Shown in pieces: positions 1 to 64,000 of a stretch of 64,000 nucleotides of DNA. The translations under genes and the position numbers were made by a program. This DNA comes from Alphaproteobacteria bacterium. Its GTDB lineage: Bacteria > Pseudomonadota > Alphaproteobacteria > CACIAM-22H2. The stretch is from positions 101,658 to 165,657 of the forward strand of contig WGNX01000009.1 in NCBI GenBank assembly GCA_016124335.1. Reading direction: 5' to 3'. Numbering within the stretch: the first letter of the stretch is position 1; every line of letters starts with the position of its first letter. The notes beneath the pieces were generated by a model. That model was not told the DNA's origin. It saw only the letters and a list, made by a program, of their open reading frames with translations, and did no database searches.

Positions 1-97
1 TCGACGGCTTAGCATTCCGTTAACCGGCGGCCGTCTAGCGTCATGGTGCGGCTGCCAATACGCGTGGCACGCTCCAGCGACGTTGGCAGATGCAAAT

Positions 98-129
98 CCG
101 CCCCGACCGGCGATCGCCGGTCGGGGCGG
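98..129. terminator. Perfect 32-nt GC-rich palindrome (CCGCCCCGACCGGC-GATC-GCCGGTCGGGGCGG) followed by a T-containing tract; a terminator-like hairpin upstream of prfC, possibly bidirectional
   Basis: Read directly from the sequence: the 14-bp arms are exact reverse complements around a GATC loop, with TCCATTTCAAT downstream. Confidence 0.45.
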
Positions 130-221
130 TCCATTTCAATCGACTCATGTTCAACGATGCCACTTGCCGCTTGCGGCCGCCGGGCGTATGTCCCTGCGAC
201 CAGCAAACAGGGCACATCCGA

Positions 222-1805
222 TTGAGTACGCCATCTTCGTCCCACGCCTCGTCGCGCCGCACGTTCGCGATCATCTCGCACCCGGACGCCGGTAAAACCA
301 CTTTGACCGAAAAGCTGCTGCTTTTCGGCGGTGCCATCCGCATGGCCGGCCAGGTGAAGGCGCGCGGCGAACGTCGCCGCGCGCGCTCGGACTGGATGGC
401 GATCGAGCAGGCGCGCGGCATCTCCGTGACAAGCTCGGTGATGACGTTCGAGCACGACGGCACGACATTCAACCTGCTCGACACGCCCGGCCACGAGGAT
501 TTCAGCGAAGATACCTATCGGACGCTGACGGCCGTCGATTCGGCGGTGATGGTCATCGATGCGGCAAAGGGCATCGAATTGCAGACCAAGAAGCTGTTCG
601 AAGTCTGCCGCCTGCGCGACATCCCCATCAGCGTGTTCGTCAACAAGGTCGATCGCGAGGGGCGTGATCCGTTCGACCTGCTCGACGAGATCGAGAAGAC
701 CCTGCAGCTCGATGTCAGTCCGTTCGTCTGGCCTGTCGGCATGGGCTCGGATTTTCACGGCTGCTTCGATCTGCGTTCAAACCGCTTCCTGACCGGCAAG
801 CCAGGCGGCGGCTTCGAGCGGACGGTGGAAACGACCGGCCCCGACGATACGGCACTCGACGCGCTCGTCGCCGAACGGCCTTTGCGCGAATTCCGCGAAG
901 CGGCGGCGCTTGCACTTTCGGCCTATCCGGTGCTCGATCTCGAGGCCTATCGCGCGGGGAACATGACGCCGGTCTTCTTCGGCAGCGCGCTCAAGGACTA
1001 CGCCGTCGGCTCATTGATCGAAGGCCTGGCGGAGTTCGCCCCACCGCCGCGCCCGCAGCCGGCCGAACCCCGGGAGGTCGACCCCGGCGAGGAACGCGTG
1101 GCGGGATTCGTGTTCAAGGTCCAGGCGAACATGGATCCCAATCATCGCGACCGCATCGCGTTTTTCCGCATCTGCTCGGGCCGGTTCCGGCGCGGCATGA
1201 AATTGACGCAAGTGCGCACCGGCAAGGCGATCGCGATCCACAGCCCGATCTTCTTTTTCGCACAGGAGCGCGAAATCGCGGACGAGGCCTTGCCCGGCGA
1301 CATCATCGGCATTCCCAATCACGGCACGTTGCGCGTGGGCGACACGCTGACCGAGGGCGAAACGTTGCGCTTTACGGGCATCCCCAATTTCGCGCCCGAA
1401 ATCCTGCGTCGCGTGCGCCTCGACGATCCGATCAAAGCCAAGCAGCTGCGCCGGGCGCTTGAAGATCTCGCCGAAGAGGGTGTCACGCAGGTGTTTCGCC
1501 CGATCCTCGGATCGCAATGGATCGTCGGCGTCGTCGGCCCGCTCCAGATCGAAGTGCTCGCCTCCCGCATCGCGGCTGAATATGACGTCAAGGTCGGCTT
1601 CGAACCGGCGCCGTTCGAAACCGCGCGTTGGGTTACAGGCACGGATGGCGCGCAGGTGAAGAAATTCGTCGACGCCAATCGGGGAAGCATTGCCGAAGAC
1701 CGCGACGACGCGCCGGTGTTTCTCGCGCGCAACGCCTGGGAACTCAACCGGACAACGCAGGACTGGCCGGATCTGACCTTCCGGACGACGCGCGAACGCG
1801 GCTAG
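222..1805 (+). CDS. prfC: Peptide chain release factor 3 (translational GTPase)
   Basis: The N-terminus after an in-frame TTG at 222 reads STPSSSHASSRRTFAIISHPDAGKTTLTEKLLLFGG, with the AISHPDAGKTT G1 motif, DTPGHEDF G3 and NKVDR G4. That gives a length of about 527 aa, typical of RF3. The track ORF 90..1805 over-extends the 5' end. Confidence 0.9.
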   Translation: MSTPSSSHASSRRTFAIISHPDAGKTTLTEKLLLFGGAIRMAGQVKARGERRRARSDWMAIEQARGISVTSSVMTFEHDGTTFNLLDTPGHEDFSEDTYRTLTAVDSAVMVIDAAKGIELQTKKLFEVCRLRDIPISVFVNKVDREGRDPFDLLDEIEKTLQLDVSPFVWPVGMGSDFHGCFDLRSNRFLTGKPGGGFERTVETTGPDDTALDALVAERPLREFREAAALALSAYPVLDLEAYRAGNMTPVFFGSALKDYAVGSLIEGLAEFAPPPRPQPAEPREVDPGEERVAGFVFKVQANMDPNHRDRIAFFRICSGRFRRGMKLTQVRTGKAIAIHSPIFFFAQEREIADEALPGDIIGIPNHGTLRVGDTLTEGETLRFTGIPNFAPEILRRVRLDDPIKAKQLRRALEDLAEEGVTQVFRPILGSQWIVGVVGPLQIEVLASRIAAEYDVKVGFEPAPFETARWVTGTDGAQVKKFVDANRGSIAEDRDDAPVFLARNAWELNRTTQDWPDLTFRTTRERG

Positions 1806-2224
1806 GCCTGCGGGCGCGCACCGGCCGCGGGCGGCACTTCGCTTTTCTTGATTTCGGCGACGGTTCCGGTGATGTACTCGATCGGAACGCTCGCGACGAT
1901 GCCTTCCGACGGCATCGAGATCATGAACGCGATCTGCCCGCCCACATTCACGAGATTCTTTTTCGATTTCATCGGCAGCGGAATTTTCCGCTTGCGGCAC
2001 AGCATGATGAGGGCAGCGGTCATCTGCGCGTCCTCCATGATGAAAGTCGCGCTATCGCCGTCCTTCTTCTTCACTTCGATCTTGAACGAGAGCCGGTCGC
2101 GGTCGATGGTCAATTTGGTCGCACGGCCATTGGGCGGCGGCTCGCCTTGCGTCCGCTTCCAGTCGAACGCGGCTGCCACGAGATCGATATTCTCGAAAAA
2201 GATGACCCGGTATTCGCTGGCCAC
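1802..2224 (-). CDS. Hypothetical small protein (140 aa), possibly PilZ-like; lower GC than its surroundings
   Basis: A clean ORF with lysine-rich, lower-GC codon usage, convergent with prfC and sharing its stop by 4 nt. The RKRK ... NVGG spacing weakly recalls PilZ. No confident family. Confidence 0.4.
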   Translation of the reverse strand: MASEYRVIFFENIDLVAAAFDWKRTQGEPPPNGRATKLTIDRDRLSFKIEVKKKDGDSATFIMEDAQMTAALIMLCRKRKIPLPMKSKKNLVNVGGQIAFMISMPSEGIVASVPIEYITGTVAEIKKSEVPPAAGARPQA

Positions 2225-2262
2225 GCGCTTTCCACCCCCGCCTGATCCGCCAAACCACTATC

Positions 2263-3168
2263 ATGGAACGCGGATTTTGGCATCTGCCGGGGCCCTCGCT
2301 TCGGGCAAGTAGTGCGTCTAATGTCCGGTCTGGGGCAGCGATTGAACCGATGAAATCCGGCGAACCCGAATTCCACTGCACGGCGACACTGACGGCAAAC
2401 GAAGGTCGCGAACGGCTGGCAACGCGCAGTTTTTCGGCGGTCGACACAGCTGCCGACTGGGCCATGGCAACGGCTGGCCGTCTGAAAACGGCTCTCGGCG
2501 GCGCCTATGGCCAGGTGGAGCAAAGCCTCGGCATCGTCATCGAGGGCCGCCTTTCGAGCGAGCAGCAGGGCCGCGCCACGGTTGTCTTTCAGGGGACGCT
2601 TGCCGAAGCGGAAGCCGGGCTTGCCGGCCAGATCGAGCATTTCCGTTCGATCTTGCTTCCGCGAATCCGGGCCAACGCGACCGAGCGCCAGCGCGCCAAA
2701 CGGTCGAAAGCGACACGAACCGTTGGTCTTTTTGCGGGCGTCGCGGCATTCGCGGCAGTTGCGTACGGCGTCTATCTTTACGTGCCACCGTTTCTCGATC
2801 CTGATCGGGCGGCCGAGGCGATCTTGTCGAGACCGCCGGCCGACGTCGTCGGCCGGTGGGCGCTCGGGCGAAATGCCGCGAATTGCGAGACGAACTATGT
2901 CGAATTCGCCGCGGGCCGATACGAAGCGATGGTGGGTGGGAACCGCCAGCGGTTCGCTGCGGCATATTCGCAGCCGAGCGACGATTCCATGCGCGTCGAA
3001 TATGCCGAAGGCGGCATCCGCCTTGCGCAGGTCTTCAAGCGATCTGCGGAAACCGGACGGCTGACGATCGTCTCGGTCCAGTCGAGCATGGCCGAGATCG
3101 AAAATGCCGCCAAGCGGGCGGTGGGAACACAGCTCACCAAATGTCCGGAACCGCCGGCGGCGCGTTAG
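2263..3168 (+). CDS. Hypothetical membrane-anchored protein (one predicted TM helix, VGLFAGVAAFAAVAYGVYLYV)
   Basis: A 301-aa ORF with coding-like composition; the start could instead be the internal ATG at 2350. No recognisable catalytic motif. Confidence 0.4.
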   Translation: MERGFWHLPGPSLRASSASNVRSGAAIEPMKSGEPEFHCTATLTANEGRERLATRSFSAVDTAADWAMATAGRLKTALGGAYGQVEQSLGIVIEGRLSSEQQGRATVVFQGTLAEAEAGLAGQIEHFRSILLPRIRANATERQRAKRSKATRTVGLFAGVAAFAAVAYGVYLYVPPFLDPDRAAEAILSRPPADVVGRWALGRNAANCETNYVEFAAGRYEAMVGGNRQRFAAAYSQPSDDSMRVEYAEGGIRLAQVFKRSAETGRLTIVSVQSSMAEIENAAKRAVGTQLTKCPEPPAAR

Positions 3169-3574
3169 ACCGTCCGTATCGCTCGATCAGGTGAATCACC
3201 GTATCCGGCCGGGCGATCGGCGGAACGTGTCCGCAGACCGACCACCAGTCATGGGAGCCGGCTCCGGACTGTCGACAATGCGGGATTTTTCCGCCGGCAT
3301 GGGCAGGATGACCGGAATTTCATCGGAAATCGGCCGAGGCAAGGCGGTAGCCGTCCGGCTACCGGCATTGCAGGACGCGGCTCCGGATGGGGCCAAATCG
3401 GCCGAAAATCCGGCCAACAGTCGGCATTCGCTTCGAAATCCGCCGTTCCCGGCCACCGCGGGAAGGGCCCGGCCACCGAATCCCGCCCCGACAGCGGCAA
3501 TACGGCTTTTGTTGCGCGTTTCGGGCCAAATCTATAAAGACGTAGGCTCTAGTTCTACTTTCAGGAGCGATTAG

Positions 3575-3784
3575 ATGCCCGTCGGTAAGGTCAAGTGGTT
3601 CAATGGCACCAAAGGTTACGGCTTTATCCAGCCGGAAAGCGGCGGTGCGGACGTGTTCGTGCATATCTCGGCGGTCGAGCGCGCCGGGCTTCGCGGGCTC
3701 AATGAAGGCCAGAAGGTGTCGTACGAAGAAAAGCCCGACCCCAAGAAGGGCAAGACGGCGGCGGACAACCTGAAGCTGGTCTGA
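3575..3784 (+). CDS. cspA: Cold-shock protein, CspA family
   Basis: [34 protein letters not shown] carries the RNP1/RNP2 motifs; 69 aa. Confidence 0.95.
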
Positions 3785-3864
3785 CGACGGTTCCCCGAAC
3801 GCGCGGAACCGAAGCGCTGCGGCTACAGCCCGGCGCCCTCCTTCCGATCGTGGGCATTGTTCGT

Positions 3865-3905
3865 GCGCGCCTCGCTCCTGCCGGAGCGGGGCGCGTTGCG
3901 TTTAT
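3865..3905 (+). terminator. Candidate intrinsic terminator downstream of the csp gene
   Basis: An imperfect GC-rich inverted repeat GCGCGCCTCGCTCC-TGCC-GGAGCGGGGCGCG, followed by TTGCGTTTAT. Confidence 0.35.
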
Positions 3906-3992
3906 GGGCCCATGCATGGCGCCGTCTTGATCGATCCGGCGCCGGTGTGACAGACAGTATGCGCACGCCCGCACCCTCAGCATGGATGTAGG

Positions 3993-5209
3993 ATGACGCA
4001 GAAAGTCGATCGAGTCTGGTCGAACGCACGTCTGCTGACCGTTGCGGCCGGCGGCCCGAACAACATCGAAGGCGGTGTCGTCGCGTGTCGCGCGGGGCGC
4101 ATCGTTTATGCCGGGTCGCAAGCGGATGCGCCGGCCATGGACGCGCCCGTGCGTACCGATTGCGACGGCCGCTGGATCACGCCCGGCCTCATCGACTGCC
4201 ACACCCACCTTGTTTATGCCGGCGATCGCGCGGGCGAATTCGAAATGCGCCTCGAGGGCGCCACCTACGAGCAGATATCCAAAGCCGGCGGCGGCATTGC
4301 TTCGACCGTGCGCGCCACGCGCGCGGCAAGCGAGGACACGCTCGTCCGCCAGTCGCTCGCCCGGCTCGACCGGCTGCTGGCCGAAGGGGTCACGACGGTC
4401 GAGATCAAATCCGGATACGGGCTCGACACCGAAACGGAAGCGCGGATGCTGCGTGCGGCGCGCAAGCTCGGTGCGGCGCGCGACGTGAGCATCCGCACCA
4501 CGTTTCTGGGCGCTCATGCGATGCCGCCCGAATCCCCTGGCGACAAGGATGCCTATATCGCGCGCGTCTGCGAGGAGATGCTCCCCGCGATCGCGCGCGA
4601 AGGGCTTGCCGACGCGGTCGACGGCTTCTGCGAGGGGATTGCCTTTTCGCCCGCGCAGATCGAGCGTTTATTTTCCGTGGCCGGACGGCTCGGCCTCGCG
4701 GTCAAACTTCACGCCGACCAGCTTTCCGATCTTGGTGGCGCGGCGCTTGCGGCACGCCATCGCGCGCTATCGGCAGATCATCTCGAATGGACCAGCGAGG
4801 CGGGTGCCGCCGCCATGGCCGCGGCCGGGACCGTCGCCGTGCTGCTGCCCGGCGCATTCTACGTGCTTCGCGAAACGCGCCTGCCGCCGGTCGAAGCGCT
4901 GCGCCGTCACGGCGTGCCGATCGCGGTCTCGACAGACTGCAACCCCGGAACGTCGCCGATGACTTCGCTCCTGCTCGCGATGAACATGGCCGCGACGTTC
5001 TTCCGACTGACGGTCGCCGAATGCATCGCAGGCGTCACGCGCGAGGCGGCACGAGCGCTCGGCATTGCGGACGATGCAGGAACGCTCGAAGCGGGAAAGT
5101 CCTGCAATCTCGCGATCTGGAACATCGAGCAGCCGGCCGAACTCGTCTACCAGATCGGCTTCAATCCGCTCCATGCACGGGTCTGGCACGGTACGCAATC
5201 GGAGGAATC

Positions 5210-5213
<4 letters not shown>
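3993..5213 (+). CDS. hutI: Imidazolonepropionase
   Basis: Amidohydrolase metal ligands DCHTHLVY and KLHADQL, 406 aa; its stop overlaps the hutU start (ATGA). Confidence 0.9.
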
Positions 5214-6874
<1,661 letters not shown>

Positions 6875-6962
6875 ACGCGCCTGCGCGGCAAGACGCTTGC
6901 AGGGTTAACGATCCGCACGCACTCTGGCGTTCCGGATCGTCAAACCCTCGGGGGGTCTCGCC

Positions 6963-8504
6963 ATGCGCATCCGTCTTGCTCTGTTCGCGGTCCTGCTGGC
7001 CTGTGCCGGCGAAGCATCGGCAGCCGATCTTCGCGTCGGCGTGGCGAGCGAGCCGACCTATATCGACCCGCACGCCCAGGAACTCGGCGTCAATATCGAC
7101 GTGCGCATGCACATCTTCGACTCGCTCGTGCGAATCGGCGACCGCGAAGAACTGCTTCCCGGTCTCGCCGAAAGCTGGCGGCTGGCCGAAGCCCCGCTGG
7201 TGTGGGAGTTCAAGCTGCGCGCCGGCGCGGTCTTCCATGACGGCGCACCGGTCACGGCCGAAGATGCCGCCTTCTCGATCGCGCGCGCACCGGCGGTGCC
7301 TGGCGCACCTTCCACCTACAGCCGGCACCTGCGAAGCATCGACAAGGTGGAGGTCGTCGATGCATTGACGCTTCGCGTGCGCACGAAGATGCCCAACCCG
7401 CTTCTGCCTGCAAACCTTGCCCATATTGCGGTCGTCGACCGTCGCATCGGCCCGAATGCCGCGCCAAGCGCCTTTCTATCCGGTGCCGCGGCAAACGGCA
7501 CCGGCCCGTACCGGTTCGTCGAATTCGTGCCGGGCGAGCGGCTCGTTCTTCAGGCGAACCCGCGTTATTGGGGACCAAAACCGCGCTGGGACCGCGTGAC
7601 GTTTCGTGCGCTCAAGACGCCGGCCGCCAGGCTTGCCGCGCTTTTGACAGGCGAAGTCGACGCGATCAGCGAAGTCCCGACGAACGATGTCGAGAAACTT
7701 TCGCACGACAAGCGCTTCGTGCTTTCCAAAGGCGTGTCGAACCGCATCATGTTCTGGGCGATGGATACGTCGCGCGAAACGACACCGTTTGCGACCGCAC
7801 GCGACGGCAAGCCCATCGCCAACCCGTTCCGAGACAAGCGTGTGCGCGAAGCCGTGGCGCTGGTCATCGACAAGCCTGCACTTGTCGACCGGCTGATGGA
7901 GGGGCTGGCCGTCGTCGCGAACCAGATCCCGCTCGAAGGCCATAACGGCTACATCGCGAACCTGAACACGCCGAAGGCCGATCTGCCGCGTGCGCGCAAG
8001 CTGATGGCCGAGGCCGGCTATGCCGACGGCTTCAAGCTCACCATCCACACGACGAACGGCCGCTACGTCAACGACGTGAACCTGGCGCAGGCCGTCGCGC
8101 AGATGCTTTCCCGCCTCAACATCGAAGTGTCCGTCCAGCCCATGCAGGTCGCGACCTATTTCACGCAGGCGCGGAACCGCGAATTCACGTTCCTTCAGGT
8201 CGGCTGGGGCCACAGTTCGACCGACCCGCTCCTCGTCATGCGCGAGACTTTCCATTCGAAGGCGGCGAACAACTATGGCAGCTGGTCGAACGCGACTGTC
8301 GACCGGCTCCTCGATACCGCCGAGACCGAACTGGACTTCGCCAAGCGTCAGGAGGAAATCGCCGAAGTCACCCGCATATCGAATGCCGAAGCCGTGATCG
8401 TTCCCACGCACTATCAGGTCAATGTCTGGGTCTCGAAGCGTGGCATCCGCTACGTGCCGCGGCGCGACGAGACGACGCTGGCCGACAATTTCCGCGCCGA
8501 ATAG
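6963..8504 (+). CDS. ABC transporter substrate-binding protein, family 5 (peptide/nickel/opine type), orphan with no adjacent permease or ATPase
   Basis: Signal peptide MRIRLALFAVLLACAGEASA; 513 aa with SBP_bac_5-like composition. No other transporter genes sit beside it. Confidence 0.8.
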   Translation: MRIRLALFAVLLACAGEASAADLRVGVASEPTYIDPHAQELGVNIDVRMHIFDSLVRIGDREELLPGLAESWRLAEAPLVWEFKLRAGAVFHDGAPVTAEDAAFSIARAPAVPGAPSTYSRHLRSIDKVEVVDALTLRVRTKMPNPLLPANLAHIAVVDRRIGPNAAPSAFLSGAAANGTGPYRFVEFVPGERLVLQANPRYWGPKPRWDRVTFRALKTPAARLAALLTGEVDAISEVPTNDVEKLSHDKRFVLSKGVSNRIMFWAMDTSRETTPFATARDGKPIANPFRDKRVREAVALVIDKPALVDRLMEGLAVVANQIPLEGHNGYIANLNTPKADLPRARKLMAEAGYADGFKLTIHTTNGRYVNDVNLAQAVAQMLSRLNIEVSVQPMQVATYFTQARNREFTFLQVGWGHSSTDPLLVMRETFHSKAANNYGSWSNATVDRLLDTAETELDFAKRQEEIAEVTRISNAEAVIVPTHYQVNVWVSKRGIRYVPRRDETTLADNFRAE

Positions 8505-8505
8505 C

Positions 8506-9570
8506 TCAGGCGAACAGCGATTTCTCGTCGATTTCGCACGCAAGGCGATAAAGATAATCGCCGCGCCTCACGAGTGCGGGCACGCGCTTGACCAGTACGA
8601 TCCCGTCGTGCGCGAACTCGGCCGCAAGTGACGGACGATCGAGTTCACCGAGCGGATGCACGTAACCGGCCAGCGTACCCTTGCGCACTTCGGCGCCCAC
8701 CTCGTGGAGCGGTTCGAAAATGCCATCGGTCGGCGACATGACCGACGATTGGGCACCCAGCGGCGACACGAGCCGGGTCGAATGCATATGCCCGGCAGGC
8801 GCTTCGCCATCCATGACGCCAAAATGCACGAGGAGCCGCGTTAGGCCGGCCCGTCCGATCTCGAGTGCCGCCGGATCGATCGTGCCGCCGCCGGCAAGCT
8901 CGGTCGAGATCATCGGCACGCCCAGCCGATCGCAGGCCGCCGACATCGAGCGGCTGTCCGAAGTGGCCTTCGCGCAGACGGTATAGGGCGCGCCGAACGC
9001 GCGCGCGCCGGCCAGCTTGCGGCGCAGCAGATCGGCCCCGCCGCCGCAATGGAGATAGACGCTCGGCGCATAGACGGTGGCGCTGCCGCCCGAGTGGATG
9101 TCGACCGCACCCTGCGACATCGCCAACAGGACGGTCTCGGCATAGTGCGCGATCGCTGCGGTGGGCGAGCCGTCGGCGTCACCTGGAAAAGCCCTGTTCA
9201 GATTGCCGTCATCGAGCGGGGAAACGCGCGCGGCGGCCAGGACTGCCGGATAGTTGAGTGCCGGAAGCACGATAAGCCGGCCTCGCACGCGTTTGGGGTC
9301 GAGCGTCCGGGCAAGGCGATGCAGCAAAGCCTGCCCTTCATACTCGTCGCCATGATTGCCCGCCGTAAGCAGAATTGTCGGCCCCGCACCGTTCGCGATG
9401 ACGGCAATCGGGATCGGGATCGTGCTGAATGCGTGGCGGTTGTCGGAATGGATCAGCCGCAGGTAGCCCAGCTGCCGGCCCGGCCTGTCATATTCGATAT
9501 CGGTGGTAATGCGTGTCGGCGTTAGGCCCATGGCTCCATCTCCGGCGCTGGTCGCCTGCCGAGCGTACAT
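8506..9570 (-). CDS. Succinylglutamate desuccinylase/aspartoacylase (M14-like zinc carboxypeptidase) family protein
   Basis: GNHGDEYEG zinc-binding motif and ...IHSGG; the start may instead be the internal ATG at 9531. Confidence 0.75.
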   Translation of the reverse strand: MYARQATSAGDGAMGLTPTRITTDIEYDRPGRQLGYLRLIHSDNRHAFSTIPIPIAVIANGAGPTILLTAGNHGDEYEGQALLHRLARTLDPKRVRGRLIVLPALNYPAVLAAARVSPLDDGNLNRAFPGDADGSPTAAIAHYAETVLLAMSQGAVDIHSGGSATVYAPSVYLHCGGGADLLRRKLAGARAFGAPYTVCAKATSDSRSMSAACDRLGVPMISTELAGGGTIDPAALEIGRAGLTRLLVHFGVMDGEAPAGHMHSTRLVSPLGAQSSVMSPTDGIFEPLHEVGAEVRKGTLAGYVHPLGELDRPSLAAEFAHDGIVLVKRVPALVRRGDYLYRLACEIDEKSLFA

Positions 9571-9754
9571 GCAATTGGGAAGGAAGGAATACCGGCGCGC
9601 ATATGAGACACCTTAATCGGCGCATGAAGGTCGCGCCGGATTCATGAATACCTTCAACCTTTTTGGCTTGCGGGCACGCTTGTGAAGGTTCGTAATTTCG
9701 GCTGGCACAAAGCCTGCAGAATTCGAAGGCTTCACCGCCAGCCAGGAAGCCAGA

Positions 9755-12109
9755 ATGCAATCCGGATCCTCCGGCCATCCGACAAAGGTTGAAATCGGTC
9801 GACGCGAACGGCGGATCGAGGATTCGCGCCTGCTTCGCGGAGAGGCGGAGTTTCTGGCCGACATTTCCGACGACGGCGTCCTGCACGGGGTCGTCGTCCG
9901 ATCGCCCCATGCGCATGCGCTCATCCGCTCGATCGACGCCGCCGCCGCGGCCAAATTGCCTGGCGTCAGGCTTGTCCTGACCGGCGCCGATCTCGACACG
10001 CTGCCCGTCAAGCCGATCAGCGCATTCGGCCCGGCGACGCTTGCCGGCAAGCCGGTTGCGGTGGATGCGCCGCCCTACGAACTTCTCGCACGCTCGCGGG
10101 TGCGCCATGTCGGCGAACCGGTTGCCTTCGTCGTGGCCGAAACCGAGGCGACGGCGCTCGAGGCAGCGGAATGTGTCGCCATCGACTACGAGCCGCTCGA
10201 CGCGGCGATCGCGCCCGACGACGAACACGCAATGCTCGGCTTCGAGACCGAACTGGGCGATCCGGCCGCCGCAGACGCCGCTTTCGCGAAGGCGGATCGT
10301 GTGGTCGAAATCGACGTCGTCAACCAGCGCGTCGCCGCCGTTCCGCTGGAGCCGCGTGGCGCCCAGAGCGAAGTCGACGGTAAGCGTGTCATCCTGCGGA
10401 CCGGCACACAGGCACCGCACCTGCTGCGACGCGTCCTGGCCAAGGACGTGTTCGGATGGCCGGAGGAAAAGCTGCGCGTGATCGTCCCCGACACGGGCGG
10501 CGGATTTGGCGCGAAGGCCCCCGTCTATCGCGAGCAAGGGCTCGTGGTCTGGGCGGCGATCTGCACCGGCCGCCCCGTGCGCTGGCTGTCGTCGCGCACC
10601 GAGGCGTTCCAGTCGGACACGGCGGGCCGCGACATGCGATCGCGCATCGCGCTTGCACTGCGCGCGGATGGCAAGATCCTGGCACTGCGCGCACGCATCG
10701 ACGCCAATCTTGGCGCGTACCTCTCGTATTTCGGCGGCGTACCGGCAAATATCGGTCTTGCGGGCCTTGTCGGCGCCTATGCGATCGCGTGCGTCGATAT
10801 CCGCTCGCGCGGCTATTTCACGAATACGTTGCCGGTGGATGCCTATCGCGGCGCCGGCCGCCCCGAAGCGATCTATGCGATCGAGCGCGCCATCGACAAG
10901 GCTGCCCACGAATTGGGCTTGGCACCCGACGAAATGCGCAAGCGCAATCTCGTGCCGCGCGAAGCGATCCCCTACCGCACGCCGGTTGGCACGCTCTACG
11001 ACAGCGGGGATTTCGTCGGGAGCGTCGAACGTCTGACAGCGCTCGCCGATACGCGCGGATTTCCCGCGCGCCGTGCGATGGCGCGCGCGCGCGGCAGGCT
11101 GCTCGGTCTCGGCATCGCCTATTATATCGAACGGGCAGCCGGCGGCGCCGAAGAAGCCGCGCGCATCGTTCTCGACCACGAGGGCGGCGCTGACGTGATG
11201 ATCGGCACGATGCCCGCCGGCCAGGGCCACGTCACCGCCTATACGCAGATCGTCGCCGACCGGCTCGGCCTTGATCCGGCGCGCATCCGTATCCATCAGG
11301 GCGATACCGACATCGTGACACGCGGTGTCGGCACCTTCGGCTCGCGTTCGCTTCCGGTCGGCGGGTCGGCATTGCGCCGCGCGGTCGAACGGATGATCGA
11401 GATTCTGCACCCTTACGCGAGCGACCATCTCGAGGCCGCGACAGCCGATGTCGAGTTCCAGAATGCACGCTTTGTCGTTGCCGGGACGGACCGCAGCGTC
11501 GACGTCGCGAATCTCGCCGCTGCGCTTCATCGCAAGGTTGGCATCGGCGGCCTGCCCCGGCTGCCCGGCAGTCTCGGCGTGGATCTCTCTGCCGAAGGCG
11601 CGTTCCAGCCCGCCGAACCGACATTTCCAAACGGTTGCCATGCGTGCGAAATCGAGATCGACCCCGAGACGGGCGAAGCGACGCTCAGCCGCTATTGCGC
11701 GGTCGACGATTTCGGGAACGAGATAAATCCCATGCTCGTGGACGGCCAGCTCCATGGCGGCATCGCGCAAGGCATCGGCCAGGCACTTCTGGAAGCCGTC
11801 GTCCACGATCCGCACGGGCAGATCCTGACCGGCTCGCTCATGGATTATGCGATGCCGCGGGCGGCCGACATGCCCGATCTGGTCCTCGCGCGAAACCCGG
11901 ATCCCTGCCGCAACAATCCGCTCGGGCTCAAGGGATGTGCCGAGGCGGGTGCCGTGTGTGCGCCGCCGGCCGTTATCAACGCCGTGCTCGACGCACTCGC
12001 GCCGTTGGGCGTCGAGGCGATCGACATGCCTGCCACGCCACAGGCGATCTGGAAAGCAATCCAGCGTGCGCGAACCGAAACGAAAGTGCGGGAGCGCGCC
12101 GATGTCTGA
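9755..12109 (+). CDS. Xanthine dehydrogenase/CoxL-family molybdopterin-binding large subunit, with no cognate FeS or FAD subunit genes nearby
   Basis: 784 aa; N-terminal ...RRIEDSRLLRGEAEFLADI... ; C-terminal GCAEAGAVCAPPAVINAVLDAL. Family recognition only. Confidence 0.85.
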   Translation: MQSGSSGHPTKVEIGRRERRIEDSRLLRGEAEFLADISDDGVLHGVVVRSPHAHALIRSIDAAAAAKLPGVRLVLTGADLDTLPVKPISAFGPATLAGKPVAVDAPPYELLARSRVRHVGEPVAFVVAETEATALEAAECVAIDYEPLDAAIAPDDEHAMLGFETELGDPAAADAAFAKADRVVEIDVVNQRVAAVPLEPRGAQSEVDGKRVILRTGTQAPHLLRRVLAKDVFGWPEEKLRVIVPDTGGGFGAKAPVYREQGLVVWAAICTGRPVRWLSSRTEAFQSDTAGRDMRSRIALALRADGKILALRARIDANLGAYLSYFGGVPANIGLAGLVGAYAIACVDIRSRGYFTNTLPVDAYRGAGRPEAIYAIERAIDKAAHELGLAPDEMRKRNLVPREAIPYRTPVGTLYDSGDFVGSVERLTALADTRGFPARRAMARARGRLLGLGIAYYIERAAGGAEEAARIVLDHEGGADVMIGTMPAGQGHVTAYTQIVADRLGLDPARIRIHQGDTDIVTRGVGTFGSRSLPVGGSALRRAVERMIEILHPYASDHLEAATADVEFQNARFVVAGTDRSVDVANLAAALHRKVGIGGLPRLPGSLGVDLSAEGAFQPAEPTFPNGCHACEIEIDPETGEATLSRYCAVDDFGNEINPMLVDGQLHGGIAQGIGQALLEAVVHDPHGQILTGSLMDYAMPRAADMPDLVLARNPDPCRNNPLGLKGCAEAGAVCAPPAVINAVLDALAPLGVEAIDMPATPQAIWKAIQRARTETKVRERADV

Positions 12110-13154
12110 TGTTTCCCTGCGTGCCGTCAGCAAGAACTATGGAAGCCATACGGCACTGCGGACGCTCGATCTCGACATCGCGCAGGGTGAATTCCTCACG
12201 CTGCTCGGGCCGTCGGGCTGCGGCAAGACGACGACGCTGCGCCTGATCGCCGGTTTCATCGATCCGACGGCAGGGCGCATCTATTTCGGGCGCGACGACG
12301 TGACCGATCTGCCACCGCAAAAGCGCGAGATCGGAATGGTGTTCCAAGACTATGCCCTGTTCCCGCATCTGACGATCGCCGACAATATCGGCTTCGCCCT
12401 TGTCGAGCGCGGCCGCAAACCGGCCGAGATCGAGAAGCGCGTGACAGAGCTTCTCAACCTCATCCGGCTTCCCGGTGCCGAAAACCGCTTTCCCGCGGAA
12501 CTGAGCGGCGGGCAGCAGCAGCGTATCGCCGTCGCGCGGGCGGTCGCGCATTCGCCGCGCGTGCTCTTGATGGACGAACCGCTCGGTGCCCTCGATCTCA
12601 AGCTGCGCGAGGCCATGCAGGCCGAGATCAGCGCCATCCAGCGCACGCTGCGCATCACGACGGTCTATGTCACTCACGACCAGAGCGAGGCGATGAGCAT
12701 GTCCGATCGCATCGCGGTGATGAACGACGGACGCATCGAACAGCTCGGCACGGCGGTCGATATCTACAACAGGCCCGCGTCGAGCTTCGTGGCGGGGTTC
12801 GTCGGGCAGATCAATCTCATCGCCGGCGAGGTCGCGGCGGGAGCCGTGGTCGCGGGCGGCCAGCGGATCCGCGTGAGTGGGTCCGTGCCGCCGTCTGGGG
12901 CCGTTACGCTCGGCATCCGCCCCGAACAGCTGCGCGTCGTGGAACCCGGCCTTATCGTAAGCGACGAATTCGACGCGCTGGACGGCATCGTCCGGTCGAC
13001 GATGTTCGCCGGCTCGGTCATCAAGGTCGAGGTCGATGCCGGCCTTTCCGCGCCGCTGCTGGTGGAAATGCATCCGGACGCACCCGCCGTCGCCGCCGGG
13101 GAGCGGGTGCGCATTTCGTGGCGCGTGACGAGCGCCACGATCCTGGCGAGTTGA
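12102..13154 (+). CDS. ABC transporter ATP-binding protein, PotA/spermidine-putrescine-type (with a TOBE domain)
   Basis: Walker [10 protein letters not shown], signature [14 protein letters not shown], Walker [12 protein letters not shown]. Its ATG at 12102 overlaps the stop of the upstream gene by 8 nt. Confidence 0.9.
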
Positions 13155-13165
13155 AGGAGATCAAC

Positions 13166-14149
13166 GTGAAAACCGCCTCGGTCGGCATTCCTGTCGTTGA
13201 TATCGCCGCCTTCCGCGATGGCTCCGACAAGGCGAGCGTCGCAAAGTCGGTCGCGCGCGCCTGCGAGGAAGTCGGATTCTTCTGCATATCGGGCCACGGG
13301 ATCGAACCCGCCTTGACGCAGCGCGCTTTCGAGGTATCGCGCGCGTTCTTCGATCAGCCCACCGACATCAAGATGCGCGCGCGTCCGCAGGGCGAAGTCG
13401 CACCCCGTGGCTACGCGGCGATGGAATCGAAGGGTCTGGGTGCCACGCTCGGCCAGAACGTTCCCAAGGACCTGCGCGAACAGTTCATGCTGGGCACGCT
13501 CGATCCGATTGTCGCCAAGCTTGCCGACGTGCCGGAGGCCATCGGTTGCTACGCGCCGAACGTGTGGCCCGAAACGCCGACCGACTACCGTCCGGTCTTC
13601 ACGCGGCTCTACCGCGAATTCGAATCGCTGGCCGCCACGCTCATGCGGATTTTCGCGATCGGACTCGACCTGCCGGAGGATTATTTCGCCGACAAGATCG
13701 ACCATCATTTCAGCGTCCTCGGCTCGAACCACTATCCGCCGCTTTCCCAACCGCCGCTTCCCGGGCAACTGCGCACCGGCGAGCACACCGATTTCGGCAG
13801 CCTGACGATCCTGCTGCCGACCGCCGGGCCCGGCGGCCTTCAGGTGCGTCTTGCGGACGGAACGTGGACGGACGTCCAGCCGATTCCGGGCGCGCTCATC
13901 ATCAATATCGGCGACATGATGGCGCGCTGGACGAACGACCGGTGGCGCTCGACGCTGCACCGCGTTGCAAACCCACCTGAAGCCGCCGCCGCGATGAGCC
14001 GACGGCAGTCGATCGCCTTCTTCTGCCATCCGAACTACGACACCGAGATCCGCTGCATCGAAAGCTGCACAGGGCCAGGACGCCCGGCACTTTATCCGCC
14101 AATTCTCGCCGGCGAGCACATGCGCATGAAAATGGTGAAACGGCTTTGA
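13166..14149 (+). CDS. 2-oxoglutarate/Fe(II)-dependent oxygenase, isopenicillin-N-synthase-like family
   Basis: HTDFGSLTILL (HxD), ...TLHRV, and an N-terminal IPVVDIAAF...FFCISGHGI. GTG start preceded by a perfect AAGGAGA Shine-Dalgarno. Confidence 0.85.
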   Translation: MKTASVGIPVVDIAAFRDGSDKASVAKSVARACEEVGFFCISGHGIEPALTQRAFEVSRAFFDQPTDIKMRARPQGEVAPRGYAAMESKGLGATLGQNVPKDLREQFMLGTLDPIVAKLADVPEAIGCYAPNVWPETPTDYRPVFTRLYREFESLAATLMRIFAIGLDLPEDYFADKIDHHFSVLGSNHYPPLSQPPLPGQLRTGEHTDFGSLTILLPTAGPGGLQVRLADGTWTDVQPIPGALIINIGDMMARWTNDRWRSTLHRVANPPEAAAAMSRRQSIAFFCHPNYDTEIRCIESCTGPGRPALYPPILAGEHMRMKMVKRL

Positions 14150-15528
14150 GCCTCGGCGAGGACATCGCGCGCTGGTCGGCGTCGCTTCGGTTCGAGGATC
14201 TTCCCGCGGCGGTGGTCGCGGATTGCCGCCTGCGGCTTCTCGATACGCTGGGCGTGGCGATCGCGGCGGTCGATCTGCCGATCGGCATGGCGGCCCGCAA
14301 CGCGGGCGCCGCGCTCGGCGGCGGCGACGAGGCGACCATTCTTGGCGACGGAACGCGCAACACGGCTGCGAATGCGGCACTTGTCAACGGCACTCTCGCA
14401 CATGCGATGGATTTCGACGACACGCACAACGAATCGGTCATGCATCCAAGCGCGCCAAGCGTTGCGGCGGCACTGGCCGGTGCCGAAGCATGCGGGGCCG
14501 ACGGCCGCGAACTGATCGTCGCGATCGCGATCGGAAACGAACTCGGATGCCGCTTTGGCCTCATTTCGCCGGGTGCGTTCCATGGCGTCGGCATTCATCC
14601 GACAAGCGCGCTCGGCATGCCGGCCGCCACGGCGGCGGTCGGACGGCTGTGGCGGTTGACGGCTGAAGAGACCGTTTGCGCCTTCGGGATATCGGCAAGT
14701 CAGGCTTCCGGCGTGCTGGAAGCCTATGCGGACGGAACCTGGTCGAAGACGCTGCATCCGGGCTGGGCCGCACACGCCGCGATCGTCGCCTGCCGCCTTG
14801 CGCAGGCTGGCTTCACCGGCCCCGCGAGCGCCTTCGAAGGTCGCTATGGTCTCTATCGGGCGCTTTTGCCCGCAGATACGAAATTCGATTTCGCCGCAGG
14901 GACGCGCGATCTCGGTTCGATCTGGGTCGCTCCGCAGACCGCCTTCAAGCTTTACCCGTGCGCCCACTCGATCCATGCATTCGTCGAAGGGGCTCTCGAC
15001 CTTCGGCGGCGCCACGCGATCGATCCGGCGCGGATTTCGGCCATCGAACTCGATGTTCCGGCCGAATTCGCCGGGCAGATATCCGAGCCGCGCGACGCCA
15101 AGATTGCGCCGCGCACCTCGACGCACGCCCGCGCGAGCCTTTTTTATGCCGTTGCCGCCGCGATCGTGGACGGCGCGCTCGGCAACGCCCATTACGAGGG
15201 CCGGGAATTCGAGCGACCTGACGTGCTGGCGATGGCGCGCAGGGCGATTGCGAAGACGGTACCGACCGGCGACGCGATCCGTTTTTCGGGCGGCGTGCGC
15301 ATCCGTCTCGTCGACGGCACGATGCACGAAACCTTCGTGGCCGAAGCTGACGGGACGGGCTCGCGCCTGCTGGACGAGACGCGCGTGCTGGCGAAGTTCA
15401 TGGCCTGCGCTTCACCGGTTCTCGGGCCAACCGGCGCCGAACGGCTCGCGGCATTGGCATTGTCGGCGGAAAAGCTGCGTGCCGTGCGCGAACTTGCCGT
15501 AGCGACGGCGCCTGGCAGGACCGCATGA
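14146..15528 (+). CDS. MmgE/PrpD family protein (2-methylcitrate dehydratase / cis-aconitate decarboxylase / IDS-epimerase superfamily)
   Basis: 460 aa, with the characteristic N-terminal LRFEDLP...L.DTLGVAIAA. Its start overlaps the upstream stop (ATGA). Confidence 0.8.
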   Translation: MSLGEDIARWSASLRFEDLPAAVVADCRLRLLDTLGVAIAAVDLPIGMAARNAGAALGGGDEATILGDGTRNTAANAALVNGTLAHAMDFDDTHNESVMHPSAPSVAAALAGAEACGADGRELIVAIAIGNELGCRFGLISPGAFHGVGIHPTSALGMPAATAAVGRLWRLTAEETVCAFGISASQASGVLEAYADGTWSKTLHPGWAAHAAIVACRLAQAGFTGPASAFEGRYGLYRALLPADTKFDFAAGTRDLGSIWVAPQTAFKLYPCAHSIHAFVEGALDLRRRHAIDPARISAIELDVPAEFAGQISEPRDAKIAPRTSTHARASLFYAVAAAIVDGALGNAHYEGREFERPDVLAMARRAIAKTVPTGDAIRFSGGVRIRLVDGTMHETFVAEADGTGSRLLDETRVLAKFMACASPVLGPTGAERLAALALSAEKLRAVRELAVATAPGRTA

Positions 15529-16010
15529 CGGGCCATCGCATCATTCGTGCCGAACCGCTCGACGAACCGGCGTTTCGCGCGTTCGGCTTCATCCTCGACG
15601 TGCCGTGCGACGGCAGGCGGACCGGGCCGGTCCCGGTCATCGCCGACCGACGCCCTTCCGCCACGATTACGGCAAATCTCATCGATCTGCCTGCACAAAA
15701 CGGCCGCCGCACGGTTTCACAGGTCGAGCGACACCTGCATGGCGCGCAGTTCTTCCTGCACTTGTCCGGCGGCCCGGTATCGTTGGTGGTGTTTCCCGCG
15801 GATTCCGGCGGTCGCGCCGACCTTGCGCGCGCATGCGCCTTCGTTGCCGCGCCGGGTCAGGCGTTCGGATATCATCCCGGCACGTGGCATGCGGGCGTTG
15901 CCGCCCTTTCCGAGCGCGCGGCGGTCGCCTCGCTTCTCGCCCGCGACGGCACCGCAGGCGATGTCGAGGAAGCGATGCTTGCCGAACCGATCGAGGTGGA
16001 CTGGACATGA
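15525..16010 (+). CDS. Ureidoglycolate lyase (AllA)-like cupin protein
   Basis: 161 aa; MTGHRIIRAEPLDEPAFRAFGFIL ... GTWHAG matches the AllA-family profile. 4-nt overlap with the upstream gene. Confidence 0.7.
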   Translation: MTGHRIIRAEPLDEPAFRAFGFILDVPCDGRRTGPVPVIADRRPSATITANLIDLPAQNGRRTVSQVERHLHGAQFFLHLSGGPVSLVVFPADSGGRADLARACAFVAAPGQAFGYHPGTWHAGVAALSERAAVASLLARDGTAGDVEEAMLAEPIEVDWT

Positions 16011-16924
16011 GCGAGCCCCCCTATCCGCGCGATCTTGTCGGCTACGGCCGGAACCGGCCTGACCCGCGCTGGCCCGGCCGGGCGCGCCTCGCGCTCAATT
16101 TCGTCCTCAACTACGAGGAAGGCTCGGAATATTCGATCCCCGATGGCGACGGCGCGTCGGAAACCCAGTTGCTTGAGGCGACGCCGTCGATGCCGCCCGG
16201 CGTGCGCGACATGAATGCGGAATCGATCTACGAATACGGCAGCCGCGTCGGTTTCTGGCGGCTCATCGACATTCTCGGCGAATTCGGCGCGACCGCGACG
16301 GTCTTCGGCTGCGCGCTGGCGCTCGAGCGAAATCCGCAGGCGGCCGCCGCGATCAAGGCCGCCGGCTTCGACGTTTGCAGTCACGGATGGCGATGGATCA
16401 AGCACTGGCTGTTGAAGCCCGAGGAGGAAGCCGAGCACATCAGGCGTGCGGTCGCCTCGCTTTCAAAGAGCTTCGGCGAGCGGCCGCTGGGCTGGTATTG
16501 CCGCACGGGCCCGAGCGTCAACACGCGCAAGCTCGTCGTGGAAGAAGGTGGCTTCCTTTATGACAGCGACTCCTACGCCGACGAGCTTCCCTACTGGGAC
16601 ACAAGCCACGGCCGGCCGCATCTCGTCATCCCCTATTCGGTCGACACGAACGACACGAAATTCGCGAACCCCGCCGGCTTCGGCAACGGCGACGAATTCT
16701 TCGCCTATCTCAAGGACAGTTTCGACTGCCTTTACCGCGAGGGTGCAAGACACCCGGGCATGATGTCGGTCGGCCTGCATATGCGCCTCGCCGGCAGGCC
16801 GGGGCGCGCCGAAGCTTTCCGCCGCTTTCTGGACTACGTGAAGCGACACGACGGCGTCTGGATCTGCCGACGCGCCGACATTGCCCGCCACTGGATCGCG
16901 ACGCATCCCTGCAAGCCCACGTGA
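16007..16924 (+). CDS. Polysaccharide deacetylase-family cyclic-amide hydrolase, allantoinase PuuE-like
   Basis: MSEPPYPRDLVGYGRNRPDPRWPG...LNFVLNYEEGSE is the PuuE-type N-terminus; 305 aa. The track ORF 15605..16924 is a frame fusion. Confidence 0.75.
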   Translation: MSEPPYPRDLVGYGRNRPDPRWPGRARLALNFVLNYEEGSEYSIPDGDGASETQLLEATPSMPPGVRDMNAESIYEYGSRVGFWRLIDILGEFGATATVFGCALALERNPQAAAAIKAAGFDVCSHGWRWIKHWLLKPEEEAEHIRRAVASLSKSFGERPLGWYCRTGPSVNTRKLVVEEGGFLYDSDSYADELPYWDTSHGRPHLVIPYSVDTNDTKFANPAGFGNGDEFFAYLKDSFDCLYREGARHPGMMSVGLHMRLAGRPGRAEAFRRFLDYVKRHDGVWICRRADIARHWIATHPCKPT

Positions 16925-16931
16925 GGAAACG

Positions 16932-18284
16932 ATGACCGAAGATACCCGTTGGGCCCGCCGCCCCTTGAGCGGCTACGACGTGCGGCTTCCCGTCGCCGAG
17001 GACGCCGAACTAACGCATGTCGATCCCGGCACGCCGGGAGGCGAATATCTGCGCCGCTTCTGGACGCCTGTCGCCATGACCACACAACTTGGCGCCCGCC
17101 CCGTGCCGATCCGGATCTTCGGGGAAGACCTCGTGATCTTCCGCGACGGCGCCGGCCGCATCGGTCTGCTGCATCGGCATTGCGCGCATCGCCGCGCGTC
17201 GCTGGAGTTCGGCCGTATCGAAGAACGCGGCATCCGCTGCTGCTATCACGGCTGGCACTTCGACGTGGACGGAACGATCCTTGAAACGCCCGGCGAACCG
17301 CCGACGAGCAAGATCTGCGGATCCATATGCCAGCCCGCCTACCCGGTTCGCGAATTGAAAGGTCTCGTCTTCGCGTACATGGGGCCGCCCGGCGAAATCC
17401 CGGCTTTTCCCTATCTCGACTCATTCGATCTGCCGGATCACGAACTGATCCCCTATTCCATCCATTCGCCCTGCAACTGGTTGCAGGAGACCGAAAACGC
17501 GATCGATCCCTTCCACTCCGTCTTCCTGCACGGGCGGGTGAACGGGCCGCAGTTTCCGGGCCTCGAGCATTTCGTTGAATTGCCGGTCGTCAATTATTCG
17601 CGGCGCGATGCCGGCATCGTCTACAGCCATGCGCGGCGCGTGGGCGATCTCGTGATGCTGCGTTTCCACGACTACCTGATGCCCAACCTCGCCCAGAACG
17701 GCGGCATGTTCCAGAAGCTGGAAAAGCCGAAATTCTTCGGCCGCACGAGCCTGACGAAGTGGGTCGTGCCGGTCGACAACACGAACAGCCGCAAGTTCGG
17801 CTGGCGGCATTTCAACGACAAGGACGAGGTGCTGCGGCAGGGCAAGCGCGACGAGGTCGGCTGGGAAACGGTCGATTTCTATGGCCAGACCGCGCACCGC
17901 TCCTACGAGGAAAGGCAGGGCAATCCCGGCGACTGGGACGTTTGGGTGAGCCAGGGACCCATCGCCGTCCATGGGCGCGAATATCTCGGCAAGACCGACG
18001 AGGGGATCGCGATGCTGCGCCGGAAGCTGCGCCGCGATATTCGCGCGGTCGCCGCGGGCGAGAAGATCGCGCAGGTCGGCGGTACGCCGGAGAATCCCTA
18101 TCCCACATATGGTGGAGATACGGTGCTACGGGTCGCCAAGTCGAACGACGACGAGGCACTGATGCGCGGGCTCCAGCAACAGGTGGCCGAAATCTATTTC
18201 GCCGCCGACGGCCTGAAGGGCGAAGAGCGGAGCGCGCGTATCAAGGCGGATCTCAAAGCGAAGTTCCCGGACTCCGCTGGTTAG
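16932..18284 (+). CDS. Rieske [2Fe-2S] non-heme iron oxygenase, alpha (catalytic) subunit
   Basis: Rieske CAHRRASLEFGRIEERGIRCCYHGWHF (CxH-x17-CxxH); 450 aa with a GAGGAA RBS. No beta or reductase partner adjacent. Confidence 0.85.
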   Translation: MTEDTRWARRPLSGYDVRLPVAEDAELTHVDPGTPGGEYLRRFWTPVAMTTQLGARPVPIRIFGEDLVIFRDGAGRIGLLHRHCAHRRASLEFGRIEERGIRCCYHGWHFDVDGTILETPGEPPTSKICGSICQPAYPVRELKGLVFAYMGPPGEIPAFPYLDSFDLPDHELIPYSIHSPCNWLQETENAIDPFHSVFLHGRVNGPQFPGLEHFVELPVVNYSRRDAGIVYSHARRVGDLVMLRFHDYLMPNLAQNGGMFQKLEKPKFFGRTSLTKWVVPVDNTNSRKFGWRHFNDKDEVLRQGKRDEVGWETVDFYGQTAHRSYEERQGNPGDWDVWVSQGPIAVHGREYLGKTDEGIAMLRRKLRRDIRAVAAGEKIAQVGGTPENPYPTYGGDTVLRVAKSNDDEALMRGLQQQVAEIYFAADGLKGEERSARIKADLKAKFPDSAG

Positions 18285-18325
18285 CTTCTTCGGTTGCCCG
18301 CTCGAAACGACCCGGCAACCGGGCG

Positions 18326-19072
18326 TCAGACGACGCTGCGCCTCGGCAACGGAATATGTTCGATGGGCGTATCGCCGAAACGTTCGTAACCTTCGGCGAG
18401 TGCAAGCTCCTTCGCCACGATCATGCCGTCGCCCTGGATGCCATGGGTCGGATCGAGCATTCGCCGCCCCTTCGTTCCGGGCGGATCGAACGTCCACTCC
18501 TGGAAACCGAGAATGTAGAAATTCAGCATCACCGCCGGCTTGCCGTCGGCGCAGAACCAGTGGGCATTCTTCGAAACCTCCGTCGTCTCGAACCTGTCGC
18601 CGATGCCAAACCACCTGTCGGTGCGCGTACGCAGCAGGATCGTGTCCGGCCCGAGCCGCGCCACGCGATCCCACTCGCGCGCATAGACCCGGCCGTGGAG
18701 AACGACCTGCGTGGAGATCAGGTTGTGATGGCAGTGCGGCGGATGGACTTCGTTCGGCTCGAGATAGAGAAGCTGCATGGTCCACGAGCGCTCGGGTGTG
18801 GTCTTCTGGTTGAGGATCTGATCCTTGCGTTCGGCGAGCGCGCGCTCGATCCACGGCCTGAGCTCGTCCGTCAGATCGAGCGAGTGATGCAGATCGCGGA
18901 TTCGGTCGATGTATTCATCCGGCGTGATCTCGTGCCTGGCGAGACGCTCGATCTGGGCCTGCGCATCCGCCCAAAGACGTTCATGATAGGAGTCGATATC
19001 GGGCAGGATGGCGCCAGCCCGGGTATTCATCTTTACGATCTTCCCCGAAGCGGTCTTGATCTCGCCGGCCAT
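18326..19072 (-). CDS. Hypothetical cupin-like protein, co-oriented immediately downstream of the Rieske oxygenase
   Basis: Histidine-rich cupin-like motif EVHPPHCHHNLISTQVVLHGRV. The start was chosen at MAGEIK to avoid a 32-nt overlap with the upstream gene. Confidence 0.5.
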   Translation of the reverse strand: MAGEIKTASGKIVKMNTRAGAILPDIDSYHERLWADAQAQIERLARHEITPDEYIDRIRDLHHSLDLTDELRPWIERALAERKDQILNQKTTPERSWTMQLLYLEPNEVHPPHCHHNLISTQVVLHGRVYAREWDRVARLGPDTILLRTRTDRWFGIGDRFETTEVSKNAHWFCADGKPAVMLNFYILGFQEWTFDPPGTKGRRMLDPTHGIQGDGMIVAKELALAEGYERFGDTPIEHIPLPRRSVV

Positions 19073-19085
19073 CTTCCGTCTCCTC

Positions 19086-20309
19086 TCAGCGCGCGCTGCC
19101 GCCGACCATCGTGTCAACGAGCATGTTCTGGAAGTGATGGACGTTCTTTTCCCAGACGGGGGAAAAGACGACCTTGTCGGCGACCGGTGACTGGCGCGCG
19201 ATCTGCTGCTGCTCCCAGATCTTCATGTCCTGGCTGCGGATGCCGCCATAGTCGCGAAGCTTGCCGGTCTCGCCGAGCCAGCGTGAGAGCGTGCGCTTGC
19301 GCTGGCTGGCGAACTCCGGCGCAGTCGCCGCTTCGCCGACGAAGAAGAAGCCCATTTTCGACACCGTCCTGTCGGCGGCCACGGGATCGGCGATCACGGA
19401 GGCGAGGTGATCGGATTGCAGCGTCAGCGTCATGTTCGGGAAGACCACGCTCGTGCAGCGGACGCGCTTCTTGCCTTCCGGGAACGGGATGGCCGGCAGA
19501 TCGCCCACGGCCGGATAGAAGTCCTGGTCGCCGCGCCGCTTGAGCGTCACGACGGTGCCAAGCGGGATCGGCTCGGCAACCGGCTGGCCGGTCTCCATGT
19601 CGAGATCGTCCGACATTTTCGTGAAGACGTTCTTGTGGACCCAGACGTGGTGATAGGTCTCCCAGTTGTCGTTCTGCATTTTCCAGTTTCCGCTCCACGC
19701 CCAATCCTCGCGGTGGGCGATGCGCGTGGCGCCGAGATCGGCGCCCTGGATGAGTTCCTCGAGCGGGCGCACATGCTCTTCGAAGGTCGGCGCGTTGCCA
19801 TCGATATTGATGAAGACCCAATGGTGCCAGACCGCCGTGCGCACGGGTACGAGCCCGAGTTCGCCCAGATCGAGATTCGTGCGCTCGTTACCGCCCTTCG
19901 TGCCGTCGAAATACGGCGTCGACTTGAGCCTGCCGTCGAGATCGTAGGCCCATGCATGATAAGGGCACGAGAACTGCTTCAGATTTGAGCAGGGTTCGGT
20001 CACCATCATGGCGGCACGATGCCGGCAGACATTGTGAAAGACGCGGATCGTTCCGGCCCGGTCGCGAACGAGGATGAGCGGCAATCCGGCGGCCATGAGC
20101 GGGATTGCATCACCGGGATTGGGCACGTCGCTCGCGAAAGCGAGGCACATCCACGTGCGCGCGAACAGTTTCTTCTGTTCGAGGCGGAAAAACGCGTCGC
20201 TGGTATAGGCAAGCGCCGGCAATCCGCAAGCTTCGCCAATCGGTTTGCGAAGTCTGTCGATCGCTTCGGCACCGAGAATTTCGGCTACCGTCGATTCCGC
20301 AAGCGCCAT
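19086..20309 (-). CDS. Rieske non-heme iron oxygenase alpha subunit, glycine-betaine-demethylase (GbcA)/carnitine-monooxygenase-like
   Basis: Rieske CRHRAAMMVTEPCSNLKQFSCPYHAW; mononuclear Fe site NDNWETYHHVWVH; 407 aa. Confidence 0.8.
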   Translation of the reverse strand: MALAESTVAEILGAEAIDRLRKPIGEACGLPALAYTSDAFFRLEQKKLFARTWMCLAFASDVPNPGDAIPLMAAGLPLILVRDRAGTIRVFHNVCRHRAAMMVTEPCSNLKQFSCPYHAWAYDLDGRLKSTPYFDGTKGGNERTNLDLGELGLVPVRTAVWHHWVFINIDGNAPTFEEHVRPLEELIQGADLGATRIAHREDWAWSGNWKMQNDNWETYHHVWVHKNVFTKMSDDLDMETGQPVAEPIPLGTVVTLKRRGDQDFYPAVGDLPAIPFPEGKKRVRCTSVVFPNMTLTLQSDHLASVIADPVAADRTVSKMGFFFVGEAATAPEFASQRKRTLSRWLGETGKLRDYGGIRSQDMKIWEQQQIARQSPVADKVVFSPVWEKNVHHFQNMLVDTMVGGSAR

Positions 20310-20515
20310 CAGCCGCCTCCCGCGAGGTGATCGAACCCGCGGATACTATGCCAAAATCAGACCAACCCTATTTACATTTCATCGCGCGCCGCACCCGTCG
20401 AATTCCGGTGCCGGTGGTCCGCGAATTGCTCATGATGGCCGTTAACCTGCGGCACCGACACCCCCGAGATCGGACCGATGCAGAATTTGGAACAACATAT
20501 CCGGAACAAGACGGC

Positions 20516-21370
20516 ATGAAGGCGCGGTGGCAACTCGTGCTGCTGCCCTCGCTGCTGCTCTCGATGCTGCTGCTCGCGGCATCGCAGTTCGCCTTTCTGC
20601 GTGGCAGCTTCTTCAAGGACCTCCGGCTCGGTCGGCTCGGCGCGGACCTGACGATCGAGAACTATGTCCGCTTCTTCACCGACAGCCTCTATCTCGACTC
20701 GCTGCTTCTGACGGTCCGGCTGTCCGCGACGGTGGCATTGCTCACGCTCGTCATCGGATATCCAGTCGCCTACATCCTGGCGCGCATGCGCTCGCGCTGG
20801 TCGCTCGTGCTGCTTGCCGCGATCATCGCGGCGTCGTTCATCACGATCGTGATCAAGGTCCTGGGACTAATCATCATCTTTTCGAGCGGCGGCACGCTGA
20901 ACCGGCTTCTTCTCGCATCGGGCCTGATTGCCAAGCCGCTCACGATCATGGGGCAGACATCGGGCGTCGTCGTCGGCCTCATGCACTTCACGATGGGATT
21001 CGCGGTCCTGCTCCTCTACGGGGTCGTGCGTACAATCCCCCGCTCGCTCGAAGAGGCGGCGGAAGTTCACGGCGCGCCGCGCTGGCGCGTCTTCCAGCGG
21101 ATCATCATCCCGCTGAGCCTGCCCGGGATCGCGGTCACGTTCCTCATCGTCTTCAACCTGTGCATGGGGGCTTTCACGTCGGCGGCGCTCATCGGCGGGG
21201 GCAAGGTGTTCACGCTTCCGGTCCTGATCCAGCAGACCGTGATCATGCAGACGCGCTATGCGATGGGTGCGACGATCTCGGTCGTCCTTATGGTCGTCAC
21301 GCTGCTCATCAACGCGCTGTCGGTCGTGCTGATGGCGCGCCTTGACCGGCGAAAGACGGCCGTCGCATGA
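20516..21370 (+). CDS. ABC transporter permease, PotB-like
   Basis: 6-TM permease with EAA-like motif RSLEEAAEVHGA. The track ORF 20105..21370 over-extends the 5' end. Confidence 0.85.
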   Translation: MKARWQLVLLPSLLLSMLLLAASQFAFLRGSFFKDLRLGRLGADLTIENYVRFFTDSLYLDSLLLTVRLSATVALLTLVIGYPVAYILARMRSRWSLVLLAAIIAASFITIVIKVLGLIIIFSSGGTLNRLLLASGLIAKPLTIMGQTSGVVVGLMHFTMGFAVLLLYGVVRTIPRSLEEAAEVHGAPRWRVFQRIIIPLSLPGIAVTFLIVFNLCMGAFTSAALIGGGKVFTLPVLIQQTVIMQTRYAMGATISVVLMVVTLLINALSVVLMARLDRRKTAVA

Positions 21371-22206
21371 GCGCGCGCTCCCCCGCCGTGCGGTTGCGCC
21401 GCGCTGCCGCGGCGACATGGGTCGGACTCGCCTTCGCGTTCCTTTTCGCGCCGCTGGTCGTCGTGATCGGCGCCTCGCTCGACGGCGGGGAGCGCACGTT
21501 CCTCAATTTCCCGCCGCAACACCCCTCCCTCCACTGGTACACGCGCATATCGCCGGACCTGTTCGAGGCGCTCGGCATCAGCATCGTGCTGGGACTGACA
21601 ACGGCGTTCATCGCGTGCCTTCTCGGCGTGCCGGCGGCGCTGGGGCTTGTCCGCGCGCAGTTCCGTGGCAAGGCGATCGTCGCCGCCCTCTTCCGTGCTC
21701 CGCTGCAGATCCCGGCTGTCGTCGTCGGCGTGTCGTTCCTGAAACTCTACTATTCGATCGGCGGCGCAACGGACACATACCTCGGCGGCACACTGGCTGG
21801 CCTCGTGATCGCGCACGTCTTCCTCGCCACACCTTATGTGATAGGAACGGTGTCGGCGGTCCTCCAGCGTTTCAATCTTCGCCTCGAGGAGGCCGCGCTG
21901 AGCCTGGGGGCAACGCGCTGGCGCACGTTCCGGCGCGTGACGCTGCCGGTGATCATGCCGGGCGTCTATGCGGGCGGGATGTACGCCTTTCTCATTTCCT
22001 TCGGCGACGTGCCGGTCTCGCTCTTCCTCGGGGCGGGCGACATGCAGCCCTTCGCGGCCAAGATATTCCATCTCATGGAGTTCGATTTCGACCCCACGCT
22101 GCTGGCGATCTCGACCCTCATCATCTTCGGGTCGCTCGGCGCGATCTATCTGCTGCAGCGCGCCGTCGGGCTCGAGACGCTCAGCCGTTCGGGCGGCGGA
22201 AACTGA
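21367..22206 (+). CDS. ABC transporter permease, PotC-like
   Basis: EAA motif LRLEEAALSLGATRW; start overlaps the potB-like stop (ATGA). Confidence 0.85.
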   Translation: MSARSPAVRLRRAAAATWVGLAFAFLFAPLVVVIGASLDGGERTFLNFPPQHPSLHWYTRISPDLFEALGISIVLGLTTAFIACLLGVPAALGLVRAQFRGKAIVAALFRAPLQIPAVVVGVSFLKLYYSIGGATDTYLGGTLAGLVIAHVFLATPYVIGTVSAVLQRFNLRLEEAALSLGATRWRTFRRVTLPVIMPGVYAGGMYAFLISFGDVPVSLFLGAGDMQPFAAKIFHLMEFDFDPTLLAISTLIIFGSLGAIYLLQRAVGLETLSRSGGGN

Positions 22207-22238
22207 CCGATCAATCACACGACAACAGGAGGCATGCG

Positions 22239-23321
22239 ATGCGCAACATCCGTAGACGGCAGCTACTCGGCGGCATCGCCGCGGTTTCGACGTTCGCGAT
22301 CATGCGGAGACCGGCAGACGCCCAGCAGGCACGGTTCGACGGCGTAACACTTCGCGTCGCGACGTTCGGTGGCGGCTGGGACAAGGCCGTCCACAAGTAT
22401 GCAGGCGTCAAGCTCGAGGAACTTGGCGCCAAGGTCGAATACGTGACCGCCCCGCCGCGCGACAACCTTGCCAAGCTGATCGCCGCGAAAGGCCGGCCCG
22501 CCCCCTTCGATGTGGTCGAGATGGGCGACCTCACCTGGGTCGACACCTACGAGGGCGGCTTCATCCAGAAGATCGACCTGTCGAACATCCCCAACCGCAA
22601 GGATCTTCTGCCCACGCAGTCGGACGACTGGAAGGTCGCAAGCTGGGTCACGCAGGAAGGCATCGTCTATAACGCCGAGAAATTCGCCGAAAACGGGATA
22701 CCGAAGCCGGAGCGCTACAGGGACCTGCTCCATCCGAAGCTTGCCGGAAAGCTCTGCCTCATCGATATCTCGCAGGCGGGTGCCTCGCAGCTTCTCGTCG
22801 GCGCGTCGCTCGACGACGGCGGAAGCATGACCAACATCGAACCGGCGTTGAAGTTCGTGAAGGAAGCGAACCCGCTCCAGTTCTGGAAGGTCGGCGCACA
22901 GGCCGTGACGCTGATGAAGTCGGGCGACATCTGGGCGTCGACCATGCATGCCGGGTTCGCCGTCCAGATGAAGAAGGCCGGCCTGCCGGTCGCGTTCTGC
23001 CATCCCAAGGTCGGCGCCACGAAGCGCGGGCTCCTGAAGGAAGGCTGGCTTGGCGTCGTCAAGGGAACGCCCGTGCCGCGCGCCGCTGAGTTCTTCATCA
23101 ATGAATATGTCTCGGCGTCAGCCCAGCTCGGGCTGGCGCGCGAACGCGGCATCGTGCCGGTCAACGGCAAGGCCCGCGTACCGCTCGGCGAGGACCCGAT
23201 CTTGAAGGAAATGTTCCTTCTGAGCGATGCGGATGTCGCAAACATGGTGTCCGTCGACTTCAATGTGTTTAATCTCGATGAAGCCACCCAGCGCTGGACC
23301 CGGACTGTCGGGGCCCGCTGA
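22239..23321 (+). CDS. ABC transporter substrate-binding protein, PotD/PotF (polyamine/opine/aminoethylphosphonate) family
   Basis: A twin-arginine-like leader MRNIRRRQLLGGIAAVSTFA with an AGGAGG RBS; 360 aa. The track ORF 21342..23321 is a frame fusion. Confidence 0.85.
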   Translation: MRNIRRRQLLGGIAAVSTFAIMRRPADAQQARFDGVTLRVATFGGGWDKAVHKYAGVKLEELGAKVEYVTAPPRDNLAKLIAAKGRPAPFDVVEMGDLTWVDTYEGGFIQKIDLSNIPNRKDLLPTQSDDWKVASWVTQEGIVYNAEKFAENGIPKPERYRDLLHPKLAGKLCLIDISQAGASQLLVGASLDDGGSMTNIEPALKFVKEANPLQFWKVGAQAVTLMKSGDIWASTMHAGFAVQMKKAGLPVAFCHPKVGATKRGLLKEGWLGVVKGTPVPRAAEFFINEYVSASAQLGLARERGIVPVNGKARVPLGEDPILKEMFLLSDADVANMVSVDFNVFNLDEATQRWTRTVGAR

Positions 23322-23335
23322 ACATCCGAGGTTGA

Positions 23336-24310
23336 ATGCGCATCGCCGTCGTCGGCGCCGGCGCGATCGGCGGAGCCATCGCGCATGCGCTCGCCGTCGC
23401 CGGCATGAACCCGCTCCTCGTCGCGCGCGGCGATACCGCCAAAGCCGTCGCGCGCGACGGGTTGCGGGTCGTGCGGGACGGCAAGACGGAACTGTCGCGA
23501 CCGGCGGTTCTCGAAACGACGCAGGGTGCCGCGCCCTGCGACGTGGTGATCGGTACCGCCAAGGCCCATGATTGGGCGGCAATGGCGGGGGCGATCCGGC
23601 CACTGGTGGGACCCCGGACAGCCGTGCTGCCCGCGATCAATGGCATTCCCTGGTGGTTTTTCCGCGGGATGGGCGGCGCGCATCGAGACACCCGGCTTGG
23701 GAGCCTTGATCCGTCCGGCGAACTTACGGCAACGTTTGCACCCGAAAATATCGTCGGCTGCGTCGTCTACATGGCGGCCTCGCGGCCAGCGCCCGGTGTC
23801 GTCGAATGGCCCACGGGCCGTCGGCTTGTCATCGGCGGCATTTCACCGGATTGCGTAGGCGATATAGCCGCGATCGCGCGGCTTTTGCGCTCGGCCGGCC
23901 TCGAGATCGACGAAGCGACAGACATCCGCCGCGAGGTATGGATGAAGCTGCTCGGCAATGCCGGCTTCAATTCCGTTTCCGCACTCACGCGCGCGACGGT
24001 TGTCGAAATTCTCGACGATCCGGATCTGCGTGCGATTTGCGCCGACACGATCCGCGAGTTGAAGGCGGTTGCGTCCGCCAGCGGCACCGATCTCGACATC
24101 AACGTCGAAGCGCGTCTCGAGGCTGCCCGGCGGCTCGGACATTTCAAGACATCGACGCTGCAGGATTTCGAGGCCGGGCGGCCGCTCGAGATCGCGGCCC
24201 TCCTCGACGCGCCGGCGGAAATCGGCGCGATGACCGGCGTGTCGACCCCGGTCCTCGCCACGCTGGCGCGGCTCCTTCGCCGCGCTGCGGCCAGCCGCAA
24301 AGGCGCATGA
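23336..24310 (+). CDS. 2-dehydropantoate 2-reductase (ApbA/PanE) family NADP oxidoreductase
   Basis: MRIAVVGAGAIGG Rossmann start plus the conserved KLLGNAGFNS...TSTLQD C-domain. Confidence 0.8.
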   Translation: MRIAVVGAGAIGGAIAHALAVAGMNPLLVARGDTAKAVARDGLRVVRDGKTELSRPAVLETTQGAAPCDVVIGTAKAHDWAAMAGAIRPLVGPRTAVLPAINGIPWWFFRGMGGAHRDTRLGSLDPSGELTATFAPENIVGCVVYMAASRPAPGVVEWPTGRRLVIGGISPDCVGDIAAIARLLRSAGLEIDEATDIRREVWMKLLGNAGFNSVSALTRATVVEILDDPDLRAICADTIRELKAVASASGTDLDINVEARLEAARRLGHFKTSTLQDFEAGRPLEIAALLDAPAEIGAMTGVSTPVLATLARLLRRAAASRKGA

Positions 24311-24401
24311 ACCGCGCCGTTCCAAGGCCCACTCAAACTCATTCGACAGTCGCAAAAGCTGCGCCTAACGTCGTCCTGAACCCGAAAGGGACGCAAGGCC
24401 C

Positions 24402-25538
24402 ATGACGAAAACCGCCCCGCCCCCCGGGTCCGCGATGTCGCTCGATTGGGCGGCTGCAAACATCCGCAGCCTGCCGCCGTACAAAGGGCCCGCCACGTTC
24501 GCGGATTTCCCGGATGCCGCATCGCGTCCGCGGCTCATCCACTTGAACGAGTCTCCCTATCCGCCCTCGCCGCGTGTCGGCGAAGCGATGTCGGCGGCCA
24601 TGCACGATCTCAATCGCTATCCCGACATCTTCGGTCGCGCGCTGGTTCGCCGGCTTTCCGCCGCAACTGGCACTGCCGAACAGCGCATCGTGCTTGGCTG
24701 CGGCAGCGACGAGCTGATCCATTTCGCGACGGTCGTTTCACTATCCCCGGGCGATGAGGCGGTCGTCCCCGCGCCGAGCTTTCCGCGCTACGCGCTATCC
24801 GCGCGTCTGGCAGGTGCCGCCGTGAAGCGCGTGAAACTCGACCCGGGCGGTGCCTGCGATCCGGACGGGCTGGTTGCGGCAATCGGGCCGCGCACGCGGC
24901 TCGTTGTCTGCTGCACGCCGAACCCGCCTTCCGGCGGCATGATGACGGCAGAGGCCATCGCGGCCGTCGCGAAAGGCGTACCCGATGACGTGCTCCTGCT
25001 CATGGACGAGGCCTATTGCGAATTCGGCCGCCATGCCGGCGGGCCGGACGTGCTTTCCGCCATGCGTCGGCGCAAGGGGCCGTGGCTTGTCACGCGCACC
25101 TTCTCCAAGGCGTATGCATGCGCCGCCCTCCGCGTCGGTTACGCGCTGTGCGGAGACGACAGCGTCGCCGAGGCCTTCCGCCGCGCGAAACTTCAATTCA
25201 ATGTTCCTACGCTGAGCCAAATCGGCGCACTGGCGGCCTACGAAGACGAAGCCTATCTCGCGCACATGCTCGACAGGATCGGCGCAGAACGGGACCGGCT
25301 CGCGAAGGGACTTGCGCAGCTCGGCCTGCGCGTGCTGCCGAGCGCGGCCAATTTCGTGTCCTGCATTCTCGACGGGCCGGCGGCGAAAGCGATGGCGGCT
25401 CTCGAAGTACGCGGCATCTTCGTTCGCGACTGGCGTGATCCCGACCACTTGAGCGAATTGCGCATCGGCATCGGCACGCCGGACGATACGGGCGCCACGC
25501 TTGAAGCGCTCGGAACTTATTTGCGAGGTGACGCGTGA
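24402..25538 (+). CDS. Class I/II PLP aminotransferase, histidinol-phosphate/aromatic aminotransferase (HisC)-like
   Basis: YP(D/S)....L, TFSKAYACAALRVGY (the PLP-lysine region), ...NVP..SQ. 378 aa. Confidence 0.8.
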   Translation: MTKTAPPPGSAMSLDWAAANIRSLPPYKGPATFADFPDAASRPRLIHLNESPYPPSPRVGEAMSAAMHDLNRYPDIFGRALVRRLSAATGTAEQRIVLGCGSDELIHFATVVSLSPGDEAVVPAPSFPRYALSARLAGAAVKRVKLDPGGACDPDGLVAAIGPRTRLVVCCTPNPPSGGMMTAEAIAAVAKGVPDDVLLLMDEAYCEFGRHAGGPDVLSAMRRRKGPWLVTRTFSKAYACAALRVGYALCGDDSVAEAFRRAKLQFNVPTLSQIGALAAYEDEAYLAHMLDRIGAERDRLAKGLAQLGLRVLPSAANFVSCILDGPAAKAMAALEVRGIFVRDWRDPDHLSELRIGIGTPDDTGATLEALGTYLRGDA

Positions 25539-26053
25539 CCGGCGTGCCGCCCAGCGGAGCGCGAATCATCGCGGCGCTCAAGTCCGCCGGCGTCGGCTTT
25601 GTCGTGGCCGTGCCCGACATCGTCACCAGCGACGGGCTGCTTTGGCCGATTTCGCGCGATCCCGATTTTCGCCTGGTACGGATGTGCAAGGAAGACGAAG
25701 GGGTCGCGATATGCACGGGCCTCGCTTTTTCGGGCCGGCGTTCGGTGATGCTGATCCAGCAGACTGGATTTCTCGATTCGATCAACGCGATCCGCGCCGT
25801 CGGGGTCGAATACGAGCAGCCCGTCGTGATGCTCGTCGGCCTGCAGGGCAAAGAACCCGGCGTGGCGCCGTCGAAGTCGAAGAAAGTCTCCGTCAACATC
25901 GTCGAGCCGATCCTCGACACGATGGGCATCGCACGCCATCTCGTCGAGACCGATGCCGACGTCGAAGCCGTGGCGCCGGCAATCGAGAATGCCTATGCGG
26001 CCTCGCGCCCCGTGTGCGTGCTGATCGGCCAGCCGCCGACGGCGGCGTCATGA
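25535..26053 (+). CDS. Thiamine-diphosphate enzyme alpha subunit (sulfopyruvate/phosphonopyruvate decarboxylase ComD/Ppd N-terminal type)
   Basis: 172-aa TPP N-terminal pyrimidine-binding domain (CKEDEGVAICTGLAFSG), overlapping the next gene by ATGA. Confidence 0.7.
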   Translation: MTGVPPSGARIIAALKSAGVGFVVAVPDIVTSDGLLWPISRDPDFRLVRMCKEDEGVAICTGLAFSGRRSVMLIQQTGFLDSINAIRAVGVEYEQPVVMLVGLQGKEPGVAPSKSKKVSVNIVEPILDTMGIARHLVETDADVEAVAPAIENAYAASRPVCVLIGQPPTAAS

Positions 26054-26613
26054 TGAAGCGCGATGAATGCCTGAAGGCGCTCGCCCGCCACGTGCGCGAG
26101 GAAGCAATCGTCGCGACCTATCAGGCGGCGTTCGACTGGATGCGGATCGCGCTACGCGACCTCAATTACCTTTCAATCGGCGCGATGGGTCTTGCGTCGT
26201 CGCACGGGCTGGGACTGGCGCTTGGCCGGCCGGACCGGCGCGTCATCGTCCTCGACGGGGACGGAAGCCTTCTCATGAATCTGGGCAGCCTCACGACAAT
26301 CGCGGCCAGTGCGCCTGCGAATTTCGTGCATCTGGTTTTCGTCAACGGGGTGTACGAAGCGAACGGGAGCCATCCGCTCCCCGGCCGCGATCGGCTCGAT
26401 TTCGCGACGGTCGCGCACGGTTCGGGCATTGCCGATACCGGGACCATCTCGACCCTCGAAGCATTCGAGGCGGAGATCCCGTGGCTCCTGACCGGGCCCG
26501 GCCCGATCTTTCGCGCGCTGAAGGTCGTTGCCGGCGAGCCGAGCCCGCAGGACTACGCATATATCCACGGTGCAGAGACCCGCGCGCGGTTCCGCGCCGC
26601 TTTCGCGCGCTAG
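26050..26613 (+). CDS. Thiamine-diphosphate enzyme beta subunit (ComE/Ppd C-terminal type)
   Basis: TPP-binding GDGS...N motif, VIVLDGDGSLLMNLGSL; 187 aa. Confidence 0.7.
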   Translation: MMKRDECLKALARHVREEAIVATYQAAFDWMRIALRDLNYLSIGAMGLASSHGLGLALGRPDRRVIVLDGDGSLLMNLGSLTTIAASAPANFVHLVFVNGVYEANGSHPLPGRDRLDFATVAHGSGIADTGTISTLEAFEAEIPWLLTGPGPIFRALKVVAGEPSPQDYAYIHGAETRARFRAAFAR

Positions 26614-27554
26614 GCGGCTGCCGGCGGCCGCAGCCGCGTCGATGCCTTCGCCTCGTCGACAACCCATTCTCGGAAAGCCGCGATTTTCGGCGTCGCCAGC
26701 GCGCGCGCCGGGCAGACGAAATAGTGCGCGTAGCCGCTGGGCACCGACAGGTCGAACGGGCGCACGAGGCGGCCCGCCGCCAGATCGTCGACGACCAGCG
26801 GAGATCGGCCGAGCGCAACGCCCAGCCCCTCGATCGCGGCCTGGATCGACATGTTCGACTGGCCGAACCGCCGGCCTTTCGAGATATCCACGCCGGAAAC
26901 CCCGGCCGCATCCAACCATGTCCGCCAACCGGGCGTACGGCCGTCAAGTTGCAGGATGTCGTCGTGCAGAAGCGGTGTCCGCGCAAGGTCGCCCGGCGCG
27001 CGGAGCGCCTTCGCGCCCTTCAGCAGTCGCGGCGAGCAGACCGGGAACATGTCCTCATCGAGGATTTTCTCGACATGCAGGCCCGGATATCGGCCGGTGC
27101 CGTAGCGGATTGCCACATCCACTTCGCCGGCCGAGAAATCGGCAAGCTGGCCGGTCGTGGCGATCGCGAGCTCGATTTCCGGGTAGCGTTCGTCGAAACG
27201 GATCAGGCGCGGAAACAGCCATTTGACGGCAAAACCCGGCAGCGTCGAAACCGTCAATCGCGGGCCGCTATCCATGCGGGTCAGTTCGCGCAGCGCCTGT
27301 GCCACGACGCCAAGCCCCTCGCGTACGGACGTCGCGAGCTTCTCGCCCTTGACCGTCAGGACGATCCGGCGCGGTTCGCGATGGAACAGCTCGAATCCGA
27401 GTTGATCCTCAAGGCTGTGGATCTGGTGGCTGATGGCGCTCTGGGTCAGCCCCAGTTCGTCGGCCGCCATCGTGAAGCTCTTGAGACGCGCGGCGGCCTC
27501 GAAGGCGCGCAGCGCCGAAATCGGGGGCAAATTACGCAGGGGCGAAGCTGCCAT
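26610..27554 (-). CDS. LysR-family transcriptional regulator (GcvA-like)
   Basis: HTH ISALRAFEAAARLKSFTMAADELGLTQSAISHQI; divergent from the 2OG oxygenase at 27631. Confidence 0.9.
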   Translation of the reverse strand: MAASPLRNLPPISALRAFEAAARLKSFTMAADELGLTQSAISHQIHSLEDQLGFELFHREPRRIVLTVKGEKLATSVREGLGVVAQALRELTRMDSGPRLTVSTLPGFAVKWLFPRLIRFDERYPEIELAIATTGQLADFSAGEVDVAIRYGTGRYPGLHVEKILDEDMFPVCSPRLLKGAKALRAPGDLARTPLLHDDILQLDGRTPGWRTWLDAAGVSGVDISKGRRFGQSNMSIQAAIEGLGVALGRSPLVVDDLAAGRLVRPFDLSVPSGYAHYFVCPARALATPKIAAFREWVVDEAKASTRLRPPAAA

Positions 27555-27630
27555 GAATTTCGCTCACTTGTAGGGGCTGGAAAACCGGGGGAGTATCGAT
27601 ATCCACAATATTTCCACATGAACAGACCAG

Positions 27631-28629
27631 ATGGAAGAGCCTGTCATGGCCTATGCGACCGCGGCCCATATCGACGCAGACGAGATTCCCGTCATCGATG
27701 TTGCCGGACTTGCCACGGAAGACCCCGCCGCGATCGCCGAAGCCGGCCGACGGATGCGCGAAGCGGCCGAGCAGATCGGCTTCTTCTACGTGCGAAACCA
27801 TGGGATTGCGCGCGAAACGGTCGATCGCGCATTTGAAGCAAGCGGCCGGTTTTTCCGCTCGCCCGAGGAACTCAAGCGCACGGCAACGATCAATGAACGT
27901 CACCGCGGCTTCCTGGCGGTGGGCCAATCGAAAATGTACACGGGCGCCCGCGTCGACCTCAAAGAAAGCTTCCTTTGGGGGCTCGAACTCGGCACTGACG
28001 ATCCGGACGTCGCGGCGGGAAAACCGCTGATGGGGCCGAACAATTGGCCGGCCGCACTGCCGGAAACGCGTGCGGCGTTCTACGCCTACTATCTCGCAGT
28101 GTGCGAATGCGGCCAGCGTCTTCTCAAGGGGCTTGCGGCAAGCCTCGGCCGGGACCCCACGTTTTTCGCCAAGTCGTTTGCAAAGCCGCTCGCCCGCGGA
28201 TCGGCGATCTACTATCCGCCGCAGCCGCCCGACATGGGCGAAACACAGTTCGGCGTGGCACCGCATACCGACTACGGCGGCCTGACGCTGCTGGCGCAGG
28301 ACGATGTGGGCGGGCTCCAGGTTCTTGCGAAAAGCGGGAAATGGGTGACCGCACATCCCATTCCCGACACGCTCGTGGTGAATATCGGCGACCTCATGCA
28401 CCGCTGGACGAACACGCGGTTCAGTTCCAATCCGCACCGCGTCGTCAATGCCTCAGGCCGCGAACGGTTTTCGATCGCCGTATTCTACGACCCGCATCCC
28501 GACACGCTCGTCGATCCGCGCGACCTGCTCGATGATCCGGCTGAGGCGAAATATCCGCCGATCACCTGCGGGGAATATATCGTCGGCCGGTTCGACAAGG
28601 CGTTCAAGTACCGCCAGTCGAAAGCCTGA
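27631..28629 (+). CDS. 2OG/Fe(II) oxygenase, IPNS-like; paralog of the CDS at 13166..14149
   Basis: HTDYGGLTLL, NIGDLMHRWTNTRFSSNPHRV, IPVIDVAGL...FFYVRNHGI; the motifs mirror those of the first copy. Confidence 0.85.
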   Translation: MEEPVMAYATAAHIDADEIPVIDVAGLATEDPAAIAEAGRRMREAAEQIGFFYVRNHGIARETVDRAFEASGRFFRSPEELKRTATINERHRGFLAVGQSKMYTGARVDLKESFLWGLELGTDDPDVAAGKPLMGPNNWPAALPETRAAFYAYYLAVCECGQRLLKGLAASLGRDPTFFAKSFAKPLARGSAIYYPPQPPDMGETQFGVAPHTDYGGLTLLAQDDVGGLQVLAKSGKWVTAHPIPDTLVVNIGDLMHRWTNTRFSSNPHRVVNASGRERFSIAVFYDPHPDTLVDPRDLLDDPAEAKYPPITCGEYIVGRFDKAFKYRQSKA

Positions 28630-29077
28630 CCGCCCGCGCAAGCCAGCCCTCGAGCCATTCGGCGTAGGAGCGCTCGCACCGCAATACGAAACCACCGTCG
28701 GTGCGCCACAGCAACACGCCGATATCGCCAAGACGCGCGCGGCCGATAAAGCCTGCCGGTGCACGCTCAAGATCGAGCGCGATACCTTGCATCAGAACGT
28801 CGAGCGCGCCTGCACCGGTCACGATGAAACCACCATATGCGTCCGACAGGTCGATAGCGCCCGGACCCGGAACTCCGTCGCCGAAAGCAAGCCACGTACC
28901 CGGTGCGATCGAAACCGCTTCGTCAGTCGGTCGGTCAGCGCATAGCCATGCGGAAACCTGCTCGCGCCCGATCGGCTGGATTGACGCAATCGAACTAGCC
29001 ACGCTGCCGCTCTCCCTTCGGATCGTAGAACGAAGGCGGCACGACTTGCGCGCCGGCCGTTCCGTCGGCGAGAGCAA
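28604..29077 (-). CDS. soxG: Sarcosine oxidase gamma subunit
   Basis: The last gene of the sox operon, with SoxG-like size and position. Its first ATG overlaps soxA by about 80 nt, so the true start is uncertain. Confidence 0.6.
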   Translation of the reverse strand: MLSPTERPARKSCRLRSTIRRESGSVASSIASIQPIGREQVSAWLCADRPTDEAVSIAPGTWLAFGDGVPGPGAIDLSDAYGGFIVTGAGALDVLMQGIALDLERAPAGFIGRARLGDIGVLLWRTDGGFVLRCERSYAEWLEGWLARAVRLSTGGT

Positions 29078-31895
29078 GCGTCACGTCGCTCCCCGTCAGC
29101 GACCGGCCATCCTCGATCAGGGCCATCGCCAGCGACCGGCCGAGCGCATCGCTCCAGCAGCTTGCCGTGACAAAGCCGCGCGTCCGGTCGCCTTGTGCAC
29201 GCAACACGGCGGAACCTTCGGGAAGGACAAATTGCGGGTCGCGCGCCATGAGACCGACGAGTTGGGGCCGGCCACTGGGCGATGCCCGGTCGCGCAGCAG
29301 CGCCTGGCGGCCGACGAAATCCGGTTTGTCGGCATGGACGGCAAAGGAAAGGCCCAGATCGTCCGGCCCGCAAATGCCGTCTGCCTCGTGACCGACGGAA
29401 ATAAAGCCCTTCTCGATCCGCAGCACGTGGTTTGCCTCCGACCCGACGGGTGCGATCGCGTGTCGACGGCCGGCCTCCAGCAAATCGCGCCATGCCTGTG
29501 GCGCTGCCGATGCAGGCAGGAAAATCTCGAACGAAAGCTCGCCCGTGAAGCCCGCGCGTGCCACTTGCACCGGCAGGCCCGCAAAACTGCACGCGGCAAG
29601 GCCGAGGAACGGGAAGCGTTCGGGAAGCGAAAGACCGGTGTCCGCAAGCACGGCACGCGCACGCGGCCCGCAGACCACGATATCGGCCCATTGTTCCGTC
29701 ACGTTCAGAACGCCGACGCGCAATTCGGGGCGCAGGATCTGTCGGCAATATTCGAAGCGCTGGTGGCAGGCATCCGCATTGCCGGTCGTCGTCGTCACGA
29801 AATAGCGATCCATCGCCGTCCGGAAAACGATGCCGTCGTCGAAGAGCCGCCCATCCTCGTGCAGTTGCAGTGCATATCGCCCACGACCGGGCGCAAGATC
29901 GGACAGGCGCGTCGCATAGACGAAATCGAGAAACGTTGCCGCATCCGGCCCGACGACCTCGAACTTGCCCAGCGGCGAAGAGTCGTACATGCCGGCCATC
30001 TGTCGCACCGCACGGCATTCGCGCCGCACGGCGGCTTCCATCGTGTCGCCGGCCTGCGGGTAGTAACCGGGCCGACGCCAATGTGCTCCTGCCTCGTACA
30101 TCACCGCGCCGGCCGCTTCATGCCAGGCTGTCAATGTCGTGGCGCGTGACGGTCGCAGCAGCGTACCGTTTGTGTCGGCAATCGTTGAAAACGGCACAGG
30201 CACGAAAGGCGGGCGATAGGTTGTCGTCCCGACCAGCCCCGGCGCAACCCGTTTTGCCTGCGCCAGCGCTTCTATAGCAGCAAGGTTGCCCATGCGCCCC
30301 TGATCGATCGCCATCCCGGTCGTCGTATAGCGCTTCAGCAGTTCGACCGATTCGTATCCTTCGCGTGCCGCCAATCGCAGGTCGTCAATCGTCACGTCGG
30401 CGGCAAAATCGACGAACGCCTTGCGATGCGCGACGTCGGCTGCCAGCGGTTCGCTGCCTGGCTCCGCGCGGGCATCGCCGCCCTCGGCGCGCGGCGGCGC
30501 CGTCGAGTCCACGCGGCACCCCGCTGCGCGGGCCGCTTCCCGCCCGGCCGCACTCCCGTCGCGAAGCACCTCGTCAAGCGAGGCGGCTCCGTTGCATGCG
30601 CCGGCACTCCACGCGCCGTCGTGCGGCCCGTCCGGAACGAACGCCCTCAGTTTTCCGACATGCCGTAGCCGGCCGCCTGAATGCGAGTGCAGATGGACAA
30701 GCGGCGTCGTCCCGCCCGACATCGCAACCACATCGCAGTCGAGCGTTCGGGATCGGCTATCGCCGCCAACGAGACGCACGCCGCGCACCGGCGATCCCAC
30801 GATCCCGGTTGGCGTGAACTCCGCATGGCATTCGATGCCGGCCGCACGCGCTTTGGCGACAAGTTCCGGGTCCGGCACCACACGCGGATCGACGATGTGG
30901 CGAACGGCGACGCCTGCCATCGCAAGAGCAACCGCATCGTCATAGGCGGCATCGTTGTCGGCGACAGCCACGACTTCCCGCCCGACCGCCACGCCGTGGC
31001 GCACGGCGAATGCCAGCGCGGCCGTCAGCAGCATCGCGCCCGGCCGATCATTGTCGGGAAAGACCAACGGGCGCTCGATGGCGCCTGTCGCCAGCACGAT
31101 GGACTTTGCGCGGATCTTCCACAGGCGTGCCGGTCGCCCCTCCGGTGAACGTTCGAGCGCGACGACAAGGCCACCGTCATATCGGCCTATCGCGGTCGTC
31201 CGGGCAAGGACCCGCACGCCGTTCGCAGCCAACGATTTTGCGCATAGCCGCGCCCATTCCCGCCCATCGACCCCATCGATGCGCAGGTCCGGCCGGTCGA
31301 GCAGCCGGCCGCCCGGCGCCTCGCCTTCGTCGAGCAGGATTATCCGCGACGCGTTCGATGCCACAGCGCGCGCCGCTGCAAGCCCGGCCGCGCCCGCACC
31401 GATGACCAGCACATCGCAATGCGCATTGCGCTTGGGCGTTTCGGCGGCCGGTCGGTCGGGCAATCGGCCGATGCCCGCCGCCTTGCGGATCATCGGCTCG
31501 AACAGCGGCCACAGCCGCCCGCCCGGGCCACGAAATGTCTTGTAGTAGAAACCGGCCGGCATCAGCGCGGAGAAAGTGCCCAGAAACGATTTCGCGTCGA
31601 ACCGGGCCGACGGCCAGCAGTTGGCGGCCCGCGCATTGAGCCCGTCGAAAGCTCGAACATTCGTTGCCAGTTCAATCCCGTCGGGCGTTTCGACAACAGC
31701 GTTTGGCTCCCACGATCCGAACCCGACGATTCCACGTGGACGGTGATATTTGAAACTTCGCGCCACCGTCGAAAGGCCGTTTGCGATGAGCGAAGCCGCG
31801 AGAGGCTCGCCGCGTCGCGCCGACAGGCGCATGCCGTCGAAATCGATCTCGACCGTGTCGTCGGGCACGAGCGGCAGGAGCCTGTAGCCGCTCAT
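28995..31895 (-). CDS. soxA: Sarcosine oxidase alpha subunit (heterotetrameric form; C-terminal GcvT-like domain)
   Basis: MSGYRLLPLVPDDTVEIDFDGMRLSARRGEPLAASLIANGL... , 966 aa. The track ORF extends 108 codons upstream of the real start. Confidence 0.9.
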   Translation of the reverse strand: MSGYRLLPLVPDDTVEIDFDGMRLSARRGEPLAASLIANGLSTVARSFKYHRPRGIVGFGSWEPNAVVETPDGIELATNVRAFDGLNARAANCWPSARFDAKSFLGTFSALMPAGFYYKTFRGPGGRLWPLFEPMIRKAAGIGRLPDRPAAETPKRNAHCDVLVIGAGAAGLAAARAVASNASRIILLDEGEAPGGRLLDRPDLRIDGVDGREWARLCAKSLAANGVRVLARTTAIGRYDGGLVVALERSPEGRPARLWKIRAKSIVLATGAIERPLVFPDNDRPGAMLLTAALAFAVRHGVAVGREVVAVADNDAAYDDAVALAMAGVAVRHIVDPRVVPDPELVAKARAAGIECHAEFTPTGIVGSPVRGVRLVGGDSRSRTLDCDVVAMSGGTTPLVHLHSHSGGRLRHVGKLRAFVPDGPHDGAWSAGACNGAASLDEVLRDGSAAGREAARAAGCRVDSTAPPRAEGGDARAEPGSEPLAADVAHRKAFVDFAADVTIDDLRLAAREGYESVELLKRYTTTGMAIDQGRMGNLAAIEALAQAKRVAPGLVGTTTYRPPFVPVPFSTIADTNGTLLRPSRATTLTAWHEAAGAVMYEAGAHWRRPGYYPQAGDTMEAAVRRECRAVRQMAGMYDSSPLGKFEVVGPDAATFLDFVYATRLSDLAPGRGRYALQLHEDGRLFDDGIVFRTAMDRYFVTTTTGNADACHQRFEYCRQILRPELRVGVLNVTEQWADIVVCGPRARAVLADTGLSLPERFPFLGLAACSFAGLPVQVARAGFTGELSFEIFLPASAAPQAWRDLLEAGRRHAIAPVGSEANHVLRIEKGFISVGHEADGICGPDDLGLSFAVHADKPDFVGRQALLRDRASPSGRPQLVGLMARDPQFVLPEGSAVLRAQGDRTRGFVTASCWSDALGRSLAMALIEDGRSLTGSDVTLALADGTAGAQVVPPSFYDPKGERQRG

Positions 31896-32125
31896 GGCAC
31901 GAACTCGTTCGTCGCACTGTTGCGGCGCAGTTTCAGCCAGCGACGGCAGCCGAATTTGTGCCACCAGAGTTCCTCGACCGGGCCTTTGGCATTCGCACGG
32001 CCATAGAGCGCTTCGGCGAGACCGTCCTCGCCAACCGGATGGCCGCCACTGTCGCCGAGGCAGACGAACTCGCCAGGTTCGCGCGGGCCACAGTCGGGGC
32101 AAGGGACAAGACGCATGCGCTTCAA
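31892..32125 (-). CDS. soxD: Sarcosine oxidase delta subunit
   Basis: 77 aa with the CPDCG...WWHKFGCRRW zinc-ribbon-like motif typical of SoxD; 4-nt overlaps on both sides. Confidence 0.85.
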   Translation of the reverse strand: MKRMRLVPCPDCGPREPGEFVCLGDSGGHPVGEDGLAEALYGRANAKGPVEELWWHKFGCRRWLKLRRNSATNEFVP

Positions 32126-33369
32126 TCCCTGTTCGACGCGCCGGCGGTTTCATAAAGCGGTCGGCCGGTCGCGAACCGATCAAGCGCGAACGGCGCCACT
32201 TCCGGACCTGGCATGTCATTTGCGATCAGTGCCGCGAAAGCCGCACCACCAGCGGGGATCGCCTTGAATCCGCCCGAACCCCAACCGACATCCAGATAAA
32301 GGCCGTCGACGGGCGCCTTCGAAACGATCGGCGAGGTGTCGTAACAAAGATCGATGGCGCCGGCCCACTGGCGCAGCATGCGCACCCGGCCAAGGACCGG
32401 AAACAGTTCCGCCAGGCTTGTCACGACGCGCTCGATGGTCGCGAAGTCGCCGCGTTGGACATATGAGGGCACGCCGTCGGCTCCGCCTCCGATCACAAGT
32501 TCACCCTTGTCGGATTGGCTGAGATAGACCTGACCCGGGCAATTCACCACGCAATCGAGCATCGGTTTCAGCGGCTCGGAAACGAACGCCTGAAGCGGGA
32601 CAGTCTCGATCGGCAACCGGACACCGGCGGTCTGGGCCAGCACGCTTGCGTGCGCGGATACCGCGAGCGCGACTTTCGGCGCCACCACGAAGCCCATCGC
32701 CGTCTCGACGCCCGTCACCCTTCCACCCTCGCGGCGGACGGCCGTAACCTCGCAACCCTGAACGATATCGACCCCCAGCGCATCGGCGGCACGCGCATAG
32801 CCCCATGCGACGGCATCGTGCCGGGCAACGCCGGCGCTCGGATGCCATGTCGCGGCCAGCACCGGAAACCGCTTGGCGCCGTCAAGATCGAGGATCGGCA
32901 CGCGCGCTTTCGCCGCTTCCGGCGAGACGATTTCGAACGGCACGCCGGCAAGACGCATCAGCACCTGGCGACGCTTGACGTCGCGCAGCTTCGCCCAGGT
33001 CTGGATAAGGTCGATCTGGCCGCGTTCGGAGAACATGACGTTGAAGCCCAGTTCGCCCGACATTTCGCGCCACATCCGCAGGCCTTCGGCATGAAAGCGG
33101 ATTGATTCCTCGCGAAGGTAGTTGGCGCGGATCGTCACCGTATTACGGCCGGTATTGCCGCCGCCGATCCACCCCTTGTCGACGACCAGCACGTTTCGCA
33201 TGCCGTGCCGGCGTGCGAGATAATAGGCGGTCGCAAGACCATGGCCGCCGGCACCGACGATCACGGCTTCGTAGCGCTCGCGCGGCCTGGGGCTACGCCA
33301 CGCGCGCGGCCACCCGGCATGGCCCGTCAGCGCATTTCGCGCCAGCGCCCAGATGGAATAGCCGCGCAT
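32122..33369 (-). CDS. soxB: Sarcosine oxidase beta subunit
   Basis: FAD motif YEAVIVGAGGHGLATAYYLA; 415 aa; the first gene of a soxBDAG operon. Confidence 0.9.
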   Translation of the reverse strand: MRGYSIWALARNALTGHAGWPRAWRSPRPRERYEAVIVGAGGHGLATAYYLARRHGMRNVLVVDKGWIGGGNTGRNTVTIRANYLREESIRFHAEGLRMWREMSGELGFNVMFSERGQIDLIQTWAKLRDVKRRQVLMRLAGVPFEIVSPEAAKARVPILDLDGAKRFPVLAATWHPSAGVARHDAVAWGYARAADALGVDIVQGCEVTAVRREGGRVTGVETAMGFVVAPKVALAVSAHASVLAQTAGVRLPIETVPLQAFVSEPLKPMLDCVVNCPGQVYLSQSDKGELVIGGGADGVPSYVQRGDFATIERVVTSLAELFPVLGRVRMLRQWAGAIDLCYDTSPIVSKAPVDGLYLDVGWGSGGFKAIPAGGAAFAALIANDMPGPEVAPFALDRFATGRPLYETAGASNRD

Positions 33370-33376
33370 CGCCTGC

Positions 33377-33985
33377 CTAGACGTGTTCCCAGTCGTCGAG
33401 CTTGCCGGAATTGGGCGGCGAATAGCCCAGCACGTCTCCCTTCGTCGTCACGCCCAGCCCGTTCAGCAGGCGGTTCGAATAGTTGAAATAGGCGCAGACC
33501 TGATTTGCCTCGAAGATCTCCGCATCCGAGGCGCCGGCCGCGCGCGCGGCCTCGATGTCTTCCTCCGCCATCTTCTGCGGCTCGAGCGTCAGCTTGCGCA
33601 CATAGCGCAGAAGCCCCAGTTCCTTGCCGTCGAAGACCCGCTCGGGTGCCGCCATCGTCAACGCCTGATAGATCGAACGTGCGCGCTCGTCGTCCTTCAA
33701 GAGGCGCGTGAGACCCGCATAGTGATGCGCGACGGAATATTCGCACCTGTTCGACAGGCTCGTGTAGATGCCGAGGCACTCAAGGAACCACACCGGCAGC
33801 GTGTTGCCCGTGTGGTGGAGAACGCTTTTGTAAAGCGCGCTGTGGCCCTCCATCGTGTGCGGCCGCAGCGAGTGGATCTTCATGACGTTGTCGATCGCCC
33901 CGCCGGGCCCCTTCACCCGATCGTAAAGTTCGCGCAGATAGCCGGTTGCTTCCTCGTACTGCAGCATTCGGATCCAGGCGGTCAT
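33377..33985 (-). CDS. Carboxymuconolactone decarboxylase (AhpD-like, peroxidase-related) family protein
   Basis: CMD-domain composition; the start was chosen at MTAWIRMLQYEE. Confidence 0.6.
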   Translation of the reverse strand: MTAWIRMLQYEEATGYLRELYDRVKGPGGAIDNVMKIHSLRPHTMEGHSALYKSVLHHTGNTLPVWFLECLGIYTSLSNRCEYSVAHHYAGLTRLLKDDERARSIYQALTMAAPERVFDGKELGLLRYVRKLTLEPQKMAEEDIEAARAAGASDAEIFEANQVCAYFNYSNRLLNGLGVTTKGDVLGYSPPNSGKLDDWEHV

Positions 33986-34013
33986 GTCGTCTTCTCCGGT
34001 ATTCGGGCGGGGG

Positions 34014-35255
34014 TCAGAAACGCGTTGGCGAATAGGGCAAAAGGTCGATGCCGGGCGACCGGCCGGCGACAAGGTCGGCGACGATCGCTGCGGTTTTCGC
34101 GGCGAGCGTCACGCCGAGATGCGCATGCCCGAACGCGAGGATCGCGCGGGGGCTTGCCGGTGCGGGACCGATCACCGGCAAGCCGTCGGGAAGCGAAGGT
34201 CGCGGTCCCATCCATTCGGTTGCGCCGCCGGTTCGCAATCCGGGCAAGAGGCGCTGTGCGGCACGTACAAGCATCGCTGAACGCGAATAATCCGGCGGCG
34301 CGTCGAGGCCCGCAAACTCGACCGTGCCCGCAAGGCGAAGGCCCATCGTCATCGACGTGAGCGCGTATTTTCCTTCGCCATCGATCATCTGGGCCGGCAA
34401 GTCGATGCCGGGATCCGGCAGGACCGCGTGATAGCCGCGCTCGACGTCGAGCGGCACGCGTGCACCGAGCTTTGCGGCAAACGCCTTTGAGTGCGCACCG
34501 GCAGCAAGCACCAGTTGCCCCGCGTGGAAACCGCCCGATTTCGTGCGCAGGTGGACGGCATCGGCATCCGCCGCCAGGTCGAGAACCGCCTCGCGCACGA
34601 CCGTTCCGCCCGCGGCGTCGAAGGCCTGCATCAAGCCATCGCACAGGCCGCCCGGATCGACGACATGGCCCGCGTCGGGCGAGTAGATGCCGTAGCGGAA
34701 TTCCGGCGACAGCATCGGCGCGAAGGATGAGAGCCAAGCCGCTTCGACCGGATCGGCGGCCACGCCACGCTTGCGGCGAAGCGCATGTGCGGGCTCCGCC
34801 GCCCGCCGGCTGCGTTCGCTTGCATAGACATAGAGAATGCCCTGCTTGCGGAAGAAGCGATCCACACCCGCGCTTTTGGCGAACGCAGACCATGTCTCGC
34901 AAGCACCCAGCGTCAATGCCGCGAGCGCCTTCGAGCAGGCTTCGACGCGGTGGGGCAGCGCATTGAGCACAAAGCGGGCAATCCAAGGCAGCAGGTGCGG
35001 CAGATAGGCCGGCCGGATCGCGATCGGCGACAATGGATCGAACAGCATGCCCGGCAGCGCGCGGATCGTCGCCGGCATCGCAAGCGGCGCCACCCAGCCC
35101 GGCGTGATCCCGCCGGCGTTGCCGAACGAGGCGCCCCGACCGGGTGCCGGATCGAATAGCGTGACCTTGCGACCCTGTACGACGAGCGCATATGCACAGG
35201 CGAGCCCGACGATTCCGCCGCCGACAATCGCAATTTCGATTTGCCGGTCGCTCAC
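34014..35255 (-). CDS. FAD-dependent oxidoreductase, D-amino-acid dehydrogenase (DadA)/opine-oxidase-B-like
   Basis: IAIVGGGIVGLACAYAL Rossmann motif. The probable GTG start sits about 30 codons inside the track ORF, which would otherwise overlap the downstream permease gene. Confidence 0.75.
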   Translation of the reverse strand: MSDRQIEIAIVGGGIVGLACAYALVVQGRKVTLFDPAPGRGASFGNAGGITPGWVAPLAMPATIRALPGMLFDPLSPIAIRPAYLPHLLPWIARFVLNALPHRVEACSKALAALTLGACETWSAFAKSAGVDRFFRKQGILYVYASERSRRAAEPAHALRRKRGVAADPVEAAWLSSFAPMLSPEFRYGIYSPDAGHVVDPGGLCDGLMQAFDAAGGTVVREAVLDLAADADAVHLRTKSGGFHAGQLVLAAGAHSKAFAAKLGARVPLDVERGYHAVLPDPGIDLPAQMIDGEGKYALTSMTMGLRLAGTVEFAGLDAPPDYSRSAMLVRAAQRLLPGLRTGGATEWMGPRPSLPDGLPVIGPAPASPRAILAFGHAHLGVTLAAKTAAIVADLVAGRSPGIDLLPYSPTRF

Positions 35256-36142
35256 CGGAATCGCCCGAGTCTGGTCTCGAGGCGCGCGAACAGCCGCGAG
35301 AGCGCGTAGCAGAGCGAGAAATACAGCACGGCGACGATGATCCACGCCTCGAACACCCGCGTCGTCGTCGCGGCGACTTCATTGCCCAGGAACGTCAGAT
35401 CCTGAATCGAGATCAGCGAGACGATCGAGGAGTCCTTGACCAGCGAGATGAATTGCCCGGCCAATGGCGGCAGCGTGCGCTGGATCGCCTGGGGCAGGAC
35501 GACGAGACGCAGGCACTTCCAGCGGGTGAAGCCGAGGGCGCGCGAGGCTTCCCATTGGCCGCGATCGATCGATTCGATCCCGCCGCGCACGATCTCGGTG
35601 ACGTAGGCACCTTCGAACAGCGCAAGGCACGCGACCGCCGAGGCGAGTGCGGGCAGGTATTGGGTTGGCCCCAGCAGGAAATCGATGGTCGCGCGCGTCG
35701 CCGGCGCGGCCGAGCGCGCCCACACGTCGAGGCCGAGCACCGGCACGATCTGGCTGGTGAGAAAGAAATAAACGACGAAGACGAAGACGAGCGGAGGCAC
35801 ATTTCGGACGAGTTCGACATAGCTTCGCGAGACGAGCCGCAGGAAGAGCGAGGTCGACACGCGTGCGATTCCCATCGCCGCACCGATGATCGCGGCGAAT
35901 ATCGCGGCCCAAAGCGACATGCGGATCGTCGTCCACAGGCCGCTCAAGATGAGATTGGGGATCCATGCATCCCTGGCGGGATCGTAGCGGATCACGAATC
36001 CCCAGACAGGTGCCCAGTTCCAGTTGTAGCGGAGCACCGTCTGCGCACGCCAGACCACGTAGATCGCGGCTACGACGACGAGCGCCAGGACAACCGCGTC
36101 CACGAGACCAAACCGCCGCCCGCGCGGAGCGGGCGGCGGCAT
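35252..36142 (-). CDS. Polar amino acid ABC transporter permease (HisM/HisQ type)
   Basis: EAA motif GQWEASRALGFTRWKCLRLVVLPQA. Confidence 0.8.
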   Translation of the reverse strand: MPPPAPRGRRFGLVDAVVLALVVVAAIYVVWRAQTVLRYNWNWAPVWGFVIRYDPARDAWIPNLILSGLWTTIRMSLWAAIFAAIIGAAMGIARVSTSLFLRLVSRSYVELVRNVPPLVFVFVVYFFLTSQIVPVLGLDVWARSAAPATRATIDFLLGPTQYLPALASAVACLALFEGAYVTEIVRGGIESIDRGQWEASRALGFTRWKCLRLVVLPQAIQRTLPPLAGQFISLVKDSSIVSLISIQDLTFLGNEVAATTTRVFEAWIIVAVLYFSLCYALSRLFARLETRLGRFR

Positions 36143-36159
36143 GGCGGGCAGGTCGATGC

Positions 36160-36993
36160 TTACTGAGCCTGCTGGTCTTTCCACTCGCGCGCCTTGAACC
36201 AGTACGCCTGACGCTCGGCAAGCCAACCGTCGAGCGTTTTCGACTGGATCCAGTTGTTGAGGAAGTTGAGCGCGTCAGGGTCGCCCTTGCGCACGGCCAT
36301 AGCGTCGGCCTGCTTCACCAGCACGTCCGGGAACGGCCGGAAGAGCGTGTCGGGATGGTCGAGGGCCGCAAAGCCGGGCTTCGGCACGGTGCTCACCCAT
36401 GCGTGCGCGCGGTCGTTCTGGACCTCGAGCAGTGCGGGCGCATCGTCGTCGAACAGGCGAAGGGTCGCTTTCGGGAACATGCGCTGTGCCGTAGTCGCGG
36501 CCGACGTGCCGCGACGTGCGGCGAGCGTCACGGTCGGCTTGTCGAAGTCCGCGAGCGTCTTGAACCCGCCGGCGAGCTTCTTGCTGGCGACAACGTCGAC
36601 GCCCGTCGCCGAATAGGGCGACGTGAAGTTGACGGTGAGGTTGCGCGCCGGCGTGATCGTCATGCCGCCGATGATGAAGTCGAACTGGCCTGCGAGCAGT
36701 GCGGGAATGATACCGTCCCACGCCGTCGGGACGAACTCGGGCTTGACGCCCATGTCTTCGGCCAGCTTCTTGGCGACATCGACCTCGTACCCGATCAGGT
36801 CGCCGGACTTGCTGCGGAAGGCCCATGGAACGAACGTCGACAGGCCCACGCGCAGCGTTCCCCGTTTCTTGATTTCCTCGATGGCGCTTGAGGCGGCGAG
36901 CCCCTGGCGTACATCTTGAGCCTTTGCCACCGGCGGAACTGCCAGCGCCGCGACGGCGAGTGTCGCAAAGGCGATTTTCCTCAGACTGAACAT
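36160..36993 (-). CDS. Polar amino acid ABC transporter substrate-binding protein
   Basis: Signal peptide MFSLRKIAFATLAVAALAVPPVAKAQD; SBP_bac_3-like. Confidence 0.85.
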   Translation of the reverse strand: MFSLRKIAFATLAVAALAVPPVAKAQDVRQGLAASSAIEEIKKRGTLRVGLSTFVPWAFRSKSGDLIGYEVDVAKKLAEDMGVKPEFVPTAWDGIIPALLAGQFDFIIGGMTITPARNLTVNFTSPYSATGVDVVASKKLAGGFKTLADFDKPTVTLAARRGTSAATTAQRMFPKATLRLFDDDAPALLEVQNDRAHAWVSTVPKPGFAALDHPDTLFRPFPDVLVKQADAMAVRKGDPDALNFLNNWIQSKTLDGWLAERQAYWFKAREWKDQQAQ

Positions 36994-37028
36994 GGAGCCT
37001 CCTTCTTCTTCCTGCTTCGGGTTGGGTT

Positions 37029-37841
37029 TCAGTTCTTGAGCCGGCGCTCCATCACGCTGACGCCGGCCGACATTGCTCCCGTCACGGCCAGATAGACGGC
37101 GGCGACGGCGAGCCAGATTTCGAACGTCATGAACGTATCCGCGATGACGTTGCGCCCTTCATTGGTGAGATCGAATACGGCAATCACGCTCACGATCGCG
37201 GAGTGCTTGACGAGCGAGACGGAAAGTCCGGTCAATGGCGGCAGGACGAGCCGCAGCGCCTGCGGCAGCACGACGTGACGGTAGATACGCGGCGGGGCAA
37301 GGCCCAGGCTTCGCGCCGCTTCCCACTGACCCTTCGGCACAGCCTCGATGCCGGCACGGAATATCTCCGCCGCGAAGGCGCCCTCGAAAACCGCCAGGCA
37401 AAGGATGCCGGTCCAGAAACGGTCGACGCCGAGGATTGGCGCCAGCACGAAATAAAACAGATAGAGCTGCACGAGCAGTGGCGTATTGCGGATCGCCTCG
37501 ACATAGACGCGCACGAGCGCGCCGCCGACGATGGACCCGGACTGGCGCAGGACCGCGGCGAGGAGCCCGATGGCGATCGTCAGCAGCAGCGCAATCGCGC
37601 TGATTTCGATGGTGACGAGCAGCCCCTTCGCAAGCGGGCCGGCATAGTACGCGCCGTCGATCTCGCGCACGAAATAGCGCGGGACGCGATACCATTGCCA
37701 GTTGTACCCCATGCGGCTTGCACCATAAACCGCAGCCCAGACGACGCACGTCGCAAACGCGAGGAATTGCGCCGTATCGATTGCCCGGCGCCATGCGAAT
37801 TGCGGCGGTGGCGGCAATTGCGTTGTGGGGGCTGCTTGCAT
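37029..37841 (-). CDS. Polar amino acid ABC transporter permease
   Basis: EAA motif GQWEAARSLGLAPPRIYRHVVLPQA. Confidence 0.8.
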   Translation of the reverse strand: MQAAPTTQLPPPPQFAWRRAIDTAQFLAFATCVVWAAVYGASRMGYNWQWYRVPRYFVREIDGAYYAGPLAKGLLVTIEISAIALLLTIAIGLLAAVLRQSGSIVGGALVRVYVEAIRNTPLLVQLYLFYFVLAPILGVDRFWTGILCLAVFEGAFAAEIFRAGIEAVPKGQWEAARSLGLAPPRIYRHVVLPQALRLVLPPLTGLSVSLVKHSAIVSVIAVFDLTNEGRNVIADTFMTFEIWLAVAAVYLAVTGAMSAGVSVMERRLKN

Positions 37842-37984
37842 CGCGCTCCGGTCCCTGCGGTGCGGTCCCTCGCAGGGGCCGCACTACAATGCGATGTTAG
37901 CAGCGGGAGCAAGAAATCTGCCATGTGTTCGCGATGGCAGCGCACGTTCATGCGCGCCCCAAACAGGCTCATGTTCAAGTGGGC

Positions 37985-38656
37985 CTAGCGTCCGGCTTTT
38001 CCGTACGCCGCCATGAAAACATCGACGGCAGCTGAAACGGATCGGCGCAGTTCGTCGGCGTCCGGCCGCTCGACCACGCAGAAAAGCATCTGCTTCATGT
38101 GCTTTGCTTGGCAAAGCTCGATGAAATGGAAGGCCGCGCGCTGCACGTCGTCAACCACGAGATGCCCGGCTTCGACCTGCCGGGCGAGATAGTCGGCCAG
38201 CCGCCCGACGCCGAAGCGTGGCCCGGCTTCATAAAATGCGCGTCCGATCGCGGGGAATTTCGCCGACGCCGCGATCACCGTGCGCAGATGCGCCATCGCA
38301 CCCGGGCGCGACATCGCCTCCATCAGGTTCGCGCCGAAATCCCGCAGCACCTTCGCGACGTCGTGATCGTCGGCATCGAAGGTGCAAATCCGCTCGGCTT
38401 GGGCCCGGCGATCCTCGCGGATCAGGGCCTCGAAAAGGGCCTCCTTCGACGGAAAATAGGCATAGACCGTTCCCTTCGATACGCCGGCCGCCCGGGTAAT
38501 ATCGTTCATGCTGGCGCCGTCGAAGCCTTCGCGCATGAAGATTTCGCGTGCACCTTCAATGATTTGGCGCCGCTTTGCGGTATCGCTGGCACTGTCGTCC
38601 CGGGCATCCGGGGGCAGATTTGCATCTGGGGCAGGCATTTCGTTACGCACTTGCAA
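37985..38656 (-). CDS. TetR/AcrR-family transcriptional regulator
   Basis: HTH IIEGAREIFMREGFDGASMNDITRAAGVSKGTVYAYFPSKEALF. Confidence 0.9.
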   Translation of the reverse strand: MQVRNEMPAPDANLPPDARDDSASDTAKRRQIIEGAREIFMREGFDGASMNDITRAAGVSKGTVYAYFPSKEALFEALIREDRRAQAERICTFDADDHDVAKVLRDFGANLMEAMSRPGAMAHLRTVIAASAKFPAIGRAFYEAGPRFGVGRLADYLARQVEAGHLVVDDVQRAAFHFIELCQAKHMKQMLFCVVERPDADELRRSVSAAVDVFMAAYGKAGR

Positions 38657-38668
38657 AATATGTTGACC

Positions 38669-38682
38669 GAACCGTTCGGTTC
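38669..38682. promoter_or_regulatory. Inverted repeat GAACCG-TT-CGGTTC in the TetR/emrA divergent intergenic region; a candidate TetR operator
   Basis: Read directly from the sequence: 6-bp perfect arms inside TTGACCGAACCGTTCGGTTCAA. Confidence 0.4.
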
Positions 38683-38749
38683 AATTTGAATAGCGCCCGA
38701 CCAATTGTCAAGGCATTGCGGCCACCCCCCGGCCGAGGAACGAACGAAA

Positions 38750-39880
38750 ATGAAAATGGACAACGAGCGCGCGAAACTGCGCCCCGATGCTGCATCGCCC
38801 GCCTCCGGCGAAGCCCCGTCGGCAACGCCCGTGCGCAAACCGCGCAAGCGCCTTCTGCTCTTCGCCGTACTCGCGATCGCCGCCGGCTACGGCGGCTGGA
38901 AGGCGTACAACTGGTTCATCGACGGGCGCTTTGTCGTTTCAACCGACGATGCCTACGTCAAGGCGGACCAGTCGATCATCGCCGCGAAGGTGCCCGGCCT
39001 CGTCGCGGCCGTCGACGTTGCCGACAATACCCGCGTCAAGGCCGGTGACACGCTCGTGCGGATCGACGATGGCGACTATCGCCTCGCCGTCGAAGCGGCG
39101 CGCGAGCGGATCGCCACGCAGGATGCAGCACTCGCACGCATCGTACGCCAGACGGCCGCCCAACGCGCGTCGATCGAACAGGCCGTCGCCCAACTCAACG
39201 CCGCGCAGGCTGAAGTCTCGCGCGCCAATCTCGCCTTTGCGCGCGCCGAATCGCTCGCGCGCACCGGCAACGGCTCGGTTGCGACGTTCGATCAAGCGCG
39301 CGCCGACCGCGACCGCGTCCTTGCAAATGTCGCCGGCGCGCGCGCGGGCGTCGAAGCGGCGAATGCCGCAATGGAAGTGCTGCGCGCCCAGCAGGCCGAA
39401 GCCGATAGCCAGCGTCGCGAACTGGAAACCGCACTCCAGCGCGCCGAACGCGACCTGTCGTTTACGGCCGTGCGTGCGCCCTTCGACGGCACGGTCGGCA
39501 ATCGCGCCGCGCAGCCCGGCCAGTACGTCCAGCCAGGGACGCGGCTGATGGCACTCGTCCCGCTCGACGGCGTCTATATCCAGGCGAATTTCAAGGAAAC
39601 GCAGCTTGCCGAGATCAAGCCCGGCCAGCCGGTCGACCTGACGGTCGACGCCTATCCGGGCCGCACCATCCGCGGCACGGTTGTCAGCATCGCGCCGGCC
39701 TCCGGCTCCGAGTTCTCGCTGCTGCCGCCTGAAAACGCGACGGGCAATTTCACCAAGATCGTCCAGCGCCTGCCCGTGCGCATTGCCGTGCCGGCGGAAA
39801 TCGCCCGCGAGGGTCTGTTGCGTCCGGGAATGTCGGTCGTCGCCGGCGTGCGCACGCACGGCGCGCCGACCGTCCCGTGA
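38750..39880 (+). CDS. emrA: HlyD/EmrA-family membrane fusion protein
   Basis: N-terminal TM helix then coiled-coil and beta-barrel composition; the start was chosen at MKMDNERAKL. Confidence 0.8.
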   Translation: MKMDNERAKLRPDAASPASGEAPSATPVRKPRKRLLLFAVLAIAAGYGGWKAYNWFIDGRFVVSTDDAYVKADQSIIAAKVPGLVAAVDVADNTRVKAGDTLVRIDDGDYRLAVEAARERIATQDAALARIVRQTAAQRASIEQAVAQLNAAQAEVSRANLAFARAESLARTGNGSVATFDQARADRDRVLANVAGARAGVEAANAAMEVLRAQQAEADSQRRELETALQRAERDLSFTAVRAPFDGTVGNRAAQPGQYVQPGTRLMALVPLDGVYIQANFKETQLAEIKPGQPVDLTVDAYPGRTIRGTVVSIAPASGSEFSLLPPENATGNFTKIVQRLPVRIAVPAEIAREGLLRPGMSVVAGVRTHGAPTVP

Positions 39881-41436
39881 GCACGCCTGCCATGCCTGCT
39901 GCCGCGGACCATATCGATCCGCGGCGCCTCGTCGCGTTCATCGCGATGGTGTTCGGCATGTTCATGGCGATCCTCGACATCCAGATCGTCTCGGCCTCGC
40001 TCGCCGAAATCCAGGCGGGCCTGTCGGCAAGTGCTGAGGAAATCGCCTGGGTGCAGACGAGCTACCTCATCGCGGAAGTCATCATGATCCCGCTGTCGGG
40101 CTTCCTCAGCCGGGCATTCTCCACGCGGATCATCTTCACGATATCGGCCGGCGGGTTCACATTCGCAAGCTTCCTTTGCGCCAACGCCACATCGCTCGAC
40201 GAAATGATTCTCTGGCGCACGATCCAGGGCTTCATCGGCGGGGGCATGATCCCCACCGTCTTCGCCTCGTCCTACATGATCTTCCCGCGAAGCAAGCAGG
40301 CATTGATCGCGCCATCGATCGGCCTCGTTGTCACGCTTGCCCCCACGATCGGGCCGACCGTGGGCGGCTACCTGACCGATATTTTCTCTTGGCACTGGCT
40401 GTTTCTGGTCAACATCATTCCCGGCATCGGCGTGACGGTCGCCGCCTGGACGCTGATCGATTTCGACGAATCCGATTTCTCGCTGCTCGAAGGGTTCGAC
40501 TGGTTCGGCCTTATTTCGATGGCCGTCTTTCTGGGCTCGCTGGAGTACTTTCTCGAGGAAGGCCCGCAGAAGGACTGGTTCGAAAGCGACCTGATCGTCA
40601 CCGCCGGCATCACTGCGGCGGTCTGCGGAATCGCTTTCTTCTGGCGGACGCTCACCGTCCGGCGACCGATCGTGGACCTGACGGCGTATCTCGACCGGAA
40701 CTTCTGGTCCGGCTCGATCTGCTCGTTCGTGATGGGGATCGGGCTCTACGGACTTACATATCTCTATCCGGTCTATCTCGCGCGCGTGCGTGGCTTCTCG
40801 GCGCTCCAGATCGGCGAGACGATGTTCGTCACCGGCCTATGCATGTTCTTCACGGCGCCCGTCACTGGCCGGCTGATGGGCAAGGTCGATCCGCGCCTGA
40901 TGATTGCGGTCGGCTTCCTGATGTTCTCGGTGGGCACGCTGCAGGCCTCCGCGATCACGGTCGAGTGGGATTTCTGGGAACTTCTCGTGCCGCAGATCCT
41001 GCGCGGCGTAGGCATCATGACCAGCATGGTACCGATCAACAATCTGGCACTCGGCACGCTGCCGCCCGAGCGGCTCAAGAACGCCGCCGGCCTCTACAAC
41101 CTGACTCGCAACCTCGGCGGTGCCGTCGGCCTTGCGCTCATCAACACGCTGCTCAACAACCGCACGGACCTCCACCTCCAGCGCCTGCACGAGCAGGTCA
41201 CCTGGGCAAGCGCCAGCGCGCTCGAGACGATCTCGTCCCTGACGGCAGGCCTCGCCCGGCTGGGCAGCGACGCCGAACTGGCGGCGATCCGCAAGACCGC
41301 CGGCATCGTGCGCCAGCAGGCTTTCGTGATGTCGCTGGGCGACGTCTTTTTCGTGCTGACGTGGCTTTTCCTGGCCCTCGTCGTGCTGACGCCGATGATG
41401 CAGCGCCCCCAGCGGCCGGGCGGCGGCGGGCACTGA
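39877..41436 (+). CDS. emrB: MFS transporter, DHA2 (EmrB/QacA) family, 14-TM
   Basis: MFS motif LSGFLSRAFSTRIIF; 519 aa; ATGA overlap with emrA. Confidence 0.85.
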   Translation: MSTPAMPAAADHIDPRRLVAFIAMVFGMFMAILDIQIVSASLAEIQAGLSASAEEIAWVQTSYLIAEVIMIPLSGFLSRAFSTRIIFTISAGGFTFASFLCANATSLDEMILWRTIQGFIGGGMIPTVFASSYMIFPRSKQALIAPSIGLVVTLAPTIGPTVGGYLTDIFSWHWLFLVNIIPGIGVTVAAWTLIDFDESDFSLLEGFDWFGLISMAVFLGSLEYFLEEGPQKDWFESDLIVTAGITAAVCGIAFFWRTLTVRRPIVDLTAYLDRNFWSGSICSFVMGIGLYGLTYLYPVYLARVRGFSALQIGETMFVTGLCMFFTAPVTGRLMGKVDPRLMIAVGFLMFSVGTLQASAITVEWDFWELLVPQILRGVGIMTSMVPINNLALGTLPPERLKNAAGLYNLTRNLGGAVGLALINTLLNNRTDLHLQRLHEQVTWASASALETISSLTAGLARLGSDAELAAIRKTAGIVRQQAFVMSLGDVFFVLTWLFLALVVLTPMMQRPQRPGGGGH

Positions 41437-41524
41437 CGCTCTGCCGTTGGCGCGGCCTGCCGTGCCGGTCTAGGCTGGCATCCGGATTGCGTGGCAACCG
41501 TCCGCAAGAAGGAGCCTGTCCACG

Positions 41525-41938
41525 ATGGAAAAAGTTCGAATCACCGCCGGGCCGTATGTTTTCGGCGGCCGTTTCGAGACGGCCGCGGCACCGGCAACCT
41601 GCTCGGTCTTCCGCAGCCTGCTGCCGTACCGCAACAAGATCATCCATGTCCGCTGGAGCGGCGAGGCCTGCTGGATCCCGCTCGGCGAGCACGATTTCGG
41701 TCTGCCGTTCGAAAACCAGACGAGCTACCCAGCACCCGGGCAGATCATCGTCTACCCCGGCGGCATCAGCGAAACCGAAATCCTTTTCGCCTATGGCGGC
41801 GTTCGCTTCGCCAGCAAGGTCGGCCAGCTTGCCGGCAACCATTTCATCACGCTGACCGAAGGGCTCGAGAACCTCCCCGCCCTCGGCAAGATGGTGCTGT
41901 GGAAAGGCGCGCAGGATTTCGCGATCGAGGCGGTGTAG
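41525..41938 (+). CDS. Hypothetical protein, possibly DUF3830/cyclophilin-like
   Basis: 137 aa; family recognition only. Confidence 0.35.
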   Translation: MEKVRITAGPYVFGGRFETAAAPATCSVFRSLLPYRNKIIHVRWSGEACWIPLGEHDFGLPFENQTSYPAPGQIIVYPGGISETEILFAYGGVRFASKVGQLAGNHFITLTEGLENLPALGKMVLWKGAQDFAIEAV

Positions 41939-41948
41939 CCTCGGGCGG

Positions 41949-42551
41949 ATGATCGACCGCCTCATCCTGCCTTTCCAGAAGCGCATCCTCGCACCGCCGG
42001 CCGCAGCGTTGGCGCAAATCGGCGTTTCCGCCAACGCGGTGACCCTGACCGGCTTCGCGATAGGCCTTGCCGCCGTTCCGGCGATCGCGGACGGACACAC
42101 GCTTCTGGGTCTCGGCGCGATCCTCGCCAATCGCGTGCTCGACGGACTTGACGGGGCGGTCGCGCGCATCGCCGGACCGACCGCGCGCGGTGCCTTCCTC
42201 GACATCGCGCTCGACTTCTTTTTTTATGCCTGCGTGCCGCTTGCCTTCGCGCTCGCGGACCCTGCCGCAAACGCGCTTTCCGCCTGCGCGCTGGTCGTCG
42301 CGTTCGTGGGAACCGGCAGCAGCTTTCTCGCCTTCGCGGCAATTGCCGCACACGACCCGCAAGGCGCACAGGAACCGGACAAAGGCATCCGCTATCTCGG
42401 CGGCCTTACGGAAGGTGCGGAGACGATCGCCTTTTTTGTGGCCATCTGCATCTGGCCGGCGCAGTTCGCGATCCTCGCGTGGATATACGCGGCGGCATGC
42501 GCGCTGACGACGCTTTCGCGTTGGGTCGCCGGCTGGCGGACCTTCCGCTAA
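41949..42551 (+). CDS. CDP-alcohol phosphatidyltransferase family protein
   Basis: DGxxAR...G...D...D motif: DGLDGAVARIAGPTARGAFLDIALD. Confidence 0.75.
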   Translation: MIDRLILPFQKRILAPPAAALAQIGVSANAVTLTGFAIGLAAVPAIADGHTLLGLGAILANRVLDGLDGAVARIAGPTARGAFLDIALDFFFYACVPLAFALADPAANALSACALVVAFVGTGSSFLAFAAIAAHDPQGAQEPDKGIRYLGGLTEGAETIAFFVAICIWPAQFAILAWIYAAACALTTLSRWVAGWRTFR

Positions 42552-43663
42552 CGTGCGGTGGCTTTCGCCAACTCCAGGAGTGGCCCGGCATTCAACCCGT
42601 CGAGCAGCGAGAAGTGATTGGCGCCCGCAAGTTGGAGCGGCGCCGGCGCACCCCACGCACGCGCGATCGCGTCGGACTGCCATTTGAACTGCGCGCTCTC
42701 CAATGCGCCCAGCGCCACGCCGATGCGCCCGGCACGGCATTTCTGGCGGATCGGCGACAGGGCATCGATATCCGCTTCACATTTCAGGCCGACGATCCGG
42801 CCCATCGGCATGTGCGTGAACGGCGTCAGGTCGAACAGGCCGGACAGCAGCAGCGCCGAGCGGATCGGCGGGCCGTCTTCGCGCCCCGCGACCATCGCGG
42901 CCAGATGCCCGCCGGCCGAATGACCCGAGACGTGCAGCGATGATGCATCGATGCCGAGCGATTCGCCCGATCGCGCGATGAAATCGACGCAGGTGTAGAT
43001 CTGCGAGACGATCCTTTCGAGCGGCGCTTCGGGCGCAAGCGCATAGTCCACATTTGCCACCGCATAGCCCGCATCGAGCATGCCTTGCATGAACTGCCCG
43101 TGCTGCTCCTTGCCCGAGGCCTGCCAATAGCCGCCGTGGATGAAAATCCACACGGGCGGACGGCGGGCACCCGTCGGGCGGTAAAGATCGAATGTCTCGT
43201 CGGCACTGGCGCCGTAGGAAATGTCGGTCGCGGGATGGTTCTTGCGCCATGCCGTGCCATCCGCCGTCCATTGATCGAACAGCACGCGCATCGACGGCAC
43301 CTGATTGCGGGGGCTGTATTCGCGCATGAGTTCGGCGCGCGAAAGCCCCTGCCAGACGGGCGTCGGGTCGGGCGCATGCCCGCGGACCGCTTCGATCTCG
43401 ACCGATACGCCGTCGCCAGCGACGACCTTTATCGGCGGGCGCGTGCCACCGAAGGTCTCGCGGTAGGCGCGGTCGATCGGACGTCGCGCCAGTGAAAGGG
43501 CGGCCGGCTCCGGGCCGCAAACAGTGATCGCACGCATGTCGCCGGGCCCGCAGCCGGCGCGCGCAAGTTCGCCTGCCGCCGCGGTCAATGCCTGCGCGAA
43601 CGCGGCCACGGCGTCCGGCTTTGCCGAGGCGCCACGCGCCCGAATGGACTCAGATACCGACAT
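42548..43663 (-). CDS. Alpha/beta hydrolase (esterase/arylformamidase-like) with an unusual roughly 110-aa N-terminal extension
   Basis: Oxyanion HGGYW and nucleophile elbow GHSAGG. The extension ends ...IKVVAGDGVSVEIEAV, which resembles the RidA/YjgF C-terminus. The first ATG at 43756 would overlap livF by 107 nt. Confidence 0.7.
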   Translation of the reverse strand: MSVSESIRARGASAKPDAVAAFAQALTAAAGELARAGCGPGDMRAITVCGPEPAALSLARRPIDRAYRETFGGTRPPIKVVAGDGVSVEIEAVRGHAPDPTPVWQGLSRAELMREYSPRNQVPSMRVLFDQWTADGTAWRKNHPATDISYGASADETFDLYRPTGARRPPVWIFIHGGYWQASGKEQHGQFMQGMLDAGYAVANVDYALAPEAPLERIVSQIYTCVDFIARSGESLGIDASSLHVSGHSAGGHLAAMVAGREDGPPIRSALLLSGLFDLTPFTHMPMGRIVGLKCEADIDALSPIRQKCRAGRIGVALGALESAQFKWQSDAIARAWGAPAPLQLAGANHFSLLDGLNAGPLLELAKATAR

Positions 43664-44354
43664 AGCGATGCACCACCTCCGCGTCGCGGTCGAGATCGGC
43701 GCCGGTGCCCGACCAGACGGTCCGGCCCTTCTCGATCGCATAGTGCCGATCGGCAAGCCGCCGGAGCACTTTCAGATTCTTGTCGACGATCAGGATCGAC
43801 TGGCCTTCGGCCTTGAGCGTCTCGATGCAGCGCCAGATCTCCGCACGGATGACGGGCGCAAGCCCTTCGGTCGCTTCGTCGAGAATCAGGAGTTCGGGAT
43901 TGGTCATCAAGGCCCGGCCGACCGCGAGCATCTGTTGTTCACCGCCCGAAAGCGTTGCCGCCGCCTGCCCGAAGCGCTCGCTGAGGCGCGGGAACAGCGC
44001 GCAGACCCGGTCGAGGGTCCACGGATTTTTGCGCCCGAGCCGGTTGGCGGATGTGGCGACAAGGTTCTCGCGCACCGTAAGCGTCGGGAAAACCTGCCGG
44101 CCCTCCGGCACCAGGCCGATGCCCAGCCGCGCCACGGCTTCCGGCGCACGCCCGAGGATGGGCGTGCCGGCAAACTCCGCCGTACCGCCGACCGCTCGCG
44201 TAAGCCCCATGATCGTGCGGATCGTCGTCGTCTTGCCCATGCCGTTGCGGCCAAGCAGCGTGACGACCTCTCCCCGATCGATCGACAGGTCGATTCCAAA
44301 CAGCACCTGACTGTCGCCGTAGGACGCCGCGAGGTTCGAAACGCGCAGCATCAC
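43650..44354 (-). CDS. livF: Branched-chain amino acid ABC transporter ATP-binding protein
   Basis: GRNGMGKTT, LSGGEQQMLAVGRAL, LLILDEATEGL. Confidence 0.9.
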   Translation of the reverse strand: MMLRVSNLAASYGDSQVLFGIDLSIDRGEVVTLLGRNGMGKTTTIRTIMGLTRAVGGTAEFAGTPILGRAPEAVARLGIGLVPEGRQVFPTLTVRENLVATSANRLGRKNPWTLDRVCALFPRLSERFGQAAATLSGGEQQMLAVGRALMTNPELLILDEATEGLAPVIRAEIWRCIETLKAEGQSILIVDKNLKVLRRLADRHYAIEKGRTVWSGTGADLDRDAEVVHRYVGI

Positions 44355-45103
44355 GCGTCCCCCTCGCCCAGATAGGCGATACGCACGGCCGGATCGGCCT
44401 GGATTTCCGCCACCGAGCCCGAGGCGATCGCGCGCCCGCCGACCAGAACCGAAATGCGATCGGCGAGCGAGAAAACGGCATCCATATCGTGCTCGACCAG
44501 CAACAGCGCGAACTGTCCCTTGAGCGATTGCAGGAGTTCGACCATCTGCGCGCTTTCGGCGGCCCCGAGCCCCGCCATCGGCTCGTCGAGCAGCAGCAGC
44601 CGCGGTTTCATGGCGAGTGCCACGGCAAGTTCGAGCTGCTTGCGCTCGCCGTGCGACAGGGCTGCGACCGGCCTGTCCGCACGCGTCGCCAAGCCGAAAC
44701 GCGACAGGATTTCCCGCGCCGGGCCGGTCAGGCGTTCGTCGGCACGCGCGTCGCCGATGAAACGGAAGCTGTGGCCCGCATTCGCCTGAACGGCAAGCGC
44801 CACATGTTCGAGCGCCGTGTAGCTACCCATCAGCTGCACGATCTGGAAGGTGCGCGCGAGCCCCATGCGCACGCGCGCGTGCACGGGCAGGCCCACGATA
44901 TCGGTGCCGTCGAGCAGGATGCGCCCGCCGTCGGGATGAAGTTCGCCGGTAAGCTGGTTGATGACCGTCGTCTTGCCCGCACCGTTGGGCCCGATCAGCG
45001 CATGGACTTCGCCTTCGGCGACGTCGAGCGACAGGCAATCGGTTGCCGTCAGGCCGCCGAAGCGCTTCACAAGCCCGTCGATGCGCAGGAGCGGCGCCTT
45101 CAC
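44351..45103 (-). CDS. livG: Branched-chain amino acid ABC transporter ATP-binding protein
   Basis: GPNGAGKTT, LSHGERKQLELAVAL. GTG start overlaps the livM stop; the track ORF 44351..45367 over-extends. Confidence 0.85.
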   Translation of the reverse strand: MKAPLLRIDGLVKRFGGLTATDCLSLDVAEGEVHALIGPNGAGKTTVINQLTGELHPDGGRILLDGTDIVGLPVHARVRMGLARTFQIVQLMGSYTALEHVALAVQANAGHSFRFIGDARADERLTGPAREILSRFGLATRADRPVAALSHGERKQLELAVALAMKPRLLLLDEPMAGLGAAESAQMVELLQSLKGQFALLLVEHDMDAVFSLADRISVLVGGRAIASGSVAEIQADPAVRIAYLGEGDA

Positions 45104-46095
45104 CGGTTGCGCCCCGAAAACAGCGCCACGAGCCCCGAAAGCCCGCCGCGGAAAAACAGGATGATCAGGATCAGGATCGGTCCGAGAAAGAACTGCCAGC
45201 GTTCGGTCCAAGCACTCAGCACGGTTTCCAGCGTGATGAGCCCTGCCGCCCCGAACAGGGGGCCGAACAGCGTGCCCGCCCCGCCGAGAATGACCATGAC
45301 CATGAGTTCGCCCGACTTCGTCCAGTGCATCATGTCGGGGCTGACGAAGCGCGCGTAATTGGCCCACAATCCGCCCGCAAGTCCCGCCCCCATGCCCGCG
45401 AGCACGAAGGCGGCAAGCTTGTAGCGGTAGACGCCGATGCCGATCGCCGCCACGCGCCGGTCGTTCTGGCGGATGGCCCCCAGCACCATGCCGAAGCGCG
45501 AGCCCGCGATCCGCCAGATGAACGCGAAGTAGGCCGCGGCCAGCGCGAGCACGACGAAATAGAAGGTCTTCGCATCGCGCATGTCGAGGCCGAAAAGCAC
45601 GTTTCGCCGGCGCACCACAAGGCCGTCGTCGCCGCCGTAGTACTTGAGCGAGACGAAGAGGAAATAGAGCATCTGAGCGAAGGCGAGCGTGATCATGATG
45701 AACTGCACGCCGGTCGTGCGCAGCGCAAGCGCGCCGATGACGAGTGCCGCGAGACCGCCAAGGACGATCGCGACGGGCATTGCGATCAGGAACTGCTCGG
45801 TGCCGAGCATCATGCCGAACAGCGGTTCGGACAGGCGCGCATGCTGGAACAGGATGCCGACGGCGTAGCCGCCGATCCCGTAGAACGCCGCATGGCCGAA
45901 GCTGATCATGCCGCCGAAGCCGAGCACGAGATTGAGGCTCGCCGCAGCGATCGCATAGATCAGCATGCGCGTGACGAGCGAGGTTGTCGCCGGCACGTCA
46001 AGCAGGTCGGCCGCGAACGGCAGGGCGAGCAGAAAGACGAGAAGCCCGCCGATCGCGAGCGCCGCGCGCGCGCCTGTGGCTTGGGGGGGCGACAT
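45100..46095 (-). CDS. livM: Branched-chain amino acid ABC transporter permease
   Basis: MSPPQATGARAALAIGGLLVF... , 331 aa. The track ORF 45100..47475 is a frame fusion. Confidence 0.85.
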   Translation of the reverse strand: MSPPQATGARAALAIGGLLVFLLALPFAADLLDVPATTSLVTRMLIYAIAAASLNLVLGFGGMISFGHAAFYGIGGYAVGILFQHARLSEPLFGMMLGTEQFLIAMPVAIVLGGLAALVIGALALRTTGVQFIMITLAFAQMLYFLFVSLKYYGGDDGLVVRRRNVLFGLDMRDAKTFYFVVLALAAAYFAFIWRIAGSRFGMVLGAIRQNDRRVAAIGIGVYRYKLAAFVLAGMGAGLAGGLWANYARFVSPDMMHWTKSGELMVMVILGGAGTLFGPLFGAAGLITLETVLSAWTERWQFFLGPILILIILFFRGGLSGLVALFSGRNR

Positions 46096-46100
46096 CCGCC

Positions 46101-47021
46101 TCAGCCCCGCGCCGGAAAAAGGCCTTGCGGCCGCACGAGCAGGACAACGGCCATCAGCAGATAGACGCCCATTGAAGCGAGGCCGGCGGATAGCGCGTCG
46201 GCCTCCGATCCGTTGGCAAGGAGGCCGCGCATGATGTGCGGCATGAACGCGCGCATCATCGTGTCGAAGACGCCGACGAGGATCGCCCCGAAGAGCGCGC
46301 CGCGGATCGAGCCCACCCCGCCGACGACGACGACCACGAACGTCATGATCAGGATCTGCTCGCCCATGCCGACCTGAACGGAAAGCAGCGGGCCCGCCAT
46401 GACGCCCGCAAAGCCCGCAAGCAGCGCACCCAGCCCGAAGACAAGCGTATAGAGGAGGCGGATATTGACGCCGAGAGCACGCACGGTCTCGCGGTGCGTG
46501 GCACCCGCGCGGATCAGCATTCCCAGGCGCGTGTGCTGGATAAGCACGTAAAGGCCGGCTGCCAGCGAGAGCCCGACCGCGATGATCGCAAGCCGGTAGA
46601 CCGAGAAGGCGAGGCCGGGAACGATCTCGATCGATCCCGACAGCAGGGCCGGGATCGCGACGAAGAGCGGCTGCCGGCCGAAGAGGATCGAAACGGTCTC
46701 GTTGAAGAAAAGCACGAGACCATAGGTGGCAAGGACCTGGTCGAGATGGTCGCGTTCGTAGAGCCGCCGGATCACGATGAATTCGACCGCCACGCCGCTC
46801 GCGGCCGCGGCAAGAAGGCCAGCCGGCACGGCAAGGAGGAAGGAACCGGTGGCCGAGGCGGCGAGCGCGCCCGCGTAGGCGCCGATCATGTAGAGCGAGC
46901 CATGGGCGAGATTGATGATGCCCATGATGCCGAAGATGAGCGTGAGGCCGGCCGCCAGAAGAAACAGCGTTACGCCGAGCTGCAGGCCGTTCAGGATCTG
47001 CTCGATGACGAGAAGCGACAT
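46101..47021 (-). CDS. livH: Branched-chain amino acid ABC transporter permease
   Basis: MSLLVIEQILNGLQLGVTLFLLAAGLTLIFG is the canonical LivH N-terminus. Confidence 0.85.
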   Translation of the reverse strand: MSLLVIEQILNGLQLGVTLFLLAAGLTLIFGIMGIINLAHGSLYMIGAYAGALAASATGSFLLAVPAGLLAAAASGVAVEFIVIRRLYERDHLDQVLATYGLVLFFNETVSILFGRQPLFVAIPALLSGSIEIVPGLAFSVYRLAIIAVGLSLAAGLYVLIQHTRLGMLIRAGATHRETVRALGVNIRLLYTLVFGLGALLAGFAGVMAGPLLSVQVGMGEQILIMTFVVVVVGGVGSIRGALFGAILVGVFDTMMRAFMPHIMRGLLANGSEADALSAGLASMGVYLLMAVVLLVRPQGLFPARG

Positions 47022-47042
47022 TTGGCTTGAAAGCCGGCCGGG

Positions 47043-47093
47043 CCGGAAGTGCCGGTGCGCCAACCGCCAGAGCGGCCGCGCACCGGCTTCCGG
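47043..47093 (-). other. Long GC stem-loop in the livK-livH intergenic region (CCGGAAGTGCCGGTGCGC ... GCGCACCGGCTTCCGG)
   Basis: Read directly from the sequence; this is the usual place for a partial terminator that lets the binding-protein message accumulate above the permease message. Confidence 0.45.
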
Positions 47094-47102
47094 GATACCG
47101 GC

Positions 47103-48278
47103 TTACAGCTTGCAGAGACCCGAGTACGCGTCGCCGTGCGCGGTGAGGACCTTGCGCTGCGTCTTGATCTCGGGTTGGCCGGCCGCGCTCTTGACGACCT
47201 TCAGGGCGTACCAGTCCTGGATCGGGTGCTGGTTCGGCCCGAACTTGAAGGCACCGCGCACCGAGGCGAAGTCCGCCTTCAGCATCGCCGGCCGGAACGC
47301 CGCCTGGCCGACGTCGCCCTTCGTCTGGCGAAGGGCAGCCGCGATGGCGAGCGCGGTATCGTAGCCTTGCGAGGCATAGTAGGTCGGCGTGCGGTTGAAC
47401 TTCGCCATGAACGCCGGCACGAACTTCTTGTTCGCCGCGTTGTCGAAATCGACGTTCCAGTGCGAGGAAACCCACAGACCCAGCGCCACGTCGCCGACAG
47501 CCTTCAGCGTCGTGTGGTCGAGCGAGGGCGAGGCAACCGCCATCGGAACCTTGTCGATGAGGCCGGCCTGCGCGTACTGGCGCAGGAACGCGATGCCGAG
47601 CCCGCCCGGATGGAACTGGAAGACGACTTCCGGGTTCGCCGCGCGGATCGCCGCCATCTCGGCGGAATAGTCGGTTTGGTCAAGGCGCGTGTACTGCTCG
47701 CCGATGATCTTGCCGCCGAACATGCGCTTGAAGCCGGCGAGCGCGTCCTGCCCGGCCTGATAGTTCGGCGCGAGGATGAAGGCGGTCTTGTAGCCGAGTT
47801 CCTTCGCCATCTGGCCGGCGGATTCGTGCAGGCTGTCGTTCTGCCACGACACGACATAGTAGTTCTTGTGGCATTCCTTGCCGGCGAAATTCGACGGCGC
47901 GGCGTTGGGCGAAACGTAGGTCGCATCGGCGTCGAGGATGTCGGGCAGCGTGGCACCCAGGATGTTCGAGAACACGATGCCCGTGAGCAGCTTGATCTTG
48001 TCGTTCTTGATCATGCGCTCGGCGATCGACTTGCCCTGACCGGGCTTGAAACCGTCGTCGTCGACGACGACTTCGACCGGGACGCCGCCCAGCTTTCCGC
48101 CTTCCATTTCGACGGCGAGATTGAACGCATCACGGATGTCCGCACCCAGATAGCCGCCAGGGCCCGAGAGCGTCGTGATCAGGCCGATGCGCAGCGGGGT
48201 CTGCGCGTGCAGGATCGACGGGGCGGCGAGCGTGGCGACACCGGCACCGGCGACGGTCAGAAAAGTCCTTCTCTTCAT
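47103..48278 (-). CDS. livK: Branched-chain amino acid ABC transporter substrate-binding protein
   Basis: Leader MKRRTFLTVAGAGVATLAAPSILHA; 391 aa, Peripla_BP_6 type. Confidence 0.85.
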   Translation of the reverse strand: MKRRTFLTVAGAGVATLAAPSILHAQTPLRIGLITTLSGPGGYLGADIRDAFNLAVEMEGGKLGGVPVEVVVDDDGFKPGQGKSIAERMIKNDKIKLLTGIVFSNILGATLPDILDADATYVSPNAAPSNFAGKECHKNYYVVSWQNDSLHESAGQMAKELGYKTAFILAPNYQAGQDALAGFKRMFGGKIIGEQYTRLDQTDYSAEMAAIRAANPEVVFQFHPGGLGIAFLRQYAQAGLIDKVPMAVASPSLDHTTLKAVGDVALGLWVSSHWNVDFDNAANKKFVPAFMAKFNRTPTYYASQGYDTALAIAAALRQTKGDVGQAAFRPAMLKADFASVRGAFKFGPNQHPIQDWYALKVVKSAAGQPEIKTQRKVLTAHGDAYSGLCKL

Positions 48279-48367
48279 TGTCGAGCCTCCTTGTTCTCAC
48301 CGTGGCGTTGCACGGATATTTTAGACTTAAAGAATTATTAGCCCAAACGGCCGGGATTGCCCAGCCG

Positions 48368-48925
48368 TCAGATTTTGACCCACCCCGGCGGCGGTTCCTT
48401 TCCAGGGTGGACCGTTCCGCAATGCGGGCAGGTGCGCGCCTTCGCATCGGCGTAGAAGGCGTCGTAAAGCGGCGGCAGGTCCGTCACGATATTCTTCACC
48501 TCGACCTCGACGCGATGGACCAAGGTCGAGCAGGAAAAACAATACCATTCGAACCCGTCGCGGTCGCCCGGCCGCCGGGCGCCCTCGACGACAAGACCGA
48601 CCGATCCGGGGACCGGGCGCTGCGGCGAGTGGCGCGTGTGCGGCGGCAGCATGAAGACGTCGCCCTCGCGGATCGGCAGGTCGTAGATCTTCCCGCGGTC
48701 GGCGATCTTCAGGATCATGTCGCCCTTGATCTGAAAGAAGAATTCCTCGGCCGGATCGTCGTGGAAATCGACACGCGAATTGGGCCCGCCCACGACCATC
48801 GCGATCAGGCCGGTATCGGTGAACAGCATCTTGTTCCCGACCGGCGGCTTCAGCAGCGCGCGGTTTTCCTCGACCCATTTCTGGAAATTGAACGGCTTGG
48901 CGAACGGCAGTTCGGTGGGCGACAT
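48368..48925 (-). CDS. nbaC: 3-hydroxyanthranilate 3,4-dioxygenase
   Basis: 185-aa cupin with HDDPAEEFFFQIKGDM...PPHTRHSPQR and the C-terminal rubredoxin-like CFSC...CPHCG pair. The track ORF 48368..49627 is mostly out-of-gene extension. Confidence 0.8.
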   Translation of the reverse strand: MSPTELPFAKPFNFQKWVEENRALLKPPVGNKMLFTDTGLIAMVVGGPNSRVDFHDDPAEEFFFQIKGDMILKIADRGKIYDLPIREGDVFMLPPHTRHSPQRPVPGSVGLVVEGARRPGDRDGFEWYCFSCSTLVHRVEVEVKNIVTDLPPLYDAFYADAKARTCPHCGTVHPGKEPPPGWVKI

Positions 48926-48942
48926 GGTGCTTCCCCTTCCCT

Positions 48943-49902
48943 TCAGCGCAGCTTGAGACCGGAACCGGCGATCGCATCCTCGATCGCCTTTTTCTCGGGC
49001 CCCGTCAGGCCGAGCATCGGCGGGCGGACCGCGCCACCAGTCTGCCCCAGACAGTCCTGCCAGAATTTCGCGTGCGCGTGCGGCTTCTCGGCCGGCCTCG
49101 TCCGCTTGAAGGCCTCGCGGACAGGCTCGAGGCTGTCGCGCACGCGCCGTGCGTCGTCGATGCGGCCCGCGAAGGCAAGATCGGTATATTCGCGCATGCG
49201 CCGGTCGGCCGCGGTCTGGAAAAGGAACGGCGGGTTCGAGCACAGATAGACCTGCCACTTCAACTCGACGATGTTGTCGAACCACTCCTCCTCCGATGCC
49301 GTCGAAACGATGAGCCGGTCGCCGGCAAGCCGCGTCAGTTCGGCGTACATCGCGCGCGGCACGGAATACTTGATCGCGACGACATTGGGGATTTCCGCAA
49401 GGCGCGCGCAGAGCTGCGGGCTCATCAGGTAGCCGGAGTCCGGATGGCTCCACAGCGCGATGCCGACATCGACCTGCCGGGCGATGTGACTGTAGTAGGC
49501 CAGCAGCGTTTCGTCCTGCGCCTTCAGGAAATGCAGCACGGGCGCATGGACGACGATGTAGTCCGCCCCGACCTTCTGCGCGTGGCGCGCAAGCTCGATC
49601 ACCGTGTCCATGTTCTGGTCCGAGCACGACATGATTGTCGCGGCACGCCCGCCGACCGCTTCGACCGCAATCTCGAAGCTGCGCTTGCGCTCGGCGATGC
49701 TCATCGCGAAAAACTCGCCTTGCTTGCCGGCGATGAACAGGCCGTCAATGCCGAGCTTGCCGACCCAATGGTCGATATTGCGCGCAAGGCCCGTTTCGTC
49801 CATCGCAAGGTCACCTGCGCGGAAGGGGGTAAGCGCGGCCGCCCAGATACCCTTCATGTTCGTGCGGGCATAGGTCTTTGCCTCGGTTCGGCTGTATTTC
49901 AT
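48943..49902 (-). CDS. Dihydrodipicolinate synthase (DapA/NAL) family pyruvate-dependent lyase-type enzyme
   Basis: 319 aa; GIDGLFIAGKQGEF..., with the Schiff-base lysine region IKYS. Family recognition only. Confidence 0.7.
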   Translation of the reverse strand: MKYSRTEAKTYARTNMKGIWAAALTPFRAGDLAMDETGLARNIDHWVGKLGIDGLFIAGKQGEFFAMSIAERKRSFEIAVEAVGGRAATIMSCSDQNMDTVIELARHAQKVGADYIVVHAPVLHFLKAQDETLLAYYSHIARQVDVGIALWSHPDSGYLMSPQLCARLAEIPNVVAIKYSVPRAMYAELTRLAGDRLIVSTASEEEWFDNIVELKWQVYLCSNPPFLFQTAADRRMREYTDLAFAGRIDDARRVRDSLEPVREAFKRTRPAEKPHAHAKFWQDCLGQTGGAVRPPMLGLTGPEKKAIEDAIAGSGLKLR

Positions 49903-52052
49903 CGGTCATCTCCCCGGTCTTGCATCGCGCGCCAGATCGTCTCGGCGCGAAGCGGAAAATCCAGACACTCGACGCCAAACGGCACCAGCGCATCGAGCAC
50001 GGCATTTGCGATCGCAGCCGGCACGCCGATCGTACCTGCTTCGCCCACGCCCTTTGCGCCAAGGCTGTTCGCGGCGGACGGCGTCGGACACGAGAGGAGC
50101 GTGACCGGCGGAATGTCGCTCGCGCGCGGCACGGCATAGTCCATCAGCGAGCCGGTCAGAAGCTGGCCTTGCGCATCGTAGACGATGCGCTCCATCAGCG
50201 CCTCGCCCAATCCCTGTGCAAGCCCGCCGCGCAGCTGGCCGTCAACGAGCATGGGATTGACGACGACGCCCGCATCGTCAACCCACACGATACGCTCGAT
50301 CGCCGGCACGCCGGTGTCGCGATCGATTTCGACGCTGGCGATGCAGGCCCCGCTCGCCCAGGCTTCTTCGGGGGCCATATAGCGGACCGCGGTCTTGCAA
50401 GCAGGTGCCGCAGCCCAACCGCGGGCCAACGTGCTGCCGGCGATCTCGACAAGGCGCCGGGCCGCTTCGTAGACCGCGCTGCCGCCGATCGCCGTCGAAC
50501 GGCTCGCAAGCGCACCGATGCCGGCAGGTGTGGCGGCCGTATCGCCGTGCACGACGGTCACTGCTTCGGGCGCAACGCCAAGTACGTCGGCTGCAATCTG
50601 CGCGAAGGCGGTCTCGCGACCCTGCCCTTGCGCAGTCGCGCCGGTTGCAAGCGTGAATCGCCCCGCACCGTCATGTGCAAGCGTGGCGCTTTCCGAACCT
50701 TGTCCGCACGGCTCGACATAGAGCGCAATGCCAATGCCGCACACGGCCCCTTCGGCGCGCCGCCGAAGGGCGTGCGCGCGCAGGCGCGGATAGTCGGCCG
50801 TGCGCTGCACCATTTCGAGCAGTTCGGCGAAATCCGAGCGATCGAGGCGGCCGCCCGCGGGAAGATGCTGCGGCAGGTCTGCGGGCGCGTGGGTGTTGGC
50901 GCGGCGAAGCACGATGGGATCGGTGCCAAGCGTGCGTGCGGCCCGTTCGACGAGCCGTTCCATCAGCATCGCCGCTTCCGGCCGTCCGGCGCCGCGATAG
51001 ATGCCCAAGGGTGCACGCATCGACCGGTGGCCGCGCGCACGAAGATGCACGGCATCGATCTTGTAGGGGCCCGGAAGGATGCGCATGGCATTGCGCGCCG
51101 GCACGACCGCCGAATAGGTCAGCCAGTGGCCAAGCTCGGCATCCACTTCGGCGCGAAGAGCGAGAAACCGCCCGTCGGCGGCAAGCGCAAGTTCGCCCGA
51201 CAGTTTTTGCGCGCGCCCGTGCGCGGCAGCCAGAAACTCCTCCGAACGCGTCGCGGTCCATCCGACCGGCCTGTCCAGCCGCATCGCCGCAAGCGCCACG
51301 CCCGCTTCTTCAGGATAGAGCGAAGCCTTGCCGCCGAAAGCACCACCCACATCCGGTGCGACGACGCGGATCGCGGCCTCGTCGAGCCCCAGGATCGCGG
51401 CAATGTCGCTGCGCGCGCGATGCGGCGTCTGGGTCGAAAGCCAGAGCGACAGCGCGCTTTCCCCGGCATGCCAATGTGCGATCGCCGCGCGCGGCTCCAG
51501 CGCCATCGGTGCCACACGCGGATATTCGAGTTCGACCCGCACGACATGCGCGGCCTGCGCGAAAGCGGCATCGACATCGCCGTGCTGCCATTCCTGCGCA
51601 AACGACGGTACGGGCGCGCTTTCCTGAAACGGCTCGCAGTCGACGATGACCGCTTCGGCGGCATCCTGCGCCTGCGCGAGCGTATCGGCGACGACGAGCG
51701 CGATCGGCTGGCCGACCGCCTCGACCCGGTCGCGCGCAAGAATGGGCCAATTCGCGTCAGCGAGCCCGTCAACCAGCGCATTGACGGCAGCCTTGCCGAG
51801 ACCGGCTGTGTCCGCACCCGTCAGGACGAGGCGTACGCCCGGCAGCGAACCTCCCGCGCGCGCATCGACCCGGACGAGCCGCGCCGGCGCCATCACGGCG
51901 CGCACGAAGACCAGATGCAGGCAATCGCGCGGACGGAGATCGGAAACGAAGCGGCCTTTCCCGCGCAACAGCCGGTCGTCCTCGACGCGCGGCAGGCTGG
52001 CGCCCAGCGGCCCCGGCGGCACGTCTTCTTCGCGCGGCGGGCGAAACAGCAT
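49899..52052 (-). CDS. Xanthine dehydrogenase/CoxL-family molybdopterin-binding large subunit (second copy), again without FeS or FAD subunit genes
   Basis: 717 aa; N-terminal LPRVEDDRLLRGKGRFVSDL; 4-nt overlap with the DapA-like gene. Confidence 0.85.
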   Translation of the reverse strand: MLFRPPREEDVPPGPLGASLPRVEDDRLLRGKGRFVSDLRPRDCLHLVFVRAVMAPARLVRVDARAGGSLPGVRLVLTGADTAGLGKAAVNALVDGLADANWPILARDRVEAVGQPIALVVADTLAQAQDAAEAVIVDCEPFQESAPVPSFAQEWQHGDVDAAFAQAAHVVRVELEYPRVAPMALEPRAAIAHWHAGESALSLWLSTQTPHRARSDIAAILGLDEAAIRVVAPDVGGAFGGKASLYPEEAGVALAAMRLDRPVGWTATRSEEFLAAAHGRAQKLSGELALAADGRFLALRAEVDAELGHWLTYSAVVPARNAMRILPGPYKIDAVHLRARGHRSMRAPLGIYRGAGRPEAAMLMERLVERAARTLGTDPIVLRRANTHAPADLPQHLPAGGRLDRSDFAELLEMVQRTADYPRLRAHALRRRAEGAVCGIGIALYVEPCGQGSESATLAHDGAGRFTLATGATAQGQGRETAFAQIAADVLGVAPEAVTVVHGDTAATPAGIGALASRSTAIGGSAVYEAARRLVEIAGSTLARGWAAAPACKTAVRYMAPEEAWASGACIASVEIDRDTGVPAIERIVWVDDAGVVVNPMLVDGQLRGGLAQGLGEALMERIVYDAQGQLLTGSLMDYAVPRASDIPPVTLLSCPTPSAANSLGAKGVGEAGTIGVPAAIANAVLDALVPFGVECLDFPLRAETIWRAMQDRGDDR

Positions 52053-52152
52053 CGGCGGGACGCGCTCCTGTCGCAGGTGACCGGCAGAAGTTTCGGGCCG
52101 TCGCGTTTGAGAAACTAGACGGAATTTTCAAATTGATTGATAGTTTCCAGTT

Positions 52153-53055
52153 ATGAATGTCGACATCCGCCACCTGCGCGCCTTCCTTGCCGTCGCCGAA
52201 ACGGGCGCGTTCCGGCGCGCGGCCGAGCGCCTGCGGATGAGCCAACCCGCACTCTCCGCACAGATCCGCGATCTCGAACGCGCGGTCGGCGTCGTGCTGT
52301 TCGACCGGACGACCCGCCGCGTCGAAATGACCGCCGCAGGCCGCGAGTTCCTGCCGCAGGCGGCCAAGCTGCTCGGCGATCTTGAATCGGCGCTGCGCGG
52401 GCTCACCGATCTTGCCCAGCACCGGCGCGGCCATGTCGCGGTCGCCTGCGCCCCGCTGCTGGCAAGCGTCATGCTACCCCGGCTGATGGCAATGTTCATC
52501 GCCGCACATCCGGGCATCCGCATATCGCTCATCGATGCGCGCACCGACCAGATCGTCGACAAGGTGCGCTCGGGCGAGGCCGATCTGGGCATCGGCACGT
52601 TCGCGGATGCCGAGCCAGATATCGCACGCACGCGGCTCTTCCGCGATTCGCTCTTCGTGTTCGCGCCCATCCGGCCGAATGCACCGCGCCGTCCGGCGAC
52701 GTGGGCCGAGATCGCCGACGAACCGCTGATCGCGCTCACGCGCGAAAGCGGGCTTCGGGCACTCGTCGAAATGGGGTTCGGAACGCTCGGCCGGCCGGCG
52801 CGCCCGGCCTACGAGGTCGCACAGGTGACGACGGCCGTTTCGCTCGTCGAGGCGGGCCTTGGCATCGCCGTGCTGCCTGCCGTTGCCAAGGCGATCGCGC
52901 GCGACCGGCGCGTGACGTTGCGCGCGCTCGCCCAGCCGCGCGTCACGCGCGAGGTCAGCCTCATCGTGGCGAGCGCGCGCACGCCGACGCCGGCCGCACA
53001 GGCCTTTGCGGCGCTCGCGCGCGAAACGGCGGCCGCCTTCGGCGAGCGGGCCTGA
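52153..53055 (+). CDS. LysR-family transcriptional regulator
   Basis: HTH IRHLRAFLAVAETGAFRRAAERLRMSQPALSAQIRDLE; divergent from the Mo-subunit operon. Confidence 0.9.
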   Translation: MNVDIRHLRAFLAVAETGAFRRAAERLRMSQPALSAQIRDLERAVGVVLFDRTTRRVEMTAAGREFLPQAAKLLGDLESALRGLTDLAQHRRGHVAVACAPLLASVMLPRLMAMFIAAHPGIRISLIDARTDQIVDKVRSGEADLGIGTFADAEPDIARTRLFRDSLFVFAPIRPNAPRRPATWAEIADEPLIALTRESGLRALVEMGFGTLGRPARPAYEVAQVTTAVSLVEAGLGIAVLPAVAKAIARDRRVTLRALAQPRVTREVSLIVASARTPTPAAQAFAALARETAAAFGERA

Positions 53056-53058
53056 CGT

Positions 53059-53799
53059 TCAGTAGGTCGCGCGCCCGCCGGTAAGGTCGAACGCGAAGCC
53101 GGTGGTGAAACTGCATTCCGGCCCGGCGATCCACGCGACCATCGAGGCGATCTCGTCGGCAAGAAGGAATCTGCCCATCGGGATCTTCGCCTTCATGTTC
53201 GCGATGTGCGTATCGGTCATCTGTTTGAGGAGGTCCGTTTCGACCATCGAGGGCGCCACGCAGTTTACCGTGATGCCGTCCAATGCCAGTTCCTTGGCGA
53301 CCGATTTCGTGAAGGCGATGACGCCACCCTTCGCCGCCGAGTAGGCCGCGATGTTCGGCACGCCTTCCTTGCCGGCGATCGAGGCGACATTGACGATACG
53401 GCCGGCCTTGCGCGCGCGCATGTGCGCGATCGCCGCGCGCGTGCAGTAGAAAACGCCGTCGAGATCGATGGCCATCACGCGCCGCCACATGTCGACCGGA
53501 TAGTCCCAGACCGGCATCACGGGTCCGTTGATGCCGGCATTGTTCACGAGAATGTCCACCCGGCCGAAACGCTCGAGCGTCTGCGTGAACGCGGCATCGA
53601 CATCGGCAACGGAAGAGACGTCGACCTTCCGCACCAGTTCGGGCGAGAAGCCGTCACGTGCGGCACCGGCGCCGTCGATGTCGTAGTCCCAGACCGCGAC
53701 GGCGGCCCCGCGCGCCTGGAGCTTCAGCGCGATCGACTTGCCGATGCCGCGGATGCCGCCGGTCACGATCGCGACCTTGCCTTCAAGATAGCGTTCCAT
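53059..53799 (-). CDS. SDR-family oxidoreductase (FabG-like)
   Basis: TGGIRGIGKSIA, NNAG, YSAAKGG (YxxxK). Confidence 0.85.
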   Translation of the reverse strand: MERYLEGKVAIVTGGIRGIGKSIALKLQARGAAVAVWDYDIDGAGAARDGFSPELVRKVDVSSVADVDAAFTQTLERFGRVDILVNNAGINGPVMPVWDYPVDMWRRVMAIDLDGVFYCTRAAIAHMRARKAGRIVNVASIAGKEGVPNIAAYSAAKGGVIAFTKSVAKELALDGITVNCVAPSMVETDLLKQMTDTHIANMKAKIPMGRFLLADEIASMVAWIAGPECSFTTGFAFDLTGGRATY

Positions 53800-53904
53800 T
53801 GCGATTTCCCCCGTGGCTCTGGCGTCGACGCACGCGCGCGCCGACACGAGCCCATCACGCGCCCGCCGCCATTCCGAGATGTCGAATGATTCCAGAGGAC
53901 CGGA

Positions 53905-53979
53905 TGGTGGGCGCTGCAGGGATTGAACCTGCGACCCCTACCATGTCAAGGTAGTGCTCTCCCGCTGAGCTAAGCGCCC
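53905..53979 (-). tRNA. tRNA-Val (anticodon GAC), with encoded CCA
   Basis: The reverse complement reads GGGCGCTTAGCTCAGCGGGAGAGCACTACCTTGACATGGTAGGGGTCGCAGGTTCAATCCCTGCAGCGCCCACCA, which folds as a cloverleaf with anticodon loop TTGACAT. Confidence 0.85.
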
Positions 53980-54064
53980 ATCCGGTCCGGGAAGGCGCGG
54001 AATATACCGATCCATCCCCGTTTGGCAAGCCCGCCTCGCAGAAATTTTCCCCTATGATTTCAAT

Positions 54065-54958
54065 ATGACCGCCTCGCTTGCCGTTCGCCCCGATCCAACG
54101 CCGCCCTACCGTATCCTCGAGCCCAGCGCCCGGCGCGTGCCGCTGATCTTTTCCTCGCCCCACTCGGGCAGCGACTACCCGGCTGCATTCGTTGCCGGCG
54201 CCCGCCTCGACCCGGTTACGCTGCGCCGCTCCGAGGACGCGTTCGTCGACGAATTGTTCGATTGCGCCCCCGAACATGGGGCTCCGCTCCTGAAGGCGCT
54301 GTTCCCGCGCGCCTATGTCGACGTCAACCGCGAGGCATGGGAACTCGACCCAGCGATGTTCGACGGGCCGCTGCCGGCCTTCGTGAACGCCGCTTCGCCG
54401 CGCGTCGGCGCCGGCCTTGGCACGGTTGCCCGCATCGTCGCGAACGGGGCCGAGATCTACCGCGGGAAGCTTTCTTTCGACGATGCGCGCACGCGCATCG
54501 AGGCGCTTTACATGCCCTATCATGCCGCGCTCGAACGGCTCGTCGCCGACGAGGTCGCGCGCCATGGCCGCTGCCTGCTGGTCGATTGTCATTCGATGCC
54601 GTCCGTCGGAGGCCCGGCCGACCGCGATCCGGGCCGCGCCCGGCTCGACTTCGTGCTCGGCGACTGCTTTGGCGCCGCCTGCGCGCCGATCGTGGCGGAG
54701 ACCGCCGAGGCAAGCCTCAAGCGCATGGGCTATGCGGTGGGCCGCAACGACCCGTACGCCGGCGGCTACATCACCCGCCATTACGGCCAGCCCGCGCGCG
54801 GCCGCCATGCCCTCCAGATCGAGATCAACCGGCAGCTCTACATGGACGAACTCGCCATTTCCCGCAGCGCCGGCTTCCAGCCGCTGCGCACCGCCATCGC
54901 ACGCCTTGTCGCCGACCTCGCGCGCCTCGCGCCCTCGCTGCCGGAAGGCAAGCCATGA
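54065..54958 (+). CDS. hutG: N-formylglutamate amidohydrolase family protein
   Basis: 297 aa; ...IFSSPHSGSDYP... and ...VDCHSMP... conserved blocks. Assigned to the family, not to a demonstrated hut function. Confidence 0.7.
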   Translation: MTASLAVRPDPTPPYRILEPSARRVPLIFSSPHSGSDYPAAFVAGARLDPVTLRRSEDAFVDELFDCAPEHGAPLLKALFPRAYVDVNREAWELDPAMFDGPLPAFVNAASPRVGAGLGTVARIVANGAEIYRGKLSFDDARTRIEALYMPYHAALERLVADEVARHGRCLLVDCHSMPSVGGPADRDPGRARLDFVLGDCFGAACAPIVAETAEASLKRMGYAVGRNDPYAGGYITRHYGQPARGRHALQIEINRQLYMDELAISRSAGFQPLRTAIARLVADLARLAPSLPEGKP

Positions 54959-55509
54959 TCGCGAGCGCGGCAAGCGCGCGGCCCGTACCGCGCGACGGCA
55001 CCGAAGCCGACGTCCCGGCGATCCAGGCGATCTATGCGCACCACGTGCGCCACGGGCTGGCGAGTTTCGAGGAAATCGAACCCTCGGCGGACGAGCTTGC
55101 CCAGCGGCGGCGCGCGATCGTCGAAAAGGGCCTTCCCTATCTCGCCATCGACGTGGACGGAAAACTCGCCGGATACGCCTATGCCGGGCCGTTCCGTCCG
55201 CGTTCGGCGTATCGCTTCTCGGTCGAGGATTCGATCTATGTGGCGCCGGGGCTCGACGGCCGGGGGCTTGGCCGGCAGTTGCTTGCAAGCCTGATCGAAC
55301 GCTCGACCGCTTGGGGGGCCCGCCAGATGGTGGCCGTGATCGGCGACAGCGCCAACGCCGCATCGATCGGGTTGCATGCGCGCCTCGGCTTCCGCATGGT
55401 GGGGTCGTTCCGGTCGATCGGCTTCAAGCTCGGTCGCTGGGTCGACAGCGTGATGATGCAGCGCGAACTGGGCGATGGCGACACGAGCCGTCCGCCGGAG
55501 GGACGATGA
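54955..55509 (+). CDS. GNAT-family N-acetyltransferase (phosphinothricin-acetyltransferase-like)
   Basis: 184 aa; the in-frame ATG at 54955 overlaps the upstream stop; GNAT motif A region RGLGRQLLASLIE. Confidence 0.7.
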   Translation: MIASAASARPVPRDGTEADVPAIQAIYAHHVRHGLASFEEIEPSADELAQRRRAIVEKGLPYLAIDVDGKLAGYAYAGPFRPRSAYRFSVEDSIYVAPGLDGRGLGRQLLASLIERSTAWGARQMVAVIGDSANAASIGLHARLGFRMVGSFRSIGFKLGRWVDSVMMQRELGDGDTSRPPEGR

Positions 55510-56171
55510 GCGAAAACGAAAAGCGTCTGGTCGAGGCCCTGGAACTCCACCGGGCCGGCAAGATCGCTGCCGCCGAGACGGTCTACGCCGCGATCCTGGC
55601 CGACGACCCGGACCAGCCCGACGCGCTCAATCTCGGCGGTCTCGCGCTCCACGCGCTCGGCCGGCGGGCGGAAGCGGCCGAGCGTCTCGAACGCGCGGTG
55701 ACGCGCTATCCTGAATTCGGCGACGCGCATGCCAATCTTGGCGCCGTCCGCCGGACCGAGAACCGCCTGGAAGAGGCGGCCGCCCACTTCGAGAAGGCGA
55801 TCGCGCTCGACCCCGCGAACGGCTTTGCCGCGAACAATCTCGGGCTTGTACGGCTTGCCCAGGGTACCCCGCTTGCCGCGATCGGCCATTTCGCGCATGC
55901 GCGCGCCCTGATGCCCGCGCAGCCCGAAGTCGTCATCAACATGTCGATCGCGTACATGTCGATGGGCGATTTCGTGACGGCCCTGTCCGATCTCGAGTTG
56001 CTGGCCGAAGCCGCACCCAAGGACAAACGCGGACATTTCGGCCGCGGCGCCGCACTGCTTGGCCTTGGCCGGAAGAAGGAGGCGATCGCGGCGCTCGAAC
56101 GCGCGCTTGAACTCGATCCGGGCTACGCCGACGCACGTGCAAAGCTCGAGGAAGCCAAACAGGCCGACTAA
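55506..56171 (+). CDS. Tetratricopeptide-repeat protein
   Basis: Repeated A..A...E.A..LDP periodicity; 221 aa. Confidence 0.7.
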   Translation: MSENEKRLVEALELHRAGKIAAAETVYAAILADDPDQPDALNLGGLALHALGRRAEAAERLERAVTRYPEFGDAHANLGAVRRTENRLEEAAAHFEKAIALDPANGFAANNLGLVRLAQGTPLAAIGHFAHARALMPAQPEVVINMSIAYMSMGDFVTALSDLELLAEAAPKDKRGHFGRGAALLGLGRKKEAIAALERALELDPGYADARAKLEEAKQAD

Positions 56172-56707
56172 TCGACTTCGCTGCCGTCGATCCGGAAAAT
56201 CACCGTGTAGACCATGATGATGTCGACAGTCGTTCCGTCGGCGGCCAGTGGCAGCAGGATGTTTTCGATCGCGCGATGGTCGCGATTGCGCCACAGCAAT
56301 GCCGTCCCCTTGCGCCGGCTCGGCACGCCGGTTTTCGCCACGCGCTCATAGCGCGCGTAAAAGCCGGGCACGGACAGCGAATGGGGATGCGCCTCATCGA
56401 GCCACCGTCCGGTCGGATCGAAACCCAGCGCCTCGACGATCCGAGTGCCGACAAGTCGGTAGCGGAAGCGTAACGGATCGCGCGTGACTTCGATGAGCCA
56501 TAGCCCGCGCAGCAGGTCGGGAATGTCGACAGGGTCGATATGCTGGCGGCCGGGCAGTCGGCCCGGCGGCCGCCGACTCAACCAATATCTGTAGATCTTG
56601 CGTACGCCCGCACTCCACGGCTCGCCAGGCGCGACGTCCTCCAATTGATTGTCTGCGCTGACCTCAGGTGCGGTCTCGGGCAACTCGGCATTCCCTCCCT
56701 TATGCAC
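56168..56707 (-). CDS. Hypothetical protein, possibly PAS-like
   Basis: 179 aa; W..L.....G.P.R...DP.D...LL...L.EV......YRLVGT....LG.D.TG pattern. Confidence 0.45.
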   Translation of the reverse strand: MHKGGNAELPETAPEVSADNQLEDVAPGEPWSAGVRKIYRYWLSRRPPGRLPGRQHIDPVDIPDLLRGLWLIEVTRDPLRFRYRLVGTRIVEALGFDPTGRWLDEAHPHSLSVPGFYARYERVAKTGVPSRRKGTALLWRNRDHRAIENILLPLAADGTTVDIIMVYTVIFRIDGSEVD

Positions 56708-57033
56708 AAGAAATATCCTGCTTCAGAAGGCGAGGCTGGCGCAAAAAGAAAGGGCCGCGCCCGAAGGCACGGCCCAAGTTTAGGGAGGAAACGCCCACGA
56801 AACGGCACAAAGGCCATTTCGAGATGCGACAAGTGAATGTCGCAGTGCACAAATTAGATGTTGCGGCGCAAAAATCAAGAGGGTTTCTCTCCCATTTGGA
56901 GGGATTGACCGGGACCGTGGAATTTTCTCCCGCTAACACATTGATTTGAATGATGGATATTTTTGCAACAGTCGCTGTGTAATTTTCGCGGTGCAGCATA
57001 CAAAAATACAGCCGTAGCAAATGGAGCGACCGC

Positions 57034-58239
57034 TTGCCCCGGTGCGGCCGGCACTCCAACAATGCGCGGCGAAAGCGAGGGGTGATGGACGGCGAGGGCT
57101 CGGAACGGGCGGAGGCAGGGTGGGCACGCGGGCGCTTTGACGGCACCGCGCTCGTGGTGACGCTCGGCGGCCGCTGGACCCTTGCCAACGCGCGCAGCCT
57201 CGAGGCGACCCTTGCGCGGCTGGAAACCGGCGGCAGCAAGGCGATGACCCTCGACATGACCAAGGTCGCCGCCATCGACAGCGCAGGCGCGTGGCTGCTC
57301 CATCGACAGATCCTGCGCTGGCAGGAAGCGGGCAGCGAAATCAGCCTTGCCAACGCTTCGCACGCGCAGACCGCACTGCTGGCGCGCATGGCCATCGAAG
57401 GCAGCGAGCGGCGCCCGCTCGCCCGGCCTGCGCTGGGCGCACTGCGCGAACTTGCCATCCGCACCGGCGAAGCGACGGTCGATTTCGCCGCCGAAGCCCA
57501 CGCGCTGGTATCGTTCGTCGGCGCAGTCGCGACGACCTGGGTGCGCGCGCTGCGCCGGCCCGGCCGCGTACGGCTGGTCAGCACCGTCCATCATATCGAG
57601 AGCATCGGCATCGACGCGCTGCCGATCATGGGGCTCCTTGCATTTCTCATCGGCGTGGTGCTGGCCTTCCAGGGAGCCGACCAGCTGCGCCAGTACGGTG
57701 CGGAAGTCTTCACTATCAACCTGCTGGGCGTTTCGGTGCTGCGCGAGATCGGCGTGCTGATCACCGCGATCATGGTGGCCGGGCGCACGGGCAGCGCGTT
57801 CGCCGCCGAAATCGGCACGATGAAAGTGAACCAGGAAGTCGATGCGATGCGCACGCTCGGTCTCGACCCGATGGAAACGCTCGTGCTGCCCCGGCTGATC
57901 GCGCTCGCCATCGCGCTGCCGATGCTCGTCTTCTATGCCGATGCGATGGCGCTGGCCGGCGGTGCGGTGATGGTGATCGTCGGGCTCGACCTTTCGCTCG
58001 CGCAGTTCTTCGAGCAGCTTGCGGGCGCGGTCACGCTGCCGACCTTCGCCATCGGCCTCATCAAGGCGCCGGTCTTCGCCGTCCTCATCGGCATGGTCGC
58101 CTGCTACGAGGGGCTGAAGGTCGCAGGCTCGGCCGAAAGCGTGGGCATCCACACCACGCGCTCGGTCGTGAAGTCGATCTTCCTTGTCATCGTTTTCGAT
58201 GCCGGATTTTCGATCCTCTTCTCGAGGCTCGGCATATGA
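57034..58239 (+). CDS. MlaE-family ABC transporter permease with an N-terminal STAS-like domain
   Basis: STAS-like ...VVTLGGRWTLANARSLEATLARLE..., then the MlaE core; the start may be the internal ATG at 57085. Confidence 0.75.
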   Translation: MPRCGRHSNNARRKRGVMDGEGSERAEAGWARGRFDGTALVVTLGGRWTLANARSLEATLARLETGGSKAMTLDMTKVAAIDSAGAWLLHRQILRWQEAGSEISLANASHAQTALLARMAIEGSERRPLARPALGALRELAIRTGEATVDFAAEAHALVSFVGAVATTWVRALRRPGRVRLVSTVHHIESIGIDALPIMGLLAFLIGVVLAFQGADQLRQYGAEVFTINLLGVSVLREIGVLITAIMVAGRTGSAFAAEIGTMKVNQEVDAMRTLGLDPMETLVLPRLIALAIALPMLVFYADAMALAGGAVMVIVGLDLSLAQFFEQLAGAVTLPTFAIGLIKAPVFAVLIGMVACYEGLKVAGSAESVGIHTTRSVVKSIFLVIVFDAGFSILFSRLGI

Positions 58240-59024
58240 CGGCACCGGTCATCCGCGTGCGCGGCCTCGTCACGCGCTTCGGCGGCCAGACGGTGCACGA
58301 CGGTCTCGATCTCGACGTCCGGCGCGGCGAGATTCTTGCCATCGTGGGCGGCTCGGGCTCGGGCAAGTCGGTTCTGCTGCGCACGATCCTCGGGCTCAAG
58401 CGGCCCGACGGCGGCATGATCGAGGTGCTGGGCAAGAACCTGTCCGATCTCGACGACGACGCGCGCCGACCCGTGCTGCGGCGCATGGGCGTGCTTTTCC
58501 AGGACGGCGCGCTGTTCAGCGCGCGCACGGTCGCGCAAAACATCCGCCTGCCGTTTACGGAACACACGGACCTCGACCACCGGCTCGTCACGCAGCTCAT
58601 CCGCGTGAAACTCGCAATGGTCGGCCTGCCGCAGGAAGCGGGTGCCAAGATACCGGCCGAGCTTTCCGGCGGCATGCGCAAGCGCGCAGGCCTTGCGCGC
58701 GCGATCGCTCTCGACCCGGACGTGCTGTTCCTCGACGAGCCGACGGCAGGGCTCGACCCGATCGGTGCGGCAAAATTCGACGAACTGATCCGCGATCTCC
58801 AGCGCTCGCTGTCGCTGAGCGTGGTGATGATCACCCACGACGTCGACACGCTTTGCGCGATCGCCGATCGCATCGCCGTCCTGCTCGACAAGAAGATGGT
58901 CGTCGGGACGCTGGACGAAATCCGCGCCTACCCCCATCCTTGGGTGCAGGAGTATTTCTCGGGCCCGCGCGGTCGTGCCGCGCAGGCGGGCCACGACATG
59001 CAGGCAGGCCGAAAGGACGACTGA
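58236..59024 (+). CDS. MlaF-like ABC transporter ATP-binding protein
   Basis: GGSGSGKSV, LSGGMRKRAGLARA, LFLDEPTAGLD; 262 aa. Confidence 0.85.
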   Translation: MTAPVIRVRGLVTRFGGQTVHDGLDLDVRRGEILAIVGGSGSGKSVLLRTILGLKRPDGGMIEVLGKNLSDLDDDARRPVLRRMGVLFQDGALFSARTVAQNIRLPFTEHTDLDHRLVTQLIRVKLAMVGLPQEAGAKIPAELSGGMRKRAGLARAIALDPDVLFLDEPTAGLDPIGAAKFDELIRDLQRSLSLSVVMITHDVDTLCAIADRIAVLLDKKMVVGTLDEIRAYPHPWVQEYFSGPRGRAAQAGHDMQAGRKDD

Positions 59025-59027
59025 GCA

Positions 59028-60032
59028 GTGGAAACGCGGGCCAACTATTTCCTCGTCGGCTGCTTCGTGCTGGCGCTTCTGGCTGGCATCTTCACGGCCG
59101 GCATGTGGTTCGCGCGCGCGCAGCTGAACGACGAGAGCACCTACTACTACACGTATTTCCGCGGCGCGGTGACCGGCCTGTCGGTCGGCTCGGTCGTGCG
59201 CTATCGCGGCGTTCCGGTCGGCACCGTCTCCGACATCGCAATCGACAACCAGAATGTAGAGCTCATCCAGGTGACGCTGGCGCTGCGCCCCGACACGCCC
59301 GTGCGCACCGATACGGTCGCGGGTCTCCAGCCGCAGGGCATCACCGGCCTTTCCTTCATCCAGCTTTCCGGCGGGACGCAGGACGCCGAGCCGCTGCGCG
59401 CACGCGCAGGCAAGCGCCGCCCGGTCATTCCTTCGGTGCCCTCGCCCATCGACAAGATCATCGAGGATGCGCCACTGGTCGTCGCACGGCTTGCCGACCT
59501 TGCGGACCGGCTGGCGCTGGTCTTGAGCGATGAAAACGTCCGGAACATCGACCGGCTCCTCGGCAATTCGGCGGATGCAGCCGCCGGACTGGCGCGCGTG
59601 ATGGCCGGGGCCGAAGGGCTGGTGGACGACGCGAAGGGCACGCTCAAGGGCCTCGACAAGACGATGGCCGACGCCGACCGCCTCGCCGTGGAAGCGCGCA
59701 ACCTCGTCGGCGATGCGCAAGTCCTGATGGGCACGGCGCAGCGCGCGATCCGCGATGCGGGCACGATGACGCCGCAGGCCGCGGCGGCCATCGACGAGGT
59801 CCGGCGTGCCGCAGGCGGATTCGGTCGCGTTGCCGACCAACTCGAAAAGCTCGCCGTTTCGACGCGGCCGGGCGTCGAGGATTTCGGCCGCTCCGGGCTC
59901 TACGAGCTCCAGCAATTCATGATCGAAGGGCGCGCGCTGATAACGACGCTCAACCGTGTCGTCGCGAATTTCGAGCGCGACCCGGCGCGCTTCCTGTTCG
60001 GCGACCAGCAGAAGGGAATGGAAGCGAAATGA
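59028..60032 (+). CDS. MlaD/MCE-domain protein
   Basis: N-terminal TM helix and an MCE domain; GTG start. Confidence 0.8.
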   Translation: METRANYFLVGCFVLALLAGIFTAGMWFARAQLNDESTYYYTYFRGAVTGLSVGSVVRYRGVPVGTVSDIAIDNQNVELIQVTLALRPDTPVRTDTVAGLQPQGITGLSFIQLSGGTQDAEPLRARAGKRRPVIPSVPSPIDKIIEDAPLVVARLADLADRLALVLSDENVRNIDRLLGNSADAAAGLARVMAGAEGLVDDAKGTLKGLDKTMADADRLAVEARNLVGDAQVLMGTAQRAIRDAGTMTPQAAAAIDEVRRAAGGFGRVADQLEKLAVSTRPGVEDFGRSGLYELQQFMIEGRALITTLNRVVANFERDPARFLFGDQQKGMEAK

Positions 60033-60661
60033 AACTGCCTGCCCGCGCCATCGCACGCCGCGCCGTTCTGGCGGCGGCCGCGTCCGGACTGGCGGCCTGT
60101 TCGCTGCCCGGCGCCGGCGACCCGCCCCGCCTGTTCACGCTTTCGCCGAAATCGACCTTCGCGCCCGACCTGCCGACCGCACGATGGCAGCTCGCCATCG
60201 AAGCGCCGGTCGCGCCTGGCGGCATCGATACCGCGCGCATCGCCGTCCAGCGTTCGCCGCTGTCGCTCGAATATTTCGCGCGCGCGCAGTGGACCGATAC
60301 GGCACCGCGCATGGTGCAGACGCTCCTGCTCGAGAGCTTCGAGAACACGGGCAAACTCGTCGCCGTCGGGCGCGAATCGTCGAGCCTGCGGCCCGATTTC
60401 CTGCTCAAGGTCGACTTGCGTGAGTTCCAGGCGGAAATGCGCGGCGGAAATGCGCCGGTCGCACATGTGCGGCTTTCGGTGCGGCTCGTCCGCCTGCCCG
60501 AGCGCACCGTCGTGGCAAGCTTCTCCCACGATGCGGTGGAACCGTCCGCCGGCCCGGAAATCGAGAAAGTCGTCATGGCATTCGACGAAGCGCTCGGTGC
60601 GGTCCTGAAGCGCGTGGCCGAGTGGACGCTGCGCACCGGGAACGCCAACGCGCGATCCTAG
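60029..60661 (+). CDS. ABC-type transport auxiliary lipoprotein (DUF330/PqiC-YmbA-like)
   Basis: Lipobox LAACS; 210 aa. Confidence 0.7.
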   Translation: MKLPARAIARRAVLAAAASGLAACSLPGAGDPPRLFTLSPKSTFAPDLPTARWQLAIEAPVAPGGIDTARIAVQRSPLSLEYFARAQWTDTAPRMVQTLLLESFENTGKLVAVGRESSSLRPDFLLKVDLREFQAEMRGGNAPVAHVRLSVRLVRLPERTVVASFSHDAVEPSAGPEIEKVVMAFDEALGAVLKRVAEWTLRTGNANARS

Positions 60662-60691
60662 GCGCGAGTATTTTCAACAGCGGAGTGGAAC

Positions 60692-60961
60692 ATGCCTGCC
60701 GTCGCCGACCGTATCCGGACGAAGCTCGAACAGGCACTCGCACCCGAACAGCTCGATGTCATCGACGATTCGCACCGGCATGCCGGCCACGCCGGCGCGA
60801 ATCCGCTGGGCGAGTCGCACTTCACGGTGCGCGCGACGTCCGCCGCGTTCGCGGGCAAGAGCCGCGTTGACCGCCAACGGCTTGTCTACGGGCTGCTTGC
60901 GGAGGAACTGGCCGATCGCGTGCATGCGCTGGCGCTTGTGCTGCGTGCACCCGGCGAGTGA
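60692..60961 (+). CDS. BolA-family protein
   Basis: 89 aa; ...IDDSHRHAGH...HFTVRATSAAFAGKSRVDRQRLVY. Confidence 0.8.
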   Translation: MPAVADRIRTKLEQALAPEQLDVIDDSHRHAGHAGANPLGESHFTVRATSAAFAGKSRVDRQRLVYGLLAEELADRVHALALVLRAPGE

Positions 60962-61047
60962 GTTTGACCACAAAAATGGTGCTAGGCGTGCCGCTACTTG
61001 TGTGATAGTAGATTAAAAACTTATTAAACCGTAGATAGACGAGCGCG

Positions 61048-61302
61048 ATGGACCTCGACCTGCCACGCAACGTCCGCATCCGGGGGATGCGCACCAGCAT
61101 GCGGCTGGAAGGTTTCTTCTGGCTTGCATTGCGCGACATCGCAAAACGGGCGGGAATTTCGGTCCCGGCGCTGTGCGAACGCATCCTGCGCGAGAATCAC
61201 CGCGGCAACCGGACCTCGGCCGTACGCGTCTTCGTGCTCAACTGGTTTCGCGAAGCGCGCGCACAGCGCATCGGCCGTCGGCGACGCACGAAGGCTGCCT
61301 AG
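61048..61302 (+). CDS. Ribbon-helix-helix-type small DNA-binding protein (hypothetical)
   Basis: 84 aa; MRTSMRLEGFFWLALRDIAKRAGISVPALCERIL. Confidence 0.5.
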   Translation: MDLDLPRNVRIRGMRTSMRLEGFFWLALRDIAKRAGISVPALCERILRENHRGNRTSAVRVFVLNWFREARAQRIGRRRRTKAA

Positions 61303-61847
61303 CCGCGACCGGTATAGTGCTTGGGATAATGCTGGCGGACGACCGGCCCGTCGCTTGCCAGCGCATGGCACGTGTCGAGATGCCCAGGCTTCCTGTCGGG
61401 ATCACCCCTGTTCGAGCGCAGCGGGAAGACTGTCTGTATCGCCGCCGTCGCCATCGCACCGAGGGCAAGCTCGACCAGATGCGTGCACCCCTTGACCCCG
61501 CCAAGCCGCTCGCGCACCTGGCCAGACCAGCCTTTGCCGATCTTCAGCCCGACGAGTGCCGAAAACGCGGGTGTGACCGCCGGGCAGATCTCGAACGGGC
61601 TGGCGTCGGTTGCCGCGGCAACTGCGTGCACGACCAGATCGTCATCGAGCGTGAGGCGAAGCCACATCTCGTGGATCGGCATGCCCGGCTCAAGCCGGCC
61701 GCGCCACTGGTTCTCGAACGTGTAGGCCTTGGTGTCGACAAGATGGCCTTCGATGTCCCACAGGCCGTCGGCGCGGCGGAATCCGCGGCATTCGATTGCG
61801 CGCGTGTGGATCGGTTCGCGCGCGGTGGCAGGCAATGGAAGCGGCAT
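61299..61847 (-). CDS. DUF2889-like hypothetical protein
   Basis: 182 aa; LGGVKGCTHLVELALGA. Confidence 0.5.
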   Translation of the reverse strand: MPLPLPATAREPIHTRAIECRGFRRADGLWDIEGHLVDTKAYTFENQWRGRLEPGMPIHEMWLRLTLDDDLVVHAVAAATDASPFEICPAVTPAFSALVGLKIGKGWSGQVRERLGGVKGCTHLVELALGAMATAAIQTVFPLRSNRGDPDRKPGHLDTCHALASDGPVVRQHYPKHYTGRG

Positions 61848-61915
61848 GGCGGACGCATCTCCGGTCGGGAACGATCGGCCGGATCATCGCGCGTCCGCCC
61901 GCGCGAGGCAAAGCG

Positions 61916-62374
61916 TCAGGTCAGGCCGTAGCCGGCCGAGCCCGAGATGAACGCGTCGCGCTCCTTGAGCCCTTCCTCGACCTCGTCGAGCGCGGTGGCG
62001 TAGAGATCGCGGACCGACACCATGCCGATCAGCCGGCCACGATCCATGACCGGCAGGTGCCGGTAGCCGCGCCGTCGCATCATCTCGAGCGCCGCGAACG
62101 CCGACTCCTCGGGCCCGATCGTGTCGGGATCGCGTGTCATGACGTCGCCCAGATGAACGGTGTCGGGATCGCGCCGCTGCGCGACGACCTTCGAGAGCAG
62201 GTCGCGCTCGGTAAAGATGCCGACGAGGCGTGGCCCCTCGATGACCATCAGCGCGCCGATCCGGCGTTGCGCCATCACCTGGGTTGCGTCGCGCACGGTC
62301 ATGTGCGCGCTTGCCGTCGCGAGGTCCTGAACTCCGGAAATCACGTCGGGCACGATCTTGCGGATCATGGGCAT
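61916..62374 (-). CDS. CBS-domain pair protein
   Basis: Two CBS repeats; real start MPMIRK with a GGGAG RBS. The track ORF over-extends. Confidence 0.8.
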   Translation of the reverse strand: MPMIRKIVPDVISGVQDLATASAHMTVRDATQVMAQRRIGALMVIEGPRLVGIFTERDLLSKVVAQRRDPDTVHLGDVMTRDPDTIGPEESAFAALEMMRRRGYRHLPVMDRGRLIGMVSVRDLYATALDEVEEGLKERDAFISGSAGYGLT

Positions 62375-62471
62375 CTCCCTCAGACCGACCGGCGCCGTGT
62401 CGAAGGACGGTCGTGCGCCGTCGTTGCCGCAATGATAGCGCCCGCTTGCCGCCGCTTGGCAAGCGCCTTCC

Positions 62472-63824
62472 TCAGGCGGCGGTATCCGCCGCCGCCCGCT
62501 TTTCCGCGGTTTCGGCATCCCGCTTTTGCGCCGCCGCATCGCCGATGGCACTGATCCGAAGCGTGGCGACCTGGTTTCTTTTGCGCCGCAATATCTCGAA
62601 ACGCAGCCCGTGGAAGGTATAGACCTGCCCCACTTCGGGGATGCGCCGCGACTCGTGGAGCACGAGGCCTGCGATCGTCGCGGCGTTTTCGTCGGGCAGG
62701 CGCCAGTCGAACTGGCGGTTGAGGTCGCGGATCGTCACGCTGCCGTCGACCACGAAGCTGCCGTCGGATTGCGGGCGTACGCCGGGCATCCGGAACTCGT
62801 GCTTCTCGTCGATCTCGCCGACGATCTCCTCGATGATGTCTTCCAGCGTCACCACGCCCATCAGCGCGCCGTATTCGTCGATGACGACGGCGAAATGCTC
62901 GCGCCGGCGGCGAAACGCCTCGAGCTGGTCGAGCAGCGTCGTCGAATCGGGAATGAACCATGGGCGCGCGGCGACCTGGGCGATATCGATGGCCGAAGGG
63001 TCGCCGCCGTTGGCGCGCAAGGCCGCCAGAAGCGCCTTTGCGTGCAGCACGCCCACGATGTTGTCCTGCGTGCCGCGCCATAGCGGCACGCGCGTATGCG
63101 GGCTCGACAGCGCCTGCTCGAGGATCGCTTCGGGCTTCTGGTCGGCGTCGATGGCGACGACCTGGCGACGATGCACCATGATGTCGGAAACCGCCACGTC
63201 GGCGAGGTCAAGGACCGAGCGCAGCATCTGGCGTTCCTTGCGCACGGTCGCATCGCGGTGCGTGGCGCCGTGCAGCTCGATGGCGCCGCGCAGTTCCTCC
63301 GCCGCAGCCTCGTTCGCTTCGCCGGACGGCGGCACGCGCAAGCCCAGCGCGCGCACGCACGCCGCCGTCACGAGCCGCAGCGCCGTTGCGACCGGGTGCA
63401 GCGCCACCATGACGGCGCGCACGAACGGCGCCAGCGCCAGCGCCGCGCGGTCGGCATTGTTGAGGGCGAGCGTCTTGGGAAGCACCTCGCCGAAGAGGAC
63501 GACTAGGACCGTCATCACGGCCGTCGCATAGGCGACACCCGCCTCGCTGCCGAACCAGGTGATGAAAAGCGACGTCGCGAGCGCCGAGCCAAGGATGTTG
63601 ACGATATTGTTGCCGATCATGATCGCGGCGATGAACTGGTCCTTCGCATCCTTGATGCGGTTGACCAGGCCCGCACGGCGGTTGCCGTTGCGCTCGAGCG
63701 CGTGCATGCGCGGGCGCGAGGCGCCGGTGATGGCGCTTTCCGAGCTGGCGAAGAACGCCGACGCCACGAGAAGCGCCACGACGATCCCGAGGATCCAGAT
63801 TTCGGATGCGGTGAACTCGCTCAT
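62472..63824 (-). CDS. HlyC/CorC (CNNM, TlyC) family transporter: DUF21-CBS-CorC_HlyC
   Basis: 450 aa with the expected domain order. Confidence 0.85.
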   Translation of the reverse strand: MSEFTASEIWILGIVVALLVASAFFASSESAITGASRPRMHALERNGNRRAGLVNRIKDAKDQFIAAIMIGNNIVNILGSALATSLFITWFGSEAGVAYATAVMTVLVVLFGEVLPKTLALNNADRAALALAPFVRAVMVALHPVATALRLVTAACVRALGLRVPPSGEANEAAAEELRGAIELHGATHRDATVRKERQMLRSVLDLADVAVSDIMVHRRQVVAIDADQKPEAILEQALSSPHTRVPLWRGTQDNIVGVLHAKALLAALRANGGDPSAIDIAQVAARPWFIPDSTTLLDQLEAFRRRREHFAVVIDEYGALMGVVTLEDIIEEIVGEIDEKHEFRMPGVRPQSDGSFVVDGSVTIRDLNRQFDWRLPDENAATIAGLVLHESRRIPEVGQVYTFHGLRFEILRRKRNQVATLRISAIGDAAAQKRDAETAEKRAAADTAA

Positions 63825-64000
63825 GCCGCCGCCTCTTCGCTCAGCATTTCGTGCACGCGGCCGATATCGATCCCGGTCGCGACGAATGAGCGGCCGATGC
63901 CGCGCGCGAGAATGAATGTCACCTTTCCGTCGCGTACCTTCTTGTCGTGCTGCATGTGGGCGATGAGGTCCTCGGCACGCCAGCGCCGCTGGCCGGGCAG
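63821..64000 (-). CDS. aroB: 3-dehydroquinate synthase, C-terminal fragment (truncated by the window edge)
   Basis: The reverse complement of 63821..64000 translates in frame to ...WRAEDLIAHMQHDKKVRDGKVTFILARGIGRSFVATGIDIGRVHEMLSEEAAA*, an AroB-like C-terminus; its stop overlaps the CorC start (ATGA). Confidence 0.6.
   Translation of the reverse strand: MPGQRRWRAEDLIAHMQHDKKVRDGKVTFILARGIGRSFVATGIDIGRVHEMLSEEAAA

Follow-up and report, generated by a model that had tools for sequence, protein, structure and literature searches.

Described counterparts of the genes analysed here include the hydrolase PuuE, the molybdopterin hydroxylase large subunits CoxL and QorL, phthalate-dioxygenase-type Rieske oxygenases and the thiol dioxygenases. 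One iron thiol dioxygenase, in 2024 work attributed to Nalivaiko, Vasseur and Seebeck, reportedly converts ergothioneine to a sulfinic acid, which loses SO2 to give hercynine. As the preliminary description of this DNA had supposed, no characterised pathway with the present combination of enzymes was found in the full-text literature or among Pfam, NCBIfam and PDB equivalogs (near-PuuE excepted). Sequence comparisons showed that the seven genes, g1-g7, of this Tagaea-like alphaproteobacterium form one conserved, apparently translationally coupled transcription unit with a predicted sigma-54-type promoter in front. Further, they showed that this unit is one arm of a catabolic island of about 30 kb (approximately 8.5-37.8 kb), which appears to be an evolutionary fusion of two modules.

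The operon occupies 9755-18284 on the + strand of the window, that is, the whole 64,000-nt stretch analysed (65% GC). The seven co-directional ORFs lie exactly at the coordinates first assigned to them, and all seven have the GC3-rich codon usage expected of genuine genes. g1 overlaps g2 by 8 nt (ATGTCTGA); g2 and g3 are separated by an 11-nt gap that contains the perfect AAGGAGA reported earlier (13154-13160); 4-nt overlaps join g3|g4, g4|g5 and g5|g6; and a 7-nt gap separates g6 from g7. The overlaps thus agreed with the preliminary description, but the gaps, given there as 8-15 nt, are really 7-11 nt, a trivial difference. The start codons of g3 and g4 are GTG and TTG, respectively. The same junction geometry was found in 10 related Tagaea-like (Rhodospirillales) loci, with the three 4-nt overlaps kept in 10/10, and pN/pS values of 0.12-0.52 across g1-g7 indicated purifying selection on all seven genes. 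Independent gene calls on an identical Logan contig gave the same boundaries.

A sigma-54-type promoter (TGGCAC-N5-CTGCA, with -24 GG/-12 GC spacing) was detected at 9703-9718 on the + strand, 37 nt upstream of the g1 start codon. The pattern TGGCAYN6TGCA has one exact match in the whole 64 kb (0.12 expected). In the 10 related loci the motif is invariant and its position is kept while the flanks have diverged, and its placement does not depend on whether g1 or g2 is the first gene. No promoter-like site was found in the scanned region, where terminator-like matches were fewer than expected by chance. The junctions shared with 10 relatives, the purifying selection, the single invariant sigma-54 motif and the lack of a promoter-like site in the scanned region together argue for the operon status proposed earlier. 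No gene for an enhancer-binding protein was found within the window.

All seven family labels given previously scored above Pfam thresholds. The first gene, g1 (9755-12109, +; 784 aa; Ald_Xan_dh_C, MoCoBD_1 and MoCoBD_2), encodes a form-II CoxL-like molybdopterin hydroxylase large subunit with AYRGAGR at aa 363 and no CSFR. It fell below the cut-off of every NCBIfam equivalog; its PDB matches include CoxL (8uem, E = 2.8e-144) and QorL (E = 8e-120), and it resembles the large subunits of quinoline 2-oxidoreductase and 6-hydroxypseudooxynicotine dehydrogenase. No gene for a small or medium ([2Fe-2S] or FAD) subunit was found among the ORFs scanned, and g1 is missing from four of the 11 Tagaea-type loci (L007, L009, L011 and L012 in our numbering of compared loci), which retain the promoter and g2-g7. 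For these two reasons g1, previously proposed to perform the first oxidation, is unlikely to be an obligatory first step. The product of g2 (12102-13154, +; ABC_tran and TOBE_2) is the PotA/PhnT2-like ATPase of an ABC transporter and includes a TOBE domain; in NCBIfam it scored highest against PhnT2 (382 bits; cut-off 458), with PotA second (352 bits; cut-off 482). It is probably the partner of a PotB-like permease, a PotC-like permease and an SBP_bac_8 binding protein (20516-21370, 21367-22206 and 22239-23321, all +; Pfam, NCBIfam), the probable membrane part of the importer, for which the PDB gave weak matches to P5PA and MotA. The g2 homologue of L020 directly follows PotB-PotC-SBP8.

The Fe(II)/2-oxoglutarate (2OG) oxygenase g3 (13166-14149, +; DIOX_N and 2OG-FeII_Oxy) has intact catalytic motifs (HTD at aa 207, RQS at aa 280), and among solved structures it comes nearest to an ethylene/succinate-forming-type enzyme (E = 5.8e-45), followed by thymine 7-hydroxylase (E = 6.9e-43). 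In loci that reach far enough, a g3 homologue immediately precedes that of g4, L018 and L021 excepted. The MmgE/PrpD-family protein g4 (14146-15528, +; 460 aa; Pfam N and C domains) scored 58 bits against the PrpD equivalog (cut-off 950) and has its nearest solved structures in iminodisuccinate epimerase (E = 9e-35) and the cis-aconitate decarboxylases. Across 185,579 species representatives, only 17 carry an orthologue. In g5 (15525-16010, +; 161 aa) the earlier AllA-like label holds for the fold (Pfam Ureidogly_lyase, 64.8 bits; PDB 2bdr, E = 4.9e-9) but not for canonical AllA: this divergent ureidoglycolate-lyase-fold cupin reached at most 60 bits against NCBIfam AllA models with cut-offs of 160-315. 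Among the loci compared, its homologues occur in Tagaea-type loci only. The PuuE-type polysaccharide-deacetylase-fold protein g6 (16007-16924, +; NCBIfam, PDB), a predicted cyclic-ureide hydrolase, scored 418.9 against TIGR03212 (cut-off 424.6) and matched PuuE (3cl6) with E = 5e-113 and about 60% identity over 298 residues; by sequence it is an allantoinase, if not a very close paralogue of one. Homologues of g6 adjoin g4 homologues also in L018 and in Minwuia (L030).

The last gene, g7 (16932-18284, +; 450 aa; Pfam Rieske and a weak LigXa_C match), encodes an alpha-only Rieske non-haem-iron oxygenase with intact catalytic motifs (CxH-x17-CxxH at aa 84, E-x3-D-x2-H-x4-H at aa 188), which matched the phthalate-dioxygenase-type structure 7fjl (E = 1e-48) and NdmA (E = 5.5e-14). 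Its homologues share 63-70% identity with it (50% in the Ruegeria plasmid copy), and an aminotransferase and the two parts of a TPP enzyme always come after or beside them. Convergent with g7 is a thiol-dioxygenase-like (PCO/ADO-fold) cupin of 248 aa (18326-19072, -), which shares its operon with a second Rieske oxygenase alpha subunit (19086-20309, -; Pfam Rieske and Ring_hydroxyl_A). These two genes, and hutI-hutU, were absent from the preliminary description. The cupin had no Pfam match; its family is small (71 proteins, some of which match PF07847 faintly) and keeps His110/113/115/116/171 invariant. Each of the top 35 Foldseek hits of its AF2 model (pLDDT 91) in the PDB was a thiol dioxygenase (lowest E 9e-9), a likeness at fold level only, with 10-16% identity and a TM of about 0.53. 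Its homologue in L020 directly follows the g7 homologue, and in five relatives a BisC-family S/N-oxide reductase gene is inserted after the cupin gene. The second Rieske protein resembles the betaine demethylase GbcA in its N-terminal half (118.9 bits; cut-off 670). No reductase gene for either Rieske protein was found in the window.

Upstream of the promoter lie hutI (3993-5213), hutU (5210-6874) and an orphan NikA/Opp-type SBP_bac_5 protein (6963-8504), all + (NCBIfam). Both hut genes are bona fide (hutI 471 bits, cut-off 298; hutU 975 bits, cut-off 375), and they directly precede the promoter and g2 in L007, L009 and L011. Matches to the NCBIfam models of thiourocanate hydratase stayed under their cut-offs. 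No histidine ammonia-lyase or ergothionase was found among the ORFs scanned. Divergent from g1 is an AstE/AspA-family, DoeB-like deacylase (8506-9570, -; AstE_AspA_cat; DoeB 248 bits, cut-off 403).

Downstream of the importer genes, the + strand carries a PanE/ApbA-type reductase (23336-24310; Pfam, NCBIfam), a HisC-like aminotransferase (24402-25538; hisC 248 bits, cut-off 276.6) and the two halves of a split TPP-dependent decarboxylase (25535-26053 and 26050-26613; Pfam, NCBIfam). The TPP halves scored equally against sulfopyruvate and phosphonopyruvate decarboxylases, both below cut-off, and are 47-69% identical wherever a g7-type Rieske protein is found. A LysR-type regulator (26610-27554, -; Pfam) and a second 2OG oxygenase (27646-28629, +; Pfam), whose homologues adjoin the cluster in L018, L020 and L024, come next. 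The remainder is on the - strand (Pfam, NCBIfam): SoxA-like (28995-32219), SoxD-like (about 31892-32125) and SoxB-like (32122-33369) genes, an AhpD/CMD-like protein (33377-34072), a DAO-type oxidase (34014-35345) and a permease/SBP_bac_3/permease set (35252-37841). In the PDB the SBP3 protein matched 9e2b (E = 1.5e-91) and then cationic-amino-acid binders; its top family match is a cystine-binding protein.

Comparison among lineages divided the island into two modules. Module A comprises g1, g3, g4, g6 and the PotABCD-type importer (g2 and 20516-23321), with g5 additionally in Tagaea. Overlapping genes of this module recur in Minwuia (CoxL 56%, 2OG 52%, PrpD 45% and PuuE-like 57% identical, with PotB, PotC and SBP8). 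Module B comprises g7, the aminotransferase, the split TPP decarboxylase, the SBP3-type importer, the SoxBDA-like oxidase and the AstE-like deacylase; the cupin and the second Rieske protein lie between the modules. The Rieske-aminotransferase-TPP genes, with or without the SBP3 ABC system, SoxBDA and AstE, were found in L003-L005, L023-L025 and a Ruegeria conchae plasmid (L026), and module B is far more widespread than the module of g3-g6. The permease-SBP3-permease-(ATPase)-SoxB-D-A string seen in the window follows them in L023-L025 and adjoins the cluster in L014-L016, L020 and L026, and AstE-like homologues (38-43% identity) accompany them in L004, L024 and L026. In L020 both importers, the aminotransferase, Rieske protein, cupin, 2OG oxygenase and PrpD form a single gene string. 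The marine module B aminotransferases are 26-29% identical to that of the window and may be non-orthologous to it. Adjacency to hut is not universal: an SBP3 importer occupies that position in L014-L016, and no hut genes were found in the Minwuia, Acetobacteraceae and marine versions of the locus. The earlier proposal that the enzymes act together gained support for the Mo-hydroxylase, the 2OG oxygenase, MmgE/PrpD and the PuuE-like protein but not for g7, which belongs to a different module, and the seven genes are too narrow a functional unit, as the importer permeases, the binding protein and further enzymes lie outside 9755-18284. The two modules could also serve two different substrates and merely be co-regulated.

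Our best overall reading, to which we assign a probability of about 0.5, is a conserved sigma-54 operon within a mosaic two-module island for demethylation, side-chain shortening and ring opening. The ABC systems would import the compound, and its methyl groups would be taken off by oxygenases or oxidases of the Rieske, 2OG and Sox types. Transamination followed by TPP-dependent decarboxylation would shorten an amino-acid side chain in the Ehrlich manner; g1 and g3 would hydroxylate or oxidise the ring, and g4 might decarboxylate or isomerise it. Finally, g6 would hydrolyse the ring open, by then a cyclic ureide resembling hydantoin or allantoin, and g5 would release urea or a related fragment. 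Because no island enzyme reached the equivalog threshold of a characterised step, g6 nearly reaching that of PuuE, these reactions are all assigned by family analogy. A modified histidine or other imidazole amino acid (ergothioneine, ovothiol, hercynine, N-methyl-histidine or N-acetyl-histidine), or a comparable N-rich amino acid with a ring, is a tentative candidate for the substrate. This hint of histidine and sulfur comes from hutI-hutU immediately upstream, abutting the promoter in three relatives, the hisC score of the aminotransferase, the nearest relatives of the SBP3 protein, the BisC-family reductase of five relatives and the GbcA-like second Rieske protein.

The presence of all the required families, the recurrence of g1, g3, g4 and g6 homologues in Minwuia, the likenesses of g1 and g3 described above and a weak similarity of g7 to the caffeine N-demethylases NdmA and NdmB are also consistent with a linear pathway that degrades an N-methylated compound (purine, pyrimidine, pyridine or hydantoin): g1 would hydroxylate the ring first, demethylation would fall to the Rieske and 2OG enzymes, ring opening to PuuE and the release of urea and glyoxylate to AllA. 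However, this is unlikely: g1 is dispensed with in four loci and its partner subunits were not found, nor were uricase, HIU hydrolase, OHCU decarboxylase, allantoicase or TmuM-/Cdh-type partners; g7 travels with the other module; and the aminotransferase, split TPP decarboxylase, thiol-dioxygenase-like cupin and Sox-like oxidase are left without a role. Still less probable is a sulfur-bearing aliphatic amine or amino acid (a cysteamine, hypotaurine, cysteine, S-methylcysteine, cysteate or N-methyltaurine derivative), degraded by a thiol dioxygenase that yields a sulfinate or sulfonate and then by transamination, a sulfopyruvate-decarboxylase-like step and Sox/Rieske N-demethylation. The cupin fold, TPP halves nearest to ComD/ComE, the cystine-binding match, the BisC-type reductase and the AhpD/CMD-like protein suggest such a route, but every sulfur-related match is below its family cut-off, the TPP halves score equally as phosphonopyruvate decarboxylase, the ORFs scanned yielded no gene for Xsc, a sulfite exporter, a sulfite dehydrogenase or a CuyA-type protein, and PuuE, AllA-like, CoxL and MmgE/PrpD proteins are unexplained.

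We consider it improbable that g5 and g6 are an ordinary lyase and allantoinase scavenging allantoin N beside unrelated oxygenases, with no single pathway. The closeness of g6 to PuuE (within 6 bits of the model cut-off), the adjoining hut genes and a promoter suited to N-regulated scavenging accord with this idea; however, the two steps lack a linking allantoicase or allantoate amidohydrolase, g5 is far below AllA cut-offs, the g4|g5|g6 overlaps are kept in all 10 relatives, and PuuE-like genes adjoin PrpD homologues in two other lineages that have no g5. Aminophosphonate catabolism (for example, of N-methylated 2-aminoethylphosphonate or phosphonoalanine, by transamination, a phosphonopyruvate-decarboxylase-like step and oxidative C-P chemistry) is highly improbable, since the matches in its favour (PhnT2 for g2, PhnS2 at E = 3.6e-8 as the only NCBIfam match of SBP8, and 113 bits to phosphonopyruvate decarboxylase for the C-terminal TPP half, besides the phosphorylated substrates typical of HisC/CobD-family enzymes) are all well below cut-off, no PhnX, PhnA, PhnZ, PalA or C-P lyase genes were seen, and PuuE, AllA, CoxL and PrpD would have no role.

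In the preferred reading of a two-module island for demethylation, side-chain shortening and ring opening, sigma-54 control suggests induction by N limitation or by a dedicated enhancer-binding protein. Our best guess is that this Tagaea-like bacterium would use the island to scavenge N from an amino acid that bears a ring, is N-methylated and may be thiolated.

The window has a GC content of approximately 65% and therefore contains abundant long spurious ORFs. The 881-aa ORF at 9488-12133 (-), antisense to the first operon gene, was rejected as an Arg-rich, high-GC artefact, and ORF length alone is therefore unreliable in this window. A GC3-based gene call picked exactly the seven plus-strand ORFs located in the preliminary description, and gene calls on an identical Logan contig gave the same boundaries. 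Read from the sequence, these are g1 (CoxL-like; 9755-12109), g2 (PotA-like ATPase; 12102-13154), g3 (2OG oxygenase; 13166-14149, GTG start), g4 (MmgE/PrpD; 14146-15528, TTG start), g5 (AllA-like; 15525-16010), g6 (PuuE-like; 16007-16924) and g7 (Rieske; 16932-18284), and Pfam confirmed every one of the family labels first given to them, with a TOBE domain in the ABC ATPase g2 and a polysaccharide-deacetylase fold in g6. The g1-g2 junction is an 8-nt overlap, g2 and g3 are separated by 11 nt with AAGGAGA at 13154-13160, the g3-g4, g4-g5 and g5-g6 junctions are 4-nt overlaps, and g7 follows g6 after 7 nt.

When g4 was used as a query against one genome per species, 17 loci were found, nearly all of them from MAGs, of Tagaea sp. 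or other Rhodospirillales/Acetobacterales. A protein identical to g1 (100%) occurs in an NCBI MAG labelled "Alphaproteobacteria bacterium". The gene neighborhood proved to be conserved, as the junction geometry of the window is kept in 10 Tagaea-type loci: the overlaps from g3 to g6 are -4 in all 10, g1-g2 is -8 or -1 and g2-g3 is 11-35 nt. Compared with three relatives, the operon genes had pN/pS values of 0.12-0.52, with the strongest constraint on g3, g6 and g7. The region scanned showed no sigma-70-like promoter and contained three terminator-like matches (eight expected by chance). Further, no intrinsic terminator was found after g7, where there was just a GC-rich hairpin (-18 kcal/mol, z = -1.5, not significant). 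We infer that g1-g7 are co-transcribed, which is well supported by the junction geometry, the purifying constraint, the lack of a sigma-70-like site in the scanned region and a conserved sigma-54-type motif.

This motif, TGGCACAAAGCCTGCA at 9703-9718, lies inside the 184-nt region upstream of g1 and has the spacing of the -24 GG and -12 GC elements of sigma-54-type promoters. It was the single match to TGGCAYN6TGCA in the whole window (0.12 expected). The motif was invariant and at the same position in all 10 relatives with upstream sequence, while its surroundings had diverged, and it was also kept in four loci whose first gene is g2, not g1. Only two further occurrences were detected in 563 kb of related loci, one of them upstream of the g7-like gene of locus L018. 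The element thus combines the -24/-12 spacing with conservation among orthologous upstream regions and is a predicted sigma-54-dependent promoter. No Sigma54_activat-type enhancer-binding protein was detected among the window ORFs scanned; that for the predicted promoter could be encoded elsewhere, for example NtrC. A perfect 10-bp palindrome, ATTCATGAAT, is located at 9640-9649. In the relatives, the region about 60-110 nt upstream of this sigma-54 motif instead has ATGAG-N5/6-CTCAT repeats and a GGATAWTTGCCTTGCR box that is conserved. The palindrome, the repeats and the box may be activator or IHF sites.

Comparison with related loci from other genomes (designated L002-L031) distinguished two modules. 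Module A comprises the g1, g3, g4 and g6 types and a PotABCD-type importer. Module B comprises the g7 Rieske gene, an aminotransferase, a split TPP decarboxylase, an SBP_bac_3 (SBP3)-type importer, a SoxBDA-like oxidase and an AstE-like deacylase. The Tagaea loci keep the entire gene order from the SBP_bac_5 (SBP5) gene through to the TPP genes. The g1, SBP5 and AstE genes are all absent from L007, L009 and L011, in which hutI-hutU abut the promoter and g2; g1 alone is absent from L012, and an SBP3 importer takes the place of hutIU upstream in L014-L016. A g3 homolog directly precedes a g4 homolog in all upstream-extending loci except L018 and L021, and g5 was confined to Tagaea among the related loci compared. 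In the Acetobacteraceae locus L020, both importers, the aminotransferase and the g7, cupin, g3 and g4 types form one string.

In Minwuia sp. (L030, 5028-16322), overlapping genes encode PhyH, TauD, CoxL, 2OG, PrpD, PuuE-like, 2-hydroxyacid dehydrogenase, PotB, PotC and SBP_bac_8 (SBP8) proteins, with identities to the operon of 56% for CoxL (g1), 52% for 2OG, 45% for PrpD and 57% for the PuuE-like protein. CoxS and CoxM were not found in this operon, which is an independent occurrence of module A. Its linkage of CoxL, 2OG, PrpD and PuuE-like genes weakens the possibility that g1 is a random insertion. The Minwuia operon adjoins a LysR gene, a TAXI-TRAP transporter and a Rieske gene.

Homologs of g7 with 63-70% identity are always followed by the aminotransferase and the split TPP enzyme, and their loci usually add permease-SBP3-permease-ATPase-SoxB-D-A, AstE-like, DUF1116 and amidase genes. 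A search of annotated plasmids with g7 led to a cluster in Ruegeria conchae (L026; plasmid NZ_CP081104.1, 722589-739096) with the same module B set, and close homologs of g4 and g5 were not found on annotated plasmids (best 42% and 34% identical, respectively). In L026, L003-L005 and L023-L025, module B includes Rieske, aminotransferase, split TPP, AstE-like, aldehyde dehydrogenase and DUF1116 genes as well as two 210-aa hypothetical proteins, amidase, RidA and SoxBDAG; that of Ruegeria adjoins carnitine/butyrobetaine-type CoA genes and a GlxA-type regulator. Modules A and B recur as sets outside Tagaea, and we therefore regard the seven-gene operon as a lineage-specific fusion of parts of the two.

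Downstream of g7 and convergent with it lies the gene for a 248-aa cupin (18326-19072 (-)), in an operon with a second, GbcA-like Rieske gene. Beyond these are PotB-like and PotC-like permeases and an SBP_bac_8 protein (22239-23321), an importer presumably energized by g2. A PanE-like reductase, a HisC-like aminotransferase (248 bits; hisC cut-off, 276.6) and the split TPP enzyme come after the SBP_bac_8 gene, and a LysR regulator and then a second 2OG oxygenase come after the split TPP genes. Still further, the minus strand encodes SoxA/D/B-like oxidase subunits, an AhpD-like protein and a DAO-type oxidase, as well as a permease-SBP3-permease set, the binding protein of which (36160-36993) is of the cationic-amino-acid or cystine type. 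Directly after this importer, an efflux module at 37985-41436 consists of a TetR regulator divergent from an HlyD-type membrane-fusion protein and an MFS transporter; a DUF3830 protein follows.

Upstream, an AstE/DoeB-like deacylase gene is divergent from g1, and beyond it lie the SBP5 gene (6963-8504), for an orphan binding protein of NikA/Opp type, and hutI and hutU (3993-6874 (+)), both bona fide. With the hutU model (cut-off 375), HutU reached 975 bits; the thiourocanate hydratase and S-methyl-thiourocanate hydratase models gave 705 bits (cut-off 930) and 718 bits (cut-off 880), respectively. We did not detect hutH among the window ORFs scanned. A distant N-formylglutamate amidohydrolase-like gene (54065-54958 (+); 113 bits, cut-off 279) is 47 kb from hutI-hutU. 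The 1.7 kb between a small minus-strand ORF and hutI (about 2250-3950) lacks a strong GC3 coding signal, and its ORFs 2263-3168 and 3104-3574 had no Pfam matches; this stretch may be non-coding, degenerate or foreign DNA.

g1 possesses the large-subunit set of an a/b hammerhead and two MoCo-binding domains (PF01315, PF02738 and PF20256, all far above the Pfam gathering scores). It carries AYRGAGR at residue 363 and lacks CSFR; we take the AYRGAGR loop to be the form-II CoxL signature and AYxCSFR to be that of true (form-I) CO dehydrogenase. On the CO dehydrogenase equivalog, g1 scored 485 bits (cut-off 991). Its nearest solved relatives were CoxL (E = 2.8e-144), QorL of quinoline 2-oxidoreductase (8e-120) and, in the PDB sequence search, 6-hydroxypseudooxynicotine dehydrogenase. 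To our knowledge, form-II CoxL proteins are very widespread, and most have no assigned function. Like form-II CoxL/Qor-type Mo hydroxylases, g1 is a three-domain large subunit with AYRGAGR; however, the characterized enzymes are L/M/S heterotrimers encoded together, whereas g1 is a lone large subunit. No [2Fe-2S] small or FAD medium subunit (Fer2_2, FAD_binding_5 type) was detected among the window ORFs scanned, and none was encoded beside the g1 homologs of L002, L010, L013-L016, L030 and L031.

The orphan large subunits comprise g1, its Minwuia and Aquibaculum homologs and a second copy in the window. The latter, a CoxL/XDH-family protein of 717 aa (49899-52052 (-)), is encoded by a gene that overlaps a DHDPS-family gene (48943-49902 (-)) by 4 nt and is divergent from a LysR regulator (52153-53055 (+)). 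Small or medium subunit genes were not found near it. A candidate CoxS/CoxM pair at 49.9-53 kb was rejected, as the region consists of this second CoxL-like gene and the LysR gene, and the antisense ORF at 49878-52118 (+) is a further Arg-rich, high-GC artefact.

g3 has DIOX_N and 2OG oxygenase domains in Pfam with intact HxD...H and RxS motifs (HTD at residue 207, RQS at residue 280), and its nearest solved structures are an ethylene/succinate-forming-type enzyme and thymine 7-hydroxylase. g4 scored 58 bits on the PrpD equivalog (cut-off 950), and methylcitrate synthase and lyase genes were not found near it; with this score and without a prpBC context, we rejected PrpD (2-methylcitrate dehydratase) and assign g4 to the MmgE/PrpD superfamily only. 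Its nearest solved structures are iminodisuccinate epimerase and cis-aconitate decarboxylases. In g7, the Rieske CxH-x17-CxxH motif (CAHRRASLEFGRIEERGIRCCYH at residue 84) and the carboxylate/His mononuclear-iron motif (ENAIDPFHSVFLH at residue 188) are intact, and the protein is an alpha-only Rieske oxygenase. No PDR/VanB-type or ferredoxin-reductase gene was detected among the window ORFs scanned; a PDR/VanB gene adjoins a g7 homolog (42%) on a Methylibium plasmid.

The preliminary description knew of no characterized pathway with this combination of enzymes, and our searches agreed. g1-g5 and g7 had no NCBIfam equivalog match, PDB sequence searches gave family-level neighbors only, except PuuE for g6, and full-text searches on these enzyme families and on homarine, hercynine and ergothioneine degradation yielded no described pathway matching the whole cluster. 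An N-methyl heterocycle pathway, as first proposed, is a rival to the substrate that we prefer. The comparison with caffeine C-8 oxidation (CdhABC with TmuM/H/D) did not bear it out, the window having a lone large subunit only, and neither FAD trimethylurate monooxygenase nor HIU/OHCU-type enzymes came up when Pfam and NCBIfam were scanned. The hom operon for homarine was rejected as flavin-based and unrelated. The lumichrome (riboflavin) catabolic operon of the actinobacterium Nocardioides simplex has 25 genes, including those for a xanthine-oxidase-family hydroxylase, a Rieske oxygenase and ring-opening amidohydrolases, and its split TPP enzyme, made up of the two proteins LumK and LumL, decarboxylates a heterocyclic acid (PMC12746152). 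LumCD and the pyrimidine-ring hydrolases LumH/I/M are also among its proteins. The locus resembles it in these four kinds of enzyme, by families alone. However, by enzyme family, the P450 (LumU), three-domain xanthine oxidase (LumJ) and catechol dioxygenase were not seen here, and the Lum Rieske enzyme is an alpha/beta dioxygenase with its own ferredoxin and reductase, none such being seen in the locus. The lumichrome operon would thus be only a precedent for the island.

Organosulfur amine catabolism is a further rival, on which the cupin bears. This protein had no Pfam match, and its family has five invariant His residues. The top 35 PDB matches of its AlphaFold model (pLDDT 91) were all thiol dioxygenases (PCO, ADO, MDO, CDO), with a TM score of about 0.53 and an identity of just 10-16%. 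The cupin neighborhoods in Plastoroseomonas and one other MAG were uninformative. In five relatives (L002, L007, L013, L014 and L016), a BisC-family molybdopterin S/N-oxide reductase (in L002, 11350-13611 (-); 930 bits, cut-off 1018) sits between the g7 and cupin genes; it is absent from the window.

Plain allantoin scavenging would rely on g5 and g6, which recall the bacterial ureide branch (PuuE and AllA, as in Pseudomonas) and would both act on cyclic or linear ureides, releasing urea. g6 aligned over residues 5-302 with crystallized P. fluorescens PuuE (3cl6; E = 5e-113, roughly 60% identical), and on NCBIfam TIGR03212 (PuuE) it scored 418.9 bits, approximately 6 bits short of the cut-off of 424.6. 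g5 has the AllA cupin fold (PF04115, 64.8 bits; cut-off 23). It was below the cut-off on all eight NCBIfam equivalog/subfamily models (best 60.5 bits vs 260) and can be called only distantly AllA-like. Further, urate-oxidation and allantoicase genes were not found among the ORFs scanned in the window or related loci. In contrast to the purine ureide branch, the locus lacks uricase, HIU hydrolase, OHCU decarboxylase and allantoicase, and the genes with which g5 and g6 are translationally coupled encode MmgE/PrpD, 2OG and Rieske proteins. What the operon has in common with that branch is g6 alone, or at most g6 and g5.

Aminophosphonate catabolism is the least favored rival. The split TPP enzyme is equidistant from sulfopyruvate and phosphonopyruvate decarboxylases. 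Transaminase/2-keto-acid decarboxylase/aldehyde dehydrogenase routes are exemplified in Pseudomonas aeruginosa by the AruH-AruI-KauB pathway of arginine transamination. An aminotransferase with a TPP decarboxylase after it is common to these routes and the locus, the aldehyde dehydrogenase has a counterpart in the marine versions of module B, and the cationic-amino-acid type of the binding protein is a further likeness. However, AruI is a full-length decarboxylase, whereas the locus has a split ComDE/Ppd-like enzyme, and the constant Rieske and SoxBDA-like partners set module B apart. The locus thus fails to match the ureide branch, the form-II CoxL/Qor enzymes and the transaminase routes, each on a defining feature that was tested. 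The island consists of known enzyme families throughout, in the familiar arrangement of a substrate-inducible catabolic island.

We ranked a modified histidine or imidazole amino acid first as the substrate, with a probability of roughly one in four. This choice is based on the hutIU adjacency, the near-HisC aminotransferase, the cationic-amino-acid/cystine-type binding protein, the thiol-dioxygenase fold, the S/N-oxide reductase, the betaine-demethylase-like Rieske protein and the hydantoin-type hydrolase. These hints are either contextual or below the family thresholds, and linkage to hut genes is seen only in part of the Tagaea group. Ergothioneine is degraded either via a thiol dioxygenase and desulfinase or via ergothionase, thiourocanate hydratase and hydantoin-propionate. 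By description only, the locus resembles these routes in its cupin, Rieske protein, hydantoin-type hydrolase and adjacent urocanase and imidazolonepropionase genes. However, HutU scores as a true urocanase, not as the thiourocanate hydratase of the ergothionase route, and ergothionase was not seen among the window ORFs scanned. As for the oxidative route, the cupin is ADO/PCO-like and only remotely similar to any characterized thiol dioxygenase.

From family chemistry, the substrate would be imported by the ABC systems and would be oxidatively demethylated, or hydroxylated, by the Rieske, 2OG and Sox-type enzymes. The side chain would undergo transamination and then TPP-dependent decarboxylation, g1, where present, would hydroxylate the ring, g6 would open a hydantoin- or allantoin-like ring, and g5 would release urea or a related fragment. 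More speculatively, by analogy with thymine 7-hydroxylase and isoorotate decarboxylase and with MmgE/PrpD-family decarboxylases, the g3-g4 pair might oxidize a methyl to a carboxyl group and then decarboxylate it. For a modified histidine, the ADO-like thiol dioxygenase would remove sulfur and the Rieske, 2OG and Sox-type enzymes the methyls, and oxidation of the imidazole ring and its opening as a hydantoin would fall to the orphan form-II CoxL, 2OG, MmgE/PrpD and PuuE-type enzymes. It is a long shot that the island is a new aerobic route for ergothioneine, ovothiol, hercynine or N-methyl-histidines and that the Rieske/aminotransferase/split-TPP-decarboxylase core of module B is a widespread, unnamed pathway among marine Roseobacters and in many uncultured bacteria.

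Sigma-54 control and the hut neighbors suggest that the island serves nitrogen scavenging. If the proposed roles hold, PuuE-type, MmgE/PrpD and lone form-II CoxL proteins would gain a context outside purine, propionate and CO metabolism. Further, the Rieske/aminotransferase/split-TPP/Sox module, which is conserved between wastewater Rhodospirillales and marine Ruegeria (50-70% identity), would indicate an abundant, unrecognized nitrogen-rich substrate. The locus would also be a clean natural experiment, because g1 is present in some relatives and missing in others, as is the BisC-like reductase, and functions would be assignable by comparative growth tests. The locus is one of many uncharacterized catabolic clusters, and its value is that of a testable lead, which would carry greater weight should the suggested roles be borne out for the orphan CoxL subunits or for module B, which is widespread.

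Follow-up and report, generated by a model that had tools for sequence, protein, structure and literature searches.

The closest described relatives of the enzyme analyzed here are sulfopyruvate decarboxylase, ComDE (EC 4.1.1.79; TIGR03845/TIGR03846), and phosphonopyruvate decarboxylase, Ppd (AepY/Fom2/Ppd, TIGR03297). ComDE is composed of two small subunits with PYR and PP domains, which are encoded by adjacent overlapping genes and carry a GDG...N motif and a catalytic Glu. Ppd belongs to the same superfamily branch, and its split form RhiEF (PDB 9IZ3/9IZ4) is heteromeric too. The characterised members of this branch are all decarboxylases, and the substrates of those relatives that have been characterised, 3-sulfo- and 3-phosphonopyruvate, are small anions. 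In the arginine transaminase pathway of Pseudomonas aeruginosa, AruH-AruI-KauB, an aminotransferase, a TPP 2-oxo-acid decarboxylase and an amino-aldehyde dehydrogenase act together; the 2-oxo acid can also be supplied by a DauA-like D-amino-acid dehydrogenase. Both AruI and the decarboxylases of Ehrlich pathways consist of a single chain of roughly 550 aa and are of the ALS/PDC type. Routes of the mandelate or imidazolyl-lactate type group a 2-hydroxy acid dehydrogenase and an aminotransferase around one 2-oxo acid, and the bifurcated sulfolactate pathway of Roseovarius does so with a dehydrogenase, an aminotransferase and a decarboxylase. Here, we describe a split TPP enzyme, encoded in a 64-kb stretch of alphaproteobacterial DNA (the window), that lies outside the coenzyme-M and phosphonate enzymes and is tied to an aminotransferase in a conserved island, and that therefore probably acts on a new substrate.

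The central four-gene set occupies positions 23336-26613 (Table 1). ORF coordinates and Pfam domains agree with a sequence-only reading of this DNA, which had called a reductase, a HisC-like aminotransferase (AT) and a split TPP pair of these sizes, with GDGS...N in beta, behind potBCD. The potB, potC and PotD-like genes lie directly upstream on the same strand, with a gap of 14 nt between potD and the KPR gene. The stop codon of AT and the start codon of alpha lie in a shared 4-nt stretch (GTGA), as do those of alpha and beta (ATGA); judged by these overlaps, AT and alpha/beta are co-transcribed and translationally coupled. The LysR gene is convergent with beta, with a 4-nt overlap, has a positional counterpart in clades A and C, and is likely the regulator of the island. 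A PotA-like ATPase is not missing; it sits in a separate operon, from which it probably serves potBCD.

Table 1. Features of the island in the window (positions within the 64-kb stretch).
Feature	Position	Strand	Basis
hutI (3993-5213) and hutU (5210-6874)	3993-6874	+	TIGR01224 471.5 vs 298; TIGR01228 975 vs 375
AstE/AspA-family (DoeB-like) N-acyl-amino-acid deacylase	8506-9570	-	AstE_AspA_cat; DoeB model 248 vs cut-off 402.7
PotA/PhnT-like ABC ATPase	12102-13154	+	ABC_tran + TOBE_2; PhnT2 382 bits, PotA 353 bits, both below cut-offs
EFE/PaIPNS-like 2OG-Fe(II) oxygenase copy a	13118-14149	+	Pfam; 51% identical to second clade-B copy
PuuE-like (allantoinase-type) ring amidohydrolase	16007-16918	+	TIGR03212 418.9 vs cut-off 424.6
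LigXa/phthalate-type Rieske oxygenase	16932-18284	+	Rieske + LigXa_C; PDB 7fjl E 1e-48
potB-like ABC permease	20516-21370	+	First gene of apparent operon; BPD_transp_1 in L002, L095 orthologues
potC-like ABC permease	21367-22206	+	BPD_transp_1 in orthologues; 4-nt overlap with potB
PotD-family periplasmic binding protein	22239-23321	+	Pfam SBP_bac_8 + SBP_bac_6
KPR/ApbA-family NAD(P)H oxidoreductase, 324 aa	23336-24310	+	Pfam ApbA + ApbA_C
HisC-like class I/II aminotransferase, 378 aa	24402-25538	+	Pfam Aminotran_1_2
Putative TPP decarboxylase alpha (PYR domain), 172 aa	25535-26053	+	TPP_enzyme_N 32.7 bits
Putative TPP decarboxylase beta (PP domain), 187 aa	26050-26613	+	TPP_enzyme_C 51.8 bits
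GcvA-type LysR regulator	26610-27554	-	HTH_1 + LysR_substrate; NF008352 361.7 vs cut-off 288
EFE/PaIPNS-like 2OG-Fe(II) oxygenase copy b	27631-28629	+	DIOX_N + 2OG-FeII_Oxy
DAO-family FAD amino-acid dehydrogenase/oxidase	34014-35345	-	DAO; D-amino-acid dehydrogenase model 178 vs cut-off 383
SBP_bac_3 amino-acid ABC transporter	35252-37841	-	Pfam; two permeases, binding protein (36160-36993) between

Alpha carries the catalytic Glu within a CKEDEG motif and beta a GDGS-X26-N motif, and together they make up a TPP enzyme of two subunits in which the cofactor motifs are intact. As in ComDE, the subunits are small and similar in size, alpha adjoins beta (84 of 84 loci examined), and the reaction is presumably the non-oxidative decarboxylation of a 2-oxo acid. 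The best-scoring named models for the pair include ComD, ComE, Ppd and the uncharacterised PRK06163, but both subunits remain below every curated cut-off for sulfopyruvate and phosphonopyruvate decarboxylase. Alpha reaches 88.5 bits with the ComD model (cut-off 147.95) and beta 101.2 bits with ComE (cut-off 221.5), roughly half the cut-offs, while beta reaches 113.1 bits with Ppd (cut-off 312.5). RhiEF is the closest solved structure (alpha to RhiE 9iz3_A, E 4.5e-5; beta to RhiF 9iz3_B, E 2.7e-17), and benzoylformate decarboxylase is the next-best PDB match of beta. Identity to the PGAP-annotated ComDE, AepY and RhiEF-like pair is about 25-30% (25-28% for the Ppd type), and about 30% to a PGAP-recognised bacterial ComDE from a DHPS cluster. 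In the phylogeny the family branches outside the reference ComDE/AepY/RhiEF-like group with 91-95% bootstrap, and nesting inside bona fide Ppd was not seen. The alignment reveals a family-specific loop in beta, YEANGSHP, in place of the Y-x-STG-(D/G)-Q common to ComDE and Ppd, and two family-specific histidines, in ASSH and NGSH. By these measures the pair belongs to a large clade of the ComDE/Ppd superfamily without being a recognisable ComDE or Ppd. A literature search found no paper on this TPP clade.

The surroundings of the pair also differ from those of its relatives. Unlike ComDE, it is not found with coenzyme-M, DHPS, sulfolactate or Xsc genes but with AT, a deacylase and oxygenases, and unlike Ppd, it lies among catabolic and not biosynthetic genes. 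Pfam scans of essentially all credible genes in the window detected no PEP mutase, Xsc/Pta, or sulfonate or sulfite transporter, and tblastn with alpha and beta detected no second TPP enzyme there; the earlier claim that PEP mutase, sulfonate transporter and Xsc are missing nearby is thus borne out within 64 kb. The flanks of clades A-C hold no Xsc-like second TPP enzyme, and xsc, pta, cuyA, suyAB and tauE are absent from the window and from every annotated flank.

The link between the pair and the aminotransferase is a feature of particular lineages. In our family sample of 85 loci, a HisC-like AT adjoins alpha/beta in 19 of the 20 loci assigned to clades A, B and C, versus 3 of the 65 others. 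Each of the three clades is robust, while their joint monophyly has 19% bootstrap only, and the window AT shares only 26-35% identity with its counterparts in clades B and C, so independent recruitment is possible. With TIGR01141 the window AT reaches 248 bits (cut-off 276.55); its best NCBIfam models are HisC types, all below their cut-offs, and the ATs of all clades score just under the hisC cut-off. By the curated cut-offs it is not a housekeeping HisC, and its best PDB match is 4r2n, a putative phenylalanine aminotransferase. A BADH-like aldehyde dehydrogenase, closest to betaine- and aminobutyraldehyde dehydrogenases, adjoins AT-alpha-beta in five of six marine loci, including cultured Ruegeria conchae, and this combination supports a route in which an amino acid yields a 2-oxo acid and this in turn an aldehyde. 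In clade B, genes for an aldehyde dehydrogenase or reductase are absent from the vicinity. In other sublineages a D-2-hydroxyacid dehydrogenase adjoins the pair, elsewhere a DAO oxidase, and both clade B and the sublineage with the 2-hydroxyacid dehydrogenase have Amidohydro_2 immediately 3' of beta. With 65 of the 85 family loci showing no such partner, the family may act on a common metabolite or on more than one substrate.

The reductase and the potBCD-like transporter have a restricted distribution. KPR (314.7 bits with NF005089, a 2-dehydropantoate 2-reductase subfamily, cut-off 223; PDB 3ghy, E 4e-62) is limited to the window and its close relatives (L007/L008, L095). The transporter, whose potB-like gene is 85% identical to a Tagaea MAG gene, recurs, besides close relatives, in two loci of clade B (L092 and L094, the latter with a potD about 40% identical to that of the window) and is absent from the other clade-B loci, clade C and the rest of the family. 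A general recurrence of the four-gene block next to potBCD is therefore not found. Of the Ehrlich-type route put forward by the sequence-only reading, the steps from AT through 2-oxo acid to aldehyde find support, whereas the roles given to KPR and potBCD lack it or have to be revised. The KPR-family enzymes characterised so far reduce 2-oxo acids (ketopantoate, D-mandelate dehydrogenase type) and are not known to reduce aldehydes. The likelier role for KPR is therefore to interconvert the 2-oxo acid and its 2-hydroxy acid and so to supply the decarboxylase; reduction of the decarboxylase product is less likely. With the genes for the D-mandelate-dehydrogenase-like KPR and the AT next to each other ahead of those for a TPP decarboxylase, the locus resembles mandelate-type routes, however without sequence-level orthology to the mandelate enzymes.

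Recurring partners are a DoeB-like AstE/AspA deacylase, a LigXa-like Rieske oxygenase, two EFE/PaIPNS-like 2OG oxygenases and an SBP_bac_3 ABC transporter. The window holds all of these types, but spread over 8-38 kb. Its Rieske gene is 54-55% identical to those in the AT operons of clades B and C, and its deacylase 38-51% identical to the AstE genes adjoining AT there. The 2OG oxygenase copy b, 45% identical to the clade-B copy adjoining Amidohydro_2, matches PDB 9ovh (E 2e-62) and PaIPNS (6jyv, E 2e-53). The SBP_bac_3 binding protein is 54-58% identical to those adjoining alpha/beta in L092 and L020 and matches AncCDT-1 (E 5e-57) and Ws0279 (3k4u, E 5e-49), both cationic amino-acid (Arg/Lys) binders. 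The DAO gene is found in the same position in L003, and its product is a possible alternative 2-oxo acid source. PuuE-like homologues occur in L013, L015 and L092, and PuuE-like, ureidoglycolate-lyase-like, AllG-like, amidase and creatininase-family genes recur across the islands. The window hutI and hutU, at the island edge, are genuine histidine-utilisation genes, and hutU, hutH and hutI flank AT-alpha-beta in the SAR116 locus L020; hut genes stand beside the pair in two lineages only.

We propose that alpha/beta is a non-oxidative 2-oxo-acid decarboxylase in the catabolism of an unusual, probably basic N-modified amino acid, and consider the chances of this whole pathway to be about even. 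An imidazole- or guanidino-bearing, N-modified amino acid would be imported by the SBP_bac_3 and/or PotBCD-like transporters, and N-acylated arrivals would be freed by the DoeB-like deacylase. AT would turn the amino acid into the 2-oxo acid, which might also be produced by KPR from a 2-hydroxy acid or by the DAO enzyme from a D- or N-alkyl form. Decarboxylation by alpha/beta would yield an aldehyde one carbon shorter, to be oxidised in other lineages by the betaine-aldehyde-type dehydrogenase, while Rieske oxygenases, 2OG oxygenases and ureide-type hydrolases would degrade the side chain. Hints at a basic or N-heterocyclic substrate come from the Arg/Lys likeness of the SBP_bac_3 protein, the aldehyde dehydrogenase type, the ATs near hisC, and the hut and ureide-type genes. 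An imidazolepyruvate-like substrate can be named tentatively, and a compound of some other kind deserves the same weight; a 2-ketoarginine-like or another cationic 2-oxo acid is a more doubtful candidate. A histidine- or arginine-like basic amino-acid derivative is favoured over sulfopyruvate, and a polyamine is unlikely.

Sulfopyruvate itself is rather improbable as the substrate, and so is the corresponding alternative, a divergent sulfopyruvate decarboxylase. Cysteate (via AT) and sulfolactate (via KPR) would then lead to sulfopyruvate and sulfoacetaldehyde, with oxygenolytic desulfonation by the Rieske or 2OG enzymes instead of Xsc, for example in sulfur scavenging. The dehydrogenase, AT and decarboxylase of the window mirror the Roseovarius pathway, and ComD and ComE rank among the best models; the scores are far under the ComDE cut-offs, however, and identity and tree position separate the pair from bona fide bacterial ComDE. 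The best NCBIfam match of the SBP_bac_3 protein is a cystine binder (124 bits), yet in the PDB it is much closer to cationic amino-acid binders. The P. aeruginosa PaIPNS/ABC operon PA4191-95 (2OG oxygenase and SBP_bac_3 transporter) is co-regulated with sulfur-scavenging genes, and in clade B an NMT1 (TauA/SsuA-like) binding protein adjoins the 2OG oxygenase, with a TauD gene nearby in L093; these links keep an organosulfur substrate alive. The betaine/amino-aldehyde type of the aldehyde dehydrogenase and the missing sulfonate genes argue against a sulfopyruvate decarboxylase.

Two further explanations carry less weight, and we regard both as quite unlikely. The first is a strict Ehrlich module of four genes tied to potBCD: the transporter would bring in an amine or polyamine for transamination and decarboxylation, and KPR would reduce the aldehyde to the alcohol. 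The order and close packing of the genes between potB and beta in the window, the occurrence of this block in Tagaea-like MAGs and the PotD-like transporter near the cluster in L092 and L094 are in line with such a module, but KPR is confined to one shallow lineage and most loci lack potBCD. HisC-like enzymes transaminate amino acids at the alpha position, whereas the aminotransferases for polyamines are of class III; we know of no KPR-family enzyme that acts as an aldehyde reductase, and the PotD-like protein is only marginally similar to polyamine binders (PDB polyamine, GABA or PLP binders, E about 1e-6). Alternatively, the pair might be a TPP carboligase/lyase that forms or cleaves acyloins, or couples decarboxylation to another step, on a heterocyclic intermediate together with the adjacent Amidohydro_2 or the oxygenases. 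The unusual active-site loop and histidines, the Amidohydro_2 gene 3' of beta and the lack of an aldehyde-processing enzyme in clade B would fit this, while the characterised relatives, all of them decarboxylases, the AT adjacency and the marine aldehyde dehydrogenase fit plain decarboxylation. A phosphonopyruvate decarboxylase, in phosphonoalanine catabolism or phosphonate biosynthesis, is very improbable: beta does score with Ppd, RhiEF is the best PDB match and the PotA-like ATPase scores best on PhnT2, but the Ppd score is far under the cut-off, identity to AepY is 28% with the pair outside the reference clade, the PhnS2 match of the PotD-like protein is negligible (33 bits, cut-off 392), and neither PEP mutase nor PhnX, PhnA or PalA is in the window.

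The pair and AT sit in a conserved amino-acid breakdown island in hundreds of Alphaproteobacteria. The succession of AT, TPP decarboxylase and amino-aldehyde dehydrogenase that we propose for the decarboxylation route resembles AruH-AruI-KauB and the Ehrlich pathways, and this likeness would be one of functional analogy, not of family membership, the decarboxylase here being a ComDE-type alpha/beta pair. If the proposal is true, an AruH-AruI-KauB- or Ehrlich-like function would have been built on a ComDE-type scaffold.

The split TPP decarboxylase pair of the window (alpha and beta) closes an operon in which genes for a KPR/ApbA-family reductase (KPR), a HisC-like aminotransferase (AT), alpha and beta follow potB, potC and a PotD-like binding protein gene in the same orientation. 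In Pfam the four open reading frames match ApbA/ApbA_C, Aminotran_1_2, TPP_enzyme_N and TPP_enzyme_C, respectively. The gap between the PotD-like gene and KPR is 14 nt, the AT stop and alpha start overlap as GTGA, the alpha stop and beta start as ATGA, and a convergent GcvA-type LysR gene overlaps the end of beta by 4 nt. Since ORF and Pfam scans return the same coordinates, order and domains, together with these overlaps and the potBCD-like genes upstream, the four-gene observation of the sequence-only reading was correct as first described; a PotA-like ATPase gene is the one addition to it. A promoter and terminator scan of 19.8-28.8 kb gave no usable signal (no promoters, and a terminator count below that of shuffled sequence); the G+C content of the window is 65%.

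Alpha has a PYR domain (TPP_enzyme_N, 32.7 bits against a cut-off of 26.8), and the cofactor-activating glutamate motif CKEDEG is at least 95% conserved over 83 family members. Beta has a PP domain (TPP_enzyme_C, 51.8 bits against 21.9), and the motif GDGSLLMNLG...N, of the GDG-X(24-27)-N diphosphate/Mg type, is the same in all 18 aligned homologues. Alpha and beta thus make up an intact TPP enzyme of two subunits, whose genes are linked, also at the level of translation, to that of an alpha-aminotransferase; its active site is at the alpha/beta interface. This AT is below the HisC equivalog cut-offs (TIGR01141, 248 against 276.55; NF003496, 256.7 against 540). KPR has the domains of the ketopantoate reductase (PanE/ApbA) family (ApbA, 84 bits; ApbA_C, 96 bits) and is above two subfamily-level models (NF005089, 314.7 against 223; TIGR00745, 167.8 against 141.35), but below the cut-off of every equivalog model. 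Membership of the family does not show ketopantoate to be its substrate.

On NCBIfam equivalog models alpha is below the cut-off for ComD of sulfopyruvate decarboxylase (TIGR03845, 88.5 bits against 147.95) and beta below that for ComE (TIGR03846, 101.2 against 221.5). Both are below the model for the phosphonopyruvate decarboxylase Ppd (TIGR03297, cut-off 312.5; beta 113.1, alpha 47.2), and beta is also below the uncharacterised PRK06163 model (113.5 against 240). Of the solved structures, that of RhiEF, a split phosphonopyruvate decarboxylase, is nearest (beta, E 2.7e-17; alpha, E 4.5e-5); PDB 9U8Q is a third split TPP structure. For a neighbour-joining tree of concatenated alpha and beta (89 taxa, 347 columns, 100 bootstraps), plasmid-borne, PGAP-annotated references were used, namely Leisingera ComDE (within a DHPS cluster), Azospirillum AepY and a Bacillus cereus RhiEF-like pair, and three more uncharacterised split pairs were added. 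In this distance-based tree with few references, the 83 family members stand apart from all references in 91% of bootstraps, and ComDE, AepY, the RhiEF-like pair and that of P. yeei group together in 95% of the 100 replicates. The phylogeny that had been proposed from the sequence alone thus nests the pair in neither Ppd nor ComDE, within the reach of a small reference set and a distance method. Identity of the window pair is 30.5% to ComDE, 27.8% to AepY and 24.9% to the RhiEF-like pair. ComDE and Ppd share a Y-x-STG-(D/G)-Q loop, whereas the alpha/beta family has YEANGSHP instead; an extra conserved histidine in GAMG-ASSH is a further feature of the family, with the catalytic glutamate and GDGS...N kept.

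The genomic context differs as well: Leisingera ComDE sits in a DHPS cluster, whereas the window pair has no such surroundings. When essentially every credible gene of the window was scanned with Pfam and NCBIfam, neither a PEP mutase nor Xsc, Pta, CuyA/SuyAB or a sulfite exporter was found, and no scanned gene had a phosphonate-pathway domain. Coenzyme-M or sulfolactate/DHPS genes (comABC, slcD, hpsNOP, xsc, pta, tauE) are absent from the 64-kb window, tblastn with alpha and beta detected no second TPP enzyme in it, ALS-like or other, and no Xsc-like TPP enzyme occurs in the window or in the flanks of the related loci of clades A to C (see below). The absence of a phosphonate or sulfonate context, claimed earlier on the lack of PEP mutase, a sulfonate transporter and Xsc, holds throughout the scanned 64-kb window.

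Relatives of the pair occur in at least 598 genomes when each species is represented by one genome; the analysis retained the 80 best loci, each with flanks of 10 kb, and extra loci were added through exact-protein look-ups and a plasmid collection. Alpha adjoins beta in 84 of 84 loci. Among the matches listed, the nearest relatives of the window are Tagaea-like Rhodospirillales MAGs. Three AT-linked groups, clades A, B and C, each have 99-100% bootstrap support; monophyly of the three together is unsupported (19%). Of the 20 loci in these clades, 19 have a HisC-like AT next to the pair, against 3 of the 65 remaining family loci. Among the latter, ten have Bug/TctC binding proteins as neighbours, five have genes for a D-2-hydroxyacid dehydrogenase, a GbcA-like Rieske protein, a PuuE-like protein and Amidohydro_2, and most have uninformative neighbours. 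The parAB, gidAB and ispG neighbours in Xanthobacteraceae were rejected as functional linkage, being phylogenetic synteny near the origin.

Clade A comprises the window and the Tagaea-like loci (beta at least 74% identical) and carries AT, a 2OG oxygenase and LysR; potBCD, KPR, the GbcA-like Rieske oxygenase and a 248-aa protein are found in its closest members only. In clade B (beta 64-67% identical) the cluster is highly compact and conserved: Rieske, AT, AstE, permease, SBP_bac_3 and permease genes are divergent from alpha-beta, and next come convergent Amidohydro_2 and 2OG oxygenase genes, after which the cluster continues with an NMT1-type binding protein, another 2OG oxygenase and GntR. 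Window and clade B proteins correspond one-to-one, with identities of 55% for the Rieske oxygenase, 51% for the AstE deacylase, 54% for the SBP_bac_3 binding protein, 45% and 51% for the 2OG oxygenases and 35% for the aminotransferase. Clade C is marine (SAR116, Paracoccaceae, Arenicellales and the cultured Ruegeria conchae M340, on plasmid NZ_CP081104, where the pair is K3740_RS22565/RS22560). Here, genes for an amidase, an AllG-like protein, two 210-aa proteins without a Pfam match, a Rieske oxygenase, a BADH-like aldehyde dehydrogenase and, in some cases, AstE are divergent from AT-alpha-beta, which LysR follows. The sequence-only reading had put the four genes beside potBCD forward as a unit that might recur; among the loci analysed, it does so in the closest relatives of the window only. 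With KPR and potBCD restricted, within clade A, to the closest members, and the other partners matching clade B one-to-one, the exact block is a lineage-specific arrangement, and what is conserved is the AT-alpha-beta core with the wider partner set.

The marine string of amidase, AllG-like protein, two proteins of about 210 aa and LigXa-type Rieske oxygenase is itself conserved in six loci (L054 1833-4353, L085 5679-8127, L058, L062, L075 and L073). The AllG-like protein is of the DUF1116 oxamate-carbamoyltransferase subunit family, and the two proteins of about 210 aa have no family match. The string may be a multi-subunit system that is as yet uncharacterised.

In one lineage or another, 2-oxo-acid-forming enzymes are neighbours of the pair (an aminotransferase, a KPR-family dehydrogenase, a D-2-hydroxyacid dehydrogenase or a DAO oxidase), and in marine loci an aldehyde dehydrogenase is a neighbour too. 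Read most simply, alpha/beta would decarboxylate a 2-oxo acid at the central step of a catabolic route of the transaminase type. These neighbours agree with the Ehrlich-type order suggested earlier, from amino acid through 2-oxo acid to aldehyde; the less likely part is KPR as the aldehyde reductase. The KPR family includes ketopantoate reductase and D-mandelate dehydrogenases, and because of these members KPR more likely interconverts a 2-hydroxy acid and a 2-oxo acid than reduces the aldehyde. The likeness of the route to AruH-AruI-KauB and to the Ehrlich pathway would be functional only: AruI is an ALS-like single-chain 2-ketoarginine decarboxylase, whereas here the enzyme is a split pair of 172 and 187 aa. 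At one homologous locus (L003, 3359-5068) an AstE/AspA deacylase domain is naturally fused to a HisC-like aminotransferase (569 aa), which supports consecutive action of the two enzymes and implies an amino acid that can be delivered in N-acylated form.

The region from 4 to 38 kb reads as one large catabolic island around the operon.

Genes of the putative catabolic island, with the members of the central operon listed singly
Feature	Position	Strand	Remark
hutI	3993-5213	+	
hutU	5210-6874	+	
NikA/Opp-like SBP_bac_5 binding protein	6963-8504	+	
DoeB-like AstE/AspA deacylase	8506-9570	-	
XDH-type Moco subunit	9755-12109	+	
PotA-like ATPase	12102-13154	+	
2OG oxygenase, copy a	13118-14149	+	
PrpD/MmgE-like	14146-15528	+	
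Ureidoglycolate-lyase-like	15525-16010	+	
PuuE-like	16007-16918	+	418.9 bits, cut-off 424.6
LigXa-type Rieske oxygenase	16932-18284	+	
248-aa protein	18326-19072	-	no Pfam match
GbcA-like Rieske oxygenase	19086-20309	-	
potBCD-KPR-AT-alpha-beta operon	20516-26613	+	
potB	20516-21370	+	
potC	21367-22206	+	
PotD-like binding protein	22239-23321	+	
KPR	23336-24310	+	
AT	24402-25538	+	
alpha	25535-26053	+	172 aa
beta	26050-26613	+	187 aa
LysR regulator	26610-27554	-	
2OG oxygenase, copy b	27631-28629	+	
soxA, soxD, soxB	28995-33369	-	
CMD-family protein	33377-34072	-	
DAO-family dehydrogenase	34014-35345	-	
SBP_bac_3 amino-acid ABC transporter	35252-37841	-	

Both hutI and hutU are genuine, with scores well over the equivalog cut-offs; hutH was searched for and found nowhere in the 64-kb window. 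An FGase-family gene at 54065-54958 was dropped as hutG (113 against a cut-off of 278) and excluded from the hut evidence. The plus-strand gene run at 9755-18284 has a flavour of purine/ureide catabolism; the small and FAD subunits of XDH were not seen in it, and another XDH-type Moco subunit is encoded at 49899-52052 (minus strand). The genes soxB-soxD-soxA form a heterotetrameric sarcosine-oxidase-type operon (soxB, 550.7 bits against a subfamily cut-off of 529), followed by the CMD/AhpD-like protein and the DAO-family dehydrogenase; in two relatives (L095 and L096) a creatininase-family gene lies nearby. The 248-aa protein, which has no NCBIfam match either, is always paired with the GbcA-like Rieske oxygenase (identity 86-88% in Tagaea-like MAGs, 42% in locus L094) and may be an unrecognised partner subunit of it. 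Both 2OG oxygenases belong to the EFE/PaIPNS group, whose solved member is PA4191 (6JYV). The PA4191-95 operon of P. aeruginosa encodes a PaIPNS-type oxygenase with an SBP_bac_3 ABC transporter, and responds along with sulfur-metabolism genes and to glyoxal.

Several features hint that the substrate is not an anionic amino acid but a basic or N-heterocyclic one. PDB 9E2B is the closest solved binding protein (E 1.5e-91). The SBP_bac_3 protein (36160-36993) matches the arginine-binding AncCDT-1 (E 5e-57) and the lysine-binding Ws0279 (E 5e-49); the aldehyde dehydrogenase is nearest to betaine- and aminobutyraldehyde dehydrogenases; and the ATs of all clades fall just short of the hisC cut-off (TIGR01141, 227-241 in clades B and C against 276.55). 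In a SAR116 locus (L020), AT-alpha-beta is flanked by hutU, hutH and hutI, and SBP_bac_5 and AstE are common to it and the window. Enzymes that open or split N-C-N units recur in the islands (PuuE-like, ureidoglycolate-lyase-like, AllG-like, amidase and creatininase-family). In one coherent candidate scheme, a histidine derivative would yield imidazolepyruvate, decarboxylation would give imidazoleacetaldehyde and oxidation imidazoleacetate, and the ring would then be oxidised and opened. A 2-ketoarginine-like or a quaternary-ammonium (trimethyllysine-type) substrate fits nearly as well. We put forward, tentatively and as a possibility that may well fail, that alpha/beta is the first ComDE-type TPP decarboxylase whose 2-oxo acid substrate is cationic or heteroaryl, be it imidazolepyruvate, 2-ketoarginine or a 2-oxo acid derived from a basic amino acid with an N-methyl or N-acyl group. 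A pathway not described before would then centre on it, with as many as four oxygenases (in clades A and B, two of the Rieske and two of the 2OG type), and would be common among Alphaproteobacteria of soil, freshwater and the sea, SAR116 and roseobacters among them.

That alpha/beta is instead a divergent sulfopyruvate decarboxylase, coupled with oxygenolytic desulfonation, seems unlikely to us, with ComD and ComE scores below cut-off and the window free of the sulfonate genes searched for. It stays a real rival, because all characterised relatives of the pair act on small anionic substrates, P. aeruginosa operons for PaIPNS-type oxygenase and SBP_bac_3 transporter are co-regulated with sulfur-scavenging genes, and a TauA/SsuA-like binding protein is present in clade B. 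Ectoine degradation, an idea raised by the DoeB-like deacylase, was dropped, as no DoeA/EutD hydrolase is among the scanned window genes and the pathway has no place for a TPP step. Another idea considered was that the 2OG oxygenase and Amidohydro_2 may pair in the manner of thymine-7-hydroxylase and isoorotate decarboxylase.

Reviews of 2024-2025 list two functions only for ComDE-type TPP decarboxylases, sulfopyruvate and phosphonopyruvate decarboxylation (including split RhiEF), and automatic annotation therefore gives the clade one or the other label. In the source annotations (JGI names) its members indeed go under sulfopyruvate or phosphonopyruvate decarboxylase, it seems as default labels. 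Our literature search found no paper on this clade or on the AT-alpha-beta gene combination, and no characterised member. With 4232 beta-related clusters in a 50%-identity library at E<=1e-3, of which 60 remain at E<=1e-30, split TPP pairs are far more diverse than the two known functions. Other uncharacterised pairs (L088, L090 and L091) lie in quite different contexts, either with GMC/choline-dehydrogenase-like oxidoreductases and TRAP transporters or with genes for an aldehyde dehydrogenase and an NAD(P)-binding protein, which suggests several further functions in the superfamily. The fold is known and the reaction type probably so; the clade and its partners are new, as is, probably, the substrate. 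The finding is one of a widespread mis-annotated family and not of a new mechanism. If a basic or heterocyclic substrate holds true, predictions of sulfonate and phosphonate cycling from metagenomes would be too high, and a new catabolic route would draw on uncharacterised families (PaIPNS-like oxygenases, AllG-like proteins and the 210- and 248-aa proteins). The compact two-subunit TPP scaffold would also gain substrate range, which would be of interest for biocatalysis. The cultured Ruegeria conchae M340, which carries the genes on its plasmid, makes the question experimentally tractable.

Follow-up and report, generated by a model that had tools for sequence, protein, structure and literature searches.

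Described systems and the ACMS branch

ACMS, the ring-cleavage product of the tryptophan metabolite 3-hydroxyanthranilate, is a branch point between NAD synthesis, by way of quinolinate, and full oxidation; ACMSD, a drug target, is to our knowledge the only enzyme known to control this branch. The cluster described here shares with the NbaC-NbaD-NbaE-NbaF pathway of Cupriavidus, Pseudomonas fluorescens KU-7 and Burkholderia cenocepacia an NbaC-type 3-hydroxyanthranilate 3,4-dioxygenase (HAAO) with a rubredoxin-like site. Oxidation of an aldehyde, a candidate step in the cluster, is also common to both, as is a RidA-family protein or domain that would deal with the enamine. In contrast to the Nba pathway, the cluster has no ACMSD (NbaD) and lacks the 4-oxalocrotonate branch genes; HAAO is adjoined by a DHDPS-fold enzyme; the aldehyde step would fall to an SSADH/KGSADH-like aldehyde dehydrogenase (ALDH) or a molybdenum enzyme instead of an HMSDH-type NbaE; and the unit also includes an arylformamidase-like hydrolase and an ABC importer.

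The DHDPS/NAL superfamily, with KdgD, pyrroline-4-hydroxy-2-carboxylate deaminase, NahE and PhdJ, has in common with the DapA-like protein of this cluster the (beta/alpha)8 fold and the Schiff-base lysine. KdgD and the pyrroline deaminase are precedents for decarboxylation and deamination, and NahE and PhdJ are hydratase-aldolases that set the precedent for hydration and retro-aldol cleavage. SSADH/KGSADH-like ALDHs partner DHDPS-family dehydratases and deaminases, and the pairing seen for KdgD- and pyrroline deaminase-like enzymes is shared by the DapA-like clusters, whereas the genomic partner that sets the DapA-like protein apart is a ring-cleavage dioxygenase. Aldehyde oxidoreductases of the molybdenum-containing xanthine-oxidase family, such as the glyceraldehyde dehydrogenase of Sulfolobales and PaoABC, share three large-subunit domains, Mo-site motifs and, putatively, the reaction with the CoxL-type protein of the cluster; the latter differs in scoring below curated cutoffs, in lacking an adjacent FeS or FAD subunit gene, and in being about 60 residues shorter.

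Human ASPDH has been identified as a 2-aminomuconate reductase and the bacterial 2-aminomuconate deaminase as a member of the RidA family, while prokaryotic ASPDH is treated as an enzyme of NAD biosynthesis (bioRxiv 10.64898/2026.06.05.730449). Both families, AspDH-like and RidA-fold, are genomically tied to HAAO in bacterial clusters. The classical N-x-H histidine is present in 42 of 42 AspDH-like proteins from the bacterial clusters, whereas the human histidine is shifted; of the two families, the window contains only the RidA-fold domain, which is fused to a hydrolase. A literature search found no paper describing this cluster.

Organization of the locus

The window, the whole 64,000-nucleotide stretch of DNA analysed, contains the following features:

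52153-53055, plus strand: LysR-type regulator, divergent from the operon (Pfam HTH_1 and LysR_substrate)
52053-52152, no strand: divergent intergenic control region, 100 bp
49899-52052, minus strand: CoxL-type molybdopterin-binding subunit, 717 aa (Pfam, NCBIfam)
48943-49902, minus strand: DapA-like protein with a DHDPS fold, member of a separate, conserved subfamily, 319 aa (PF00701)
48368-48925, minus strand: HAAO/NbaC-type 3-hydroxyanthranilate 3,4-dioxygenase, 185 aa (PF06052)
47103-48278, minus strand: Peripla_BP_6 periplasmic solute-binding protein of an ABC importer (Pfam)
46101-47063, minus strand: LivH-type ABC permease (61-75% identity to BPD_transp_2 genes of related loci)
45100-46095, minus strand: LivM-type ABC permease (55-71% identity to BPD_transp_2 genes of related loci)
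44351-45103, minus strand: LivG-type ABC ATPase (55-67% identity to ABC_tran/BCA_ABC_TP_C genes of related loci)
43650-44354, minus strand: LivF-type ABC ATPase (66-76% identity to ABC_tran genes of related loci)
42548-43663, minus strand: fusion of a RidA/YjgF-fold domain and an arylformamidase-like alpha/beta-hydrolase, 371 aa, last gene of the operon

The original prediction grouped the CoxL-type, DapA-family and HAAO genes into a compact operon under a divergent LysR gene. All four genes were recovered at the predicted positions, and the gene layout agrees with a head-to-tail trio packed for probable co-transcription. The predicted 4-nt overlap is present, as an ATGA shared by the CoxL-type stop and the DapA-like start, but the gap between the DapA-like and HAAO genes is 17 nt, not 18. 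Nor does the operon end at HAAO: six further tightly packed genes extend it to 42548, and the trio stands at the head of nine minus-strand genes (52052 to 42548) in the order CoxL-type, DapA-like, HAAO, five-gene Liv-type ABC importer and RidA-fold/arylformamidase-like fusion. The gaps downstream of HAAO measure, in order, 89, 39, -7, -4, -4 and -14 nt; the GTG start of LivG overlaps the LivM stop, and the start of the fusion overlaps the LivF stop by the 14 nt. A putative ribosome-binding site, GGAAGGGGA, lies upstream of HAAO, and no minus-strand terminator-like site was found in any intergenic gap of the nine-gene operon. The importer, the fusion and the standing of the DapA-like/HAAO pair as conserved core had been overlooked in the original prediction.

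An orthologue of the LysR regulator (44-89% identity) is divergently placed in 50 related loci. Comparison of the lysR-upstream regions across loci located a 30-nt block in the control region (52115-52144), ctagacggaattttcaaattgattgatagt, that is kept in the Tagaea-like relatives L007, L002 and L008 and is a candidate LysR box; the control region contains no significant sigma-70 match. Overall, we lean modestly toward reading these nine LysR-controlled genes as an operon for the uptake and ACMSD-free degradation of 3-hydroxyanthranilate or a close conjugate.

Searches with tblastn gave no match within the window to an ALDH-family gene or to an AspDH-like gene, the latter counting against the pathway proposed below. 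Among the subset of window ORFs that was scanned, none was of the Amidohydro_2/ACMSD type, and the sole amidohydrolase-type gene was an Amidohydro_1 gene of the hut type. The earlier statement that ACMSD, aminomuconate-semialdehyde dehydrogenase and deaminase genes are missing agrees with these searches for the first two; for the deaminase it needs qualification, since the last gene of the operon carries an N-terminal domain of the RidA fold, to which that deaminase also belongs.

The dioxygenase

The small cupin exceeded both NCBIfam equivalog cutoffs for HAAO (NF009763, 260.9 bits vs. 220; TIGR03037, 240.8 vs. 145.95) and matched the solved Cupriavidus enzyme 1YFU with E = 9e-69 and 58-60% identity in the alignment. 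The iron ligands H55, E61 and H99 align with H51, E57 and H95 of 1YFU, the substrate residues R51, R103 and E114 with R47, R99 and E110, and the C-terminal cysteines C129, C132, C166 and C169 with its four-Cys rubredoxin-like site; in 1YFU the His/Glu/His residues bind the iron and the Arg/Arg/Glu residues bind the carboxylate and the amine of the substrate. Both histidines and the glutamate on which the original prediction had made its assignment depend are kept in this alignment; by every sequence criterion the cupin is a genuine HAAO, so that its product should be ACMS.

The DapA-like/HAAO pair in related loci

The survey started from the DapA-like protein, for which at least 530 relatives were counted across genome species, and the best 80 loci were examined. 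Of 83 loci, 78 have HAAO after the DapA-like gene, a count that, like the others given here, comes from related species and is not fully independent. The order LysR<-CoxL-DHDPS-3HAO is seen again in 13 genome loci, in Chelatococcus and in Rhizobiales GAS188; together with the recurring pair, this indicates that the arrangement is not due to chance. The trio does recur as a unit, but the conserved core is the pair of DapA-like protein and HAAO, which is fixed in at least several hundred species. The common set comprises LysR, an ALDH or CoxL-like gene, the DapA-like gene, HAAO, SBP-LivHMGF, an Abh3 hydrolase and an AspDH-like gene; the roughly 80 related loci contain no further conserved family, and no other family occurs in more than nine of them. 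Neither ACMSD nor dehydrogenase families of the HMSDH type recur in the 80 related loci; since ACMSD is missing from the cluster as well, the unusual fate of the ring-cleavage product that had been proposed is a fair reading.

In nineteen loci the pair occurs alone, with no catabolic neighbours, as would be expected if it were biosynthetic and turned scavenged 3-hydroxyanthranilate into quinolinate for NAD, with the DapA-like protein speeding ring closure of ACMS. Cyclisation through an imine makes up the latter half of the DapA reaction, and aspartate dehydrogenase, a frequent member of the cluster, elsewhere serves NAD biosynthesis. Yet in the window and in most loci the pair belongs to a unit under LysR control that also includes an importer and an enzyme for aldehyde oxidation, a layout typical of catabolism, no nadC or other NAD gene is adjacent, and ACMS cyclises spontaneously; a biosynthetic role is highly unlikely. 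Two Povalibacter loci carry ALDH, DapA-like and AspDH genes with no HAAO nearby, which counts against the degradative pathway favoured here.

The DapA-like protein

With 111.8 bits against PF00701, the DapA-like protein clearly belongs to this family, yet it falls under every NCBIfam cutoff, including that of the DapA equivalog TIGR00674 (81.1 vs. 206), and far under those of the NanA, KdgD and HpaI-type models. Its AF2 model (pLDDT 85) matched DHDPS structures in Foldseek with a TM of 0.8, at only 20-26% identity to any solved member of the superfamily. Alignments to 6XGS, 3PB0 and 2YXG place K178, invariant in 14 homologues, at the Schiff-base lysine (E. coli K161); in contrast, the invariant residues W151, K60 (Q61), F125 and S156 stand where DapA has its Tyr/Thr/Tyr relay (Y133/T44/Y107) and R138, which binds ASA. 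Many further Arg, Lys and His residues are invariant. As the triad of known Schiff-base family members is missing, the mechanism may differ from theirs. The DapA-like protein probably replaces ACMSD as the ACMS-processing enzyme; its chemistry could be decarboxylation and deamination, or hydration and retro-aldol cleavage.

The CoxL-type subunit and its replacement by aldehyde dehydrogenase

The CoxL-type protein is made up of Ald_Xan_dh_C (PF01315, hammerhead), MoCoBD_1 (PF02738) and MoCoBD_2 (PF20256) domains. Aligned with 8UEM it keeps the Mo-site motifs GGAFGGK, YRGAGRPE, STQTPH and GVGEAG and lacks a segment of about 60 aa in the second cofactor-binding domain. The best family match was the alpha subunit of Mo-dependent glyceraldehyde dehydrogenase, at 517 against a cutoff of 790, and every curated cutoff was missed. 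The active-site loop of form I CoxL, with its Cu-binding cysteine, reads AYxCSFR. Assignment to form I CoxL (aerobic CO dehydrogenase) was rejected: the protein has YRGAGRPE where 8UEM has YACSFR, and scored 396 against the TIGR02416 cutoff of 991.

Across the related clusters, ten have CoxL only, 39 have ALDH only, none has both and one has neither (Fisher p = 1e-9). The CoxL-like and NAD-dependent ALDH genes share a single slot directly upstream of the DapA-like gene, which the ALDH occupies in 28 loci; CoxL orthologues hold it across Rhodospirillales, Hyphomicrobiales and Rhodobacterales, including those of Chelatococcus and Rhizobiales GAS188 in matching arrangement (50-58% identity). The nearest solved relatives of the cluster ALDH are the SSADH 5VBF and the alpha-ketoglutarate-semialdehyde dehydrogenase 5X5T; against TIGR03216 it scored 296 bits (cutoff 693) and is not of the 2-aminomuconate/2-hydroxymuconate-semialdehyde dehydrogenase type. 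This mutual exclusion in a shared slot makes the Mo enzyme most likely the aldehyde oxidoreductase of the pathway.

As one option, the original prediction had envisaged hydroxylation of quinolinate or picolinate-type products. In this reading ACMS would cyclise to quinolinate or lose a carboxyl group to give picolinate, and the Mo enzyme would attack the N-heterocycle beside the nitrogen, as happens in the breakdown of nicotinate, picolinate or quinolinate. CoxL-type enzymes do include N-heterocycle hydroxylases, and the top solved relatives include quinoline 2-oxidoreductase (1T3Q) and 6-hydroxypseudooxynicotine dehydrogenase (7DQX); however, the exclusivity is perfect and the same slot is held by an NAD-dependent ALDH, which is incapable of hydroxylating a pyridine ring. 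Four-fifths of the related clusters have no Mo enzyme at all; decarboxylase, monooxygenase and ring-cleavage genes of the pic/nic/qui type are absent from the scanned genes of the operon and its flanks and do not recur across related loci. The proposal gives way here to aldehyde oxidation, and hydroxylation of the heterocycle is distinctly unlikely.

Partner subunits are conspicuously missing: no frame of the window contains a Fer2_2 motif indicative of the FeS partner, nor do 11 of 12 CoxL-type loci; a gene for an FeS or FAD partner is lacking from the window and from 12 of 13 related loci, and the called genes of L001, L002, L087 and L088 include neither CoxS (FeS) nor CoxM (FAD). The partner-less state, with its bearing on the electron path, counts against a role of the subunit in the pathway. 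The gene also has atypical codon-position GC and evolves two to three times faster than its neighbours (dN/dS 0.19 vs. 0.06-0.10; 76% vs. 91-92% identity to L007), and these features, with the deletion of about 60 aa, could mark it as a decaying or unrelated passenger, the trio then not forming one pathway. Against this, the 717-aa ORF is intact and joined to the next gene by the ATGA overlap, a dN/dS well under 1 indicates purifying selection, orthologues keep the slot across three orders, and the Mo-site motifs are kept; a passenger gene is hardly credible.

Importer and RidA-fold/hydrolase fusion

The solute-binding protein, whose gene comes after HAAO in 58 loci, has as nearest solved relatives 4EVQ/4EVR, 4EY3 and 4EVS, which we take to be aromatic-acid binders of R. 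palustris. RPA0668 binds benzoate (PMC6079105).

The AF2 model of the N-domain of the fusion (residues 1-115, pLDDT 90; domain approximately 1-105) retrieved only RidA-family structures among the top 50 Foldseek hits (E 2e-5, prob 1.00, TM ~0.6), whereas Pfam, PDB-profile and hhalign comparisons gave no significant RidA match at the sequence level. An invariant R75 in G-x-R-P-P precedes the matching strand; its equivalence to R105, the catalytic Arg of RidA, is our own reading. The hydrolase part belongs to Pfam BD-FAE/Abhydrolase_3, scores below cutoff against NCBIfam HSL-type models, and has homologues named "arylformamidase" by JGI; its translation shows HGGYWQ, which contains the HGGYW oxyanion motif regarded as diagnostic of arylformamidase (Afmid/Bna7-type kynurenine formamidase), and GHSAGGH, which fits a GxSxG nucleophile. 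The arylformamidase-like domain has no evident role after ACMS, and this is counted against the proposed pathway. AspDH-like genes, whose cluster protein exceeds the NF009828 cutoff, occur in 37 of 50 complete related loci.

The fusion suggests consecutive deformylation and deamination, and clusters of the Mesorhizobium type have, in addition, two hydrolases and an FAD monooxygenase, together with a regulator and a binding protein of their own. Both would suit a HAAO homologue that cleaves another o-aminophenol or hydroxy-N-heterocycle to an N-formyl enamine; the formamidase domain would deformylate this product, the fused RidA domain would deaminate it, and the DapA-like protein would cleave the 2-oxo acid so formed. 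This is unlikely in view of the close identity of the dioxygenase to a validated enzyme, its intact R51, R103 and E114 and its two equivalog scores; moreover, the hydrolase is unfused or part of a separate upstream module in many loci.

Proposed pathway and significance

With 3-hydroxyanthranilate as the presumed substrate, every step beyond HAAO is inferred from association. The Liv-type ABC system would take up the aromatic acid, and HAAO would open its ring to ACMS, an unstable enamine aldehyde. In the place of ACMSD, the DapA-like protein may use the conserved K178 to build a Schiff base with C2 of ACMS, or with that of a deaminated or oxidised ACMS. The enzyme could then remove the 3-carboxyl and the nitrogen, in the manner of KdgD and pyrroline-hydroxycarboxylate deaminase; alternatively, it could hydrate its substrate and cleave C3-C4 as NahE-type enzymes do, yielding an oxaloacetate or iminoaspartate unit and a C3 aldehyde. 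Oxidation of the pathway aldehyde to the acid would fall to the CoxL-type Mo protein here and, in four-fifths of related clusters, to an SSADH/KGSADH-like dehydrogenase, and the RidA-fold domain may hydrolyse an enamine or imine intermediate, a part that the AspDH-like reductase could play in many relatives.

In its full form the proposal is tentative, a real possibility that we rate somewhat below even: the DapA-like protein would be an unrecognised, cofactor-independent lysine Schiff-base enzyme for ACMS, defining an ACMSD-independent route shared by several hundred or more alphaproteobacterial species, a route in which a partner-less CoxL-type protein can replace an NAD-dependent ALDH and RidA-fold and AspDH-like proteins handle the enamine. 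A second, unrelated enzyme at the ACMS branch would be useful to enzymologists, and a family at present labelled only "dihydrodipicolinate synthase family protein" would have its annotation corrected. Orphan CoxL-like genes are numerous in soil Alphaproteobacteria and often mislabelled as CO dehydrogenase; the exchange of ALDH and Mo enzyme is a clean natural experiment that would give one of them a role. Finally, the 2026 report on human ASPDH is directly concerned by these bacterial clusters, in which AspDH-like and RidA-fold proteins are linked to HAAO time and again; if the proposal is true, the AspDH family would be tied to tryptophan catabolism in bacteria too, independently of the human case just described.

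Gene order and control region

The three genes and the divergent LysR gene of the original prediction were confirmed as open reading frames with the expected domains. The trio is closely packed as predicted, but it is not a compact three-gene operon, as the same-strand unit continues for six genes past the 3-hydroxyanthranilate dioxygenase (HAAO):

52153-53055, plus strand: LysR gene, divergent, 100 bp from the operon
49899-52052, minus strand: CoxL-like gene (717 aa; Ald_Xan_dh_C, MoCoBD_1 and MoCoBD_2 domains)
48943-49902, minus strand: DapA-like gene (319 aa; DHDPS domain)
48368-48925, minus strand: HAAO gene (185 aa; 3-HAO domain)
47103-48278, minus strand: binding protein gene (Peripla_BP_6)
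46101-47063 and 45100-46095, minus strand: two ABC permease genes
44351-45103 and 43650-44354, minus strand: two ABC ATPase genes
42548-43663, minus strand: hydrolase gene, the last of the operon (371 aa)

An ATGA is common to the CoxL-like stop and the DapA-like start; the DapA-like/HAAO gap, which contains a good ribosome-binding site, measures 17 nt, one fewer than originally counted. Downstream of HAAO the gaps are 89, 39, -7, -4, -4 and -14 nt, and at the 3' end of the operon the last stop is overlapped by a convergent CDP-alcohol phosphatidyltransferase gene. No minus-strand terminator-like site was found in any intergenic gap, promoter and terminator scans performed no better than on shuffled sequence, and an Rfam scan of the operon recovered neither a riboswitch nor a leader. 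Directly upstream of lysR lies a 30-nt AT-rich block (52115-52144), ctagacggaattttcaaattgattgatagt, which is nearly identical in one Tagaea-like relative (L007) and largely conserved in two others (L002, L008), with synonymous sites approximately saturated; this block, with its ATC-N9-GAA element, is a candidate LysR box.

Elsewhere in the window, histidine-utilization-type genes are split over 50 kb between an Amidohydro_1 gene (3993-5213, plus strand), adjoining an apparent urocanase read by eye at about 5200-6874, and an N-formylglutamate amidohydrolase gene (54065-54958, plus strand) just past the operon's LysR. A tRNA gene (53908-53979, minus strand) and a match to the alphaproteobacterial mmgR/suhB sRNA (56738-56821, minus strand; RF00519, 53 bits against a cutoff of 41) were also located. 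The annotated genes at 13118-15528 and 41525-41938 (both plus strand) include 2OG-Fe(II) oxygenase, MmgE/PrpD-family and DUF3830 proteins, and a polysaccharide-deacetylase-like protein is encoded at 15605-16924; no link of these genes to the operon was apparent.

The dioxygenase and the DapA-like protein

The small cupin scores above two curated equivalog cutoffs for HAAO, and its alignment with the Cupriavidus metallidurans enzyme (1YFU; E = 9e-69) covers the full length. In this alignment H55, E61 and H99 match the iron ligands, R51, R103 and E114 the substrate-binding residues, and four cysteines the second metal site. Loss of the iron ligands, the originally stated ground for rejection, is thereby excluded, and judged by these residues the protein is a genuine HAAO, as originally proposed.

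The DapA-like protein contains the Schiff-base lysine (K178), and AF2 predicts a DHDPS fold for it (pLDDT 85; TM score 0.8); its identity to any solved structure is only 20-26%, and its scores for DapA, NanA, KdgD and HpaI-type aldolases are all far short of the curated cutoffs. The positions of the DapA triad and of the aspartate-semialdehyde-binding arginine are occupied by W151, K60/Q61, F125 and S156, invariant in 14 homologs, and on these grounds together the protein is not DapA. The subfamily is tightly conserved (72-92% identity among the best 120 database matches), and relatives are encoded in at least 530 of 600 pattern-matched stretches from one-genome-per-species contigs; among the matches listed, the closest come from a Rhodospirillales MAG (92% identity) and from Tagaea (84-90%). 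NCBI assigns one 86% identical protein (P0006) to the cyanobacterium Halotia wernerae; since all other close matches are alphaproteobacterial, it is probably a contamination of that assembly. Database sources provide only generic names for the proteins of this cluster, and no published account of a HAAO/DHDPS-like cluster was found, although work in subscription journals may exist.

Related loci

The comparison was anchored on the DapA-like protein and covered the best 80 of at least 530 genome loci with 10-kb flanks, together with contigs from the protein collection; the loci were mapped with the window proteins and Pfam-annotated neighbors. DapA-like and HAAO genes form a fixed pair, in this order, in 78 of 83 loci; of the five exceptions, two are contig ends, two come from Povalibacter and one from Paenochrobactrum. 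The type I loci, about three-quarters of the total, have in common a divergent LysR, an NAD aldehyde dehydrogenase (ALDH) or CoxL-like gene, the pair, a five-gene ABC importer, an Abhydrolase_3 gene and an aspartate-dehydrogenase-like (AspDH-like) gene. The 19 type II loci, mostly from Xanthobacteraceae and uncultured Alphaproteobacteria, have only the pair in common, embedded among unrelated genes (for example in L063, L034, L059, L069 and L084); their neighbors (GGDEF, cysteine synthase, YkuD, two TctC receptors, M24 peptidase, enolase-superfamily and AMP-ligase genes) gave no clue to a pathway. These isolated pairs match a biosynthetic role, in which the pair would speed up the formation of quinolinate; the importer and ALDH context of the other loci does not, and this explanation is unlikely. 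An FAD_binding_2 flavoprotein upstream in type II loci was considered as a NadB-like stand-in for AspDH, an idea that was dropped because the protein falls far below all cutoffs and is generically fumarate-reductase-like.

Clustering of all remaining open reading frames recovered no further conserved family in more than nine loci, and no genes for ACMS decarboxylase (ACMSD, the usual enzyme after HAAO) or for the 4-oxalocrotonate branch among the related loci, extending the originally noted absence of ACMSD beyond the window. Upstream of the DapA-like gene, Mesorhizobium, Aminobacter and Nitratireductor have an additional divergent module (L003, 6026-9972; also L020, L021, L031, L048, L072, L078 and others). 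It encodes another LysR and another binding protein, together with an FAD_binding_3 monooxygenase resembling HpxO/3-hydroxybenzoate-6-hydroxylase, Abhydrolase_1 and Abhydrolase_3, and it may supply 3-hydroxyanthranilate. A vitamin-B6-type reading of the Mesorhizobium module (MHPC oxygenase/AAMS hydrolase) found no specific NCBIfam match.

The two loci of the gammaproteobacterium Povalibacter (L061, 3195-6400; L076, 8401-11769) carry a compact trio of ALDH, DapA-like and AspDH-like genes, with no HAAO within 10 kb. In Paenochrobactrum gallinarii (L036, 10001-12000) binding-protein genes directly follow the DapA-like gene; no HAAO was detectable, and the remaining cluster is present.

The molybdenum protein

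Of the 50 type I loci whose flanks are complete, 39 have only the ALDH, 10 only the CoxL-like gene, none has both and one has neither (Fisher p = 1e-9). In 28 loci the ALDH gene directly precedes the DapA-like gene, in the slot taken elsewhere by the CoxL-like gene, which lies 0-33 nt from its DapA-like neighbor. Clusters of the CoxL type are found in Rhodospirillales, Hyphomicrobiales and Rhodobacterales, and CoxL matches of 50-58% identity in Chelatococcus and Rhizobiales GAS188 show the same arrangement. The simplest reading of this swap is a non-orthologous displacement, in which the molybdenum protein would perform the aldehyde-to-acid step. The hydroxylation of quinolinate- or picolinate-type products, as originally suggested, is disfavored because an ALDH replaces the molybdenum enzyme, which points to aldehyde oxidation.

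The best family match of the CoxL-like protein, below cutoff, is the alpha subunit of molybdenum-dependent glyceraldehyde dehydrogenase; the protein retains the motifs GGAFGGK, STQTPH, YRGAGRPE and GVGEAG and is without the cysteine loop of CO dehydrogenase. Partner genes of the CoxS/CoxM type (FeS, FAD) were found neither in the window nor beside 12 of 13 orthologs, and a six-frame search for the Fer2_2 motif retrieved nothing in the window and one distant match in the related locus L051. A decaying gene is contradicted by purifying selection (dN/dS 0.19; its neighbors evolve more slowly, at 0.06-0.10) and by conserved synteny. Its dN/dS is 2-3 times that of the rest of the operon, and its codon-position GC is atypical (GC1 0.78; GC3 0.755, against 0.82-0.88 for GC3 in its neighbors).

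A second CoxL-type large subunit (9755-12109, plus strand; 784 aa), 38% identical to the first, likewise scores best, at 558 bits and below cutoff, against glyceraldehyde dehydrogenase alpha; its neighbors are an AstE/aspartoacylase-like gene (8506-9570, minus strand) and an ABC ATPase gene, with no CoxS/CoxM beside it.

The terminal RidA-fold/hydrolase fusion

In the last gene product, the C-terminal two-thirds form a hydrolase of the Abhydrolase_3/BD-FAE type that carries HGGYW and GHSAG motifs, and many homologs are labeled arylformamidase by JGI. The N-terminal approximately 105 residues, for which database sources offer no name, had no significant sequence match (Pfam at E<=10, PDB profile search), nor did hhalign against an E. 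coli RidA sequence give a significant result. AF2 models this domain (pLDDT 90) in the order beta-alpha-beta-alpha-beta-beta; its top 50 Foldseek matches are all RidA/YjgF/UK114 proteins (E 2e-5, TM approximately 0.6); in its predicted structure the domain has a RidA fold. The two domains are likewise fused in 18 Bosea-type loci, but not in Mesorhizobium-type loci. The RidA family includes bacterial 2-aminomuconate deaminase (bioRxiv 10.64898/2026.06.05.730449), and the view that no such deaminase is present needs to be qualified because the modeled domain shares that family's fold. A formamidase-RidA fusion would also be explained by a dioxygenase with a different substrate and an N-formyl enamine product, but this conflicts with the intact 3-hydroxyanthranilate-binding residues of HAAO.

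A candidate pathway

The nearest solved relatives of the importer's binding protein are 4EVQ, 4EY3 and 4EVS, R. palustris binders of benzoate derivatives; RPA0668 binds benzoate (PMC6079105). The importer would take up 3-hydroxyanthranilate or a conjugate, from which HAAO would make ACMS; the DapA-like enzyme would process ACMS in the place of ACMSD, the molybdenum enzyme would oxidize a pathway aldehyde, and the RidA-fold domain (in other genomes the AspDH-like protein) would handle an enamine or imine.

Two versions of the central step fit. The DapA-like enzyme could be a Schiff-base decarboxylase/deaminase, with the remainder mirroring the known lower kynurenine pathway, where, after a semialdehyde dehydrogenase, either a RidA-type deaminase or an ASPDH-type reductase would act; human ASPDH was reported as such a reductase in June 2026 (bioRxiv 10.64898/2026.06.05.730449), and this version is favored by a simple gap-filling logic. 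Alternatively, it could be a hydratase-aldolase that cuts C3-C4 to yield an oxaloacetate/iminoaspartate unit and a C3 aldehyde, with accessory enzymes acting on both; this version is favored in that the pair alone is universal, further catabolic genes are never present, and the cluster ALDH is SSADH/KGSADH-like, not HMSDH-like. The histidine position of the AspDH-like proteins, tried as a discriminator, is compatible with either version; all 42 carry the classical N-x-H histidine. By either route, the operon probably encodes the meta-cleavage catabolism of 3-hydroxyanthranilate, in a variant with one probably new enzyme function.
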